Assembly (NCBI GenBank): GCA_039815375.1
Contig: JBCBZJ010000001.1
Coordinates: 128,001-192,000, forward strand
From: Verrucomicrobiota bacterium
Lineage (GTDB): Bacteria > Verrucomicrobiota > Verrucomicrobiia > Opitutales > Coraliomargaritaceae
DNA: 64,000 bases
Direction of reading: 5' to 3'
Shown here: positions 1 through 64,000 of the stretch, one piece after another
Numbering within the stretch: position 1 is the stretch's first letter
How the letters are laid out: each line of letters opens with the position of its first letter
Notes under the pieces: model-generated
The model's input: only the letters and a program-made list of their open reading frames with translations
Databases searched by the model: none
Told to the model about the DNA's origin: nothing
Made by a program: the position numbers and the translations under genes

Positions 1-339
1 AATAAACTGCATTTGCCAGAGCGCGCCGCTCGGGTCGTCCTTCTTCGGAAAACCGGTCGGGGTGTAGGTCTTCAGCTTTCCGGTGAAGCTACCATCTCTG
101 AAGCGGTAGGTTGTCTCGACTTCGTTCTTCGCGTTCAGGTAGTAGTGCTCGACTGCATTGTGTGCAGCCTTGTCGACGAGAATAGGAGTATATCCGTGGA
201 CAAACCACGCACCCATGAAATCTTGAATCTTCACCTTTTCGGGAGTTGGCAATGGAGTCCGCGAAGAGGCGCACCCAATCAGCAAGATGAGTGAGATCAG
301 TATTGGTGTGAATATTAAAAATCTTAACTTGGTAGCCAC
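1..339 (-). CDS. Lipocalin-family (Blc-like) lipoprotein, 3' end truncated by the window edge
   Basis: Not in the ORF track; translated by hand from GTG at 339: [52 protein letters not shown]...[10 protein letters not shown]...LWQMQFI. Lipobox LIGC and lipocalin GxW motif (FMGAWF). Confidence 0.8.
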
Positions 340-395
340 ACTTTCTAATCGTATTCTTGATGGCGGACCTTACCAAAAGCCAGCCATAGACTTGA

Positions 396-2453
396 TTACC
401 CTTCTGCGATTAGTCCGTCGCGTCTGAGTAATGCATCCGGATCGGGGCCGCGGCCCATAAAGTCTTTGTAGAGTTTTGCGGGGTCCTCGGAGTTTCCCTT
501 GGCGAGAATCTTGTTGCGGAAATCGCGGCCCGTCTCGGGGTTGAGGATACCTTCCTTCTGGAAACGGGTGAAGGCATCGGCATCGAGCACTTCGGCCCAT
601 TTGTAGCTGTAATAACCGGAAGCGTAGCCTGTCGGGCTGCTGAAAAGGTGGCTGAAATTGAAGACGTTGGACTTGGGCTGGGTTTTGTATTCGGCGGCGT
701 AGCCCTGCAGCACGTTCTCGATGAATTGGTCGAGGTCTTCCCGGGCGGAGAGCGGCCAGTTGATATGCAGTTCGAGGTCCATCTTACCAAAGCTGAGCTG
801 ACGGACATTGGCACTTGCTTTCATGTAGTTGCGCGCGGCCAGCATTTTCCCGAAGAGCGCTTCCGGGATGGCTTCGCCTGTTTCGTAGTGTCGGGCGAAG
901 CGGTCCAGGCTTATGCGATCCCAGCACCAGTTCTCCATGATTTGAGAAGGGAGCTCGACGAAGTCCCAGGGGACATTGACGCCGTTGAGCGACTTCACCT
1001 CGACCTCTCCGCAGAGGTGGTGGAGGAGGTGGCCGAATTCGTGAAAGATGGTCTCGACTTCACGATGGGTTAGGAGCGCGGGTTTGTCGCCGACCGAAGG
1101 AGTCAGGTTGCCGCAGATGAGGCCGAGGTGAGGGGTGCGTTTCTTATCGCGCTCGCCAGTGATGAGATAATTCATCCAGGCACCACCGCGCTTGGATTCG
1201 CGCGGATGCCAGTCGGCGTAGAAGGCACCGAGGAGTTCGTTTGTATCTGCATCGAACAGATCGTAGAATCTGACCTCTTTGTGCCAGACCTGGGCCTCCT
1301 TGCTTTCTTCGATGCGCAGGCCGAGGAGTTCCTGTGCGATCTCAAACATTCCGTCGATGACGCGGTTGATCGGGAAATAGGGGCGGAGCGCCTCTTCATC
1401 GAAGTCGTAGTTGGCCTTTCGCTGTTTCTCGGCCCAGTAACCGACTTCCCAGGGCTCCAGCAGTGGCGCGTCGACAGACTGCGAGGAGGCAGTCCCTCTG
1501 ACATTTTTAAATTGGCGGAGCTGCTCTGCTTCCGCTTCAAACTGCTCGCGAACTTTTTCGAAGATCGTCTCTCCGAACTGCAGGGCGGCATTTCCTGAAG
1601 CCGCCATGCGGCGCTCGGTGACATGATCGGCGAAGTTCTCCTGTCCGACGAGCTGGGCAAATTCATGGCGCAGGTCGAGGATTTCCCGGACCAGAGCTTG
1701 GTTGTTGTGAGAGTCCCCGCGGCCGATGGCGGCATAGGCCTGCCAGACCTCTTTGCGCAGTGCATCGCTTTCGGCGTAGGTCATGACCGGGATGTAGGAG
1801 GGTGCCTGAAGGGTGAAGCGCCATGCGTTTTCATGGCCTTTGGCCTCCGCACTCTGTTTTGCTGCGGCTATTGCAGATTCGGGCAGTCCGGCCAGCTCGG
1901 ATTCGTTGATGATAATTTTCTCCCAGGCATTTACAGCATCAAGGCAGTTCTCCGAGTATTTCTGGGTGAGCTCGGCGAGACGGCTCTGCAGCTCTGCGGC
2001 GCGTTTCTTCTTTTCAGGCGCAAGGTCGGCACCCTGCTCGCGGAAGTCGGCAAGCGTCTCCTGCACGTAGCGCTGTTTTGTAGGAGAGAGCGTTTGAACG
2101 CTATCACTGGTGCCGAATACTTTAATCGTTTCCCATAGTTTGGCATTGAGTGGAATACTGGAGAAAAAGTCGGTCACTTCGGGAAGCATCTTGTTGTAAG
2201 CCTCCCGGAGCTCGGGGCTATTGCAGACCGAGTCGAGGTGACTGACGAGTCCCCAGGCGCGATTCAGCGGCTGAAGCGCCTGATCGAGTGCTTCAATCGT
2301 TTCTTCATAAGAACTCGCCCCGGCCTCTGGACGCGCGACTTTTTCGACGGCGCTCGAGGCATCAGCCAGTGCTTTACGGATATCGACTTCAATATGGTCG
2401 GGAGTTAATTCAGACCATTTGATATGAAACTCGTCTTTGAGGAATGGGTGCAT
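396..2453 (-). CDS. prlC: Oligopeptidase A (M3 family metallopeptidase)
   Basis: FHEFGHLLH zinc motif, WDFVELPSQIMENW, GYYSYKWAEVLDADAF, KRGGAWM. Start placed at ATG 2453 (MHPFL). Confidence 0.92.
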   Translation of the reverse strand: MHPFLKDEFHIKWSELTPDHIEVDIRKALADASSAVEKVARPEAGASSYEETIEALDQALQPLNRAWGLVSHLDSVCNSPELREAYNKMLPEVTDFFSSIPLNAKLWETIKVFGTSDSVQTLSPTKQRYVQETLADFREQGADLAPEKKKRAAELQSRLAELTQKYSENCLDAVNAWEKIIINESELAGLPESAIAAAKQSAEAKGHENAWRFTLQAPSYIPVMTYAESDALRKEVWQAYAAIGRGDSHNNQALVREILDLRHEFAQLVGQENFADHVTERRMAASGNAALQFGETIFEKVREQFEAEAEQLRQFKNVRGTASSQSVDAPLLEPWEVGYWAEKQRKANYDFDEEALRPYFPINRVIDGMFEIAQELLGLRIEESKEAQVWHKEVRFYDLFDADTNELLGAFYADWHPRESKRGGAWMNYLITGERDKKRTPHLGLICGNLTPSVGDKPALLTHREVETIFHEFGHLLHHLCGEVEVKSLNGVNVPWDFVELPSQIMENWCWDRISLDRFARHYETGEAIPEALFGKMLAARNYMKASANVRQLSFGKMDLELHINWPLSAREDLDQFIENVLQGYAAEYKTQPKSNVFNFSHLFSSPTGYASGYYSYKWAEVLDADAFTRFQKEGILNPETGRDFRNKILAKGNSEDPAKLYKDFMGRGPDPDALLRRDGLIAEG

Positions 2454-2532
2454 GCGACGGAACGTTGAACATTGAATTATGAAGGTCAAAGCATTGCATT
2501 GCTTTGATTGAGAGTAAGCTCATTTTACCGCT

Positions 2533-3279
2533 ATGGCGCGTTACCGTTCCTTTATTTTACCTGAAGCGACTGTCGGAGAAAAGACAGTGACGCTTGATTC
2601 ACGCGAGAGCCACCATCTGGTGAAGGTCTTACGTGCCCGTATCGGCGAATCTGTCGAACTTTTGGATGGTCGAGGTTCTCGTTTTTACGGGACAATCTCC
2701 GAAGCGAATGCCAAGTCGGTTCAGGTCTCAGTCGAAAATTCTGAGACAGTTCTGTTGCCGAAGCCGAAGGTGACTTTAGTTCAATCCATTTCAAAGGGGA
2801 AGGCGATGGACCTCATCCTAAGAATCGCCACGGAAATCGGCGCCAGCGTAATCCAGCCGGTTTTCACGCATCATGGAGAAGTGCAAATCAAAGGCGAACG
2901 CTTGGCTTCCAAGGTGGAGAAGTGGAATCTAACGATGATCGAATCCTGTAAGCAGTGCGGCCTGCCTTATCTGCCAGAGCTTGGGGAACCAGCCACTTTG
3001 AGCCGATGGTTGGAGCGTAAGCCCATTACAGAAAAAGAACTTTGCCTTGTCGGGAGTCTGGAAGCGGGCACCCGTCCTTTGCTTGAAGTGCTCGGGGAGC
3101 ATATCGGAGTAGAGGAAGTCTTTGTTGCAATCGGCCCGGAGGGCGATTTTTCCCCGGAGGAATATGCGGCTTTGCGTAAGGCAGGATTCACGGGGGTTCG
3201 CCTCGGTGTAAATGTGCTTCGTGCCGAGACTGCTTCCGCTTATATTCTAAGCGTCATAGATCAGTGTCTGAGGGCTTAG
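2533..3279 (+). CDS. rsmE: 16S rRNA m3U1498 methyltransferase
   Basis: [23 protein letters not shown] and [16 protein letters not shown] motifs. Confidence 0.93.
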
Positions 3280-4487
3280 CCCAGTCCGAAGCCGAGTATG
3301 GTAATATCGTCCTGCTGGTCAGGTGACTCCGTGTGTTTCTCAACCGCATCGTAAACTGATTGGAGCGTTTCCTGAACCGTCAGTTCGGACTGTTTTGCAA
3401 AAAGCTCCATGAGTCGCTCCATTCCGAATTCTTCGCCATCCGGATCGGATGCTTCGACAATACCATCAGTAAAGGCGTAGAAGCGGTCGCCGATTTTGAG
3501 TTCGATTGCCTTTGCCTTTGAAGCTGCGCTGCCCGGTATGCCCATGACCATTCCGGAGGGGAGTTCGATGAGTTCGCATTTTTTTTCGGTATTCCGGTAA
3601 ACAAGGACTTGCCGATGCCCGGAGTGAGAGAGGATCAGTTTGCGACTTCCATCTTTCTGACGTGCACCGAAGTGCCCGGCGAGCCCTGTCACAAAACCTC
3701 CTCGCATTCGGCCGGTTACCTCATGGTTTACCGAATTCAGGAAATCCTGCGGGTTTCCGTTGTAAACTTCTGCGCTATGCGCGGTCAGATACTTGATGAG
3801 GACTGTGTAGAATGCAGCCGATACGCCATGACCGCAGACATCGCCAAGGAAGAAAAGAAGGCAGTTGCTGGGGTTGCGCGGGAAGTTGATGATGTCGCCG
3901 CCGACCGAGGTCATTGGCTCCCAGATATGGGCGATGTCAACATGGTTCACATGAGGGACCCGGCCTGGGATCATGACTGCCTGAACCTTGTGTGCACTTT
4001 CGTAGTCGGCGCGCAGCACTTCGTTTTGCTCGCGCAGGCGCTGCTCACTTTCAGCGAGTTTAAGTTGCGTAATTTTTTCGGCAGTTACGTCACGTGAGAT
4101 GCCAATGATACCCGCAAGCTTGCCCGAGCTGAGGTAAAGTGGCGCTTTGGTTGAAGAGACCCAAGTGTCATCGCCATCGACCCAGGTTTCTCTTTCAACC
4201 TTGCTAATCGGTTTTTCGGTTCGAAGAATTTCCTGCTCGTCGTCGTAAGCCTGTTGGGCATGCTCCTTGGAGAAGAGGTCAAAATCGGTCATGCCTTCAA
4301 GTTGATGGCTATTTTTATATCCGTGTAAGTTGGCCAGTGCCTGACTGACGGCGACAAAGCGACTTTTTTTGTCCTTGATGTAGATGCGGTCGGGCGTCTG
4401 TTCCATCAGACTTTCGAACAGGCGTTTTGCAGAAGCGCGCAACAGCATGGAGTTGCCGTCTGGTTCGATCTTTGCCGATGTCTTCAT
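3276..4487 (-). CDS. PAS-domain SpoIIE/PP2C-family serine phosphatase
   Basis: N-terminal PAS (IYIKD...GMTDFDLF...[10 protein letters not shown]) plus PP2C motifs VGGD, GDVCGHG, FTDGIVE, QDDITIL. Confidence 0.88.
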
Positions 4488-4552
4488 TCTAAACTAATCT
4501 ATTCTATCGGATGCGCTTGGCAATACTAGGTAGGTTAGTTTTTGTAATTTGC

Positions 4553-5008
4553 ATGCGATTGGTCTTACAGCGCGTTTCCCATGCTTCGGTTCGTGTAGAA
4601 GATGAGGTGATCGGTTCAATTGGGAGGGGTTTCCTCTTGTTTCTTGGAGTTGGGCAAGAGGATGTTGAATCCGATGCTGACTGGCTGGTGACACGTGCTG
4701 TAAAGCTTCGGGTTTTCGAATCGGAGCCGGGTCGTATGGACCTCGCCTTACCTGATGTTGATGGCGAGGTTTTGGTTGTCAGTCAGTTTACGCTTTATGG
4801 CAGTCTTAAGAAGGGCAACCGTCCATCATTCAATCGTGCCGCACCGCCCGGCACCGCAATCCCGCTCTATGAATACTTCGTTGGGCGATTGCGCGAAGCG
4901 CTTGGTAAGCCTGTGCCAACAGGCCGCTTCGGAGCGGATATGCAGATCGAAGTGCACAACGATGGCCCGGTCACACTGGTGGTCGATTCGAGGCAGCGGG
5001 ATTTTTAA
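4553..5008 (+). CDS. dtd: D-aminoacyl-tRNA deacylase
   Basis: MRLVLQRV start, SQFTL, GNRPSF, NDGPVT motifs. Confidence 0.95.
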
Positions 5009-6477
5009 GAGAAGCGTTTCCAGACGGAGGGAGCAAAGAGCACCAGCACCGCGTAGAGTTCAAGACGGCCAAGTATCATCAAGAGGCTCAGAAAACTTTT
5101 CGTTATGGGCCGAAGGAAGTGAAAATTTTCCATTGGGCCAACTGCCTCGAAGCCCGGTCCGATATTGAAAAGCGTCGCCTGGACAGAGGAGAAAACGCCA
5201 AGGAAGCTAAGCTCCGGCTCCATGGCTGAAACGAAGAGCATGGAGAGGATTTGCAGTGTCGCCATCAACATCAGGAAGAGGATGACGTTATGAATAGCGC
5301 GTTCGCTGAGGTGTTGCCCGCCCATCCGCATAGTGATGGTGACGTTTGGCCTGAACGCATGGGTAATGCTCCGCAATGCGGCCCTTAGGGCGACTGCGAT
5401 ACGAACGACTTTAACGCCACCTCCGGTTGAACCTGAGCAGCCGCCGATAAACATTAGGATCATCAGCAACATCTTGGCAGGTGGTAGCCAACTGTCGAAG
5501 TCGGCTGAGGCGTAGCCAGTTGTCGTCAGGATAGAAGTCGCCTGGAAGGCGGCCGTGCGGATACTGTCGTGGGTCGGGAGCAGGCCGGTTAACTCAACCA
5601 GATAGAGCGTCAACAACGCTGTGCTCGCGGCCAATATACCGTAGAACCAATAGACTTCGTGATTTTGCCTCAGGATGTGGTGCTGCCCTTTGAGCAGTCG
5701 TATGACGTAGACAAAGGTCGTTGCGCTCAAGGCCATGAAGACGATTGCGATCCACTCGATAGCAGGGCTGTTGAATTCGGCGATGCTATCTGCTTCCGTG
5801 CTGAACCCGCCCGTTGCAATTGTCGTCATGCTATGGTTGATGGCCTGAAACCAAGTCATGCCGGCAAATTTATATGCCAGCATGCAAAGCAGTGAAATCG
5901 CGAGATAGTAAACCATCAGGACGAAAGCACCGTGCTGGATACGCCCCTGTTCAAAGTCAGCAGAGGTTCCGGACGACTCGTTGGTGAACAGAATCTTCGC
6001 GCCGGCGCCAAGCGAGCTGAGGATCGCGACGAACAAGACGACCACACCAAGGCCGCCCACCCACTGGCTGAGTGAGCGCCAGAAGAGAAGGCTCGAAGGA
6101 AACTCGTAGAAATTCCAAAAGGCAGTGGCGCCGGTAGTCGTCAGGCCGGAGGCACTCTCGAAGAGAGCATCGGATAGGTCGCAATCCTCGACCGTGAGTG
6201 CATACGGAATTGCACCGACAAGGGTGGCCAGTATCCAGGACAGGCCGATTGCGCAGAGCGCCTCGCGACGGAAAAGCTTCATCGCTCCGTTCCGACCCAT
6301 GGCGTAGAAAATGCCGGAAAGAAGAAGGGAGACGAGTATTGCGGCGCCGAAGGCCTGAATCGATGGGTCTTCTAAAGTCTCGCCCATGATCAGGCCCGCT
6401 GTGATACAGGAACCGAACGCAACGCTGAGTGCCAGCAACACCATGCTGAGCATCTTGTAAATGATCGCAGTGTTCAC
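5005..6477 (-). CDS. trkH: Trk potassium uptake membrane subunit
   Basis: Selectivity-filter repeats [37 protein letters not shown]. Confidence 0.93.
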
Positions 6478-6479
6478 AG

Positions 6480-7826
6480 CTAAACGAGAGCCTTTGTGAG
6501 AGCCTTCTCCTGATCGCCGGCGACGATCACTACGATGCGGTCGCCTGCAAGTATGGTGTCTTCTGCGCCAGGCACCTTGGCTTTGAACTTATGGAGTAGT
6601 GCAACCATAAGGCAGCCCGGAGGAAGTTGGATGTCTTTAATCGCACGACCAACGACCGGACTGGAATGACTAATGCGCACTTCCAGCACACGGCTGCCGT
6701 CCGGCATTTCGGCAAGCATTGCGAGGGACTCGCTGGACAGGTTGCGCAGCATGAAGTCCGCTGTGGCACTACGTGGCGATACGGCTACCTCAATGTCCAG
6801 GCGGGATTTCAGCATGCCCAGGAGATCGTCATAATCTCCTTTGTTTATGACAAGCTGGACGTGCTCTGCGCCCAGTTTGGAAGCTTGTATACAGGTTAGA
6901 ATGTTTTCCTCATCGTCCTTTGTGCAGGCGACGAAGTAATCTGCGCTGCCGACCTGTTCCTCTTCCATCAGGCGTATGGAAGTGGCATCGCCGTTGATCA
7001 CAGTAATGTGCGGGAAACGCTCGGCGAGACGTCGGCATTGCCCCTGGTCTTTTTCGATGACGCGGATTTTAAAGCGCGGGTTCTTCAGAAGTTGTATGAG
7101 GTTAATTGCGGTCTCGCTACCTCCAAAGAGAACCACGCGGGAGAGCTCGATTTTCTGGTTGGGGTCGAACTTGTCCCGCATTGCGAAAAGCACTTCCGGA
7201 TGTCCGAAGAGGGTGACGGTATCGCCTTCCTTGAGCTCGGTGTTGGCATTGGCGATCTCGGTGGTTTCTCCGCTTTGAACATAACCGATTCGGACCTGTG
7301 GATCGAGGCGGAGCTCTCGAAGTTGTTTGCCGATCATGCGCGAGCCATGAGCGACCTTCTGGCGCTGCACCTCGATTTGGCCGCGCGCAAAGTGTTCCAC
7401 TTCGACACGACCGGCACTGCGGATTTCCTTGGCTAGCTCGACGGCACAAATCGCCTCCGGGTTTACCAACAGGTCGATGCCGAAGTGCAGCTGGTAGTTG
7501 ATTATCGAGTTGTCGCTGTAGGTCTCGTCGTGGATACGTGCGATGGTGTTCTTTGCCCCAAGACCTTTCGCGAGGGAGCAGGAGATAATATTCGTCCGGT
7601 CGTCGCTGGTCATGGCGAGGAAGGCATCGCACTTGGCTACGCCGACTTCGACAAGCTGGCGCGCAGAGCTGCCGTTGCCCGTGACGATACGTGCGTTCTG
7701 CTCCTCCTCGAGGCGTTCACAGTGGAGTTCCGAGCGCTCGATAAGAGTGACGTCATGCCCGGAGGCTGCCAACACGGTGCTAAGGTTGCTGCCGACCTCG
7801 CCGGCACCTACAATGATGATCTTCAT
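6480..7826 (-). CDS. trkA: Trk potassium uptake regulatory subunit
   Basis: [12 protein letters not shown]ossmann fold, two RCK_N/RCK_C repeats, directly upstream of trkH. Confidence 0.93.
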
Positions 7827-7882
7827 AACTGAAGGCCCTCATAGTGACAGGCCGTGCGTGTATTTCCAGAAGTTTCTGGGGT

Positions 7883-8806
7883 CTATAAAAGGGCTATTTC
7901 GACCCCGAATTCGGCCTTTTCGCCGGCACTCACCGCATGCAGGCCCTTGCCGTGCTCGGGGCTGTTCGGAGGCCCCATCCACGGCTCCACGCAATAAAAG
8001 GGGCTGTCCGGCTTTTCGGTCCAGACGACAAAGGCATTCCACTGCGAGTAGGTGTCGGAGTCTTTCAGTAGGCGAATAGCGATGTCCTCTTCTCCACTCT
8101 TTGGGCCAAAAACGACCTGATTTTCCTTCAGTTTCGTGAAGATACGGTCGCTGAGTTCCGGATTGCCGAATTGTTCTTCGTTCTCGAATGGTTTGACCTC
8201 TTCGAGCGAGCCGTCAGGCGCATGGGTGAAGCATTTTTTTGCAGGCAGCTTGATGCGGTAGTCTTTGCGTTCAAGGCCCTCATGCCAGGGCAGGGTGAAG
8301 TAGAAGTGGTGGCCCGCGGACCAGAGGATCGGTTTCTTGCCCAGATTCTCAAGTGCGAGAAAGACTTTGAATGAGAGCGCTTCAAACTCGTAACGGACGG
8401 TAAACCTATAATCGAAAGGGTAGGCTTCGTGGGCAGCATCGTCGGGCTTGAGTTCCGCGATAAAGCCCCGGTCGTCCGCGTTAATGATTTCAAATGTCCC
8501 GTTTCGAGTGAAGCCATGCTGTGGCATGGGCCGGACGACGCCATGCTGGTCTTTCCACTCTCCGAGCTTTCCAGCATTATATGTCCGCGCCGAAAAGGGG
8601 AACAGGATCGGGTTGCCACCACGGACTTTTGCGAAGTTCTCGAAGTCGGCCTGCTCGGGCCAGTGAATGATATCGCGGACGGTGTCGTTGGCCATGCGCA
8701 GGTTCCAATTCATCAGCCGCGCACCCAGTTCCGGGCGCGCAAGATAGGTCGAAGGTCCGCAATTCCAGCGATGTAGTTTCAAGCCGTCGTAGTCTACGAT
8801 TTCCAT
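7883..8806 (-). CDS. Aldose 1-epimerase / galactose mutarotase-like protein
   Basis: [26 protein letters not shown] motifs. Start moved to ATG 8806 to avoid overlap with the divergent nfeD. Confidence 0.85.
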
Positions 8807-8900
8807 AATTGTTTTATAGTCTGCAGAAGAGTTTTCGATAAAGCACGAATTTCTCTCAGGATGCTTGCTTTTAACTGAGCCCCTTTCATCCTTGTAAGAT

Positions 8901-10373
8901 ATGCCGCTTCGCCGGATTTGCCTTTCACTTGCCGCGTTGTTTGCGGCCGTCTCGTCCAGCCTGATTGCCGAGGAGGTTGAGCCTATGCCTGAATCAGAGG
9001 TTTTGCCCGAGATTTCGGTAGATTTGGCTCCTGAGTTTCCTGCAGACAATGAACTGCCTTCGGTTTATGTGATCCCCATCATGGACGCAATCAATCAAGC
9101 CAATTTGTTCATACTTCGCCGTGGATTAAAGGAGGCGATCGAGAACAATGTCGAAGTTGTCGTTCTTGAAATGGATACGCCCGGAGGTGGGCTCCTCATC
9201 ACTTTAGAGATGATGGAGATGCTGGATCGTTTCGAGGGCACAACCATCACTTTCGTTAACGAGGATGCCATTTCGGCGGGCTCGCTCATTGCGGTGTCGA
9301 CAGATGCGATTTATATGGCACCGAGAGGCAAGATCGGTGCGACTGGTATCATTATGGCTGGTGGGCAGGATGTGCCGGAAACCGCTCTCATGAAGATGGA
9401 GAGCTATGTGAATGCCACGGTGCGATCGCTGAACGAAGACGCGCCCTGGCGGGCGGATGTCTTCAAAGCGATGATGGAATCGGACTTTCAGGCAGAAGTT
9501 GAAGGCGAGTTGATTGGTGAAGAGGATGGCTTCCTGACCCTCACGGCAACCGAAGCAGTGCGTGAGGTCGGTGAGCCCCCCCGTCCACTATTTGCAGAAG
9601 GCATTTACGAATCGGTGGAGAAGCTACTGGACGCGCGTTTCGGGGAAGGTGAATACCAGATCAAGTCCTTCGAGGTGACTTATTCCGAGAAGATTGCGAA
9701 GTGGATGAGTGGCTTTGCACCAGCTTTACTCGGCCTCGGTTTGCTCCTTCTTTTCTTCGAGTTCAAGACGCCCGGTTTTGGTATTTTCGGTATTGGTGGG
9801 ATTGTGCTGATTGCGGTTTTCTTCATCAGCCAGCATATCGCCGGCCTTGCAGGAAATGAAGTCTTTCTCTTCTTTGCTCTTGGGATTCTTCTTGTCCTGG
9901 TCGAATTGTTTTTCTTTCCGGGCACGCTGGTCTTTGCACTCACCGGCATTGGTCTGATACTTGGCTCCCTGCTCTATGCGATGATTGATATTTGGCCGGG
10001 TGAGCCGATCCAGTTTTCACCGGAGCTGCTCGCGGAGCCAGTTGTCAATCTGGTCTTCGGATTGTCTATCGCCGTATTTGGAGCCTTCCTTTTCGGCCGT
10101 TTCTTAAAAGGTTCTTTTTTTGAAAGAATGCTTGTCCTCGAGAAAGCCGTCGGTGGCAGCAGCGAGGCAATTCGTGCAGAGCGTGAGTCAAATCTGCCTG
10201 AGCCAGGCGTTGAGGGCATAGCGGTGACAGATCTTTTTCCCAGTGGCCGTGTGGAAATTAATGGCCAGCGTTATGAAGCACGCAGTGCACTCGCTTCGAT
10301 TGAGCACGGCGCACGTATTCGAGTTAAAAAGAGCAGCGACTTCGGACTCGTTGTTGAGAAAATAAACGCATGA
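8901..10373 (+). CDS. nfeD: NfeD-family membrane-bound serine protease (long form)
   Basis: Signal peptide, ClpP-like MDTPGG and [10 protein letters not shown] region with PGFGIFG, C-terminal OB fold ([13 protein letters not shown]). Confidence 0.88.
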
Positions 10374-10834
10374 TTACGATTGTAGCTTTGGTCTTCGCGG
10401 CACTGGTGTTGGTTTTCTTCGAAGTAGTCCTTCCCGGAGGGTTGCTCGGGATTCTTGCCTTGGTTTGTGTTCTTGCTGCGACATGGCTTGGCGCTGTCGA
10501 GTATGGGGCCTTTGGCGGAGCAAGTGTTTTCGTCGGGTCTGTTGTCGCTGTCGGCGTTCTGGTCTTTGTTGAATTCAAACTCCTCGCGAACTCCGCCCTT
10601 GGAAAGGGCTTCTTTCTCAAGTCAGAGGTAAGCGGGCACTCGAATCAGGCCCCTGCCGAAGAGAGTATTATCGGCAAAATGGGAACCAGCCTCACGCGAT
10701 TGAATCCAAGCGGAAAGGTTGCAATTGACGGCCAGAGCTATGAAGCTCACTCGCAGGATGGTTACATTGAATCCGGCCAGCCAGTAACCGTTGTTTCTCA
10801 GGATAATTTTAAACTCATCATCACAAAATCATGA
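10370..10834 (+). CDS. NfeD-family protein (short form, TM plus OB fold)
   Basis: EVVLPGG TM segment and [16 protein letters not shown] domain; overlaps both neighbours by 4 nt. Confidence 0.85.
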
Positions 10835-11862
10835 TCTCTATTACACTCCCACTAGCCCTTGCGGGATGGCAACTTGGTGCCGCGGCAATTCTTGGCCTCA
10901 TCCTGTTAATCGTCGGCTTTATTATTGTTTCTTTCTTCAGCCTTTGGCTGCGTGCCTTGCTGGCCGGTGCGCCGGTTGGATTTCCGACACTTGTCGCCAT
11001 GCGTCTTCGCGGTGTTCCTGCATCTGTGATTGTGGATGCACGCATCACTGCAGTGAAAGCTGGCATACAGCTTGTTACGGACGACCTCGAGGCGCACTAT
11101 CTTGCTGAAGGTAACGTCATTCAAACGGTTCAGGCATTGATTGCGGCGGACAAAGCCAACATTGAGCTCGACTGGCAGCGTGCCTGCGCGATCGACCTCG
11201 CGACCAAAGGCACGGGAAAGTCCGTGCTCGAAGCGGTTCGTACTTCAATCAACCCAAAGGTAATTGAGTGTCCGGCCGGTGGTAGCGGACGCACCACGAT
11301 CGATGGTGTCGCTAAAGATGGTATCCAAGTCAAGGCGCGTGCTCGTGTTACGGTGCGCTCGAATCTGGACAACTACGTTGGCAGTGCGCTTGAAGAAACC
11401 ATTATTGCACGTGTGGGTGAAGGTATTGTGACCACCATCGGTTCGGCGGACTCTTACAAGACCGTTCTTGAATCGCCTGACACCATTTCCAAGGTTGTGC
11501 TTGAGCGTGGCCTTGATGTGGGCACTGCATTTGAGATCCTTTCTATTGATATCGCCGATGTCGATGTCGGCCAGAATATCGGTGCTCAGCTTCAGGAATC
11601 TCAGGCTGAAGCCGACAAGAACGTCGCTCAGGCCAAGGCTGAAATGCGCCGTGCTGCGGCGGTCGCTCTTGAGCAGGAGATGAAGGCCAAGGTCGAAGAA
11701 ATGAGTGCGAAGGTTGTCGAGGCAGAGGCTCAAGTTCCCCTTGCCTTGGCAGAAGCTTTTCGCACTGGAAACCTTGGTGTGATGGATTACTACCGCCTGA
11801 ATAATATTAAGGCGGACACCGATATGCGTGACTCCATCTCTAAAGGTGACGAGAAGAAATAA
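10831..11862 (+). CDS. floA: Flotillin-like protein FloA/YqfA
   Basis: [55 protein letters not shown]. Confidence 0.92.
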
Positions 11863-11868
11863 GTTTTG

Positions 11869-12564
11869 ATGGATAACCTCCTCGAGATTCTTGTCCCGCT
11901 GATTTTTGCAGCGATCTACTTCTTTGGAAACATGTTTTCCGGGAAGTCGCAGGATGACGATGCGCCGTCGGGTACGCCCCGGCGGGGCAGGGCCAAGGAG
12001 GAAGACGCCGATGCGGTAGAGCGCCAACGTCGTATTCAGGAGGAGATTCGCCGCAAGATCATGGAGCGTCGCCGCGTTTCCGAACAGGGGGAACAGCCAC
12101 AACCGGTTCCGACCGGCCAGGAACTGCGCGAGCGTCGCCGTGAGATAGAAGTTCGCCGCGAGACGCGTGAAGTGCGGAAGGAAACTCGCGAGGTAGTTCA
12201 CGAAAGCCAGGAAGTGCCCCCCTTCGTTGTGCCGACCCATGAAGCGACAACCGAGCCGACGCCTCCTGCGTTCTCATGGGAACAGTCCGACAATGCTTAC
12301 GAAACGGCGATGCAGGAGCAGCTCAAGCGAATCGAGGCAACCAAGCGTCAAGCCGAGCAGCTCAAGCGTCAAGCGAATGCCTCTCATAAGCGCAGTGAAG
12401 CTTCCAAAACAACGCGTAGCTCTAAAACTGGCCGCTACTTCTCAGGTCCCGTTCGCGAGTCCCTGCAGGATCCTGCCGCTGCGCGCGCGGCGTTTATCTA
12501 TGCCGAAGTGCTTGGCCAACCCATCAGTATGCGCAAAGGCACAACGGTTCCGGGGCTCAATTAA
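11869..12564 (+). CDS. Hypothetical membrane-anchored coiled-coil protein (positional equivalent of YqfB)
   Basis: N-terminal TM helix, charged helical region, C-terminal AFIYAEVLGQP motif; follows floA. Confidence 0.65.
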   Translation: MDNLLEILVPLIFAAIYFFGNMFSGKSQDDDAPSGTPRRGRAKEEDADAVERQRRIQEEIRRKIMERRRVSEQGEQPQPVPTGQELRERRREIEVRRETREVRKETREVVHESQEVPPFVVPTHEATTEPTPPAFSWEQSDNAYETAMQEQLKRIEATKRQAEQLKRQANASHKRSEASKTTRSSKTGRYFSGPVRESLQDPAAARAAFIYAEVLGQPISMRKGTTVPGLN

Positions 12565-12656
12565 TAGATTTATTGGAATAAGAAGTTACCTTATTTCTTG
12601 CGGAACTTCTGTATAGTTTGTGCGATCAACTGAGCATGCGCGCAACACAACACGTC

Positions 12657-13184
12657 ATGCCATCATTTCCCACAATGGCTCCTACAGAAGAACTTTTCGA
12701 TGTCGTCGATACCGAGGACAATGTCCTCAGGCCGGAGACTCGATCCACTGTTCACCGTAATAGACTGCTGCATCGTGCCGTCCATATCTTTGTATTCAAT
12801 GCAGTCGGGCAACTCTACCTGCAGCGCCGCTCCATGACAAAGGATAGCGCTCCCGGCAAGTGGGTCAGTTCTTGCTCCGGGCACGTCGACAGTGGTGAGG
12901 ATTACGACACCGCAGCGGTTCGCGAGCTCGGGGAGGAGATTGGTTTGTTTGATCCGCAGGGGATGGAACGCGTCTTCAAGGAGGCACCCTGTGCGGCGAC
13001 GGGCAATGAGTTCGTCTGGGTCTACCGCTGCTATGACGAAGGGCCCTTTACGCTCGATCCCGAGGAGGTCAGCGACGGCAAGTGGATTGATCTCGAAAAG
13101 CTCGATCAATGGATCGAAGAACGTCCACGTGATTTTGCCTGGTCCTTCACCTATCTCTGGGCCAAGTATTGCAAGCAGGTCTGA
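12657..13184 (+). CDS. NUDIX hydrolase (IPP-isomerase/YfcD-like)
   Basis: Nudix box [34 protein letters not shown]. Exact start uncertain. Confidence 0.85.
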
Positions 13185-13318
13185 CTTCCAAGCGGAGTTC
13201 CATCGCCAAGTTCTCAAAGTCCTGATGACTGTTCAGGCATGTTGAACAGGGCTTTTTGGGCCTTCTTATCATACTTGCTTTATCTGAAGAGGACGCCAAA
13301 TTACCCTGCCTTGAACGC

Positions 13319-14830
13319 ATGGCCGCCCTAATACAGACACCAAAAATTCTCGTGATCGATGATGATGACGACCTTCGTTATTCCCTGAAGCGAGTGCTTT
13401 CGGGAAAGAAGTACGAAGTGTTGGAAGCAGGCAGTGGTGAAGACGGCATCAAGATGGCAGAGCAACACGGCCCGCACGTCATTCTCCTGGACAACCGCAT
13501 GGGTGGCATGAGCGGTATTGAAGCTCTGCAGCACCTGCGCGGGATTAATCCGAATGCCATGATTATCCTCATGACTGCTTATGGGACGACACAGACCACG
13601 ATCGAGGCGATGAAGTTCGGTGCCTTCGATTACATCATGAAGCCATTCGACCTGAAAAAGATCCTCACCCTGACCGAGGCGGCGGTTGCGGCTTCGAGTG
13701 ATCTGGACAAGGCCAATCAGGAGGAGCCCGAATTCGGCATTACGCAGGAAGACCTCGAAGGCGGCATCATCGGCAGTTCTGCAGCGATGCAAAATGTTTT
13801 CAAGATGATTGGTCAGGTTGCAGCCAGCGACGTTACAGTCATGATTACGGGAGAGAGTGGCACGGGTAAGGAATTGATCGCCCGCTCTATCTACAAAAAC
13901 AGCCTCCGCTCTCAGCGGCCCTACATCGCCGTCAATTGTGCAGCGATCCCGGAAAACCTCATTGAAAGCGAGCTTTTCGGTCATGAGAAAGGCTCTTTCA
14001 CGGGCGCGACAGGTCAACGCATCGGTAAGTTCGAGCTCTGTGATGGCGGCACAATTTTCCTCGATGAAATCGGGGATATGGCTTTGACGACGCAGACCAA
14101 GATTCTCCGTGCTTTGCAGGAGGGTGAGATCCAGCGCGTCGGCAGCAGTGATACGATTAAGGTCAATGTCCGCATGCTCGCCGCGACGAATAAGCCGCTT
14201 GAGGAAATGGTCGAAGAAAAGACTTTCCGTGAGGATCTCTATTACCGCCTGAACGTCGTGCGCATCCAACTGCCGCCGCTTCGCGAGCGCATGGAAGACG
14301 TGCCCCGGTTGATTGATTTCGTTCTGCGCCGCCTTGAACAGGAGAGTAAAGCCCGTGTAAAAGCGATCTCACCGGAGGCCCTTGAAGTGCTCAACTGCTA
14401 TAGTTGGCCGGGTAACGTTCGCGAACTTGAAAACCTGATCTACCGCAGTGCGGTAATGGCTCAAGGCGAGACAATTCTAATCAAGGACCTGCCTCAGGAG
14501 GTCGTTCTTGCTGTCGGTGGTGAAATCCCAACCACAAACCCACCGGTTGCGGTAGAGGCACCTGATGCGGATGCGAAGACTGCAGTCGAAACGGTCGCAG
14601 AGGAGGTTGGCGATGTGCTGGGCAAGCCGCTTGAGGAACCTTTTGATGACGCCTACAAAAAACTTCGCAGCGAGCGGGAGACGAATATCCTCGAGCACGC
14701 AGAGCGTGAATTCATCCGACGTGCACTGGACGAGGTCGGCGGAAAACAAGTCAAGGCTGCTGAAATTCTGGGTATGACTCGGGCTACCTTACGCAAGCGG
14801 ATGGACCAATACGATTTGGGAGGAAAGTGA
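13319..14830 (+). CDS. Sigma-54-dependent response regulator (NtrC/AtoC family)
   Basis: REC domain (DDDD, LLD, KPF), Walker [15 protein letters not shown] loop, [20 protein letters not shown]-terminal Fis HTH. Confidence 0.93.
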
Positions 14831-14934
14831 ACCGATTTTAATAAGGCCTGTCTCTACAAACAAGGTTCTCCAGTTGACCTTTACCGAAAGGCGCCGATGC
14901 TCCGCTCCTTTGTTCTCTCCATTATATTATTACC

Positions 14935-16062
14935 ATGTATCTAAAGACTCTCCGTTTTTTCCTTATACTACCTTTATTCGGCGCATCACTTCTTGCTGAA
15001 GAAGACACTTCAGAAGTCGAACAGGTCGAGCCCATTGTCGAAGAGGTTGCTCCGCCGCCGGTCGAGGCGACTCCAGCCGAGCTGAATGAGGTGCTCGGCT
15101 ACCTTACCGCACTCGGTGGAGGTATTGGCTCGCTCCAGCTGGACGAAGAAGCGATCGTTGAATTGGCTGATGGCCTGAACAAGGCACTCAAAGGTGAAAT
15201 CGAAATCACTTCTTTACCCCAAGCCGAGGTCGAGAAAGCTTTTGGCGAAGCACAGGCTCGTGCTGAAGCCGTTCAGAGTGCCGCAGAGGAACTTCCTGCC
15301 TTTGGTGAAGGCTCTCTCGAGAAGATCGGTGCTCTTATCTGCATGCAGTCGGGCATCCAGCAGCTTGGCTTTGGTGCAGAAGATGCCGACGATATAAGGA
15401 AGGGTTTTATTGCGGGTGCTACTGCAACAGGTCTTACCCCCGAGATTGAAGCCAAGATGCCGGCGTTTCAGGCTATGATTGAAGGCAGAATGCAAATCGC
15501 ACAAGCTGCTGCGCTCGCCGAGCAGGAGAAAGCCCGCGAAGCAGCGATGGCAGAGTTTAAGCCAATTGCCGCGGAGTGGGGTGAAAAAGAAAATGTAAGT
15601 ATTGTTCTCGAGACCACTCAAGGTGAGGTCGAGGTCGAGCTCTACCCGAAGTCTGCACCCCTTGCGGTGGCCAATTTCGTCGGCCATGTTGAAAGTGGCT
15701 ACTACGATGGCATTATTTTCCACCGCGTGATCGATGGTTTCATGATCCAGGGTGGCGACCCACTTGGTTCCGGTATTGGAGGCGAGTCGATTTGGGGCAA
15801 ACCATTCCCGGATGAATTTACTGAAGAACTGCGTTTCGATACCGAAGGCCTACTGGCGATGGCTAATTCGGGGCCTATGACCAATGGCAGCCAGTTTTTC
15901 ATTACCACTGGCAAGCCAGACTGGCTCAATGATAAGCACACGATTTTTGGTAAAGTTGTTTCCGGTTATGATAATGTGGTCAAAATCGAGAAGACCGAGA
16001 CCGGCGAACAGGACAAGCCGGTTGCAGAGCAAAAAATCGTTAAAGCTTACCTTAAAAAATGA
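14935..16062 (+). CDS. Exported cyclophilin-type peptidyl-prolyl isomerase with long helical N-terminal region
   Basis: Signal peptide; C-terminal FHRVIDGFMIQGGDP, LAMANSGP, NGSQFFIT, HTIFG. Confidence 0.9.
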   Translation: MYLKTLRFFLILPLFGASLLAEEDTSEVEQVEPIVEEVAPPPVEATPAELNEVLGYLTALGGGIGSLQLDEEAIVELADGLNKALKGEIEITSLPQAEVEKAFGEAQARAEAVQSAAEELPAFGEGSLEKIGALICMQSGIQQLGFGAEDADDIRKGFIAGATATGLTPEIEAKMPAFQAMIEGRMQIAQAAALAEQEKAREAAMAEFKPIAAEWGEKENVSIVLETTQGEVEVELYPKSAPLAVANFVGHVESGYYDGIIFHRVIDGFMIQGGDPLGSGIGGESIWGKPFPDEFTEELRFDTEGLLAMANSGPMTNGSQFFITTGKPDWLNDKHTIFGKVVSGYDNVVKIEKTETGEQDKPVAEQKIVKAYLKK

Positions 16063-16084
16063 GCGTGTAGGCTACAATTTTCTG

Positions 16085-16114
16085 AAAGGCGAAGCCGCAT
16101 GGCTTCGCCTTTTT
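16085..16114. terminator. Intrinsic terminator between convergent PPIase and queE, possibly bidirectional
   Basis: AAAGGCGAAGCC-GCAT-GGCTTCGCCTTT-TT perfect hairpin with T/A tails. Confidence 0.85.
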
Positions 16115-16787
16115 AGTAGCCCTTAAGGATGCTTCCGCCAAGCGGGGCCGCTGCCTCGCTACGGGTATCAAGACTGTCGGCAGCGTAAGGTTTGTGTATT
16201 TGCCAACCTGCACGGTAGGGTGCGCCGTGTTCTTTGATCCACTGCGTGATTGCTTCGAGTAATTCAGCATCCTCACGCATAGACCATTCCGGATGCAGCC
16301 AGATCGGAGGTTTTGCGTTCGCTGATTGGATAAGGTTATCGTATTCGCGAATTGAATACGGAGAATCGACAATGACCTTGAACTCGTTTGCCTTTCTGAG
16401 GTTTTCCTTCAGGGGCAGCTTCCATCTTTTCGGGCTGAGTGTGATCCAGTCGAAATCACCTTTGATTGGAAAAGCGCCGCTGGTTTCGAGATGCGCTTTC
16501 AATCCGACTTCATGGAGTGCATCGACGAGCGGGGAAAGATTATGAACCGTCGGTTCGCCTCCGGTCACAACTACGAACTCAGCGTTTGTTTCGTTAACCG
16601 CTTGAACCAGGGTTGCTACATCAAAGCGGTGCACCTTTTCCGGGATGTAGTCCGGATGCCAGGTGCCTGCGGAGTCGCACCAGGGGCAATGCACCGGACA
16701 GCCAAAGGTGCGGATGAAATAAGCCGCACGACCGATGTGCACGCCTTCACCTTGAAAAGAATAGAACTGCTCGTGAATCGGGAGCAT
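16113..16787 (-). CDS. queE: 7-carboxy-7-deazaguanine synthase (radical SAM)
   Basis: [22 protein letters not shown]; in operon with queD and queC. Confidence 0.92.
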
Positions 16788-17218
16788 CAGTCGATTCGGT
16801 ATTCAGCCGAATTTTTGGAGTCCTCCTCAATTTCGACTGCAACGATCCGGCAGCGGCCCTCGGTGCCCTCGCGCACTATCGCATCGAAAACACCGTGCAG
16901 GTGCTCGGCGATTCCTTCGCAGGAGCAACTCGGCAGGATATAGGCGTGGAAGAGTTCGGCGTAATCTTGAAGGAGCTTGTCCTTCTCGGAATCGTCCTGA
17001 TTGAAGAGGCAGGCGTGGTCGAGGTGGTCGGCAATCCATTGCTTGATGTCGCTGAGCTTGCCGAAATCGATGACGAAGCCGTTGGCATCAAGGTCTTCAC
17101 ATGCGAAGGTTAGCGTGATGGTCCAGTTGTGCCCGTGGATCAAGGCGCAGTGCCCTTCATGTCGGTGCTGACGATGGGCGAAGGGGATGTCGCGGTAGCT
17201 CTTTTTACACGTGATCAT
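16787..17218 (-). CDS. queD: 6-carboxy-5,6,7,8-tetrahydropterin synthase
   Basis: AHR...[16 protein letters not shown] motifs. Confidence 0.9.
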
Positions 17219-17246
17219 GTTTAGTTTAAATCGTTATCTTAATCGT

Positions 17247-17948
17247 CTAGAGGCGCCAGTTTTTGGCCAGGAGGGCTTCCACACTCGGGGCATCCGCCTG
17301 GTATTCCGTTGGGTCCTCAACTCCGGCAAGGTAAAAGGCTTCGCGGCGTTCGATGCAGGTGCCACAGCGGCCACAGTGTTTCTCGCCACCTTTGTAACAG
17401 GACCAGGTTAACTCAAAGGGCACTTCGAGCTCTGCTCCGCGTCGAACGATGTCCGCCTTACTCCAGTCAACAAAGGGGCGACTAAGCTCAATTTTTTCCC
17501 AATCGCAGAGGGTCATGGCTTGGGCCATCGCATCAGCAAACTCATTCCGGCAATCCGGATAGATCGCATGGTCGCCGCTATGCGCGGCATAGGCGACTTG
17601 CGTTGCACCAATTGAAAGAGCGTGTCCGGTGGCAAGGGCCAGCAAAATCATGTTCCGGTTCGGCACCACTGTGGTCTTCATGTTCTCTTCGGTGTAGTGG
17701 CCTTCAGCGACATCGATCTCTGGTGAAGTGAGGCTGCTGCCGGCGAGCAGCGGCTGGATTGCCGAAAGGTCGGCGACCTTGTGCCCAATGCCGAGCTGTT
17801 TACAAACTGAAGCCGCACATTCCAGTTCCTTGACGTGACGCTGTCCGTAGTCGACCGAAAGCGCGTGCACATCGTGCCCGGTTTTGAGCATGTGATAGAG
17901 TAGGACGGTTGAGTCCAGACCGCCGGAGTAGATCGCAAGTGTTTTCAT
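17247..17948 (-). CDS. queC: 7-cyano-7-deazaguanine synthase
   Basis: [34 protein letters not shown]. True start ATG 17948; the longer ORF runs through the tRNA genes. Confidence 0.95.
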
Positions 17949-18098
17949 GAATTCAGTGGTTGGCCGAGTGGCCTGCCCTGGGAATTCCTTAGCAGGGCGA
18001 AAAGAGCGTAGCGTGGTGTTCAGGCGGCACGGGGCAAGTATAAACAAGGCTTTTCGCATTGACCTGAAGATGGCTGCGTTGAAGCTGATAACAATCAG

Positions 18099-18173
18099 GC
18101 TCCCGTAGTTCAATGGATAGAGCAGTGGTCTCCGAAGCCGCAAATGTGGGTTCGAATCCCGCCGGGAGCACCA
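18099..18173 (+). tRNA. tRNA-Arg (anticodon CCG)
   Basis: GCTCCCG/CGGGAGC acceptor stem, anticodon loop CT-CCG-AA, GGTTCGAATCC T-arm, encoded CCA. Confidence 0.93.
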
Positions 18174-18205
18174 GCCGTGGCTGAAGTGCTTGCATCTGAG
18201 AAGAC

Positions 18206-18281
<76 letters not shown>

Positions 18282-18405
18282 CCTTTCAGAAGCGGGGGAT
18301 GCAATGTCGGCGCATCGGGCTTGTCAAGAAAAGGAAATACTTACTGAATTGAATTTGAACGTTTTTTTTTGGGAACAAATCTAAGCTTCAGACGATCTAG
18401 CTTAT

Positions 18406-19020
18406 ATGAACCCCACTATGACTGCAAAAACCGAAGCCTTGAACCCTGATGATTTGTTGATTGAGCGTGTCAAAAACGGGGACACCGCAGCCTACAACGA
18501 CATTGTCGGCCGCTATTACGACAGAATTTACGCTCGAGTCTCTCAACTCCTTAAGAACAAACAAGATGCGGAGGAAGTGACGCAAGACGCCTTCATCCGT
18601 GCGCATCGAGGTCTTGAGAATTTTCGGGGCGACGCCTCTTTTTCTACCTGGCTCTACCAAATTGCGACAAATTTGGCGCACAATCGCTACTGGTATTGGT
18701 TCCGCCGCAAGCGTGACCAGTCTATTTCGCTCGATCAGCCACTCACCGATGATGGTGATTTGATTCTTGAGAATGTTATGCCGAGCGAGGGTGAGAACCC
18801 TGCAGAAGCTGCGGTGACTCAGGAATTCGTAGATCGTGTTAGCGAGTGCATGCACGGGCTTAATGAAAAGCACAAGGAAGTGCTGATTCTAAGGAATGTT
18901 AAGAACTTGTCCTATGATGAGATCGCGGCACAGCTCGAGATCAGCGTAGGCACTGTGAAGAGTCGAATCGCCCGTGCGCGCGAAAGCCTTCGCGAATTGA
19001 TGGGTAATGATTTTTCATGA
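18406..19020 (+). CDS. ECF sigma-70 factor (RpoE-like)
   Basis: DAEEVTQDAF, FSTWLYQIATN, LSYDEIA...GTVKSRIARAR. Confidence 0.92.
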   Translation: MNPTMTAKTEALNPDDLLIERVKNGDTAAYNDIVGRYYDRIYARVSQLLKNKQDAEEVTQDAFIRAHRGLENFRGDASFSTWLYQIATNLAHNRYWYWFRRKRDQSISLDQPLTDDGDLILENVMPSEGENPAEAAVTQEFVDRVSECMHGLNEKHKEVLILRNVKNLSYDEIAAQLEISVGTVKSRIARARESLRELMGNDFS

Positions 19021-19742
19021 CAGACGAGCGTTTCTCAGAACTCGTAGATCTCTATCTCGATAAGGAAATTTCGGCGGATGAGTTGAAGCTCCTTAAGGTC
19101 GAGCTTGCATCCAATCCTGACCGGATGCGTGCTTTTTCCGAACGTTGTCGATTGCATCAAGCTATGCGTCTCGCGTTGGATCCGGAACGCTCCAATTACT
19201 CGCATTTTTCGTGCGCGCAAGGAAGCGATGCAGGTAGGCGGCTCAGAAAGCCGGAAGTGGCTCTTTTCCCTCGTTGGGTGTTGGGCTCCGGTGTGGCAGC
19301 GTCGGTCTTGGTTGCTCTGATTCTTTTGCCAGCGGTTATGCGTGATACGACCGATGCTTCAGCTCAGCGGGATTTGGTGGTGGTTGCGGACACGGAGCTA
19401 CCGCAAAGCGACCCACTTGATATGATTGGAAAGTCTGAGCTGCGTCGTTTCGCAAATACACAGCAACAACGTGCTGTGGAGACCCACGCCAGTTTGGTGT
19501 CACAAATGCGTTTACTAGGGTTGCGTCCGGAGTTGACTCCTCGGGACAAGGATCTTCGTGAAGTCAGTCTGGCTACTGTGCAAGAAGTTGAACGAAGTGT
19601 AAGCCAGGCAGAGCTTTTCCAGCGTCTTCAGGGGCTTCGTGCAATCCCAGAGCAAGAGCTTCTCAGGCTAGATGAGGTGCCGGCGGCACCGGTTAGTTGG
19701 CCGGGCAATTTCCAGTCCTCACTTGTCAGCTTCGGTAATTAA
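19017..19742 (+). CDS. Probable anti-sigma factor
   Basis: Overlaps the ECF sigma stop (ATGA); N-terminal ELVDLYLDKEIS domain followed by a single TM helix. Confidence 0.65.
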   Translation: MTDERFSELVDLYLDKEISADELKLLKVELASNPDRMRAFSERCRLHQAMRLALDPERSNYSHFSCAQGSDAGRRLRKPEVALFPRWVLGSGVAASVLVALILLPAVMRDTTDASAQRDLVVVADTELPQSDPLDMIGKSELRRFANTQQQRAVETHASLVSQMRLLGLRPELTPRDKDLREVSLATVQEVERSVSQAELFQRLQGLRAIPEQELLRLDEVPAAPVSWPGNFQSSLVSFGN

Positions 19743-19750
19743 TCGCCGCT

Positions 19751-21865
19751 TCAGGGCTGACCCTGTGCTCGTCGCATGGCGCGAGCTGCAGCTTCGGGTT
19801 GGTTGTTCTGTTGATAGGCCAAAGAAAGATTATACCAAGCACGGGAGAAATCCGGTTGAATTGCAACCGCCTCTTCGAGGTAGCCGATAGCCATCTGCAG
19901 GTCTTCTGTTTCTGCTGCCAATAACCCGAGTGAGTAGGGGAAGGTTGCATTGTTCGGTGCTATCTCCCATCCGGTAAAAAGTTTCGTGCGAGCCTCCTTG
20001 TTCAAGCCAGCCATGCTGAGAAGTATAGCAGACTGACGGTAGATGCCCGGATTTAGGCTGTCATATTTGATCGCGCGTTCGAGATACTTTCGGAGTTCGG
20101 GGAGTTTCTGATCGATAGCAGCCTGGTTCGCCTTGATCAAAAGCGACTGAGGGCGGTCGATGTTGAATTCAAGGTATTCATCCCAATCTTTAGCGGCGGT
20201 AGCGTCCGAGATTGGCAGATTCAATGTTGTCAGCGCTCGCGAGGCAGAGATGCGAACAGAGCGGGATGGATCGGACAGCGCATCGAGCGCGAACTTACTG
20301 TCCCGCTCTATTTGCGAGAGGGCACCGATTGCCCTTTCACGAACCATGGGGCTTTCGTCCCCCTTACCTGCTTCGATTGCCTGAATCGCGGTCGGATCCG
20401 GGATGTCGTTTCCAATCAGCCCGGTGTAGGTCGCGCGCCACGCAGCAATGTCCTCTGTCTCAAGTAGTTTGAGAAGTGCTGGCAGTGCTGCCGGGCTATA
20501 CTCATAGGCCGCTTGAATGGTTCGAGCTCTCTGCCGCTGACGACTCTTGGCCAGTTTTTCACCATACCACTGTTCTGCATACTCTACCGCCCAGTCGACC
20601 GGTTCGTCGGTGTGGCATGAGCTGCAGGCATTCGGTATGCCAAGCTCCTTAGTCATCAGAGGATCAGGGGAGTGAAATCCGTGGTCAGCGCGTGGATCGA
20701 CCTGCATGTAGACTCGTTTCGGCATGTGGCAGTTCACGCATTGATTTCCGGTGCTGCCTTCTGGGTGAAAACTATGTGCGACTGGCTCGATTGTGGGTGC
20801 ATCCATATATCCATTTTCATGGCAACGCATGCAGAGCATGTTGTTTTCAACGGGTAGGATACGCTCTAGACTGTGGGGATTATGGCAATCCATGCAGCTG
20901 ACGCCAGCATGGGCCATCCGACTCATTTGGAATGAAGCATGGACAAAGACCTCATCGCGAATCTGCCCATCCGGGAAGTAGAGGCCTTGTTGGTCGGGCA
21001 GGCTCAAGCTGAAATGGTCGTGATAAGCATCGCCGGTGCTGAAGGCATCCGAAGTGAGTTGATCGCGCCGCGAGTGGCAGGTCACACAGTTGTCTTCGAT
21101 CTGCCGCTTGTTTAGAATGGGCAATGCTGCATATGATCCAGAGTGCGCCGCTTGCAAATGATCCTCCAGCCCGGTGTGGCATTCTGCACACGCGATTCCC
21201 TGCTGAATCCATCTCGAATCGTATCGGTCGGAATCGAAATCATAGCCCTTGGCAAATTCTGTCGTGTGGCAATAGGCACAGTTGGCGTTCCAGTTCATGC
21301 CTTGTCCCGTCCAGTGTCCCCATTCGCCGGGCACTCGGTTTTCTCCCGCAAACACATCGACCCACTTGTCATTGATCACATCATACGACGCACTGATTGT
21401 TTGAAATTTGTTTCCCTCGAGGCGAGTCAGATACTGCCGAATCGGTGTTTCACCAATGACCCCAATCAATTCGTAGTCCGTTTGCTCACCGCTTTCCTCG
21501 AAGACTTTCAGCCAGAATTTTCCATCTAAGGTTTCCAGGCGGTAGTTGACACCTGACTCTGAGATTTCACGAGTCGGCGTGAAAGCGGAGGAGTCGAGCT
21601 CTTTGGATACGGGGCGATTTGCTTTTGCGTGATGACTCTGCTGCCATTGAGCAACCTCATCGGCATGACATTCCACACAGGAGGATGGTCCGCTTCGTGC
21701 CAGCCGTGGGCCATCATAGGTGAACGGAAAGATGCCATATCTGGCCTGTGCATCTGCGCTCTCGGTTGCAATGTAACCATCACCAGACTGTTGCCCACAC
21801 CCAATGAAGGAAAGCCCGACGGCGCTAAGAAGCACCGCGGGCGGTAAGTTCGTTCGCTGCAACAT
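19751..21865 (-). CDS. Multiheme (8 CxxCH) c-type cytochrome lipoprotein with HEAT/TPR C-terminus
   Basis: Lipobox FIGC; CVECH, CAYCH, CAECH, CVTCH, CMDCH, CMRCH, CVNCH, CSSCH; TPR-like AWYNLSLAY. Confidence 0.88.
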   Translation of the reverse strand: MLQRTNLPPAVLLSAVGLSFIGCGQQSGDGYIATESADAQARYGIFPFTYDGPRLARSGPSSCVECHADEVAQWQQSHHAKANRPVSKELDSSAFTPTREISESGVNYRLETLDGKFWLKVFEESGEQTDYELIGVIGETPIRQYLTRLEGNKFQTISASYDVINDKWVDVFAGENRVPGEWGHWTGQGMNWNANCAYCHTTEFAKGYDFDSDRYDSRWIQQGIACAECHTGLEDHLQAAHSGSYAALPILNKRQIEDNCVTCHSRRDQLTSDAFSTGDAYHDHFSLSLPDQQGLYFPDGQIRDEVFVHASFQMSRMAHAGVSCMDCHNPHSLERILPVENNMLCMRCHENGYMDAPTIEPVAHSFHPEGSTGNQCVNCHMPKRVYMQVDPRADHGFHSPDPLMTKELGIPNACSSCHTDEPVDWAVEYAEQWYGEKLAKSRQRQRARTIQAAYEYSPAALPALLKLLETEDIAAWRATYTGLIGNDIPDPTAIQAIEAGKGDESPMVRERAIGALSQIERDSKFALDALSDPSRSVRISASRALTTLNLPISDATAAKDWDEYLEFNIDRPQSLLIKANQAAIDQKLPELRKYLERAIKYDSLNPGIYRQSAILLSMAGLNKEARTKLFTGWEIAPNNATFPYSLGLLAAETEDLQMAIGYLEEAVAIQPDFSRAWYNLSLAYQQNNQPEAAARAMRRAQGQP

Positions 21866-21955
21866 CGTTTCCTAATACTGAAAAAAGATACCTATTCGGT
21901 CAAGTTTCTGGCGGAGGCTTGATTTAGTCATGCGTGGAGATAATGTCCCCTGTTA

Positions 21956-23485
21956 ATGAAAGTTATCCTTCTGTTGCTGTTTGGTGCACTACTTGGCGTA
22001 ACTTGCCTGCCTTACCTGCTGTTTCGACAGAAGGACATGCCACCGGGAGCAAACCGATCGAGTCCGTTCTATTCATTCAATTATGCAGAGCTCCTGATCG
22101 ACTGCACGGCCTGGGATGCCAAGCAAGAGCGCTACATTCTGGATCACCGTATCTTTGATACGATGCTCCGGGAAATCGAACAGGCAGAGACTTTCCTTAT
22201 CGCGGATTTCTTTCTTTGGAATCCATGGAGGGGAAAGCTTGAAGGAGGTGGAAACTTGCGCCCATTGGCCAATGAGCTCACGGTAGCACTGATTGAAAAA
22301 CGTATCCAAAATCCGGATATGCCCATGCTAGTCATTACTGATCCGATCAACCGGATATATGGAGACCAAGCTCCGGAAATCTACGACCGTATGGCGGATG
22401 CCGGCATTCCGGTAGTCTTTACTGCACTCGATGAACTACCGGACTCCAACATGGTCTATGCACCACAGGCTTGGTTCTGGTCGAAGTTTATTCCGGATGA
22501 ATCCTCGGATGAGGCGACCCGCTCAATGCCTAACCCCTTTGATCCTCTAGGCGAGAAGCTTACCCTTGCACAGTTCGGGAGACTACTTTATTTCAAAGCT
22601 AACCACCGCAAGGCCCTCATCACAGGGCGCATCGGCGGAGAAACACGCGTGCTCATACCCAGCCTTAATCCGGCGGATGGAAGTGCCAACCATTCGAATG
22701 TCGGATTGCTGGTCGATGGTCCTGTCGCACGGGTTGCGGCAGATTCGGAAATCAGTATTGCCCGTTGGTCTGTTTCTAAAGACGAGAATATACACGCTGG
22801 ACTTGTGCCCGAAGCGGCAAAGGCCATTGCCGATATCTACGACCTACTCGAAACCTTTCCGAAGCCCGATCATGCAGGGCAGGGGAGTGCCTCGGTTGCC
22901 TACCGTAGTGAGCGTGCGATTCAGGACGAAATTGTGCTGCAATTTCAAAAAGCTGTTACCGGCACACGTATTGATATCGGGATGTTTTACTTTTCAGATC
23001 GAAAAGTAGTTGAAGCTTTGATCGGGGCTATCGAACGGGGTGCAGCAGTCCGCGTTCTCCTCGATGCAAATCGAGATGCCTTTGGTCGCGAAAAGAACGG
23101 CATCCCGAATCGTATGATTGCAGCGGAGATCATGGAGCTCTCGGAGCAATATCAAGTGGAAGTCCGTTGGGCCGCTACGCACGGTGAACAATTTCACGGT
23201 AAAGTCCTCCGTGTGAGTGGGCCCCAACAGGAGATCCTGTTTCTGGGTTCGGCCAACTGGACCCGGCGTAATCTCGCCAACCTCAATCTCGAAGCCAACC
23301 TGCTTTTGGCGAATACTTCCTTCATTAACGAAGCGTTCGATGCCTACTTTGATTCCATTTGGAATAACAAACGAAGCTACGAAGAGAGCCTGCCTTATGA
23401 AGTATGGGCTGAAACAGGATGGAACTTGCGATGGAAGACTTGGCTCTACCGTTTCCAGGAATGGAGCGGAGCCTCAACCTTCTGA
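21956..23485 (+). CDS. Phospholipase D-family protein
   Basis: N-terminal anchor; two HxK motifs (ANHRKALIT, FHGKVLRV) and GSANWT. Confidence 0.82.
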   Translation: MKVILLLLFGALLGVTCLPYLLFRQKDMPPGANRSSPFYSFNYAELLIDCTAWDAKQERYILDHRIFDTMLREIEQAETFLIADFFLWNPWRGKLEGGGNLRPLANELTVALIEKRIQNPDMPMLVITDPINRIYGDQAPEIYDRMADAGIPVVFTALDELPDSNMVYAPQAWFWSKFIPDESSDEATRSMPNPFDPLGEKLTLAQFGRLLYFKANHRKALITGRIGGETRVLIPSLNPADGSANHSNVGLLVDGPVARVAADSEISIARWSVSKDENIHAGLVPEAAKAIADIYDLLETFPKPDHAGQGSASVAYRSERAIQDEIVLQFQKAVTGTRIDIGMFYFSDRKVVEALIGAIERGAAVRVLLDANRDAFGREKNGIPNRMIAAEIMELSEQYQVEVRWAATHGEQFHGKVLRVSGPQQEILFLGSANWTRRNLANLNLEANLLLANTSFINEAFDAYFDSIWNNKRSYEESLPYEVWAETGWNLRWKTWLYRFQEWSGASTF

Positions 23486-23522
23486 AGCGAGTGACATTGC
23501 TCCCGGCTGCCCGGTTTCATCC

Positions 23523-23867
23523 TCATGATTGACGGAGGCTCGGGTAAGCCTTTCTGCCTTTTTTCGTTCTGTAGCTGCCTGGTTGTTTAGCCTTGGCCTG
23601 TTGCTTTTTGAAAAGCGGGACGAACTTTTCCTCGATGTGCGTAAAGGCGGCTTCGAGACCATCGTTTTCATAAACCTGACCGATCTCGGCCTCCATTGCA
23701 GTCGGTTCACCGATTGCCGAAAGAAATTTGTTTGAAGTCATCCGGATAAAGACCTCCGCTCGTTCCTTCGGCCCGATCGCCGCCTGTTGTAGAATCCACT
23801 TACGTGCATAAAGCGCCAACACTGCATCGCCGATCCAAGCTTGATTGCGTTTTTCTTCTTCCGTCAT
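23523..23867 (-). CDS. Very small RNase III-domain (Mini-III-like) protein
   Basis: AWIGDAVL signature and TAMEAEIGQVY, resembling Mini-III LAYIGDAV / TAFEALIG. Confidence 0.7.
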   Translation of the reverse strand: MTEEEKRNQAWIGDAVLALYARKWILQQAAIGPKERAEVFIRMTSNKFLSAIGEPTAMEAEIGQVYENDGLEAAFTHIEEKFVPLFKKQQAKAKQPGSYRTKKGRKAYPSLRQS

Positions 23868-23957
23868 TCCTGAGAGGGGAGCAAATCAACCCTGGCAGTA
23901 AATGCAGCAGAAAAAGCTAGCTGGCGACGCCGCTTAAGAAATCGCGAAGTGACCTCG

Positions 23958-24434
23958 CTACCTATTGAGATCTTTGCGAAGTGGTGCCGAACCCAGGGCC
24001 TTCGTGCCATCGGGCTTTTCGATCTCGATCCACCACTTTGCGCCCTCCGGCAAGGGATTCGGTGCCATCATGTGGATATCATAGCTATTTTGTTTGCTGG
24101 CGTAAGTTCCTTTCCCGACGGATGATAAAGTGCGATCCTCGCTTCCAATCCACGCACGCACGACCGATCCACCGTTGTCACGATAGGGTAATTTGACGAC
24201 CAGATGTCCTTCCTCGCCGGCTTGAACCATGCCGTGTGCCTGGGTCACTTCAGCGTAGATTCCAGAGATGTTGAAGACACCAAGCCTGAAACGTTCGCCG
24301 TGGTCGTGGCCGCCGCCACTTGGTGATGGCCCATGATGGTCGTGCCCGTGGTGGCCATGGTCATGTTCAGAGCCGCATCCGGAGAAGAATGTGACGAGCG
24401 TTAAAGCCGCGATGAGTTGAGTCAGGTTTTTCAT
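23958..24434 (-). CDS. His-rich lipoprotein at the end of the RND operon
   Basis: Lipobox FSGC followed by EHDHGHHGHDHH...GHDHG; overlaps the RND gene stop. Confidence 0.75.
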   Translation of the reverse strand: MKNLTQLIAALTLVTFFSGCGSEHDHGHHGHDHHGPSPSGGGHDHGERFRLGVFNISGIYAEVTQAHGMVQAGEEGHLVVKLPYRDNGGSVVRAWIGSEDRTLSSVGKGTYASKQNSYDIHMMAPNPLPEGAKWWIEIEKPDGTKALGSAPLRKDLNR

Positions 24435-27400
24435 GGTTCTGTTTTTTCAGTTTTTGGATGAGAGACTTTCCGGATTGCCGCATAGCCGGCGGGAAAGACG
24501 ATGAGGTTGAGAAAGGTTGAGGTGAGCAGGCCGCCTAGGATTACGACCGAAAGTGGTGCCAGGATTTCATTTCCCGGTTGGTGGCCCTTCAGAATGATCG
24601 GTACGACGGCGAGTGCGGCAGTCAGTGCGGTCATCAGGATCGGCACAAGACGCTCGGAGGAGCCCTGGATGATCGCTTCGTAGGTCGTCCGGCCTTCGTG
24701 CTCGATCAAGTGCTCATAGTGATTGACGAGCAGGATGCCGCTGCGAACCGCGATGCCAAATAGTGTTATAAAGCCAACAAGGCTAGCGATCGAAATTACC
24801 GGTGCGGTGTAGTGACCGCCCAGTCCAAACAATGCGAGAGTGTTCGTAATCAAGTTCGGCGACTCTGCCAGGTAGATAGCGACAATACCACCGATCAAGG
24901 CAAGTGGCAGGCTGCAGATCACCAATAAGGCGATACGGAGCGACTTCACCGCAAGCTGAAGCAGAACAATCATGATCAAGAGGACGAAACCGCCGAACAG
25001 CAGGATCGTTCGGCTCGCGGATTGCTGTGCTTCGAACTGGCCGCCGTATTTTACGGTGTATCCTTGGCTGATGACGATGGGGTCGACTTGTTCGCGAACG
25101 ACTTCGACCAGCTGGCTCAGGTTATAGCCTTCCTCTACGTTTAGTGTAACGACTGCTTTCCGTTGTCCATTCTCGCGGGCGATCAGATTCGAAGTCATCT
25201 CCGGGCCGATGTTTGCGACCTCGTGCAGGCGGACGAGCATGCCGCCTTTTCCGCGGAGAATGAGGTTCTTGAGATCCTTCATTTCGTCCCGGTCCTGCTC
25301 GTCCAAGCGAACTGCGATATTGTAGCGACGGACGCCTTCGTTAACCTCAGCGACTACTATTCCATAGATTGCGTTGCGGACCTGTTCGGTCGCGGATTGA
25401 GGCGTAAGTCCATAAGCTGCCAGCTCTGCCGGCCTATATTCAATCGGAAGCGACTGAATCATGACCTCCCGGTTTGCGGCTACATCGCGTGCTCCGGGAG
25501 TCGATTTAAGGACACCTTCAATTTCCTTTGCGATGATTCGTAGCCGGGCGAGATCGTCTCCATATACATTAATGGCGATCGCTGCCGGCGTCCCCGAAAG
25601 GATGTGACTTAATCGGTGCTCAATGGGCTGCCCGATATTGGTCGTGATTCCAGGAACCTGCTCAAGGATCTGGCTGACCTTCTGGCGCACCTTTTCTTTT
25701 CGAAATCCCTCTTTGATCGTGATCTCAATCTCTGAGTTACTAACCGGTTCGACATGCTCATCGCGTTCGGCTCGTCCGGTGCGGCGTGTCACACTCCGCA
25801 CACCATCGAGCCGGAGCAACTGCTGCTCAATGGATTGAGCCATGCGGTCACTCGCCTGCAGTGAAGTGCCCGGCGGTGCGAAAAGCCCAACGGTGAAGGT
25901 GCCCTCGTTGAACTCGGGTAAAAACGAGCGACCATAGCTTGAGGCCAGCAAAAGTGCACCGATAGTTGCGGCGACGGCTCCTGCCAAAACGCTTTTCCGT
26001 CTCAAGATAGCCCAGGCAACGATTGGCTTGTAGCGGGTCTTCAGCCAGCGAACCAGTGGCGCATCGCTTTCTCCACCGGTCCTTTGTTTTGGGTTCAAAA
26101 GGTAGCGGCACATGGCGGGCGTCACGGTCAAGGCAACGAAGAGCGAAGCGACAATCGAGATGCCAAAGGCGATACCAAGCGGTCGGAAGAATCGGCCCTC
26201 AAGGCCCTCAAGGAACATCAGGGGTAGAAAGACCAAAACGATAATGATCGTAGCAAAGACCATCGCCGGCCGGATCTCGTTGCTGGCATCAAGAATCACA
26301 TCCAGCCGCGGACGCTGCCGGCTTATCGGCAGCTGAACGTTTTGCCCGAGCCGTCGGTAGACGTTTTCGACATCGATAATAGCATCGTCGACGAGACTGC
26401 CGACTGCAATGGCAAGACCACCGAGTGTCATCACGTTAACGGTCATTTCCAGCCAGTCGAAGACGAGTAGTCCAACCGCCAGTGAAAGCGGTATCGCCGT
26501 TAACGTGATCAGGGTAGTGCGGACATTGAAAAGAAAGAGCAGGATGATGAAGGCAACAATGATAGCTGCATCGCGAAGTGCGTGGGTGACGTTGCTGACC
26601 GAAAGGTTGATAAAGTCGGACTGCCGAAAAATCTGCCGGTTGATGTTGATGCCTTCCGACAGAGTAGGCTCCAGATCGTCCAACACTGCGTCGATTTGTT
26701 CTGTGATAGCCAGCGTGTTGGTGCCGGGTGACTTCTGGATAGTCAGCACGACTGCGGACGCACCGCCATCTGCGCCGGTGCCGCGTTTGGGTGCGGCACC
26801 GATGCGCACCTCCGCAACGTCGCCGATCGTGACAGGGAATTGATTCTGGTAGAGAATAACCGTTCTGGAAATATCCTCAGCGGATCGGACGCGACCGCTC
26901 TGCCGCACTGGCATTTCAAGCGAGTTGATTTCGGGAATATAGCCCGCACTTAGTGTGCTGTGTGATGCACCCGCAGCGTTGGCAACATCTTCAACCGTAA
27001 GATCGTAGAGTCGTAAATCATCCTGCCGCACAATGACCTGATACTCGGGTAGCTCACCGCCGATTACTGAGATCTGTGCGACCCCGGGCACGGAAAGTAA
27101 TTTTCTTCGGAGGTCATATTCAGCATAGGCCCGTATTTCCATGTCGGAAAGACTCCCGTCCGGAGACGTCACTGCCAGCATCATGATCTCTCCCGTCAGT
27201 GAAGTGATCGGCGTCATCTCTGCATGCGCATCTGTTGGGAGATCGTCCCGGACCGAGTCCAGACGCTCGGCCACGAGCTGTCGGGCGGAGAGGATATCCA
27301 TCGCCCATTCAAATTCGACATATGCGACGGAAAGGCCCATCGCACTGGACGTTCGAACACGACGGACACCGGGCATCCCATTGACCGAAGTTTCAATCGG

Positions 27401-27640
27401 GAAGGTCACATACTGCTCCACCTCATCGGCAGCCAGCCCCGGCGCTTCGGTCATAATCACGACAGTGGGGGCGTTGAGTTCAGGGAAAACATCTACAGGG
27501 GTCTTCGACAGCCGAAGCAGCACAAATACGAGAAGCGAGGCTGCCAGCAGGAGCACAAGCGGTGCTTGGTCCAGCGAGAATTTGATGAGTCTCGCAAGCA
27601 TCGAACTGCCTGGGTTGGGTGGTTGCATAACTCGGCTCAA
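24431..27640 (-). CDS. Heavy-metal efflux RND permease (CusA/CzcA family)
   Basis: About 1069 aa; PVDVFPEL, GSLVDDAIIDVEN, LEGRFFRP, ERLVPILMTAL. Confidence 0.92.
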   Translation of the reverse strand: MSRVMQPPNPGSSMLARLIKFSLDQAPLVLLLAASLLVFVLLRLSKTPVDVFPELNAPTVVIMTEAPGLAADEVEQYVTFPIETSVNGMPGVRRVRTSSAMGLSVAYVEFEWAMDILSARQLVAERLDSVRDDLPTDAHAEMTPITSLTGEIMMLAVTSPDGSLSDMEIRAYAEYDLRRKLLSVPGVAQISVIGGELPEYQVIVRQDDLRLYDLTVEDVANAAGASHSTLSAGYIPEINSLEMPVRQSGRVRSAEDISRTVILYQNQFPVTIGDVAEVRIGAAPKRGTGADGGASAVVLTIQKSPGTNTLAITEQIDAVLDDLEPTLSEGININRQIFRQSDFINLSVSNVTHALRDAAIIVAFIILLFLFNVRTTLITLTAIPLSLAVGLLVFDWLEMTVNVMTLGGLAIAVGSLVDDAIIDVENVYRRLGQNVQLPISRQRPRLDVILDASNEIRPAMVFATIIIVLVFLPLMFLEGLEGRFFRPLGIAFGISIVASLFVALTVTPAMCRYLLNPKQRTGGESDAPLVRWLKTRYKPIVAWAILRRKSVLAGAVAATIGALLLASSYGRSFLPEFNEGTFTVGLFAPPGTSLQASDRMAQSIEQQLLRLDGVRSVTRRTGRAERDEHVEPVSNSEIEITIKEGFRKEKVRQKVSQILEQVPGITTNIGQPIEHRLSHILSGTPAAIAINVYGDDLARLRIIAKEIEGVLKSTPGARDVAANREVMIQSLPIEYRPAELAAYGLTPQSATEQVRNAIYGIVVAEVNEGVRRYNIAVRLDEQDRDEMKDLKNLILRGKGGMLVRLHEVANIGPEMTSNLIARENGQRKAVVTLNVEEGYNLSQLVEVVREQVDPIVISQGYTVKYGGQFEAQQSASRTILLFGGFVLLIMIVLLQLAVKSLRIALLVICSLPLALIGGIVAIYLAESPNLITNTLALFGLGGHYTAPVISIASLVGFITLFGIAVRSGILLVNHYEHLIEHEGRTTYEAIIQGSSERLVPILMTALTAALAVVPIILKGHQPGNEILAPLSVVILGGLLTSTFLNLIVFPAGYAAIRKVSHPKTEKTEP

Positions 27641-28926
27641 TGCTCCTCCCCGTGAAATGTGCCGTCGGCGTGGAAATGCCCGCCCTTCTGGCTGGTACCA
27701 CCTTGAGCAGTCGCGAGTTTCAACTCATAGGTGCCCTCCAGCACAACCGAATCATTCGGGCCAATGCCGCTTTTCACCTCGACCCAGCGTCCATCGTCGA
27801 CCCCGAGATCGGCCTCTACGCGAATTGCTTTATTTGCATTGAGTGGATCGCGTTTGAAGAAGACGTGGACGATTCCGTCTTTGGCTACGGCTGCTTTCGG
27901 AATCGCGAGAACGAAGCCGCTGGTATCCTCGGTGGCAATTTCGAGAAATGCCGAGACTCCGGGCCGCGTCCAAGAACCGAGCTCATTTGGAACCGCATAG
28001 AGTGGGATGGTTCGACGGATCGGGTCCGCGATCACGCCCAGCGTGAGTTTTCCTTCAACCGCATTGTTTGCCAAGCTGCCCTGACCCTGTGGTGGAACGA
28101 TACGGACCATCTGACCGTCTGTAAATTTAGGCAAATCACTTTGCAGGCCCGTGCCCCGGAAACGGAGTTCGTCCGGATTTACCGTCGTCATAATAAGCGT
28201 GGCCTCTTCCACAAAACAGCCGTCCGTAACCGCAATCAATTCAACTACTCCCGGTTTGATTGCATGTTCTTCGATCCACTCCATCGCGCGATAGCGCGGA
28301 ACACCGTCGACTTTCTCAAGCAGGTCCAGCGGTGGGTGTTCATGGCCGTGATGCGTATCGTGCGGTCCAAGAATATTCGATGCACTGTAAAGTGCTGCAT
28401 CGAGAGCCGCTTTACTCACCGCGACCTTTCCTCGAAGAGCGGCAAGCTCGGCCTCCAAGTCGGCACGCTTGAAGTCTGCCCGGGCCAATGCGGCCATACG
28501 CTTCTCACCCATCTCGAGCTTGACTTCTGCTTGTTCCAGGGACGCAACCAGCAGATCGATCTCCGACTGTATCTCGGCCCACTCATGGGATCGATAGCGG
28601 TAGAGAATTTGCCCGGGCTCGACCCGTTCGAATTGCTTTACCTGAAATTGAATGACCCCGGGCAAATGTTGCCGGTATTCATGGCGCGCGGACGGCATGA
28701 GTTCGAAGGAACCGGGCACTCGGATTGTATTCGAAATCTGGCGACGCTCGACCCCCGCGAAAGTGATTCCCAAATTGCTGCGCACAGCTGCTGGAATCTC
28801 GATACGGTTTGTCGGTTGTTCGTCTTGTTTCGCGGCTCCGGGGTCGCCCGGTTGTTCGTAGCCACACCCTGTAATGATCAGGATGGCGGAGGTGAGTATT
28901 GGAATGTTTATGGATGCTGATTTCAT
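27637..28926 (-). CDS. RND periplasmic adaptor (membrane fusion) lipoprotein with His motifs
   Basis: Lipobox ITGC, coiled coil, LAIPKAAV, internal HDTHHGHEH, C-terminal GGHFHADGTFHGEEH; lies between the OMF and RND genes. Confidence 0.85.
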   Translation of the reverse strand: MKSASINIPILTSAILIITGCGYEQPGDPGAAKQDEQPTNRIEIPAAVRSNLGITFAGVERRQISNTIRVPGSFELMPSARHEYRQHLPGVIQFQVKQFERVEPGQILYRYRSHEWAEIQSEIDLLVASLEQAEVKLEMGEKRMAALARADFKRADLEAELAALRGKVAVSKAALDAALYSASNILGPHDTHHGHEHPPLDLLEKVDGVPRYRAMEWIEEHAIKPGVVELIAVTDGCFVEEATLIMTTVNPDELRFRGTGLQSDLPKFTDGQMVRIVPPQGQGSLANNAVEGKLTLGVIADPIRRTIPLYAVPNELGSWTRPGVSAFLEIATEDTSGFVLAIPKAAVAKDGIVHVFFKRDPLNANKAIRVEADLGVDDGRWVEVKSGIGPNDSVVLEGTYELKLATAQGGTSQKGGHFHADGTFHGEEH

Positions 28927-28939
28927 CGAAAACGAATGT

Positions 28940-30334
28940 TTAAAATTCTCTGAACCGATCAGTAGGTCCCTGGAGATGGCGGATTTCATTGTTCAACTCC
29001 GATTCCTCGGCCTGGAGTTGGATCAAGCGTAGCTTGGCCTGGTGTGAGCGGATCACACCGTCCATTAGAAGTGTTACGCTGCCTTCACCTATTTCCAGTA
29101 ACTGCTTGGATCTTGCGAGTTGGCGGTCTACCTTCGGAACGAGTTGCTCTTTGAGGATTTGTTGCTGCTCAAGGAGCGCATTACGACGCGCTAGTAGGTT
29201 GAAGAGCTGCCCGGAAAGGTGCTCCAACTCAGCCTCATAGGCAGATCGGGCAACATCCCGTTTGGCCTCTGCTTCAGCGATGTCGGCTTTGTTTCGATTC
29301 AGTAGGGGCAGGCCAATCGCACTGATTGCCCCCCAGCTCGAATCACCCTCATCGGATTCGTATTGCGGGCCGATTTTAAGATCGGGATATTGCTTTCGGA
29401 TTTCTTCTTTCAGCCTCAGTTCTGCAATGGAATACTCTGTAGCCAGCCGCTCGAGCGTGAGGTTATCTTCTGCGAATGTTCCGGTGACCTCGGATTTGTC
29501 CAGATTGATGCGTGGCACCAAATTGACCGAAGCTTTCGGCTGTAGCCCCAATAGGGCCTTGATCCGTTGCTCGCCTTGCTCCAGTTCACCTTGGAGGCGG
29601 GCAATTTCCATGCGGTGACTGGTCGATTCGATGGAGAAGAGGCCTGCTTCGATTTCCCTGATTTCGCCGCTTTCAAGCAAAGCGGTTTGTGACTCGACGA
29701 TCGATTCAAGCACTCGAGCGGTTCTCTCCGATTCTTCCATTTCGAGCTGGAGCGCAGACCACTTAACCCATGCGTTACGGAGTTGAAGGCTAACGTTCCA
29801 TTCGGATTCGGCAACATGGATCAAGGCGGCCGTATGCTCTGCGTCGGCACGCTTCTTCTCAATTTCAAGGCGACCCGAAATCGGGACTGTAAATGAAAGT
29901 GCTGAGCTCAAAGTCCACGGATTGGGAATGCTTTCCGTGATTCTAAGCAGATTGATATTGAACTCTGGATCTTCCCAGAGGCCTGCATTTTCACTGCTGG
30001 CTTCAGCGATGCCTGCCTTCAATCGTTCCAGTCGAAGACTGGTATTGTAGATGAGTGAGATGAGTTCCCCTTCCTCCAGATCCAATCCGTCCGTGAGATC
30101 GAACTGCACGGGGCCGTGCTGCGTTTTCTGCAATCGGTTAACAAAATTACGGACCGCTTCAGTATCGGCACTACGGGCCTCCCATTCCGAGATGTGTTTG
30201 GATGCATCAAGTGGCTCGGGTTCAAACGACTGGCAGCCCGAAATGAGGATTGAGGTGCTCACTGCGAGAAGCAACTGAGCTTTAGGAAATGCTGAATGAC
30301 TACTATTGAAACATATCATGATTGGTCTGAGCAC
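28940..30334 (-). CDS. TolC/CzcC-family outer membrane factor
   Basis: Lipobox ISGC, two OEP repeats (YPDLKIGPQY...LPLLNRN). Start may be ATG 30319. Confidence 0.85.
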   Translation of the reverse strand: MLRPIMICFNSSHSAFPKAQLLLAVSTSILISGCQSFEPEPLDASKHISEWEARSADTEAVRNFVNRLQKTQHGPVQFDLTDGLDLEEGELISLIYNTSLRLERLKAGIAEASSENAGLWEDPEFNINLLRITESIPNPWTLSSALSFTVPISGRLEIEKKRADAEHTAALIHVAESEWNVSLQLRNAWVKWSALQLEMEESERTARVLESIVESQTALLESGEIREIEAGLFSIESTSHRMEIARLQGELEQGEQRIKALLGLQPKASVNLVPRINLDKSEVTGTFAEDNLTLERLATEYSIAELRLKEEIRKQYPDLKIGPQYESDEGDSSWGAISAIGLPLLNRNKADIAEAEAKRDVARSAYEAELEHLSGQLFNLLARRNALLEQQQILKEQLVPKVDRQLARSKQLLEIGEGSVTLLMDGVIRSHQAKLRLIQLQAEESELNNEIRHLQGPTDRFREF

Positions 30335-30434
30335 AGCGGACGAACCACTTGAGCACGTGAATGAATCACCCCCAGCGAGGAGCGACGTTCAAGGGATTTC
30401 CGGCAAGAACGATGCCGGAAGACACGCGTGAGCC

Positions 30435-30911
30435 TCAGACCAATTGAGGCGGCTTAATTAAATCGAAGCAGGGCCCTTCAGGGCACTTGGCGGATGTGAT
30501 TGGGGCATGGCATCCTGAAATGCGGCACGCTTTAATGGAAACGGTGTAAGCAGGATGGAGGCACACCATGTCGACACTCAGTGTCACGATGTGAGCATGA
30601 CAGCCATTGGATTTGTCATCGGTAGACTCTTCGTTTTCAGTTCCACCATGATCACAGCCGAATCCTGCGTAGGTTTGCTTATGATGATGGGATTGAGTGG
30701 AACCGGAGTGTGAGCTGTGGCTGGCTCCGTGAGCATGCTCATGAGAGTGGGATTGAGGCGCGTGCGTCGAGTCTCCGCTGTGGCAATACTCGATCTCGAA
30801 ATTTGCCTGGGCACCCAATACCTGAGTCGTCGCAACCAAAAGCGACAAGACGAGGAGCATCGTCCGTTGAACGATGCTCGGCTCAGCACTCTCTTTCTTG
30901 GTATACTTCAA
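30435..30911 (-). CDS. His/Cys-rich exported hypothetical protein upstream of the efflux operon
   Basis: Hydrophobic N-terminal segment, HSHEHAHGASHSSHSGSTQSHHH, several Cys, C-terminal KPP. Confidence 0.6.
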   Translation of the reverse strand: MKYTKKESAEPSIVQRTMLLVLSLLVATTQVLGAQANFEIEYCHSGDSTHAPQSHSHEHAHGASHSSHSGSTQSHHHKQTYAGFGCDHGGTENEESTDDKSNGCHAHIVTLSVDMVCLHPAYTVSIKACRISGCHAPITSAKCPEGPCFDLIKPPQLV

Positions 30912-30965
30912 ATGAAAAAAATCAGGATTCTAGTTTTTTTCTTACTACTCTTCTAAACCAAAGCT

Positions 30966-33218
30966 TTATTCCTCCGGTTCGGTAGCTCCTGCTTCAGACG
31001 CTGGACCGTCCTGAGAAATAGGTCCGTAGCGCTCCTGCAAGAGAGCATTGATCGTCTCTTTCGGCGCGTTTTTCTCCGACACGCTCGGGACAATGATATC
31101 GGCTTCCTCAAAGACCCCGAGATTACCGCTATCCAATCTACCTTTGGGATGCATCGACTTCTGATCGATAAAGTCATTCGCGACTTTTTCGCTGAACACT
31201 CCGTTTGCCGGATTCGAGATAATGGTCGGGCGAACCAGCAGAATGAGTTCACTTCGACTGAGCGCAGTTCCCTGGTTGCGGAATGCGCGTCCAACGACGG
31301 GAAGATCACCAAGCACCGGTATCTGGGAGCGCTGGTCCTCAATCGACTCTTGTATTAGACCGCCAATGGCAAAAGTCCGGTTGTTCGCAGCGACAAAAGT
31401 TCCACTGACACTTTGCGAGGCAACAATATCGATGGAGATTTCTGTAAGTTCACCTGTACCGACAATGTTACCCAGAATATCGGCACCATCCCGAACGATT
31501 TGCGACTCTTCCTGGAGAAGTCTGAGTTCAACGGTATCATCATCATTGATGTTAGCGGTAATGAGGATGGTTGAGCCGACATCCTCTTGCTCATACTCCG
31601 GCGTAACAAAATTAACCGTGTTACCTGAGTCAGTGACGACCGTTGTGCTTTCGCTGAACCCGGTGAGCACCGGCACTTGCTCTCCAATGAAAATCCGGCT
31701 CACTTCGTTGTTAGCTGTCATGAGCGATGGCTGGCCGAGAACGGTGAGCTTACCCTTGCTCTGGAGGAAGTTCAGATTGGCAGTTACATCGTTGCCGACG
31801 TATTGGAAAAACAGATCGCCGGTCAGGGCGTTTGCAGGGTTGAATCCACTACCTGTGAATTCGCCTGCGTCATTCAATATCCAGTTCAGTCCGGTATCCA
31901 GACCATCGTCGAGATCAATCCTGAGCACTCGAATTTCGAGAAAGACGAGCTGAACGGGTTGGTCGAGCTCTTCCACAAGGGTCGTGATCTCATCCATGGT
32001 CCTTTGATCCCGGGTGCGGACAAGAAGTTTGTTTAAACGATCGATTAGCGAAACGAAGATATCTGCTTTCGAATCCCGAGCTGCTTCGAGCAGAGCGGTG
32101 TCGATAAATTCAAGGCTGAGGATATCTTCTTCACTCAACTCGCGGCTTTCCTGCGTCCCGGAGGATTGTCCTCCTCCGCTGTTCGAACTGTTGGAGCGGC
32201 TTCTCAGGGAAGAAGACAAACGGTTTGAAACGGAGTTCGAACCTCCGCTTCCTCCCCCCTGGCCTTGCTCACCAATACCTTGTCCGCGGTCTGCGATAAT
32301 ATCGAAACGATCCAGTCGCTGTTGTAAATCGTCGGATAGGAACTCCCCTGGCTCTTCGCTCTCATCGATGCGTTCAGAGAGTCTTACCCGATCACCAAAA
32401 AGATCACGAATCGTCAGGGCAATATCTCTCGCATTGGGAAATCGCAGCGTGAATACCTTGCTACGCTCCTCTTGAAAATTGGTCGATCCTCGAGCGAATT
32501 CTTCAACGGTTTGCAGGCGAGTGATATCAGATTCGCCAACTGAACTTGGATAGAGTTGATGGGTAAGGGTGAGCGTTTCAACAATCTCCTCAGTCGTTGC
32601 ACTTGGGAGGAAGAGCGTAACATCTATCTCACGCGCTTGACTGGAAACGGCGATTCGATCCTTCGTCACGTAGGACAGAGCCTGGGCAGCCACGGCAAGA
32701 GGGATTGCGTTGAATTCAACAAACGCGACTTCATCGTCCACACCAACATCTTGAAGCACTACACCTCTCCAGATGAGGTTTTCTCCTGTGCGGTTGTCGC
32801 GCAGGGCAATCTTATTCGCATTGATCTGCTCTGCCGTGTAATCGAAATCCTTGGTCCGAATCGTCTGCCCTTCGACAGCAAGAAAGTATTCATCGCGAAA
32901 ATTAAGGATGACGACTCCCGAGCCCATGGATGGATGTCTGGAGAAGACCATGCCTGAGATTCTCACATCAGCTTCGTTTCTCGCAGAGTTCTGTTCCGGT
33001 CCCGAACCGGCCGCACGACGAAGCGCGGCTACGGCGTCTGCGGTCTGTTGGTTCAGACTTGTTGGATCCGAGACGTTTTCCTGTGCGCCGAGTTGAAGAG
33101 ACGACAAACCGAAGCTAAGCAAAAGAGAAAGGCTGAGAAGACAGAGTTGAGTCATCCCTGAATATCTGGTGGTGCGACTCGTTCTGTTGAGCTGATGGAG
33201 TGAATACTGATTGTTCAT
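30966..33218 (-). CDS. Secretin (GspD/PilQ family)
   Basis: Signal peptide, N0/N3-like domains, VFLEIRVL, GQPSLMTANNE, IGEQVP, IGGLI, IPVLGDLPVVGRAFR, ELILLVRPTII. Start approximate. Confidence 0.9.
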   Translation of the reverse strand: MNNQYSLHQLNRTSRTTRYSGMTQLCLLSLSLLLSFGLSSLQLGAQENVSDPTSLNQQTADAVAALRRAAGSGPEQNSARNEADVRISGMVFSRHPSMGSGVVILNFRDEYFLAVEGQTIRTKDFDYTAEQINANKIALRDNRTGENLIWRGVVLQDVGVDDEVAFVEFNAIPLAVAAQALSYVTKDRIAVSSQAREIDVTLFLPSATTEEIVETLTLTHQLYPSSVGESDITRLQTVEEFARGSTNFQEERSKVFTLRFPNARDIALTIRDLFGDRVRLSERIDESEEPGEFLSDDLQQRLDRFDIIADRGQGIGEQGQGGGSGGSNSVSNRLSSSLRSRSNSSNSGGGQSSGTQESRELSEEDILSLEFIDTALLEAARDSKADIFVSLIDRLNKLLVRTRDQRTMDEITTLVEELDQPVQLVFLEIRVLRIDLDDGLDTGLNWILNDAGEFTGSGFNPANALTGDLFFQYVGNDVTANLNFLQSKGKLTVLGQPSLMTANNEVSRIFIGEQVPVLTGFSESTTVVTDSGNTVNFVTPEYEQEDVGSTILITANINDDDTVELRLLQEESQIVRDGADILGNIVGTGELTEISIDIVASQSVSGTFVAANNRTFAIGGLIQESIEDQRSQIPVLGDLPVVGRAFRNQGTALSRSELILLVRPTIISNPANGVFSEKVANDFIDQKSMHPKGRLDSGNLGVFEEADIIVPSVSEKNAPKETINALLQERYGPISQDGPASEAGATEPEE

Positions 33219-33231
33219 AGAAATAAAAGAG

Positions 33232-34461
33232 TTAGGCGGCGCCATAGAGCGCGAGGAAGAAGGCGAGGTAGACATAGAAAACGATGCCACCGGCAACGAG
33301 AATGACAGCGGGCACCATGACTGCACTTAGCTTTCCAATGAGGGCCTGCAGGCGCTCTTCATGGAAGTCGGCGACGTTGACCAACGTCTCTTCAAGATTT
33401 CCGGAGGATTCGCCGACACCTACCATTTTGATCATCATCGGTGTGTAGGCATTACCTCTTCCAAGGCTCTCGGCGAGTGTTCCACCCTCCAGCACCCGGT
33501 TGCGGGCGGAGTCGACCACTGCGGCAAAGTAACGGTTTCCATGTATCGTCGAGAGGATTCTTAAGCCCTCAACAAGGCGGATGCCACTTTCCAGCAAAGT
33601 TGCCAGAGCACGGGCGAATAGAGCCGTTCCTCCACTCCTCAGAATTGTTCCAACAAGCGGCACACGGATCAAAAACCGGTCTATAGCCAGGCGGCCAGGG
33701 GGCCAAAATAAGGCAAAAATGAAGGTCATCATCAAAATTGCCAGGACCGCTGCAATTCCAGGGCCGTAGGTTACAATAAAGTTTGATAGATCGAGCAAAG
33801 ACTGAGTCAGCGGTGGAAGCGGGCGACCGAGTGCCTCAAGCGCCTCTCGTAGTAACGGGATGACGTAAACAACCATGTAGGCGCTGAGTCCGAATGCGAA
33901 GAGCACAACCACTGAGGGATAGGCCAGTGCCGACAAAATGGCGTTTCGGTTCTTCCGAAATCGTTCCATCGACTCGGCGGAGCGCCGCATTACTACATCG
34001 AGGTTACCACTTTCTTCCCCGAGTCCGATCATTGAGACAACCGATTTTGGAAAGATCCTGTGCTCATCGATTGCGTCTGCAAGCGAGCTGCCACTCTCCA
34101 CTCGTTCGCGGATTTTGATATACAATCTACGAGTCGCTTTAGATGGCGGCATTTCAATAACGGTCTCGATTGCCGCCAGAAGGCTCAGTCCACTCTTGAT
34201 CATGATCGAGAGCTGTCTGAGCGTTAACTCGATATGGATCGACTTGGCACGACCGAAATTCTCCGGGTTGAATATTTTGGAGACAAAGTCCTTCTCCGCG
34301 CTCAGGGCGTCGCGCTGTGCCGCGGTGGCTTGCTGCAGCTGTTCAGGAATCATTCCCTGCTCCGTAAGCATCCACCGAGCGGCACTGATGCTTTCCGCCT
34401 GGATGATCCCCTGGCGCCGTTCTCCGTTCTGGAGTCGGGAAGTGTAGAAGAAATCGCTCAT
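33232..34461 (-). CDS. Inner-membrane platform protein (PilC/GspF family)
   Basis: RQLSIMIKSGL, GEESGNL, ALAYP, LPPLT, second GESSGNL repeat. Confidence 0.92.
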   Translation of the reverse strand: MSDFFYTSRLQNGERRQGIIQAESISAARWMLTEQGMIPEQLQQATAAQRDALSAEKDFVSKIFNPENFGRAKSIHIELTLRQLSIMIKSGLSLLAAIETVIEMPPSKATRRLYIKIRERVESGSSLADAIDEHRIFPKSVVSMIGLGEESGNLDVVMRRSAESMERFRKNRNAILSALAYPSVVVLFAFGLSAYMVVYVIPLLREALEALGRPLPPLTQSLLDLSNFIVTYGPGIAAVLAILMMTFIFALFWPPGRLAIDRFLIRVPLVGTILRSGGTALFARALATLLESGIRLVEGLRILSTIHGNRYFAAVVDSARNRVLEGGTLAESLGRGNAYTPMMIKMVGVGESSGNLEETLVNVADFHEERLQALIGKLSAVMVPAVILVAGGIVFYVYLAFFLALYGAA

Positions 34462-34462
34462 T

Positions 34463-36037
34463 CTATAGGAACTCTGAAGTTGCCCGAACCACTTCTTCTA
34501 CCGTAGTCTCACCACTCCGTATTCTGGCGAGACCGTTCGCAACCAGTGATAAGTTACCATCCGAGTCTCTTTTTTCGACAAGCATTTGCTCGATTGACTC
34601 GGCGCTTGACGCATCACCGATCAGTCGCGACTCGTCCATCCCAAACGGCAGTACTTCGAATAGACCGGATCTACCGATAAATCCTCGGCCGGCACAATGG
34701 ATACATTGTCCAGCGGTCCACGATGGCTCACCTTCCATTTCTGGACGGCGCAGCAACATGGCCTCTTGCTCAGTAATACTGCCCTTTATCCGACATTTTG
34801 GGCACAGCACGCGGACGAGCCTCTGTGCGGCCACCAATCGTAAGACACTTGCGATGAGAAAGCGATCTACGCCGAGGTCGAGCAATCGAGTGATCGCACC
34901 GGCCGCAGTGTTCGTATGAAGGGTGCTGAGAACAAGGTGACCCGTAAGTGCAGCTCGAACTGCCAGTTCAGCTGTTTCGCGGTCGCGAATCTCACCAAGC
35001 ATGACCACGTCAGGGTCATGCCGCAGTATACTTCTGAGAGACGAGGCGAAAGAGACCTTCTCGCGTCGTGCATCGACTTCGGTTTGGGTCGCACCGTCGA
35101 TCTCGTATTCGATAGGGTCCTCAACGGTCATCACGTTCGCAGTGGTTTGCCCTAAAAGATGCTGAATCGCGGCATAGAGTGTGGTGCTCTTACCACTACC
35201 GGTTGGACCCGTGATAAGAATCATTCCATGGGGCAGATTTACCGCGCGTGAAAACTGCTTACGGTGCTCTTCGGTGAAGCCGAGGCTGTCGAGCGTCAGG
35301 TCAGAATTTTCCGACATTAAGATACGGAGTGTGATTCGCTCGCCATGCCTTGCCGGAATCGTAGCCATACGGATTTCGGCTCGCGGGAGCACCCCTCCGG
35401 GGTCAAATGCGAAAGAGCCATCTTGAGAAGCGCGTTTCTCTGAGATATCCAAGCCACCCAAGACCTTGAGGCGGTTAAACAATGGCAATCTAAGGTTGGC
35501 CGGCAGCGTTAGATCGTCGGATAAAACCCCGTCGATGCGCAGTCGCACCTGGACTTCCCCGTCTCGCAGTACATTAAAGTGCAGGTCTGAAGCCCTTCGT
35601 ATCAGTCCGGTTTTCAGAAGCTGGTCACATATTGTAGTGGCTTCCTCGGAGTTGCCATCGCGCGTATCAACCCGGGTTGCCGAAGCGTCAATTACCGGTC
35701 TATCCTGAGTGCTTGCGTTGCGAAGATTTCCGAAGAGCCGAGTTTGCAGAGAGCGGATCGACTCGACTGTCGCCACAACCGGAACAGGTTTTAGTCCTGT
35801 GATCCTTTGAAGTAGCTTTGCAGACGCCGGATCGAGAGCCTTATCGACGGCAACCTTGAGTTCGCCATCCAATTCGACCAACGGTAGGAGGCGTCTTCGA
35901 ATCATCAGGCTGGGGGGGATTTGAAGTGCCCAGCGTGGATCGAATTTGATTTCTTCCAGATCCAAAGCTTCCGTCTCATCGAGGACCGCGCTTCGAGGGG
36001 CACTTTGACTGGCGCTATCTGGTTTTTGAATGGGCAT
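34463..36037 (-). CDS. Assembly ATPase (PilB/GspE family)
   Basis: ASDLH, RIDGVL, GPTGSGKSTT, TVEDPIEY, LRHDPD, GEIRD, LTGHLV, Zn motif CPKC...CIHC. Confidence 0.93.
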   Translation of the reverse strand: MPIQKPDSASQSAPRSAVLDETEALDLEEIKFDPRWALQIPPSLMIRRRLLPLVELDGELKVAVDKALDPASAKLLQRITGLKPVPVVATVESIRSLQTRLFGNLRNASTQDRPVIDASATRVDTRDGNSEEATTICDQLLKTGLIRRASDLHFNVLRDGEVQVRLRIDGVLSDDLTLPANLRLPLFNRLKVLGGLDISEKRASQDGSFAFDPGGVLPRAEIRMATIPARHGERITLRILMSENSDLTLDSLGFTEEHRKQFSRAVNLPHGMILITGPTGSGKSTTLYAAIQHLLGQTTANVMTVEDPIEYEIDGATQTEVDARREKVSFASSLRSILRHDPDVVMLGEIRDRETAELAVRAALTGHLVLSTLHTNTAAGAITRLLDLGVDRFLIASVLRLVAAQRLVRVLCPKCRIKGSITEQEAMLLRRPEMEGEPSWTAGQCIHCAGRGFIGRSGLFEVLPFGMDESRLIGDASSAESIEQMLVEKRDSDGNLSLVANGLARIRSGETTVEEVVRATSEFL

Positions 36038-36079
36038 CGGTTAACTGGATTTTTTATACAATGGAAGGTCCCGAAGCTT

Positions 36080-37231
36080 TTAGATCGATCGCGCAAGTGG
36101 GCGTAGTTCTCGAGTGAGACGTTGCTCAAGTATTTTTGGATTCTTGGTGCAAGCGAGGGCCGTTGAGCGTTGTAACAAGCCCTGTTGCACCCAATCGACA
36201 AGGCATTGTTCGAGGGTCTGCATGCCGTATTTTGCCCCGGTCTCCATGAAGGAGTAGAGGTTTTGGAACTGCCCTCGGGCGATCAGATTGGCAGCAGCAG
36301 GAGTGACTTGCAGGATCTCACTCAAGGCGACTCGCGGTCGCTTGAACCGACCACGAGCCGGTTTCTCTGCTCGCGGTCCATCGGAAGGCACGAGGTGCTG
36401 GGTCAAGACGCCGCGCAGATTCATGCTCAACTGGCGGAGAATGCCTGGCTGCTCATCTGCAGGGAAGACTGAAGCCAGACGCTGGATCGCTCCTGCACAG
36501 TCCGGAGCATGGACCGTAGTAAAGACAAGGTGACCTGTTTCTGCGGCAGTCAGGGCGGTCCGGATCGTTTCACGCTCCCGAACCTCACCGACGAGTATGA
36601 CATCCGGGTCTTGCCGTAGACTCGAGATCAATGCTTCGTGGAAGTTGGATGCATGGGTTCCAATCTGGCGCTGATCGATTCGTGATTTCTGCGAAAGGTG
36701 GAGATATTCAACAGGGTCTTCGATTGTGATGATGTGTGCCGCACGCTCGCGATTGATTTTATCCAATAGGGTCGCGAGTGTTGTGCTTTTGCCGGAACCT
36801 GTTGGTCCGGCTACGACAACGAGTCCATCTGTAAGTTGACACCAGTTTTCCAGAGAGCCGGGAAGACCAAGTTCCTCGAGACTTCGAAAACGGTCGTCCA
36901 GCTTACGAATAGCGATCGAGAGGCCGGGTAAACGCTTGTAGATATTGAAGCGAAAACGCCCATCCTCAGAGAGGCTTATTGCGCCGTCAAGAGAGCCTGT
37001 TTCAGGAATAACGCCACATGCCTCTGTCGCAGTCAGCTCCTCAACAAGCATACCAAGCTGATCCCCGGATAAAGGCTGCGGAAAGCGCTCCACCGTGGAC
37101 AGCACCCCATCAATGCGGAAAAGCGGTGCGTGCTCGGGAGCAAGGTGCAGGTCCGATCCTGCTACATCAATCAATGTCTGGAGGAGCCCTTCCAGACTGG
37201 GTTGCTTCAAGCTGTATGGAGTATTATCCAT
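36080..37231 (-). CDS. pilT: Retraction ATPase (PilT family)
   Basis: SDLHL, GPTGSGKSTT, HIITIEDPVEY, LRQDPD, AAETGHLVF, AAANLIARG (AIRNLIRE-like), GMQTL. Confidence 0.9.
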   Translation of the reverse strand: MDNTPYSLKQPSLEGLLQTLIDVAGSDLHLAPEHAPLFRIDGVLSTVERFPQPLSGDQLGMLVEELTATEACGVIPETGSLDGAISLSEDGRFRFNIYKRLPGLSIAIRKLDDRFRSLEELGLPGSLENWCQLTDGLVVVAGPTGSGKSTTLATLLDKINRERAAHIITIEDPVEYLHLSQKSRIDQRQIGTHASNFHEALISSLRQDPDVILVGEVRERETIRTALTAAETGHLVFTTVHAPDCAGAIQRLASVFPADEQPGILRQLSMNLRGVLTQHLVPSDGPRAEKPARGRFKRPRVALSEILQVTPAAANLIARGQFQNLYSFMETGAKYGMQTLEQCLVDWVQQGLLQRSTALACTKNPKILEQRLTRELRPLARSI

Positions 37232-37797
37232 TATCTGTAAATCCAGAGGTTCCAGAGCCGAAGGTCCGTTTTTATTTCGTAGCGCGCAGTCATGTTCACT
37301 GCAATGGGTGCAAGAGGGAGTTCCGTGCCGCCGAGCTCATCGAGAAAAGCAGTGACGCTTGAATAATCGGCTGCGAGCTCAACTTCCCAGAGTTTCCCAC
37401 CTCGGCTTCTTTTGAGGATTTTATTAAAGCTTCGGACATCCCCGGCCGCGGCGGGCGTCTCACTGATCACGATGATTCCGTGCTTCTGCAACAGCGTTTC
37501 AAAAAAAGCTTCGATCTTTAAGGATACCTCAGGCGAGTTACCTCCAGTGGGGGCCTCACCGCTCGATTGTGCCTCCTGTAAGACAGCTAGTTCAGACTTA
37601 AGGGTGGAGAGTTCACGGCGCACTGCGAACAGTTTGGCATTTTCCGGAAGGCGTCCTTCTAAAACTCCGGCTTGCCGGCTCAATTCATCGATTGATTCAA
37701 ACCTTGGCTTTGCTAAAAAGAAAATATGAATGAAGAAGAGAATCGCTGTAGGTAGCGCCATCAACATGATACGATCTCGTTTACTCATCTTGTTCAT
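37231..37797 (-). CDS. PilO/GspM-like alignment protein
   Basis: MSKRDR-TM-coiled coil, then LAADYSSVTAFLDEL ferredoxin-like motif; position in operon. Confidence 0.6.
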   Translation of the reverse strand: MNKMSKRDRIMLMALPTAILFFIHIFFLAKPRFESIDELSRQAGVLEGRLPENAKLFAVRRELSTLKSELAVLQEAQSSGEAPTGGNSPEVSLKIEAFFETLLQKHGIIVISETPAAAGDVRSFNKILKRSRGGKLWEVELAADYSSVTAFLDELGGTELPLAPIAVNMTARYEIKTDLRLWNLWIYR

Positions 37798-39197
37798 TGC
37801 GAAGCCCCCCTTCTAGTTACTGCCAGCGGAGCACCCGATTCTTTCATAGGTGTGAGATCAATCGTGAATGTCCACGGTCCGCCATTATCGTTGACAAAAG
37901 ATGCTTCCCGCCCGGTTAGCGTTGCCCACCATCCTGATTTGGAAAAGTCTCCATTCAGTTGCCGAACATACTCGGCCGGCGCTTGCGCCGTCGAAGCGAC
38001 CCCTGAGATCGATATGATAGATTCTTTACTTTGAATGCTTTGGATAACCACTTCCTGATTAGATGCATTTGCTATTGCAGGTAGAAGCGTCGCCATTCGT
38101 TCTTTATGGGTGCTCAAATCGAATGATTCGTCGACGGTGCCCTCTCGAAGGCGCGCTAGCTGGCGCTCCAATTGTTGAATTTGGTTCCTTCCATCACGGA
38201 CTTCATTGACTGATTGGCGCATTGAGGTGACATCTTCCTGCAGTTGATTGCGAGTCGAGTTCAGGTAGGACAGATGGCCCGCAATCAAAATGACGGTAAG
38301 TGCGGTGATTCCTGCCACTCGTAACCCGAGCTGCTTATTCGTCATTTCAGGCTTCGGGATGCCCAGTCGAGGGATCTTCTCGAGTTTTTTACTCAGTGGA
38401 TCGAGCCCTTTTGCTACTTCTTGAGCCCATTTGAGGCGCCCTGCATCGCTATCCAGTCGAATTTGAGCCACATCTCGAAACACATTTGGAGCAGAACCTT
38501 CCGAGGCGACGATAACGAGCTCATCCCGTTCATATGATTCAATTACAGCGGGATCCGAGAAGGCAGCTTCCTCATTCTCAGTCCAGCCTCGCACATTACG
38601 GCGCTCTGAGGAACTCGCTTCGTAGACGATAAAGCGCGGCCATATCTCGAGTTGTGCAGGCGAGTCCACCGGGATTCCTGCAGGATGAAAAATTGCAGCA
38701 AGGTGGCATCCACCAACAGCGTTCACTGCATTTCGCCAAATCATCAGCTGAGAGAAAGACGATTGAGCGACCCATGCGCGGAGCATTCCCTCCTGCCCAG
38801 GCAGTGGCTTCCAGGTCCATTGGGATTCCTCAACCCCGAGCCCAGTCAGTGCCTCAAGCTCGAGAGCGATTGCCTCGTCTTTCGATTCGTCTCCAAGAAA
38901 AGGAATTTCAAGAACAGCGGAGCTTACCTGAACGCTAAGTAATTTGATTTCCCGAGCGGGTCGCGGCTTCGTCTGAAGAAGTCGCGTGATCCAAGCGCCG
39001 TCGTCCTCTGCAAGTGAATCCCCGTAGATATCATCGAAGGAATCGATTTCTGCACTATCGGTAGAGGCTTCTTTATCGTTGATGACACGAATAACGTCGA
39101 AGCCTCCGGTGCTTTGCGCGAGATCAATGCGAAAGCATGTTGAGCCGGTATCGATCAGAACTGTTTTAGACGGGCGTTTGGAAAGTGATTCGAGCAT
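37794..39197 (-). CDS. Fused PilM/PilN-like (GspL-like) alignment protein
   Basis: Large cytoplasmic N-domain, single TM, coiled coil, PilN-like ISISGVA...YVRQL...FTI. Confidence 0.55.
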   Translation of the reverse strand: MLESLSKRPSKTVLIDTGSTCFRIDLAQSTGGFDVIRVINDKEASTDSAEIDSFDDIYGDSLAEDDGAWITRLLQTKPRPAREIKLLSVQVSSAVLEIPFLGDESKDEAIALELEALTGLGVEESQWTWKPLPGQEGMLRAWVAQSSFSQLMIWRNAVNAVGGCHLAAIFHPAGIPVDSPAQLEIWPRFIVYEASSSERRNVRGWTENEEAAFSDPAVIESYERDELVIVASEGSAPNVFRDVAQIRLDSDAGRLKWAQEVAKGLDPLSKKLEKIPRLGIPKPEMTNKQLGLRVAGITALTVILIAGHLSYLNSTRNQLQEDVTSMRQSVNEVRDGRNQIQQLERQLARLREGTVDESFDLSTHKERMATLLPAIANASNQEVVIQSIQSKESIISISGVASTAQAPAEYVRQLNGDFSKSGWWATLTGREASFVNDNGGPWTFTIDLTPMKESGAPLAVTRRGASQ

Positions 39198-39198
39198 G

Positions 39199-40218
39199 TC
39201 AAAAGTTTCTTAGAGTCAGAGTTACCGGGTCTGTCCGACCCTCAAGCGTAACGTTTGTCGCCGGAGAAATACGCTCTGTCGCAGTAGCCGATACTGCAGT
39301 CAAGTCTTCTTCATTTCCCGGAACGGGGCCGTCAATTTGGTAGGCACGAAAAACCTTAGGTCCGAAAGGTAAATCTGCGAGCGTTAGCGTCACCGAAATG
39401 ACAGAGGAGGGCGTTCCCGGGTTATCGACCGGATCGTCGAATTCGAACTTTGCTTGCTGAATTGTAACAACTCCTCCCGTTCCGTCTGCTGCATAGCTTG
39501 GCCCGTAGACGCGGGCGAGGAGTACGTTTCCTCTCCCGTCACTGAAATTCTGCGAATTCGGTCGGACTAGAGTCACAACGATATCCTCAGTCGAACTCTG
39601 CTCGGACGCAGATAGTCCAGCTAAGACCGCATTCGAATCTGCTTCAAACACTGCAGCCGTATCGGCATTCACTCCGTCACCTCCAGTCATCTGATCGACT
39701 CCCAGGCTCTGAATGATGGCGATCGTTTCGCCGTCTGCGGATGGATCACCGTCGGCTTCAAAAAAGAGAAAATCCTTTCCGTAACCGTCGACCAGCTCGC
39801 TTTGACCAAATCCAAGATCAAGGTAAGGCCCGCGCCAACCGCCTCCCAGGCGGACTTCGCTGTCTCCTGGCGGTGTTTGAATAGAATATGAGGGGAGACT
39901 TTCAATCTTCCAAAGTTCGGAGGGCTGTAAAGGCATCATCGATCCGGGATCGACTGCAACAGGAAGGCGCCCGATATCACCGATGAAGCCTGTTATGCTA
40001 TTTTCGCCGAGAACTGCCGATTCAATCGATTCAATCTGCGTGAGGTTCGCTTCGAATCGGGTTTCTTCGGTGAGCTGCGCGACACTTCGAAGAGCGATGG
40101 TAGAAACGACCGCAAGGATAGTGAGCACCACGAGTAACTCCACGAGGGTTAGGCCGCTGCGGGAAAATTCAACCGCTAATGGACGCTGATAAATGCTGAT
40201 GTTACTTACAGTGGACAT
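39199..40218 (-). CDS. Type IV prepilin, GspG-like core with C-terminal extension
   Basis: RSG|LTLVELLVV class III signal; GDIGRLP, WRGPYL, DGYG, SLGVD. Confidence 0.85.
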   Translation of the reverse strand: MSTVSNISIYQRPLAVEFSRSGLTLVELLVVLTILAVVSTIALRSVAQLTEETRFEANLTQIESIESAVLGENSITGFIGDIGRLPVAVDPGSMMPLQPSELWKIESLPSYSIQTPPGDSEVRLGGGWRGPYLDLGFGQSELVDGYGKDFLFFEADGDPSADGETIAIIQSLGVDQMTGGDGVNADTAAVFEADSNAVLAGLSASEQSSTEDIVVTLVRPNSQNFSDGRGNVLLARVYGPSYAADGTGGVVTIQQAKFEFDDPVDNPGTPSSVISVTLTLADLPFGPKVFRAYQIDGPVPGNEEDLTAVSATATERISPATNVTLEGRTDPVTLTLRNF

Positions 40219-40302
40219 TCTCAGCGTCTCGTGTGTTTGCGAAAAAATTGGGCGCTGAATTCTGAGTCGGTCCGTGTTCATTAGTGGTAAACTCAACAAG
40301 TG

Positions 40303-40935
40303 TTAGAGTCGTGGATCGACGGATCGAAGGAATCGCACGAGGTCGTCGCCACCAGCATCCATCGCATCATTCGGGTCCATCTCGAGGATACGGTTAGGCC
40401 CCGCAGAGACAAGGCGGGCATCGGTGGTGTCGGGCTCCTGTAAAACGATGGGTTTACCCCAGGCGTCGAGAACGGCCGGGTCATCTTCGATTCCGGTAAG
40501 GTCGGTGTTGTCGTCGAAACCATCACCCGATTCGATGAAGTTTCCATAACGGGCGATGTTCGAAATTAAGTAAGGTCCGTTCCAGCCGTTGCCGGTCGCT
40601 AAATTGAATGAAGGCTCGCCGTCTACATTTTCAAAGAGGCCCACGATGCGACTGGGGAGCGAAAGGGTGTGCGTGAAATAACCGGGATTCTCGGGATCAC
40701 CGAGCAGTGCTTTTTCCACTTCCCGGAAGCTGGCTCGCGTTGCGATCTCTTGTGCGGTGAGTGACTCGCCTGTTCCATCGGCAACTTTGATGCCGCTCGA
40801 AATCGTTGCGATCACAATACTACCGATAGCTCCAAGAATGCCCAGAACGACCAAAAGCTCCACTAGAGTGAAGCCTGGACGGGGCTGCGCATCTCGCGCA
40901 AAAAATCGTCGGTCGGTTCGCACTGCTTTGGACAA
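40303..40935 (-). CDS. Type IV prepilin, GspG-like
   Basis: RPG|FTLVELLVV; WNGPYL, DAWG, SAGPN, GDD. Confidence 0.87.
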   Translation of the reverse strand: MSKAVRTDRRFFARDAQPRPGFTLVELLVVLGILGAIGSIVIATISSGIKVADGTGESLTAQEIATRASFREVEKALLGDPENPGYFTHTLSLPSRIVGLFENVDGEPSFNLATGNGWNGPYLISNIARYGNFIESGDGFDDNTDLTGIEDDPAVLDAWGKPIVLQEPDTTDARLVSAGPNRILEMDPNDAMDAGGDDLVRFLRSVDPRL

Positions 40936-40943
40936 GCCCGAGA

Positions 40944-41729
40944 TTAGAACGACTCGTAGAATCCGTCCAAATGATAATTGACTCCACGAAGCTGACTATC
41001 CTCTAGACCAGCAACAGTAGCCAGACGAACTGTTTCATCGTCGAAGATCGTGAAAATTACGACCCATCGAGCATATTGTGTCGTTGGATTCTCACCACCA
41101 CGCAAAAATTTAACCGGTGCATCAGCCATGGTTCGTCCGACCATGGAATTGTTCTGACCGAGACCGAATGCAGCGTAAGCCACAACCTCTCCAGAACCAC
41201 CGTTGACCTGACTCGCGGTCAATCCTAAGCGATCCTCTCCGTCATCAGTGAGAACGACGATCGTCGCGGGGAGCTCATTCACCTCGGGGTCCGTAATTCC
41301 GTCAAAGGTCTGGTTGACCGTAGTGTCGGCGAAATCAGTGTGCTGTAGAGATTCAATAATGCCCGCATTGAGTAACGCATTATCGATGATCGTTTCGTTT
41401 GCAGTGGATGGAGTCAGATCATCGAGTTCGTCAAGGTCGGGGTCGTCAGTTGCGCCTGCATCTGTCCCTGTTGGTAAAACGTCACCTCCCGCATCAATCA
41501 AGCTGTCCCAGCTATTTGGGTAGGCCCCTGTTTCGGTGCGGAATGTTTCAACAACCTTTACGACCTCACGCATGTTTGCCGAGCCGCTCGAACTGTTGGA
41601 AAGCTGGTTGGTATCTGGAAGAATTGGAATGATGATCGAAGCGACTGCTATGAGAATCGTAAGAACGACCAGCAATTCGACTAAAGTGAGCCCCTGACGT
41701 TTCGAGCGTGGTTTGTTTTTTCGGTTCAT
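40944..41729 (-). CDS. Large acidic type IV prepilin (pilin 2)
   Basis: KRQG|LTLVELLVV class III signal; paralogous to 41819..42628. Confidence 0.87.
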   Translation of the reverse strand: MNRKNKPRSKRQGLTLVELLVVLTILIAVASIIIPILPDTNQLSNSSSGSANMREVVKVVETFRTETGAYPNSWDSLIDAGGDVLPTGTDAGATDDPDLDELDDLTPSTANETIIDNALLNAGIIESLQHTDFADTTVNQTFDGITDPEVNELPATIVVLTDDGEDRLGLTASQVNGGSGEVVAYAAFGLGQNNSMVGRTMADAPVKFLRGGENPTTQYARWVVIFTIFDDETVRLATVAGLEDSQLRGVNYHLDGFYESF

Positions 41730-41752
41730 AAGTCGGCTTTCTAAATGGGAAA

Positions 41753-41782
41753 AGACGCGTCGGGGCAATGCCCGACGCGTCT
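41753..41782 (-). terminator. Hairpin terminator/attenuator after the first pilin
   Basis: AGACGCGTCGGG-N6-CCCGACGCGTCT perfect 12-bp stem with a short T run on the minus strand. Confidence 0.7.
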
Positions 41783-41818
41783 AAACTCTGGAATATCTAT
41801 ACTTCCCTTAAGTAAGAA

Positions 41819-42628
41819 TTACTGTCCGGCAACTTCCGTCCAGTAAACTTCGATGTGGTTGTCACCGGTTTCGAAACCATCACCGTCAATGCAGTAGCTT
41901 GTGCGTTTGAATTCAGCACGCTCGAGAGGGTCTCCGCTCTCGTCTGCAACCTGCACGATGATACCGAATCGGGAGTGCACTTCATCAGGAAGAACGCCGG
42001 CTGTGTCACCGAAGTGAACCGGTGGTTCTGGAGTGAGGTCTCCAAGAAGCGTCCAGTCACGGCCAATGCCGAACCAAACATACTTTTCAGAAGTAGTCGG
42101 GACAGATGCACCGCCACCGCCATTCGGTAGGAAAATTGCATCTGCTTGATCATCCGTAAGTGTGATGACAGTTGAATCACCTGAGAGTGCACGTGATGTT
42201 GCGCCGATATTAAAGGTGACATTGAAGTCGGTCGCTGCGCTGTCATGGTCGACAACGGTAGTGATGCCGACCGCAGCAAGAGCGGCAACCTCATCAACTG
42301 ACAGGTCAGATACGGACAATTCTCCGGCCCCTTCCGTTGTGAAGGTAGCGTTCGCATCATTGACAGGAACGTCGCCACCAGTGTGGATGCCGGAGTCGAA
42401 GACGTCGCCGAATTCACCAAACTCAAGCTGCACACGTTGCATCATCTGGTGCACTTCCGGGAAAGTGGTCGCACAAGTCGAGACGTGGCTACGAGTCAAA
42501 GCGTCTTTGATAGTCGGAACAAGCAAGCTACCTGTAGCGATCAGAATAACGAGCACAACAAGGAGCTCGATGAGAGTTAGTCCTGCCTTCTTGGAAAGGC
42601 GGCGCATTTCTGTATATGTGTTTTTCAT
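41819..42628 (-). CDS. Large acidic type IV prepilin (pilin 1, probable major pilin)
   Basis: KKAG|LTLIELLVV class III signal; first gene of the operon, followed by a hairpin. Confidence 0.88.
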   Translation of the reverse strand: MKNTYTEMRRLSKKAGLTLIELLVVLVILIATGSLLVPTIKDALTRSHVSTCATTFPEVHQMMQRVQLEFGEFGDVFDSGIHTGGDVPVNDANATFTTEGAGELSVSDLSVDEVAALAAVGITTVVDHDSAATDFNVTFNIGATSRALSGDSTVITLTDDQADAIFLPNGGGGASVPTTSEKYVWFGIGRDWTLLGDLTPEPPVHFGDTAGVLPDEVHSRFGIIVQVADESGDPLERAEFKRTSYCIDGDGFETGDNHIEVYWTEVAGQ

Positions 42629-42654
42629 GTGTCTATTTTATCTTTCGAATCTTA

Positions 42655-42677
42655 AATATGAGAATGAATCTCATATT
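42655..42677. promoter_or_regulatory. Fur-box-like inverted repeat upstream of the pilin operon
   Basis: AATATGAGA-ATGAA-TCTCATATT; core TGAGAAT-G-AATCTCA is one mismatch from the Fur 7-1-7 variant TGAGAATnATTCTCA. Confidence 0.65.
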
Positions 42678-43045
42678 CAGAATAGGACTTAATGCATCTA
42701 ACTTTCAACAGATAAATTACAGGTTTTTTTGAAAAAACTTTTTTGAAAGTTCACTTACGATTTCTATAAGCTGGGCTAATTCGAAAAAATTCTTCCATTA
42801 ACTTAATTTTAAATACGTTATAATTTTGGTATTGAAGGACTTCAGCTTTTTGAAGCACTTCGACATTTCCCTCTTGCTGCCGCCGAGTTGCTCTTGGGCA
42901 ATCTGCTTTGACAAGCTCAGTATAGGTCAGGATTTTTCCTTATATCTGGTTATTGGCACGTTAGAGTCGATACTCCCGCCCTAAACTCTATGCGAGCAGT
43001 GTTCATTGCGCACGTAATCCGGTCGCAGTTTCATGCTTTTATGCT

Positions 43046-45214
43046 TCAATTTGTAGAGCGTTTTAACGCATCGGAAGAGAGAGCATTGAGCTGGTTGATC
43101 AAATTCCGGTCTTCCGGGTGATGAATCAATCCCTCCTGGATGATTTGCTCGGCTCTTTCGTGATCGCTTGCATCGGTAGTAAGTTGAGCTCGCTCGAGAA
43201 ATATATCTGACTCGGCGTGCTGAATCGCCTCTGAATAGTTCGCAAGGAAACGTTCCGCTCTTCCAGGATCGTTGACTTTCTGCGAGAGCTTTGCAGCCAG
43301 AATTGCCGCCTTTCGATCATCCGGTGTGATTTCGAGTATTCGTGCATACACTTCGATCGCGTCCTCATAATATTCCAGATTGACGAGTGCCGAGCCGATT
43401 ACCCAATTGTTACGATAGACGTGCGGTTGGATGGAGTAATACTGAAGACTATGAAACAAAGCTTCCTTGTGTTCGCCCTGCATCGCTAAAATCTCAGCCA
43501 GTTTCACCCGCGCAAATAATAAAGTTGGATATCGGGAAAGGGCAGATCGAGCGACATTCTCAGCCTCCTGGATATCCCCATCGTTCAGCGCAGGGAAAAA
43601 GTTCTGATAGAAGATTCTGTCGGCTCGAATCTCGGCGATCACGCGTGAGCCGAATAAAAGGAAACCGAGCAAGACGAAGACTGTTGAGATAAGCGCAAGC
43701 AAACGTGCGGGCCGCCAACTTAGGTTAACGGAGATTTGGTAACGCTCTAGCCAACCGGCTCCAGAAAAAATGATTCCGAGACAAGAAAGGAAGACAAATT
43801 GGTGACCGGTAAAAAAGAGAGGTGCACTGAAGAGCGCAACGGTCGCCAAAACGAGTAGGGGTAAGAAAGCGGCCAAGGCAGGGGGAATCCCTCCTGTCGA
43901 GTTATTTTCTTTTTTGAACAGAAGTCGGCCTGTTGCAGCAAGTAGAATCACAAAGATCGCGGACATACCCAGGATGCCGGGAATCCCAAGCTCAATGCTT
44001 ATCTCAAGGTAGTCATTATGTAGGAAATAAAGTATCTTCTCCTTCATGTTGAGTCCTTCTTCATCAATGGCCCGGGACTATGGAGGCCACTCCGCTCTGA
44101 AATTACCCTCTCCTACGCCAAGAGGAAGCGCATCCAGAAACATGATCCATCCATTCCTGAGGAAGGAAATTCGTGTTCGAGCAGAGCCTCCGAAAATTTC
44201 CTGACCGGCCTCCTCGAAACTTCCTTCGCTTTCGACTGCGAATGTTTTGCCCAGTGTCTTGGAAATATTGTCCCACTGGAGTTCAAAGCCCCGCGGCGTC
44301 AGATTGATAAGAATCAGGAATGCCAGAATACTGACAGCTCCAACTGTGAGTTTGCCTCGGTGGCTGTTCAGTTTGAAAGCAGCAACGTGTTTCCTGATTA
44401 TAATAAAACCGACCAGAACAAGACTGGAGAGTATGGTTGCAATCCACACATTCCTCGAAAAAGAAGCATAGGCCCCAAGGGAGCTGATTACCGCAAAAAA
44501 CGCCCAGATGGTTGATGTTAACGACGTTCTACTGATCGAGAAGAAATAGAGAGCAAGCGAAACTCCAACCGCCGATATTTGGCCTGCGAAGTTTTTGTTG
44601 ACGAGGAAACCGGCGGGTGGGGCCACTTGGTTGGCAGGGGCTGCATCGAACCAATATTGAAACAAAACAACTGCCGCGTTCAAAATACAGCCAATCGCCA
44701 TCGCACCGATGAGAAATTGTGTTTCCCGTGGGGTCGGCCTCTGAAGGCATATCAAGAGAAAACCCAAAACTGGAAACGCCCATCTCGACCAGTCATACAG
44801 AACGAGATGCGGACTGTTTGCAAAAAAGACTGTTGCGAGGCTGTAGAGTGCTAATAGAAGAACCGGAACTGCGGTGAGTGGAATTTTTAAACTAATCTTC
44901 CTGTTGTCATTCTTAAAGGAAGTATAGGTCCTGATCAGGGCTGCGGTACAAGCAAAAGCGACGATTGAAGAGATAAAAAGTGCTTTGGGAAGTCGGCTGG
45001 CGCCACTCATCCCATCAAGGTAGATTATGGGCCAAATCGCCAAGCCCATTGCTAGTATATAAAAGGAGAGCCTCAAGTTGGAAAAAGGAGAGTTGATAAC
45101 GCGGAGTCGTACATTGAGTAGATCGGCTATCACGATTTTGGTGATCGAGCCGAGCCTAAACGTGTTAAGTGTAAAGACCCCGGGCTGATTCTCGAAACGG
45201 CACCAGCTCACCAA
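43046..45214 (-). pseudogene. O-antigen ligase/oligosaccharyltransferase (Wzy_C) plus TPR gene interrupted by one in-frame TAG (44078-44080)
   Basis: 5' ORF has NKNF, SFSRNVW, R and GVGEGNF; 3' ORF has LHNDYLEISIELGIPG and TPRs. Both are in the same frame: ...TGG CCT CCA TAG TCC CGG GCC ATT GAT GAA GAA GGA CTC AAC ATG.... Start uncertain. Confidence 0.8.
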
Positions 45215-45417
45215 AACAGCTTCTCTAGCACTCTAGGTCGGGCAGCCTAAAAAACAAAGACAGCGACTATTCTTTGAGGAAACTTATCAAATCTTTTATG
45301 CAGTTCAGCGTTGTTCGAAGCGAGTCCTGTTCGCACAGGGAAGGAATCTTCGGTTATCTGCCTGTTACCGTCTCTGCCTGGATCATAGTAGCGCGATCCA
45401 TTTTGACCATCTTTCGA

Positions 45418-45924
45418 CTACAGCTCTGCTAAGCGCTCAAAAGCGACCGGGAAAACCTCCTGAGAGTTGCCGGGGCTGGTCAGAGCGGTGAGTGTCCCGT
45501 CTTTCACTTCGAAGGCTTGGAACTGTGGTGTCCCTCCGTCGATCTTGGTAAGCCATGGTTTCTTATCAATGACCTCGGGGCTGATGGCAGGCCAATCAAA
45601 GGCCGTCTCCCGGAGATAGTCAGCCCGCGCGCGCGGGCTCTGATCGACGCTGTAGGTAATGAACTCAAGGTTCTTGGACTTCTTGATAAGATCTTCGTAG
45701 GCGGATGACAGGGCAGCGCTGACCTGCTTGCAGGGCGCGCACCAGGATGCGGTGTAGTAAAAGATGACAACTCTGGTTTCTTCCTGAGGGCTGAGAGGAT
45801 TCAGCGTGAATCGATTTGCTTCGACCAATTCGGGCAGGGGGAGGGTGGTGCCCTTCTCAAACGCATCGGCACGGCTCGCCATAAGGGCGATCACGAGGAA
45901 GAGTGAAGAACGTGCAAAGTGCAT
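45418..45924 (-). CDS. Exported thioredoxin-like protein
   Basis: Signal peptide; YTASWCAPCK. Confidence 0.85.
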   Translation of the reverse strand: MHFARSSLFLVIALMASRADAFEKGTTLPLPELVEANRFTLNPLSPQEETRVVIFYYTASWCAPCKQVSAALSSAYEDLIKKSKNLEFITYSVDQSPRARADYLRETAFDWPAISPEVIDKKPWLTKIDGGTPQFQAFEVKDGTLTALTSPGNSQEVFPVAFERLAEL

Positions 45925-45929
45925 GTATC

Positions 45930-48245
45930 CTAAAAGTCGATACGGCCACCGAGGGTGAAGCCGCGGGGGTAGCGCGGGCCGTAAACATAGTCGGAGTCAC
46001 GACCGGCACCGACTTCGAGGTCGTCCTGATACTCGTCGAAGATGTTGTTCACTCCGGCGCGCAACGTGAGCTCGATATCATTGCTGAGCTCGAATGATTT
46101 GCTGATGCCGAAATCGACAACAAAGAAATCAGGTGAGTCTTCGAGCGTCTCGGTGTTGGCGTTGGCAACTTCCATGGTGCCGGTCCATTTGAGTGCAAGG
46201 AAAGCATCGAAGAGAGCCTCATTGTCATAGACCAGCTGAAGCAGTCCGGACCAGTCCGGGACCTTATTGTATTTGTCGGAAAAGACTCCGTTGAAGATCT
46301 CCTGATCTTCGTCAAACCGCGTCTTGTTGTAGGCGAGTCCGGCATTGGCTGACCAGTTTTCATCAAAACGATAGCTGAGGTCCCACTCGACTCCGTAAAT
46401 GGTTGAGCCTTCCGTATTGATCCGTTCGACCTTGATCCGACCGTTCGGGCCTGGGCCGCCATTGGGCTCTTCGACACGAAAGGAATCGTCGAGGATTGTA
46501 TAGTAGACTTGAAGAGAGGTCACTAGTTTACCTTCAAGTGCAGCAGGCGTAAAATCGACGCCGAGCGCGAAAGTTTGCGAACGTTCTTCCGTCAGGCCGT
46601 CAGCGTTGACTGTGTCGACGGGGGTGCCGCCGAGGTTGTCGACGTGGACGTCCTCGGAGAAGACGCGAGGCGCAAGGAAACCGGTGGAGTAGTTGGCTCG
46701 AAGAGTCACTTCGTTGCTGGCCGTATAGCGGAGTGCGATCCGTGGCGAGAAGACCCAGTCGTCAAGGGTGTTAGCCTTGTCAAAGCGGAAGCCGGGCAGC
46801 AATTCTAAATTCCCGGTGATGAGCCATTCGTCCTGCGCATAGACGCCGAAGTTGTCAAACTTGTCGTCCTGTAACACACTGACGAAACTGCCGAAGGCAT
46901 TGCGGTTGATGTCTTCAAGGTCCTCTTCTTCATACTGGAATCCGAAAATGAAGTTGTGCGTTCCTGTTCCGCCGAGCTCACCTGCGCTGTATTCGAACTG
47001 AGCGTCGAAGTAGTAGGAGGTCGTTGCGAGGTCGCCGAACTGGTTGAAGGAACCGCCGCCGGTGCCGGTCCCATCGCCGAAGAGGGCGAAGGCGCGCTGC
47101 TCATCGTCGGTGCCGCCGTCGATCGGGGTTGCTCCGTTGTAGGTGCCGTTTGCCGGATTCTGTGTGGTTACGACAACCAAGTCTGGATCGATGGCTTCAT
47201 CACCCGTGCCGCCATAGAAGCTGTTGCGGTCGAGTTGGACGGTTGAAGCGGCAAGCTTGAAATTGAAATTATCGGTGAATTCCTGCTCCCAGTTCAGCGT
47301 TGCCCAGTGGTAATCGGTATCCAGGAACTCTGAGATCTGCGCGAACTGATTTGGGCGTCCGAGCTGGTCGCCCCCACGGCGCTCTTCGCCGATGTATTGA
47401 TAGTTGAAGCGGAAACGGGTTTTCTCAAACGGGGTCCACCAGAGGTAAGTGCCGATCACCTGATTCTCTCGTTCAACGAGTTCGGAGAAGCCATCGCCGT
47501 TGGCATCGTATTCATTCTGGTTGCCGACTAGACCGTAAATCGCGGCCTTGAAGGATTTGTCCTCATTCACGAAATAATTCACGAACTGGCTCTGATAGGC
47601 TGGCTCGCCATCGATACTGCGGTAGGTGAAATCGACATGACCATGACTTTCAAATGGCTCCTCGGGTATGAGGTTGATCACGCCGGCAACTGCACCTGGC
47701 CCGTAGAGCGCCGAGCCCCCACCTTTAACGATTTCAATCCTTTCCACGAAGATCGTAGGGATTTGGTCGATTCCATAGACCGACGCAACGCCGGTGAAGA
47801 GCGGGAGGCCATCGACCAGTATCTGGTTGTAGTTACCGGGAAGGCCGAGTAGCTGGATTTCGGCGGTGCCACAGTTTTGGCAGTTGGCCTCGGTGCGTGC
47901 GCCGTTGAGCAGTTCGAGGGCTTGCCCGAGTTCAGCGACAGCAGCCGATTCGAAAAGGTCACTACCAAGCACATCGGTCTTGATCGGCACATCGGTCAGA
48001 AGTCTTTCGGTGCGAGTGCCGGTGCTGACGACGGTGAATTCTTCTAGTTCATAGATATCTCGCTGTGCATGCGAGTGCTCTTGATCGTATTGATGCGTCT
48101 GCGCCTTGGTGGGCATTTCTGCTCGGGCTGCCCCGGCGAAAAAGCCGATTGCGGCCAGCATCACGGTGAAGCTGCCTTGCCTGCCATAATTTCCGTCAAT
48201 GTATTTCACCCATTGGACATGATTGAAGGAAAAGCTATATGTCAA
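45930..48245 (-). CDS. TonB-dependent receptor with CxxC in the plug domain
   Basis: EEFTVVSTGTRTE TonB box region, NCQNCG, ERIEIVKGGGSALYG...GVIN, GVNNIFD, terminal Phe. Start uncertain. Confidence 0.92.
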   Translation of the reverse strand: MTYSFSFNHVQWVKYIDGNYGRQGSFTVMLAAIGFFAGAARAEMPTKAQTHQYDQEHSHAQRDIYELEEFTVVSTGTRTERLLTDVPIKTDVLGSDLFESAAVAELGQALELLNGARTEANCQNCGTAEIQLLGLPGNYNQILVDGLPLFTGVASVYGIDQIPTIFVERIEIVKGGGSALYGPGAVAGVINLIPEEPFESHGHVDFTYRSIDGEPAYQSQFVNYFVNEDKSFKAAIYGLVGNQNEYDANGDGFSELVERENQVIGTYLWWTPFEKTRFRFNYQYIGEERRGGDQLGRPNQFAQISEFLDTDYHWATLNWEQEFTDNFNFKLAASTVQLDRNSFYGGTGDEAIDPDLVVVTTQNPANGTYNGATPIDGGTDDEQRAFALFGDGTGTGGGSFNQFGDLATTSYYFDAQFEYSAGELGGTGTHNFIFGFQYEEEDLEDINRNAFGSFVSVLQDDKFDNFGVYAQDEWLITGNLELLPGFRFDKANTLDDWVFSPRIALRYTASNEVTLRANYSTGFLAPRVFSEDVHVDNLGGTPVDTVNADGLTEERSQTFALGVDFTPAALEGKLVTSLQVYYTILDDSFRVEEPNGGPGPNGRIKVERINTEGSTIYGVEWDLSYRFDENWSANAGLAYNKTRFDEDQEIFNGVFSDKYNKVPDWSGLLQLVYDNEALFDAFLALKWTGTMEVANANTETLEDSPDFFVVDFGISKSFELSNDIELTLRAGVNNIFDEYQDDLEVGAGRDSDYVYGPRYPRGFTLGGRIDF

Positions 48246-48249
48246 ATTA

Positions 48250-48273
48250 CTTATTTTGAATAATCAAAATAAG
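48250..48273. promoter_or_regulatory. Perfect 10-4-10 palindrome, candidate metalloregulator operator
   Basis: CTTATTTTGA-ATAA-TCAAAATAAG immediately upstream of the TonB receptor gene. Confidence 0.6.
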
Positions 48274-48528
48274 GAGCAAGGCAATATTGATGTATCATTA
48301 CATGCCTCCTACTCTTAGAGCTTGTCTAATACATGGATAAAAGCGTCGCTTTACTCCTCACATGTCGCGAAATCGAAGTCAGCGAAGCGGACGTAGTAAA
48401 ATGAAGATGGCGTAGCAAATCGACATCCAAATCCATGGCGAACTCGATTTCGTCCACCTTGCCTTGGGGAGTAACCATAATTGGATTTTACTGAACGTTC
48501 TCTTAGGGATGCTATTTCTAACCACCTT

Positions 48529-50139
48529 TTATTCGACGACCGACCTGTAGAAACGCTGGGTTTCCGAGGGGGTGATGCTCGTTGGGCTTTCTGGTTGCGG
48601 AACGAGGTTTTCAAACGAGTCGCTCACCAAGTCTGTGCTTTCCTGAAGCGTGCCGGTGAAATTGATTTGCAACTGATCGGCTCCAATCGCGTTTACTCCG
48701 ATCGAGGGTGGGGCGACCAGCTCGCGCAGGATACCGTCCTGCTTGTTCAGGACAAAGATCCGTCCGGGTGTGTTCACACTGAAGCGCAAATCCGTTCGTG
48801 TCGTGGTGTTGATGCTTCGTGAGGATCTGACTTCGTTGATCAAATCGATAAGTGGGACGACCTCGCCGTTAGGTCTATTGGGCTGTAGCTCCCGGATGCC
48901 GTCCTGTCCTCCGTTTAGCGGGTCATTGTCTACGTCGATAATGAAAAACAAACCGGTTGGGAAATCACCGAAGAGCAACTGACCGTTCATTCCCGGGATG
49001 TCGGTGCTGCGGGCCACTTCACCGACTGTGGCGGCGCGGTTGCCAATATTCGTGGGCAAGCTGTTGACCGGGTTGGTATGATCGTATTCGGCTACGGGAT
49101 CAGTTAGGCCGGATGTGCTGCTGGACTCAAAGGCGAAGCTGCCTTCTCGCAGGTCCCATCCGAAGTTGGCACCATTGGCTGCCTCGTTTATCTCCTCCAC
49201 GGCATTTTGTCCGATGTCGGCGATGTAGAACTCGCCCGTATCTATATCCCATCCGAATCGTTGGGGATTCCTCAGCCCGTAGCAGTAGATTTCAGCAAGC
49301 GTGGAGCTATTGCCGTCCGAAGCGAGGATGTTGGCCGATACGATGCCATACGCTCCGTTACTGCTGTTGGAGCCGGTCGGATTGATGCGAAGGATGGCAC
49401 CGTAGGGATTCGAATTGTCCTCGCCATTTTCCTGCGGGTCGCCGCCCGAGCCGCCGTCGCCGATGGCAATGTAGAGGTTGCCGTAGTCGGCATCGCTGGA
49501 GCTGACGGTTGGATTAAATGCAATCAGCCCGGCATTGTGGTTTCCGTAGGGCTGCTTGAAACGAATGAGTTCCCGGTAGGCGGGTTGCCCCGGGACAGGT
49601 GTGAAAGTTCCGGCAGTAGGGTCCTCCGTCCGCCATTCGAGCAGCAGTGTGTGGAAAACGGTGCTGCCACCCGGGTTAAAGTCCGGTGCCTGTGAGGTGT
49701 CGTCCGAGCTGTGGATCGTATAAAAGCGGCCGTAGCCATCGGTGCCGGAATTGAAGAAATCGGGGTGGAAGGCAAAGGCTTGGAAGCCTTGCTCGCCGGA
49801 GCTGGTGCGCAGATCCAGATCCGAATAGCTCCGCAGGTCCAGATACTCGGTCACTGTAGTTGTTAGATCAGGATTGAATTCAATTAGGTAAAGTGGGCCC
49901 CGCTGGTCATTGAGAAAGTAGCGGCCGCTCGGGTCGGTTGTCATCACGCTCATGCGTGGCGGACTATTTGTGCTGTAGTCCGGAATGACGGCGACATCCA
50001 AGAGATAGGTCTCCAGTTCACTGACAGGGATGCGATCCGCGAAATAGTTCTGTGACTGAAGCCCAGTGCCGGTGGCCAGTACAGCTGCAAAAAGCTTGAA
50101 TCCGGCAGTGGGGAAGGTTGCGGTCAGATTCAGGGGCAT
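48529..50139 (-). CDS. Exported PQQ-dependent glucose/sorbosone dehydrogenase-family beta-propeller protein
   Basis: GEQG...AFHPDF, NHNAG, LYIAIGDGGS, GAILRI, YGLRNP, DIGQNAVEEIN, NFGW. Confidence 0.85.
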   Translation of the reverse strand: MPLNLTATFPTAGFKLFAAVLATGTGLQSQNYFADRIPVSELETYLLDVAVIPDYSTNSPPRMSVMTTDPSGRYFLNDQRGPLYLIEFNPDLTTTVTEYLDLRSYSDLDLRTSSGEQGFQAFAFHPDFFNSGTDGYGRFYTIHSSDDTSQAPDFNPGGSTVFHTLLLEWRTEDPTAGTFTPVPGQPAYRELIRFKQPYGNHNAGLIAFNPTVSSSDADYGNLYIAIGDGGSGGDPQENGEDNSNPYGAILRINPTGSNSSNGAYGIVSANILASDGNSSTLAEIYCYGLRNPQRFGWDIDTGEFYIADIGQNAVEEINEAANGANFGWDLREGSFAFESSSTSGLTDPVAEYDHTNPVNSLPTNIGNRAATVGEVARSTDIPGMNGQLLFGDFPTGLFFIIDVDNDPLNGGQDGIRELQPNRPNGEVVPLIDLINEVRSSRSINTTTRTDLRFSVNTPGRIFVLNKQDGILRELVAPPSIGVNAIGADQLQINFTGTLQESTDLVSDSFENLVPQPESPTSITPSETQRFYRSVVE

Positions 50140-50185
50140 GAATATAGGCTAACGATTCCTTTTCGGAAATCAAATCGACGGTGCG

Positions 50186-52975
50186 CTAGTGTGCTTCCAG
50201 CCAGTTGTTGCCGAGCCCGATGTCGATTTCGATAGGGCAGGCGAGTTCGAGGGCTTTGATCATGCCTTCTGCCACGAGTGCTTTGAGCTGTTCTTCTTCA
50301 TTGGGGTGGAGGTCGAAGACAAGTTCGTCATGCACTTGCAGCAACATGCGGCTTTGCAGGTTTTGCTCTGTAATGGAATTTTGAATACGAATCATGGCCA
50401 GCTTTATCATGTCCGCCGCTGTGCCTTGGATGGGCATGTTGATGGCGTTGCGTTCAGCTGCGGCGCGGACAGTGCCGTTGCTGGAGTTGATGTCGCGGAG
50501 GTAGCGGCGACGGCCGCAGATGGTTTCGACGTAGCCCTTCTCTTTCGCCGAGTCTTGTTGGGCGCTCATGTAGCCGGGGATGCCGGGGAATTGCTTGAAA
50601 TATTCGTCGATGATCTGCTGTGCTTCGGTCCGGCTGACGGTGCCGAGGCGCTGGGCCAGGCCGAAGGCGGAGATTCCGTAAGGGATGCCGAAGTTGACCA
50701 TCTTTGCGGTGCTGCGTTGGTCCCGTTCCACCGTGTCGGGCTCGACCGCGAAAATCTTGGCTGCTGTTGCGGTGTGGATGTCACGCTTTTCGCGAAAGGC
50801 GGTGAGCAGGCCTTCATCGCCGGTCAGTGCAGCGAGGATACGGAGCTCGATCTGCGAGTAATCGGCGGAGAGTAGCTTCCATCCTTCGCGGGGGACGAAC
50901 GCCTTGCGAATCTCCCGGCCACGCGCACTGCGGACTGGGATATTTTGAAGGTTCGGATCATTAGAGCTGAGGCGGCCGGTGGCAGTCTGCGCCTGACCAT
51001 AGTGAGTGTGGACGCGTCCGGTTTTGACATCGACAGAGTTGGGCAGGGCGTCGATGTAAGTGCTCTTCAGTTTGGTGAGCTGTCGATACTCGAGTAGGTC
51101 GGCGACAATCTGGTGTTTCGGAGCCAGGCTGGAGAGCACTTGCTCGTTGGTTGCGTATTGGCCGGTCTTCGTTTTCTTTGGCTTTTCAACGAGCTTGAGC
51201 TCGTCGAAAAGAACTTCCCCAAGCTGCTTTGGCGAGTTGAGGTTGAACTCCCTGCCTGCAGCCGCGTAGACGGTGTCCTGCAGCTCGATAATTTGATCTG
51301 CCATACTGCCGCCGATCTCTTTCAGCGTATTCTCGCACAGGAGTATGCCTTCGCGTTCCATTGCGACAAGCACAGGAAGCAGCGGTGTCTCGATCTCGTA
51401 GAAGATCTTGTCTTGCCCGCTTTCCTTTAGTTTGGGTTCAAAGAGTTCCCATAGTTGTGAGGTGACATCGGCATCTTCGATCGCGTAGTTGGCGAGTGCA
51501 GTCTCGTCGACGCTGGAATAGTCGATCGTCTCGCCCTTCTTAACATCCGGGAGGAGCTCGTTGAATCGAATCGTGGTGTATTGAAGGTAGTCCTCGGACA
51601 GAGTGTCGAGATTATGCCGCTGCTCGGGGTCGATGAGCGCGTGAGCCAGCATGGTATCGTAGCAGGGGCCTGCTACGGGACAATGGTTCTCGGCCAGCAC
51701 AGATAGGTCGAACTTCAGATTGTGGCCGATCTTTGTGAGCGTTGGATCTGCGAAGACAGGGCGCAAGAGATCAAGCGCGGTTTTTGTCGCAGGCACCCAG
51801 TAGCCGGAATGCTTTTTTGCAGAAAAGGAAATACCGACGAGCTCGGCGGTGCGAGGATTGAGTGCAGTGGTCTCGGTGTCGAAGGCGAAGCTTCCGGCAG
51901 CAGTCAACTCATCAGCTAGAGCTTTCAGTTCTGTATCCGTTTTAAGGATACGGTAGTCGGTTTCAATGTCGTCGAGTTTCTTGAAGGAAATGTCCGGGAT
52001 GAGGTCGAGTTGACCTTCGGGTGCTTCGGTTTTTTTAGCAGCGGTCTTCTCGTCGCCTTCACTCATGAGGACAAGGTCGCTGGCAGCTTCCTGAACTGAG
52101 AAGTCTGCTCCGAAGATACGTTTGCCAAGGGTGCGGAATTCAAATTCGGCGAAGAGTGGGGCGATCTTTTCCTTGTTCGGTTCCTCAAGTTCGAGCGTGT
52201 CCCATTCGGCCTCTATAGGCACGTCGAGTTGAATGGTAGCGAGTGTTTTGGAGAGGCGAGCCTGATCTGCATTGTCGCGAACCTTTTCCTGCTGCTTACC
52301 TTTAAGTTCGTCAACATGCTCGAGTAGTCCTTCGACGGTGTCGTATTTGGCGAGAAGTTTTTCGGCAGTCTTCGGGCCGATGCCGGGCACGCCGGGAATG
52401 TTGTCTACTGCGTCACCACAGAGCCCGAGCATGTCGATGACCTGGTCGACACGGGCGATGCCCCACTTTGCTTTGATTTCGTCGACACCCCAGATTTCAG
52501 CACCGTCGCCTTGGCGGCCCGGGCGATACATTTTCACCTTTTCAGTGACGAGCTGGCCGAAGTCCTTGTCCGGCGTGACCATGAAGATTTCTTCGAAGCC
52601 ATCGGCTTCGGCACGATGGGCGAGGGTGCCGATGATATCATCGGCTTCGTAGCCATCAAGTTTGAGCACAGGTATACCGAAGGCGCCTGCGACGCGATCA
52701 AGATGAGGCATCGCTGCGGAGAGATCTTCCGGCATGTCTTCGCGGTTGGCTTTGTATTCAGTATGGATACGGTGACGTTCTGTTGGTGCGGAGGTGTCGA
52801 AAACCACGGCAAGATGGCTGGGCTTCTGTTTCGCGACCAGATCAATAAGCGTCGCTGTAAAACCGAAGATAGCCGAGGTATTAAAGCCCTTGGAGGTGTA
52901 GATCGGGCTGCGGATGAGGGCAAAATGTGCGCGATAAGCCAGCGCCATGCCGTCGAGGAGGTAGAGACTCTTCAT
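50186..52975 (-). CDS. polA: DNA polymerase I
   Basis: 5'-3' exonuclease (LLDG, YKANR, EADD), 3'-5' exonuclease (FDTET), polymerase motifs ADYSQIELR, AKMVNFG, LQVHDEL. Confidence 0.97.
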   Translation of the reverse strand: MKSLYLLDGMALAYRAHFALIRSPIYTSKGFNTSAIFGFTATLIDLVAKQKPSHLAVVFDTSAPTERHRIHTEYKANREDMPEDLSAAMPHLDRVAGAFGIPVLKLDGYEADDIIGTLAHRAEADGFEEIFMVTPDKDFGQLVTEKVKMYRPGRQGDGAEIWGVDEIKAKWGIARVDQVIDMLGLCGDAVDNIPGVPGIGPKTAEKLLAKYDTVEGLLEHVDELKGKQQEKVRDNADQARLSKTLATIQLDVPIEAEWDTLELEEPNKEKIAPLFAEFEFRTLGKRIFGADFSVQEAASDLVLMSEGDEKTAAKKTEAPEGQLDLIPDISFKKLDDIETDYRILKTDTELKALADELTAAGSFAFDTETTALNPRTAELVGISFSAKKHSGYWVPATKTALDLLRPVFADPTLTKIGHNLKFDLSVLAENHCPVAGPCYDTMLAHALIDPEQRHNLDTLSEDYLQYTTIRFNELLPDVKKGETIDYSSVDETALANYAIEDADVTSQLWELFEPKLKESGQDKIFYEIETPLLPVLVAMEREGILLCENTLKEIGGSMADQIIELQDTVYAAAGREFNLNSPKQLGEVLFDELKLVEKPKKTKTGQYATNEQVLSSLAPKHQIVADLLEYRQLTKLKSTYIDALPNSVDVKTGRVHTHYGQAQTATGRLSSNDPNLQNIPVRSARGREIRKAFVPREGWKLLSADYSQIELRILAALTGDEGLLTAFREKRDIHTATAAKIFAVEPDTVERDQRSTAKMVNFGIPYGISAFGLAQRLGTVSRTEAQQIIDEYFKQFPGIPGYMSAQQDSAKEKGYVETICGRRRYLRDINSSNGTVRAAAERNAINMPIQGTAADMIKLAMIRIQNSITEQNLQSRMLLQVHDELVFDLHPNEEEQLKALVAEGMIKALELACPIEIDIGLGNNWLEAH

Positions 52976-53038
52976 TGCAGAGCATTTAACCGCATACTTT
53001 GCCGTAAGCGCAAAGACGAAAATGCGGCGATGCCGTCT

Positions 53039-53932
53039 TTATGCAGACTGTTGGCGAATTGTGGCAAAGGCCTTTGCGACCTGACCGATCTTCCACTTGC
53101 CTTCGATTTCGATGGGGCCCCGGTAGCCGCCTCTGCGGAGTGCCTCAAAGTAGGGGCCGAAGTCCTGGCCGCCCACACCTGGAATCGTGCGACCTTTGGC
53201 TTCGGCGATTTCGACTATATCGACCAGATGCGCATATTTCTCCAAAACCTCGGGCGGGTCTTCCATGACGGAACCGTGGTAGAGATCTGCGAGCATACGA
53301 ATATGAGGGTGGTCAGTCTTGGTGACGATTTCGCCAACTTCAGCTAAGCGAGTGAGGTAATTGCACTCTTGTTTCCGTAAATTCTCGACTGTAATGACGA
53401 TACCGGCATCGCCGGCGACGTCCCCCAGTTTTTTGAGAAGCGGAATAAACGCTTCGTCGGCCTGTTCTTTCGTCCAACCTTCGGGCAATTTCCGTGAACC
53501 TGAGCTTCCAAAAACGATTCTTTCGACCCCGGCTCGCTTGGCTCTTTGGCAAGCGATTGCCGCAAAACGCAGGATGTTATCGACGCGGGCGTTGGGTCCG
53601 ATGGAACGTAGTGTTTCACCTTGAAGAAAGCCGTTGCAGCTCAAAACCGGTATTGGGGATTCTTCAAGAAGCTGTAATTGCTTTTCAAATTCGGCTTCTG
53701 GTGCGTTCGGGATGAGGCACTTGTTGACTGAAACGAGCAGGAAATCGGCACCTTCGGCAGCAACTGCAGCGGCCCTGTTGAGTCCGGCGTTGATACCCAT
53801 TTGAGTAAAGAGTGGAGCGTCGACTGCCTCTCTTTCGGCAGATACCCGGCGTCCCATCAGTGGCAGGCTAAGGCCAAGAATTGCTCCAGCCCGGATTAAA
53901 TCTCTTCGTCTTGTGCTGGAGTCCTTTTTCAT
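53039..53932 (-). CDS. Tat-exported sugar phosphate isomerase/epimerase (xylose-isomerase-like TIM barrel)
   Basis: TRRRDLI Tat motif; ITVENL, ADLYH, IEIE metal motifs. Confidence 0.82.
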   Translation of the reverse strand: MKKDSSTRRRDLIRAGAILGLSLPLMGRRVSAEREAVDAPLFTQMGINAGLNRAAAVAAEGADFLLVSVNKCLIPNAPEAEFEKQLQLLEESPIPVLSCNGFLQGETLRSIGPNARVDNILRFAAIACQRAKRAGVERIVFGSSGSRKLPEGWTKEQADEAFIPLLKKLGDVAGDAGIVITVENLRKQECNYLTRLAEVGEIVTKTDHPHIRMLADLYHGSVMEDPPEVLEKYAHLVDIVEIAEAKGRTIPGVGGQDFGPYFEALRRGGYRGPIEIEGKWKIGQVAKAFATIRQQSA

Positions 53933-53941
53933 CGAAGCGCC

Positions 53942-55426
53942 TTATACTAGTTTCGGAACTTCGAAACCTTTACGGTAATTCGGGCCGATCAGCTCCTTGC
54001 CCATAAGAGGTTTCAGAACTTCGCCCGTCTCAGTATTCAAGTGAACGGTTTTACCGGCGAAGTATTGCGGCTTATTAATTCCCCACGCCTTCAACTGCTC
54101 ACTCTGATCCGAGAGGATTTCCATGAGGTCTTCATTGCCCTGCACGGAAGACTTCAAGGTACTTTCATCGGTCAGCGTTCCTGTACGATAAGCTGCGTTG
54201 CCGAAGTGCATGACGGCTTCAGCAGGAGTTGATTTCGCGACGGTGGTAGGCAGTGTGGAGCTGTCATTATTGCGGACTGCCTCGATAAAAGATTGCTGGT
54301 GGCTTTTTCCGCCATCGCCCTTGAATCTCCGGATGATGGTTTTTTCGTCCGGCTCGACCGCGACCATGCCGCCTCGGCCGCCTTTGAGGAAACCGCCTTC
54401 GCATTCTGCAACGATCCCGACACGAGTGCCCATACGGATTGATGATGCATTACGGTCAGGACCTAGCTTGACGTCATTGGTTTCCAGAATCACCTCAACG
54501 CCTCCCCATTTGCACCAGATGGTAAACATATTCGGGGTATTCCCTGCATCGTTCCAGGCAAAGCGGTTGCCGAAACAATTGATTTGTTCGGGTAGCCCTG
54601 GGTGCCCGAGCAACCAGTAAACCATGTCGGTTTCGTGGACCCCCTGGTTCCCCATGTCACCGTTTCCGGTGTTAAAATCCCAATGCCAGTCATAGTGAAT
54701 TTTTGGACGCATGATCGGCTGTTCTTGAGCGGGTCCGAGCCATAAATCAAAGTCCATAGTGGAAGGTATTTTCAGCGGTTGCGCGAGAGGGCTCCCAATG
54801 GAATCTCGATTGCGGTAGCAGAGGGAGCGGACTTTGAGGATTTTGCCGAGGTTTCCATCCTGCACAAACTGGATGCCGTTTTGAGGTCCCGGGTCGGATC
54901 GATTCTGAAACCCGGGAGCAATTATTTTTCCGTAGCGCTCGGTGGCGGCTTGTAGTTGGTGGCCTTCCCAGGGAGTGAAGCTCAACGGCTTTTCCAGATA
55001 GACATGCTTGCCGGCTTGCACCGCATGGATGGCTTGAAGGGTGTGCCAGTGGTTCGGGCTGCTGATAATGACAGCATCGATATCAGAACGTTCGTAGAGT
55101 TTCCGGTAGTCCTGAATGGTGTCGACGCTTGTGCTGGTAAAGTTCCTATTCTTGGCCTCGGTTATGCTTTTGTTTATGACGCCCATTTGCTCCTGCATTT
55201 GAGCTGTGTCGGGATCACAGATCGCAACAACTTCGACGTTGGGAATATTCAAAAACTGTTTCAGTAGCACTGCCGACCTGCTGCCCATGCCGACAAAGCC
55301 AACGCGGATTCGTTCATTTGCACCGATAATTTTCTCTGCACTCAGTGCGCTCGAAGCCAAAGTCAGGCCTGAAGTATAGAGGAAATGACGACGGGAGATA
55401 GTCGAGTAGGGGGTATTACATTTCAT
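53942..55426 (-). CDS. Tat-exported Gfo/Idh/MocA oxidoreductase
   Basis: SRRHFL, GANERIRVGFVG, PNHWH, KHVYLEKP, GDMGNQGVH. Confidence 0.9.
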   Translation of the reverse strand: MKCNTPYSTISRRHFLYTSGLTLASSALSAEKIIGANERIRVGFVGMGSRSAVLLKQFLNIPNVEVVAICDPDTAQMQEQMGVINKSITEAKNRNFTSTSVDTIQDYRKLYERSDIDAVIISSPNHWHTLQAIHAVQAGKHVYLEKPLSFTPWEGHQLQAATERYGKIIAPGFQNRSDPGPQNGIQFVQDGNLGKILKVRSLCYRNRDSIGSPLAQPLKIPSTMDFDLWLGPAQEQPIMRPKIHYDWHWDFNTGNGDMGNQGVHETDMVYWLLGHPGLPEQINCFGNRFAWNDAGNTPNMFTIWCKWGGVEVILETNDVKLGPDRNASSIRMGTRVGIVAECEGGFLKGGRGGMVAVEPDEKTIIRRFKGDGGKSHQQSFIEAVRNNDSSTLPTTVAKSTPAEAVMHFGNAAYRTGTLTDESTLKSSVQGNEDLMEILSDQSEQLKAWGINKPQYFAGKTVHLNTETGEVLKPLMGKELIGPNYRKGFEVPKLV

Positions 55427-55499
55427 AAGACATGAAGACAATGAACGCATCCATTGGTTCTTTCAATGGTTATGTATAGCTTAGCTATTCTTAGGAAAG

Positions 55500-56882
55500 T
55501 TACTGATACGTCTCTCTCACTAGTTTCTTTAGGTAATGTCGACCGCTGTCTTCGTCGGCAAAGCTGCCGTCGAGCTGTGCTTCGTAGGCGCGGTCGAGAA
55601 TCTTGCCGAAGTGGGGGCCGGGTTTGATGTCGAGCTCGATGAGGTGGCGTCCGAGAACAATAGGCTTTGGCGCGTTATCCTGAATGGCGAGCTCGGTAGC
55701 GCGCTTGAGCAGCCACTTGCCTTCTGGAAAGTCGTTGGGAGGGATCGGAGGGCGCCCGCTTTTATCCGCATGGGCCACGCGGGCGAGCCGGTCGACGCGT
55801 TTGACACGGGCGGCGAGTCGACGGATCGCAGAGTCGCCTGCTTTGTCGCGATAGAGCGCTAGCGGGCGCATGTGTTGTTCCACTAATGGAAGGACTTCCT
55901 CAAAGATCTTTTTCTGACGTGTCAAGCGCTCGAGGAAGCGTTGTGCCACGGGCACGCCTTCAACGTCGTGGCGTGGGCTTCGAATACGGCCTGAGTCATC
56001 CGTGTAGCTCGTATCGGGTTTTCCGAAATCGTGACAAAGAACGGCTAGGCCGACGACGAGGTCTTCCCATTCCTCGCCTCTGCGGTTTTGAGCATAAGCA
56101 TCAAGACAATGAAGGGTATGCACCCAAACGTCGCCCTCTGGGTGCCAATGCGGGTCCTGTTCACAACCCACCAATGCCTTGAGTTCTGGAAAGTAGGGTA
56201 GCCATCCACATTCTTTCAGGAAGTTGAGACCACTTGAAATGGACTCACCCTTTAGGATGAGCTTTTTCCATTCTTCCCAAAGGCGTTCGGCTGGGAGGTC
56301 CGATGGGCTGAGGTGACGGCAGAGCTCGATCGTTTTTCGATCTGCGGTAAGATTGAAGCGAGCGATGAACTGCATGCCGCGCAGAACGCGGAGCGGATCT
56401 TCCGAAAAGGCGGCAGAGACGTGGCGCAGCACACCTGCCTTGAGGTCGATGAGACCGTTGTAAGGATCAATGATTTCGCCGGTTAGCGGGTCATAGCTGA
56501 TGGCGTTGATCGTGAAGTCACGACGTGAAGCAGCTTCCTGAGGCGACATGCCAGGATCACCCTCAATTTTGAAGTCGGTGTGCTTAGGGCCTGTCTTCGA
56601 TTCGCGGCGAGGCAGGGCGATATCGATGTCGAGACCCTTCAATATGAAAACACCGAAACTGCGGCCAACCGTATCCAGATGGAAATGCTCTTGAAGAACG
56701 GACTCAACGGTTTCAGCTTCCAGACCGTAGACTTCCATGTCGACGTCCTTGGCAGGGAGACCCAGTAAGCTATCTCTTACGCAGCCACCGACAATCAGGG
56801 CACGTCCGTTAGCTTTATGGATGAGTTCAGCGACTCGAAGTGTCGTATCTTGCTGGGACTTTGTGAGACTCTCAACTAGCAT
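55500..56882 (-). CDS. cca: tRNA nucleotidyltransferase / poly(A) polymerase family with HD domain
   Basis: [38 protein letters not shown]. Confidence 0.85.
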
Positions 56883-56940
56883 GCATTGGAGTGGAAAGTA
56901 GGGAGTAGAAAGTAGGGAGTGGGAGCTTTGAGGCTGGCAA

Positions 56941-57780
56941 TCAGCTATTGCGGATCGCCGGGTCACCCCAGTCGAGTTTGTCGCGGACAATGGCAAAGTG
57001 CGAGTGGTCGGGGTGTTGCATGAGGCGGAATTTCTTCTCGGCTACGGTGACCTGAATGGGTAAGTTGCCGGAAGGTCCGAAGCGCATGCGCCCGTCGACA
57101 ATAATGCACGGACAGGATTCGGATTCGCCGCTTTCAATGGCAATTTTGGATGAGTTGTCGAAGATGACCGAACGGTTGCCGAGTGTGTGCGGACAGATCG
57201 GTGTCATGGCAATGGCGCTTACCCTTGGACCGATGATTGGGCCTCCGGCAGAAAGGTTGTAAGCGGTGGAGCCGGTCGGTGTGGCGAAAATCAGGCCGTC
57301 ACAATGGTATTCCGAAACTGGATTGCCGTTTGAGGAAACTCGAAGGCGGATGAGACCTCGACCTTCCGTCTCCTTCAGCACGACATCGTTCAAGCCGTAT
57401 ACGGATTCACCTTTCGATGTTGTGCATTGGAGAACGGATCGTTCCGCGATGGAATAGTTGCCTTTGATCAGACCTGCCAGCTCGTTGCCGGCGTCTTCCT
57501 GAGTAAATGTAGCGAGGAAGCCCAGCTTGCCCAGATTGACTCCAAGAACTGCTGCGCCGGACTCAAGCGCTGCATCAAGAACGCCGAGCAAAGTGCCATC
57601 ACCGCCAATTGCGATACAGAGGTCCTGGCCGGCCAAGGCATTCGAAGGCAGGGGATACTCTGTCGAGATGCTTGTCTTGACGCCTTCGCAATCTGCCAGC
57701 CCAGCGAGAAAACGAGCGGTTTCTTCTGTTCCCTGCTTTGTCGTATTGACCGCGAAGGTAATGGATTGGATCGCTTGCAT
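56941..57780 (-). CDS. nadK: NAD kinase
   Basis: [35 protein letters not shown]. Confidence 0.95.
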
Positions 57781-57783
57781 GGA

Positions 57784-58743
57784 TTAATCGGCGAGCTGAA
57801 TCTCTTTAGCGAAAATCACAAGTTGGCTATCGTTTGGCTTAACCGGAAAAATCTGGCCGCGCAAATAGACTCTTTGCTTAAGGAAAGGATTGAGATCTTC
57901 AATGAAGATACCAGAAAAGTCGACATAGGCAATCAGGCGGCCGTCAGGAGAGCGGAGGCGAACGGGGTAGGTAGGGCCTTCGGCTGTGATTTCGCGAACG
58001 AGAATTCCGGTTAAGAGCCGAAGTGCTTTGTCCGATTCAGGTGTGCTCTTGGATTTCTCTCCGACCTGTGTTTCCTCCGGGCCGACCATGATGTCGTCAT
58101 ATTCTTCGGGATATTCCGGTGCTGCGACCGGCCGGTAAGGCTGCTGCCGTATGATCGGCGGGGCGGGACGCCAGGTGCGATTAAGAACCCGGTTCGGGGT
58201 TGGGCGACGGCCTTGCCATTCGATTGGTTCTGCAGGTGTGGGCTGTTCGGGCTTGGGTTCGTCAATAGTGAGGGGCTCCGGTAAAGGCACTAAATTCAGC
58301 ACCGGCGGTTCGGGTGCGTTTTCGATTATCGGTTCAGCCGGTGCGGGTCTTTTATAGAACACCGTCATGCGTTTGATGAATCCTGCGGTTGTCCAACCAT
58401 CTTTGGCGTTGAGAATTTCGTAGATATCACCTTCGGCAACTTCGGTTAGCATATCGGCAGTGCCACTGGGAAGATGGCGCACGGCTGTTCCAGGCACGAT
58501 AGCAAAGTTCTTGTTGAGGGTGGCAGTTGGCACGTAGCCCTCGAACGGAATGTCGAGCTTGAGTGTGAGCCAGTCTTCATCGGCCGGCACGGCGTCGAGG
58601 AGCACTTTTTCGGTGGCAACGATAGTGGAAACAATAGGTGCAGCCTCATCCGGGTGCAGACGCAGCTCAATCTCATCTGTGCTCGCTGTGGCCGAGACAA
58701 CAGTCTGTAGAATCACGAATATGATGGCGAGGGCCCTGAACAT
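57784..58743 (-). CDS. Exported hypothetical protein, SH3b-like N-domains with Pro-rich linker
   Basis: Signal peptide; two SH3-like segments (LRLHP...W...GYV; VRHLP...W); Pro/Glu-rich linker. Confidence 0.55.
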   Translation of the reverse strand: MFRALAIIFVILQTVVSATASTDEIELRLHPDEAAPIVSTIVATEKVLLDAVPADEDWLTLKLDIPFEGYVPTATLNKNFAIVPGTAVRHLPSGTADMLTEVAEGDIYEILNAKDGWTTAGFIKRMTVFYKRPAPAEPIIENAPEPPVLNLVPLPEPLTIDEPKPEQPTPAEPIEWQGRRPTPNRVLNRTWRPAPPIIRQQPYRPVAAPEYPEEYDDIMVGPEETQVGEKSKSTPESDKALRLLTGILVREITAEGPTYPVRLRSPDGRLIAYVDFSGIFIEDLNPFLKQRVYLRGQIFPVKPNDSQLVIFAKEIQLAD

Positions 58744-58782
58744 ATTAGCTACTATGGTTGAGGATCGCTTGTTTGACCAGCG

Positions 58783-59514
58783 TCAAGAGAAGAGGCGCTC
58801 GATGTCTTTTTTGCCCATGATTTTAATGCCGCCCTTGGGTATATTTTTGAGGACAATACCACCGATTTGCACGCGGACCAGTTTCTTAACGAAGTAGCGG
58901 TTGGCTTCGAAAAGTCGTCGGACCTCACGTTTCTTACCATGATGCAGATGCACCTCGAGCCGGCGCAGATGGCCCTCACCGACGGCAGGTGCAGGGATGA
59001 CTTTTTCCGCTTTTAGAAAGTCTCCTTCATAGTCGACACCGCTGAGGAGCCTGGGAATGTCGTCCTTATTGAAATCGCGGTGGAGCACGACACGATAGCG
59101 TTTTACAATTTGTGTGCTGGGGTGGGTGATTCGATGGGCGAGATCACCGTCGTTTGTCAACACGAGCAAGCCCTCGCTATCTTTATCAAGACGGCCCGCG
59201 CAGAAGAGGCGCTGACGCTGAAGGTCGAGTGGAAGCAGTTCGAAAACGGTGCGTTCCGCGTGCGGGTCTGAGTTCGTGCAAAGCACGCCCTTGGGTTTAT
59301 TCATCAGGACGGTGAGCGCGGTTTCCGTGTTTTGGCGGATCGGCTTGTTGTTGACGAAAATGGCTGCCTCCGGCGTAGCCTTGTCACCGAGCTGTGCGAT
59401 CTTCCCATTTACTCGGACTCTACCGTCCTCAATCAGACGCTCGGCTTCGCGCCTCGAGCAGAGGCCGGAATTGGCGATTAGTTTCTGGATGCGTTGTTCT
59501 TGCGCGTCGGGCAT
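58783..59514 (-). CDS. rluB: rRNA pseudouridine synthase (RluB/RsuA family)
   Basis: S4 domain RIQKLIANSGLCSRREAE, NKPKG, GRLDKDSEGLL. The long upstream extension is an antisense shadow of fabG. Confidence 0.85.
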   Translation of the reverse strand: MPDAQEQRIQKLIANSGLCSRREAERLIEDGRVRVNGKIAQLGDKATPEAAIFVNNKPIRQNTETALTVLMNKPKGVLCTNSDPHAERTVFELLPLDLQRQRLFCAGRLDKDSEGLLVLTNDGDLAHRITHPSTQIVKRYRVVLHRDFNKDDIPRLLSGVDYEGDFLKAEKVIPAPAVGEGHLRRLEVHLHHGKKREVRRLFEANRYFVKKLVRVQIGGIVLKNIPKGGIKIMGKKDIERLFS

Positions 59515-59613
59515 GGCGAACTTGAGCCGATGCAGAAGGGTGCTGTCAATGTTGCTCGAAGGATACATTCTTGCTTGCCCGTCCTGAGAATAGGCTGGAG
59601 AGTGCGCAGATTC

Positions 59614-60360
59614 ATGACTGAATCTACCGAAAACAAAATTGCCCTTGTGACCGGCGCCGGGCGCGGCATCGGGAAGAGTGTGGCCGAGCTGCTCGCCTCC
59701 AAAGGTCACCATGTGATCTGTATTAGCCGTTCCGAAGGGTCCTGTGGTGGAGTTGCAGACGGAATTAATGCCAGCGGTGGCTCTGCCGAGTCTTTGGCCC
59801 TGGATGTAGCGGATAAGGCCGCTGTTCAAGCCGCTTGCGAACAGCTCCTCGAAAAGCATGGCAACATCGATATCCTCGTTAACAATGCCGGTATCACCAA
59901 GGATGGCCTGTTGTTCCGAATGAGCGACGAGGATTGGGACGATGTCATCGCGACCAACCTTACCAGCTGCTTTACTTTCATAAAATATCTTGCCCGTCCG
60001 ATGACTCGTAAGCGCTGGGGCCGGATTATAAATATGTCTTCCGTCATCGGACTGACCGGAAATGCCGGACAGGCCAATTACGCTGCAGCAAAGGCTGGCA
60101 TGATCGGTTTGACCAAGAGCCTCGCCAAGGAGTTTGCCGCCCGGAATGTGACTGTAAATGCGGTTGCCCCCGGATTTATCGCGACAGATATGACGGCCGA
60201 GCTTAACGAAAAGCAGCAAGAAGCCATCGTCGGCATCATCCCCATGAAACGCATGGGCCAATCTTCAGACATCGCCGCAACTACCGCATTTCTTGCATCA
60301 GAAGATGCAGGTTACATTACCGGTCAGGTTTTTACAGTTGACGGTGGTATGGTGATGTGA
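59614..60360 (+). CDS. fabG: 3-oxoacyl-ACP reductase
   Basis: TGAGRGIG, NNAGITKD, GQANYAAAK, VAPGFIATDM. Confidence 0.95.
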   Translation: MTESTENKIALVTGAGRGIGKSVAELLASKGHHVICISRSEGSCGGVADGINASGGSAESLALDVADKAAVQAACEQLLEKHGNIDILVNNAGITKDGLLFRMSDEDWDDVIATNLTSCFTFIKYLARPMTRKRWGRIINMSSVIGLTGNAGQANYAAAKAGMIGLTKSLAKEFAARNVTVNAVAPGFIATDMTAELNEKQQEAIVGIIPMKRMGQSSDIAATTAFLASEDAGYITGQVFTVDGGMVM

Positions 60361-60395
60361 TGGTCAAAAACCTCTAATTTAATCCTAGAAAACAC

Positions 60396-60650
60396 ATGGC
60401 AGATCAAACAATTGAACAACGCGTAAAGACTATCATCGTCGACCAGCTCAACGTAAATGAAGAGCAGGTCACTCCTGAAGCTTCCTTTCTGGACGATCTC
60501 GGTGCCGACTCTCTCGACACTGTTGAGCTGATCATGGCTTTTGAGGAGGAGTTCAGTGATGAGATCGATGGCGAAATCCCCGAGTCTGAAGCGGAAAAGC
60601 TCCAAACCGTCGGCGATGTTATCAAATACATCACCGAAAAGGCTGGATAA
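60396..60650 (+). CDS. acpP: Acyl carrier protein
   Basis: [20 protein letters not shown]. Confidence 0.97.
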
Positions 60651-60672
60651 AATTCTCCTTCCCTACTTTCGA

Positions 60673-60703
60673 TTGAGCCGCTTAAATGCGGCTTAATTTT
60701 TTT
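60673..60703 (+). terminator. Intrinsic terminator after acpP
   Basis: TTGAGCCGC-TTAAAT-GCGGCTTAA followed by T7. Confidence 0.75.
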
Positions 60704-60714
60704 ATAAGCAGCAC

Positions 60715-61971
60715 ATGATTGAAGAACGCAGGATTCAACGAGTCGTCGTCACAGGAATTGGGACCATAAATGCCCACGGAGTTGGCGTAGAGCCATTTTG
60801 GAGCGGTTTGCTGGAAGGGAAAAGCGGCATTCAACGAGTCGAGAATTTCGACATCACTGAATATCCCTGCCAGGTCGGTGCAGAAGTGCGTGAGTTTGAT
60901 ATCACAGACTTCATGGATCCGAAGGAAGCCCGCCGGAATGACCGCTACACGCACTTTGCTGTAGCTTCTTCCAAGCTCGCACTTCAGGACGCCGGCATAG
61001 ATTCCTCAAGCCTGGATCCAGAGCGGTTCGGTGTCTTGGTCGGTTCCGGAATTGGCGGTATCGATACAATTCAAAAGCAGAGCTTCCGCATGTTCAAAAT
61101 GGGGCCACGCAAGGTTTCGCCCTTCATGATCCCTTCGCTAATCGCGAATATTGCCAGTGGTGTCGTTGCCATCGAAATTGGCGCGCGTGGCCCGAATTAT
61201 GGTATCGTCAGCGCCTGCTCTACGGCGACTCACACGATTGGTGAGTCGTTCCGCATCCTGCGTGATGGTGAGGCAGATGTCATGATTGCAGGGGGAACCG
61301 AGGCTGCTATGAATGAGCTTGGTTACGCGGGTTTCTGCTCAATGAGGGCGATGAGCACCCAATACAATGAGACGCCTACGCGTGCGAGTCGCCCATTTGA
61401 CAAAGGCCGTGACGGTTTCGTTATGGGTGAGGGCGCAGGCGTTCTGACTCTCGAAACGCTTGAGCACGCTCAGGCACGCGGTGCGCGGATTTACGCGGAA
61501 GTTTCCAGCTACGCAGCGACCTGCGATGCTTACCATATCACCTCTCCGGATCCGGAGGGTAAGGCGCTAAGCGCAGCGCTTAATAAAGTGATCAAGGATG
61601 CCGGTCTACAGGCTGAAGACGTCGACTACATCAATGCGCACGGCACTTCGACACCCTATAACGACAAGTTTGAAACGGGTGCGATTAAGAAAGCTCTAGG
61701 CGATCATGCCAATAAAGTCCTAGTCAGTTCGACCAAGTCGATGACGGGTCACCTTCTTGGTGCTGCGGGTGGTATCGAGTCTGCAGTTTGCTCGCTGGCA
61801 ATTCACAATAGCAAGGTGCCACCAACGATCAACTACGAGGAGCCGGAAGAAGGTCTCGATCTCGACTATGTGCCGAATGAAGCGCGTGAGGCCAACGTCG
61901 ACGTCGCAATTTGCAACAATTCCGGTTTTGGTGGGCATAATGCTGCCCTATTGTTTAAGAAGTTCCTTTAG
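60715..61971 (+). CDS. fabF: Beta-ketoacyl-ACP synthase II
   Basis: SACST, NAHGTST, KSMTGHLLGAAG, GFGGHN. Confidence 0.96.
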   Translation: MIEERRIQRVVVTGIGTINAHGVGVEPFWSGLLEGKSGIQRVENFDITEYPCQVGAEVREFDITDFMDPKEARRNDRYTHFAVASSKLALQDAGIDSSSLDPERFGVLVGSGIGGIDTIQKQSFRMFKMGPRKVSPFMIPSLIANIASGVVAIEIGARGPNYGIVSACSTATHTIGESFRILRDGEADVMIAGGTEAAMNELGYAGFCSMRAMSTQYNETPTRASRPFDKGRDGFVMGEGAGVLTLETLEHAQARGARIYAEVSSYAATCDAYHITSPDPEGKALSAALNKVIKDAGLQAEDVDYINAHGTSTPYNDKFETGAIKKALGDHANKVLVSSTKSMTGHLLGAAGGIESAVCSLAIHNSKVPPTINYEEPEEGLDLDYVPNEAREANVDVAICNNSGFGGHNAALLFKKFL

Positions 61972-62068
61972 TTGACGATTTTTCAAGTTCGCGAGTTGTC
62001 GTTTTCATCCTCCGATTCGTTTGTCGGCTTGCATCGGCGACTGACATTGGCAGCGTCAGACGCTTCTG

Positions 62069-62707
62069 ATGACACCCGGATTTAGCAGCTTAAAGCCCCG
62101 AATTGCCGTAGTCGACTACGGCATGGGCAACTTGCGCAGTGTGTTGCGTGCGTGGCAGCATATCGGTGCGGACGCTCAGCTGGTTGAAACACCGGATCAG
62201 ACTAGAGGTGCGGATGCACTCGTCTTTCCTGGGCAAGGGGCGATCGTTGACACGATGCGCCTCCTGAAGAAAACCGGTTTCGATAACTCTATTCGCGACT
62301 GGATTGCGGCGGACAAGCCTTTCTTCGGAATCTGTCTCGGCTTGCAGGCGCTTTTCGAGCATTCGGAGGAGGGCGATACACCTGCGCTTGGGGTCTTCAA
62401 AGGTTCAGTCAAGCGCTTCCAAATCGATCCTTCTTTGAAGATCCCTCACATGGGATGGAACGCTGTCAGCTTCAAAGAAGGAGCCTTACTTACCGAAGGT
62501 CTGGAAAGCGGCGGAGATCAATTCTATTTCGTGCACAGCTATTATGTGGTGCCGGAGGACCCTGCACTGATGCTCTTCGAAACCGATTATGGCGGAAAAT
62601 TTGTTTCCGGGATTTGCTCCGGCCGCTGTGTCGCCACACAATTCCACCCTGAAAAAAGTCAGGCAAAAGGATTGCATCTTTATCGTAATTTTTTGAAAAC
62701 GCTTTAG
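62069..62707 (+). CDS. hisH: Imidazole glycerol phosphate synthase glutamine amidotransferase subunit
   Basis: DYGMGNL, GICLGLQ, PHMGWN, YFVHSY, QFHPEKS. Confidence 0.96.
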
Positions 62708-62772
62708 CCCTAGGCCCTTTACAGTCAGGGCTTTCCTATCTCTTTAGACGACGTAGACACCCAATACAAATC

Positions 62773-64000
62773 ATGGAAAACACCGGCACGATTCGACTCG
62801 GCGATGAAAATTTCGAGTTCCCCATTATTGAAGGAAGCGAAGGCGAGAAAGCTATAGATGCCCGGACTCTCCGCGCCAAGAGTGGTTGCATCACCTTCGA
62901 CGAAGGTTACGGCAACACGGGCTCCTGTTTAAGCGACATTACATTCATTGACGGAGAGAAAGGGATTTTGCGCCACCGCGGATACCCTATAGAAGAACTT
63001 GCGGAGAATTCATCTTTTCTTGAGGCAGCCATGCTCATTATTTACGGCGAGTTGCCATGTGAGAGTTGTCTGGAAGCTTTTCGCAAGCATGTCCGTGTAA
63101 ACGCTTCCGTTCATACTGGAATGCATCATCACTTCGATGGGTTCCCGAGCGATGCACACCCGATGGCAATCCTGTCTTCGATGCTGAATTCCCTCGGTGC
63201 CTACTATCCCGAGATGTCGTCGAACAACCGGGAGCAGGACCTTGCTCATTTTGATGAGAGCGCAGCGCTTCTAATTTCAAAGGTCCGCACCATTGCTGCT
63301 ATGACCTATCGCATGAAAATGGGCATGCCCTTCGTCTACCCGGCTGACAAGCGCTACACGGAGAATTTTCTCCATATGATGTTCTCGGAACCCTACAAGG
63401 AATATCATGATACACATGGCGCCTCGCGTGCGCTCGATCTTTTCCTGATGCTACACGCAGATCATGAGCAAAACTGCTCCACATCTACGGTAAGAATGGT
63501 CGCATCAGGCGGAGCAAATCTGTTTGCTTCCGTTTCCGCAGGTGTTTGTGCGCTCTGGGGCCCATCGCATGGTGGTGCCAATATGGCTGTGATCAAGATG
63601 CTTGAGGAGATTCATGCAGACGGTGATGACGGCACTCGCTTCATCGAAGCTGCGAAAAGAGGCGAGGCAAAGCTCATGGGCTTTGGCCACCGCGTTTACA
63701 AGAACTATGATCCGCGCGCCAAAATACTTGGAAAGAGCGCCGAGGGCATGCTTCAGAGCATGGGCATGAAGGATCCGCTTCTTGATATTGCAAAGCGTTT
63801 GGAGCAGGCCGCGCTTGAGGATGAGTATTTTGTCAGCCGCAAGCTCTATCCCAACGTCGATTTCTATAGTGGCATCATTCTTAAGGCTATTGGCATCCCG
63901 GTGGAGATGTTTACCGTGATGTTTGCTATTGGCCGTATGCCCGGTTGGATTGCGAACTGGAAAGAAATCGCGGAAAATCCGAAGAGTCGCATCCATCGTC
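62773..64000 (+). CDS. gltA: Citrate synthase, 3' end truncated by the window edge
   Basis: Not in the ORF track; translated by hand: [10 protein letters not shown]...[12 protein letters not shown]...HPM...[11 protein letters not shown]...[10 protein letters not shown]...MGFGHRVYK...YPNVDFYSG. Confidence 0.95.

Follow-up and report, generated by a model that had tools for sequence, protein, structure and literature searches.

The operon and its surroundings

At positions 30966..42628 of the window (the whole stretch of DNA analysed, 64,000 nucleotides) lies one co-oriented operon on the minus strand. Besides four prepilins it encodes a PilM-N/GspL-like fusion, a PilO-like protein, the ATPases PilT and PilB, the platform protein PilC and a secretin with a fused GspC/PilP-like domain. 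An earlier note on this DNA had described a single operon with these genes, all of which were located in the order first stated; the GspC/PilP-like domain and a strong hairpin after pilin 1 had escaped it. The operon is a complete gene cluster of a filament-building machine. Its features and those of its upstream side are as follows.

41819..42628, minus strand: pilin 1 (p1), a member of an unnamed prepilin family and likely the major subunit (family and model evidence)
40944..41768, minus strand: pilin 2 (p2), paralogue of p1; likely start at ATG 41729
40303..40935, minus strand: pilin 3 (p3), with GspG-like motifs (motifs only) and without an extra domain
39199..40299, minus strand: pilin 4 (p4), GspG/EpsG-like head and C-terminal β-sandwich, likely a tip or minor pilin
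37794..39197, minus strand: PilM-PilN fusion of GspL-type architecture
37231..37797, minus strand: PilO/GspM-like bitopic protein (position, size and topology; syntenic in relatives)
36080..37231, minus strand: PilT-family ATPase of its own subclade, with Walker A, Asp-box and His-box intact
34463..36037, minus strand: PilB/GspE-family assembly ATPase, own clade
33232..34461, minus strand: PilC/GspF platform protein, own clade
30966..33326, minus strand: secretin, residues 83-185 of which form a fused GspC/PilP-like domain
43046..45214, minus strand: flanking O-antigen-ligase/OTase-like gene with a TPR tail, likely one gene
41753..41782, minus strand: 12-bp hairpin with a short U-run behind it, 3' of p1 (z = -5.5)
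42679..42708, minus strand: sigma-70-like promoter, -35/-10 with an 18-nt spacer (consensus match)
42656..42678, unstranded: Fur-type operator palindrome, immediately after the -10

An assembly ATPase, an inner-membrane platform, class III prepilins and, as in diderms, a secretin are all present, as in other members of the type IV filament superfamily, where the peptidase may be encoded elsewhere. Here the whole genome has one A24 prepilin peptidase, on contig C14. A conventional pilB/pilT/pilC set is also present elsewhere in the same genome. Homologues of the operon occur in dozens of PVC genomes, with a sporadic distribution across Verrucomicrobia, Planctomycetes and their relatives that includes the named strains Rubellicoccus peritrichatus (P0027, P0267), Rubritalea profundi (L033) and Planctomycetales 10988 (L018).

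Of the genes on either side, the RND pump, TonB receptor and OTase were rejected as conserved parts of the system. The earlier note had drawn support from the position of the operon between a metal RND pump and a TonB receptor, but this is weak evidence: among relatives, only the nearest (L001 and L027) have the pump after the operon, with an RND gene nearby in L015 and L320, and no Fur-type box is found upstream of the receptor in the window. The OTase-like gene is indeed present beyond the palindrome, but no homologue was found at the loci of relatives. It is printed as two in-frame open reading frames, split by a single TAG at 44078-44080. A contig of one sequencing run, probably the source of this DNA, has a Tyr codon in its place, so the OTase-TPR sequence is likely one gene of 722 aa; a pseudogene or read-through was rejected, the TAG being a probable assembly error on the evidence of that one run.

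The pilins

The prepilins have Gly-1 and Glu5, and in three of them Leu is the first mature residue. Public databases label them as 'type II secretion system protein' or 'prepilin-type domain protein'. p1 is a pilin of about 250 aa with conserved His32, Glu42, Tyr167, Glu185, His189, Arg204 and His242 (mature numbering). p2 is about 31% identical to it and has neither His32 nor His189; among distant members of the p1 family, conservation of His32, His189 and His242 drops to 72, 67 and 49%. p1 and p2 belong to a large family (461 clusters at 50% identity, E <= 1e-30), which is unnamed, has no family model past the N-terminal motif and has no close solved structure. The sequence of p1 gave no match in the PDB outside the N-terminal helix region. 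Its head is confidently predicted (pLDDT 92), and the predicted head has no solved-fold match: the model gave no Foldseek match at E <= 0.001, a best Z of 3.4, nothing in VIA and a Z of about 3 against GspG, bearing in mind that a fold need not be different because no match is found.

p4 is quite different. Its model resembles EpsG (Z 8.9, rmsd 2.9, 102 residues aligned), and its C-terminal domain is similar to the β-sandwiches of adhesins and pilotins (Z about 8), so that it is likely a tip or minor pilin. Its score with the GspG-type sequence profile is far under the cut-off, and the BLAST alignment of p3 with XcpT covers the N-terminal helix only. A GspG-type pseudopilin can nevertheless be recognised from the fold of p4 and the motifs of p3 and p4. 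The WxGPY, DxWG and SxGxD motifs of GspG, reported in the earlier note, are thus borne out for pilins 3 and 4 but not for pilins 1 and 2. Profiles for GspH/I/J/K matched N-terminal helices only. The description of the pilins as His-rich and acidic was overstated: many His residues are found only in p1 (7, 2, 1 and 0 in pilins 1-4), and Asp+Glu makes up 14-16% of the mature pilins, inside the range of 11-21% for the head domains of the genome's other prepilins; Lys+Arg alone is low.

Of 30 loci, 22 have hairpins 3' of genes of the p1/p2 family, compared to 1 of 30 after p3 or p4, a count that is tilted towards p1/p2 because intergenic DNA has more hairpins than coding DNA. The hairpin after p1 is likely a partial terminator or an mRNA stabiliser. 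With p1 first after the promoter and hairpins behind the p1/p2 genes, this family likely provides the major subunit. Three loci (L310, L316, L321) have extra stand-alone copies of p1-type pilins with boxes of their own.

Core machinery and relation to known type IV systems

The PilT protein scores 351 bits against the curated TIGR01420 cut-off of 319, and is the one that passes: none of the operon proteins passes the curated PilB, PilC, PilQ or Gsp cut-offs. For the secretin, ATPase and platform the best profiles are GspD (159 bits, cut-off 351), GspE (413/630) and GspF (281/424). The PilB and PilQ profiles give 391/676 and 76/284, those of MshL and ComG score far under the cut-off, and the ATPase has a weak match to BasE. 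The fused PilM/N-like gene of the earlier note is backed by a weak PilN match and by Atlas look-alikes of PilM, PilN and GspL, while the PilO-like protein found no family in profile searches. The GspC/PilP-like domain of the secretin, a separate gene in many relatives, matches T2SSC in one of eight tested (E = 0.0014) and XcpP at E = 4e-5.

In phylogenetic trees, the 50 family rows of PilB form one clade (SH-aLRT 99; 98/97 in a more careful tree). The same is true of PilT (97), of PilC (25 rows, 92, or 95 with L028) and of the secretin (23 rows plus L028, 100). The four clades are congruent, and all are separate from the T2SS and T4aP sequences that served as references, which are few and were taken from annotated records: three proteobacterial T2SS, a few PilB, HofQ in the absence of a true PilQ, ComGA and ComGB as the only Com proteins, and no MSHA or Tad. 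Joining PilB with the eight PilB references was rejected (p = 0.014), which is a weak test since T4aP is itself paraphyletic; a position as sister to T2SS was not rejected (AU p = 0.33). The earlier proposal of a distinct type IV filament system is consistent with these trees, but its wording as a T4aP/T2SS chimera is not: with separate and congruent clades for each of the four core proteins, the machine is one co-inherited lineage with mixed features. It represents a new type IV filament variant, and iron regulation is likely.

The resemblance to type IVa pili lies in PilT, in the presence of PilB, PilC, secretin and M/N/O/P equivalents, and in the Gly-1/Glu5 prepilins. The differences are the single compact operon, the fused M-N, the GspG-like pilins, Leu as first mature residue, a p1 head model with no match among solved PilA structures, and the place of PilB apart from PilB references. 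By scores and by the PilB tree, orthologues of the type IVa PilB, PilC and PilQ are not found here; by scores and separate clades, nor are those of GspD, GspE and GspF.

PilT is kept in the operons of most relatives and is absent from five, which correspond to three changes on the tree. A box is present in two of those five, and their genomes contain PilT homologues at 34-42% identity. From the intact motifs, retraction is plausible for the present operon; because PilT is missing from five operons, it is not universal in the family.

A rather different function has to be considered here. In a T2SS-like secretion system for iron starvation, a short p3/p4 or p1 endopilus would export iron-scavenging proteins via the secretin, PilT being an optional resetting motor, and the candidate exported proteins would be haem-binding, PEP-CTERM, Kelch or TPR proteins. 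The motifs of p3 and the single operon are features shared with T2SS. The GspG-like p4, GspL-type fusion, GspC-like connector and GspD-like secretin would fit a secretion machine as well, as would the top profiles, the tolerated T2SS sister position, the repeated loss of PilT and a PEP-CTERM-type protein in a boxed haem locus of the same genome. Yet T2SS has no dedicated retraction ATPase, whereas PilT is here retained in most operons as its own clade; the GspH/I/J/K set is not recognisable; the pilin that is likely abundant has 250 aa, does not resemble GspG and is encoded by additional copies at other places in genomes; the three Gsp references form a clade that does not include the core proteins; and no conserved substrate gene lies beside the operon, a TPR gene following the secretin in some loci only. 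We regard secretion as somewhat unlikely.

Among published classes, the operon would probably fall into the 'generic' type IV filament systems, a residual class of 884 systems (Denise et al., 2019; PMC6668835), or else be mislabelled. The main text of that paper mentions neither 'Verrucomicrobia' nor 'iron', and the class may include an undescribed listed member.

Operator, metal-gene neighbours and proposed role

The promoter matches the sigma-70 consensus (2 such sites found, 1.2 expected in shuffles). The palindrome is the best site for the motif in the window, at a moderate 12.6 bits, and one of four sites genome-wide with at most 3 mismatches from the Fur consensus. A de novo search for palindromic motifs in the upstream regions of 16 relatives, with the window excluded, returned the same motif (score 215, against 174-201 in four shuffled sets). 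With a matrix built from the sites of eight relatives, 6 of 31 held-out family pilins reach 10 bits compared to 0 of 26 other prepilins, although over all held-out pilins the two sets have similar score distributions (Mann-Whitney p = 0.18). A score of 15 bits or more is reached at 13 of 51 held-out loci.

The own genome has 19 motif sites of at least 14 bits in 3.56 Mb. The motif count there is not above shuffles (61 versus 56-57), and the informative part is the identity of the intergenic matches. One boxed haem locus contains a PEP-CTERM-type protein. Five planctomycete genomes, picked for strong boxes, hold 23 occurrences of the motif pattern against 1 for a control, and 7 of the 13 non-pilin sites there precede a Fe3+-type ABC transporter, FeoB, PepSY_TM (3), a TonB receptor or ferritin. 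The site thus resembles those of a Fur regulon in its 7-1-7 palindrome, its overlap with the promoter and its sharing with iron-uptake genes, and the earlier report of a Fur-box-like palindrome upstream of the operon is upheld. The evidence supports its assignment to the Fur-type operators. Since ZnuA/TroA-type genes too are preceded by the box, a regulator other than Fur is possible (a Zur/PerR-type family member); the genome has three Fur-family genes. A second motif, Zur- or MntR-like, was not found in 26 loci that have no box.

These observations also bear on the simplest explanation, that this is a divergent but ordinary T4aP or T2SS locus within existing models and the palindrome a chance match. 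The reference set is small, and taken by itself the site in the window does not reach significance across the genome. But a chance match would have to fall directly after the -10 and recur at the same gene in distant relatives, and an ordinary locus would have to yield four separate congruent clades and miss the curated PilB, PilC, PilQ and Gsp cut-offs. This explanation is very improbable.

Several family loci have metal genes as neighbours. L306 contains a haem ABC transporter and a monooxygenase within the operon, L331 has FeoB-HemS directly upstream, L114 has Fe-ABC, flavodoxin, HemS and Fur upstream, and in L194 CobW and Fur are placed between pilO and pilT. Of 59 family loci, 15 have a metal gene at a distance of up to 4 kb, compared with 3 of 47 canonical pilT loci and 2% of stretches drawn at random from the own genome; 8 of the 15 themselves supplied the query, L120 may be just a GTPase match and kin are not independent. 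A further 27 of the 59, some on truncated contigs, lack both a metal gene and a box that reaches 15 bits. The link to metal genes or operators that the earlier note proposed to look for at homologous loci recurs at several of them, but about half show neither sign.

Because the operon sits behind a switch that also marks iron-uptake genes, the filament likely aids iron gathering in starvation. We hypothesise, at slightly less than even odds (roughly 0.47), that a machine of its own lineage is turned on in iron starvation through the Fur-type operator and makes a retractable fibre, mainly of p1, that brings iron sources to uptake systems. Iron-loaded Fur would repress the promoter and, upon derepression, p1 would exceed the downstream products owing to the hairpin. 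The single prepilin peptidase would mature the pilins, p3 and p4 would prime the fibre, and PilB would extend it through the secretin. The fibre would adhere to iron-bearing particles or ligands, possibly via the conserved His/Glu/Tyr of p1, and PilT would retract it, delivering the cargo near co-regulated TonB, ABC and Feo transporters. A more specific version, which we consider unlikely, is a dedicated iron-fishing filament of particle-dwelling PVC bacteria, a separate branch of the superfamily and possibly a T2SS sister with a retained motor, in which the p1 head would be a new fold with a His/Glu/Tyr metal site and particulate or haem iron would be caught outside the cell and reeled in to TonB, ABC and Feo transporters.

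Low iron could instead be merely a cue for a pilus used in adhesion, aggregation or surface motility. The adhesin-like domain of p4 and the many loci without a metal link would suit this, and Fur-repressed pilin genes are reported from other bacteria (PMC13170364). It is harder to reconcile with the uptake genes that, in unrelated subclades (L306, L194, L331, L329), are inserted into the operon or share its orientation, or with the conventional pilB/pilT/pilC set already elsewhere in the genome, and we consider it unlikely.

Type IV filaments serve motility, adhesion, DNA uptake and secretion. The Sulfolobus bindosome, in which substrate-capturing proteins are reportedly assembled by a type IV filament machine, shares the idea of substrate capture, but is archaeal and sugar-binding, with no homology beyond the ATPase superfamily (the weak BasE match). 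Links with iron are few and concern general-purpose pili (PMC13170364). Synechocystis PilA1 (PMC4144903) and Legionella PilA2 (PMC13170364) are described as type IV pilins that aid growth on scarce or mineral iron. Both belong to general-purpose T4aP and have this as a second role, whereas here an entire extra machine with its own pilin family lies in a predicted iron regulon. A search of the literature, largely outside subscription journals, found no description of this system.

Because a GspG-like pilin and GspL/GspC-type connectors occur here together with a PilT that is retained but repeatedly lost, the family is a natural test case for secretion machines arising from retractile pili. If the proposed role is correct, an extra machine in the iron regulon across several phyla would represent a nutrient-acquisition branch of type IV filaments, and would offer particle-dwelling Planctomycetes and Verrucomicrobia a testable route to mineral or haem iron.

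The operon and its lineage

The earlier note's co-oriented operon of filament components is confirmed, on the minus strand:

42628 to 30966, minus strand: filament operon of ten co-oriented genes
42656-42678: palindrome, just past the -10 of a sigma-70-like promoter

The genes encode four N-methyl prepilins (here p1 to p4), a 467-residue PilM-N fusion, a PilO-like protein, PilT, a PilB/GspE ATPase, a PilC/GspF platform protein and a secretin. The operon belongs to the type IV filament superfamily, and the filament system is real and conserved. In profile comparison PilT is the only machine protein above a curated cut-off; the rest get their highest scores from Gsp profiles, all below cut-offs, and by membership tests the operon qualifies as neither T2SS nor T4aP. 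The assembly is 99.9% complete and contains, elsewhere, further secretin, PilB, PilT and PilC genes, 16 more prepilin-like ORFs, three Fur-family genes and one prepilin peptidase. The operon is therefore an extra machine.

It had been proposed that the operon is a T4aP/T2SS chimera. A chimera would scatter its components across trees, yet these stay together, and the proposal therefore fails. In a PilB tree 27 of 28 family rows group together (SH-aLRT 97), a Myxococcota locus, L028, lying outside; the family is a single clade also in a larger tree (50 rows, 99) and a careful one (10 rows, 98/97). PilT (7 rows, 97), PilC (25 rows, 92) and secretin (23 rows plus L028, 100) likewise fall in their own clades. 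All trees used LG+G4 without a mixture model, mostly quick searches and few named references. In a weak topology test, union of family PilB with eight PilB references was rejected (p 0.014); union with T2SS was not rejected (p 0.33). A separate lineage is very probable. The operon would work like a mix of T2SS and T4aP.

In relatives a small gene, the connector, lies between pilC and secretin. A profile built from 28 such gaps matches residues 83-185 of the window secretin (E 3e-4 among 11 sequences) and also XcpP (E 4e-5); Pfam T2SSC matches one of eight connector members, weakly. We read the connector as a GspC/PilP equivalent, apparently fused to the secretin in the window.

Pilins and distribution

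Scanning species genomes for PilT brought up about 30 loci of this composition; they come from Verrucomicrobia, Planctomycetes, Kiritimatiellae and one Myxococcota genome. The genes usually run p1/p2 (one to several copies), p3, p4, PilM-N, PilO, PilT, PilB, PilC, connector and secretin, with local rearrangements. PilT is absent from five contiguous operons (L309, L315, L319, L325, L327), representing three changes on the PilB tree. Many planctomycete operons (L012, L014, L016, L030, L077, L309, L317) have a gene of 400-490 residues 3' of the secretin, TPR-containing where scanned and possibly a pilotin-like or chaperone partner. Kelch-repeat proteins, candidate substrates or partners, recur beside the operon or behind the same palindrome (L018, L020, L316, L361).

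p1 and p2 are members of a single family (461 clusters at 50% identity, E <= 1e-30), with N_methyl as the only Pfam match. Full-length matches turned up in at least 27 of 350 Planctomycetota genomes and, within the window's class, in at least 5 of 300, both lower bounds with 7-8 candidates scored per genome; p4 is matched strongly in 3 of 400 genomes of the phylum. A Foldseek search with the p1 model (pLDDT 92.3) gave no match at E <= 0.001. In structure comparison the top Z was 3.4 (EpsG and PulG reached 3.1), and the sole Atlas neighbour above TM 0.5 is a mostly planctomycete cluster without a name. His32, His189 and His242 of p1 are 94-98% conserved in 120 near homologues and 49-72% in distant ones; direct metal binding by p1 is a tentative possibility. 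Residues 26-168 of the p4 model (pLDDT 93.3) match EpsG (Z 8.9), and p4 also carries a β-sandwich resembling pilotins and Bacteroidetes fimbrial proteins (Z about 8). p3 has GspG motifs in its sequence.

In 22 of 30 loci a hairpin lies 3' of p1/p2 genes; p3 and p4 are each followed by one in a single locus of 30. The hairpin of p1 in the window is 12 bp long (z -5.5). First position, hairpins and extra copies behind the palindrome together suggest the p1 family as the major subunit.

The probable operator and metal genes

A symmetric motif search on 16 relatives, with the window left out, converged on a TTGAGA-n-T-n-A-n-TCTCAA-type palindrome. This upholds the Fur-box-like palindrome (box) previously claimed for the window, and the same motif precedes iron-type genes elsewhere. 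A matrix from eight of the 16 relatives' sites was overall no richer on the own genome than on shuffles. Its intergenic matches there precede TonB receptors (by BLAST) and, with identities read from sequence, FecI/FecR, haem ABC, Fe3+ ABC, TroA-type ABC and PepSY genes. Five planctomycete genomes were chosen for their strong boxes, and there the pattern was counted 23 times, against once for the control. Ten occurrences were at pilin loci, and 7 of the 13 others precede Pfam-confirmed SBP_bac_6 ABC, FeoB, PepSY_TM, TonB receptor or ferritin genes, a set typical of a Fur regulon.

In a held-out test, 6 of 31 family pilins reached 10 bits against 0 of 26 other prepilins; whole score distributions showed no difference (p 0.18), and many tested genes did not stand first in their operon. 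Sites of at least 15 bits are present at 21 of the 59 family loci; with training loci removed the figure is 13 of 51. Three of these sites (L020, L033, L114) are at a neighbouring gene. The box changes state 10 times across the PilB tree and so is not confined to one subclade. Fur-type control is predicted, with good probability, in the own genome; a Zur-like paralogue may be a candidate to bind the palindrome instead.

Metal genes lie near 15 of 59 family loci (eight being self-hits and one a doubtful match); the corresponding figures are 3 of 47 for canonical pilT loci and 2% for random stretches. L306 has haem ABC and monooxygenase genes among its pilin genes, L331 has FeoB-HemS upstream, L114 has Fe-ABC, flavodoxin, HemS and Fur upstream, and L194 has CobW and Fur inserted; other loci are flanked by CobW, ZnuA, ZIP or TonB genes. 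A box or a metal gene is present at 32 of 59 loci, the remaining 27 having neither.

Several neighbourhoods deserve separate mention. In the window, 23958-30911 (minus), straight after the secretin, encodes a CusC/B/A-like RND pump between two His-rich 158-residue proteins; a His-rich gene and RND also follow the secretin in L001 and L027. At 45418-48245 (minus) lie a TonB-dependent receptor, upstream of which no Fur-type box was found, and then a thioredoxin-like gene. The flanking O-antigen-ligase/OTase-like gene is interrupted by one in-frame TAG, a Tyr codon in a contig of the probable source run; this single-base disagreement at 44078 is likely an assembly error. Elsewhere in the genome, a doubly boxed region (G000 C62:189559-200238) has the look of a haem-uptake locus, with a TonB receptor, an ABC transporter and an AraC regulator; it also encodes a PEP-CTERM-type protein, which is a candidate surface haemophore. 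Four box-less, CobW-linked loci (L024, L194, L213, L220) share two features ahead of p1: a small ORF with a Cys-containing motif at its end, and a GC-rich, hairpin-like element that is conserved. At L021, upstream of 840, another prepilin gene and what we take to be an MntR/DtxR-like gene point away from each other, and two short inverted repeats separate them. A canonical T2SS cluster on a Paracoccus plasmid (L183) has DUF4198 and ABC substrate-binding genes interleaved, and is perhaps another metal-linked secretion locus.

A possible role

Denise et al. 2019 (PMC6668835) describe PilT loss as frequent, for example in T2SS, and leave 884 systems generic; the part of their supplements searched for PVC names has none. 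Pilins with an iron role are described for Synechocystis (PMC4144903) and Legionella (PMC13170364), both of them in general-purpose pili. A literature search found no account of the present lineage; we regard it as a type IV filament variant that is likely iron-regulated.

Among the rival readings, secretion of iron-scavenging proteins by the machine is rather unlikely, an adhesion fibre with low iron as its cue is unlikely, and an ordinary divergent locus is very improbable. The best reading, at a probability of a little under one half, is an iron-starvation pilus. Low iron would lift Fur repression, and p1 would polymerise upon a p3/p4 primer. PilT would then retract the p1 fibre, which would carry iron-bearing particles or ligands to the co-regulated transporters.
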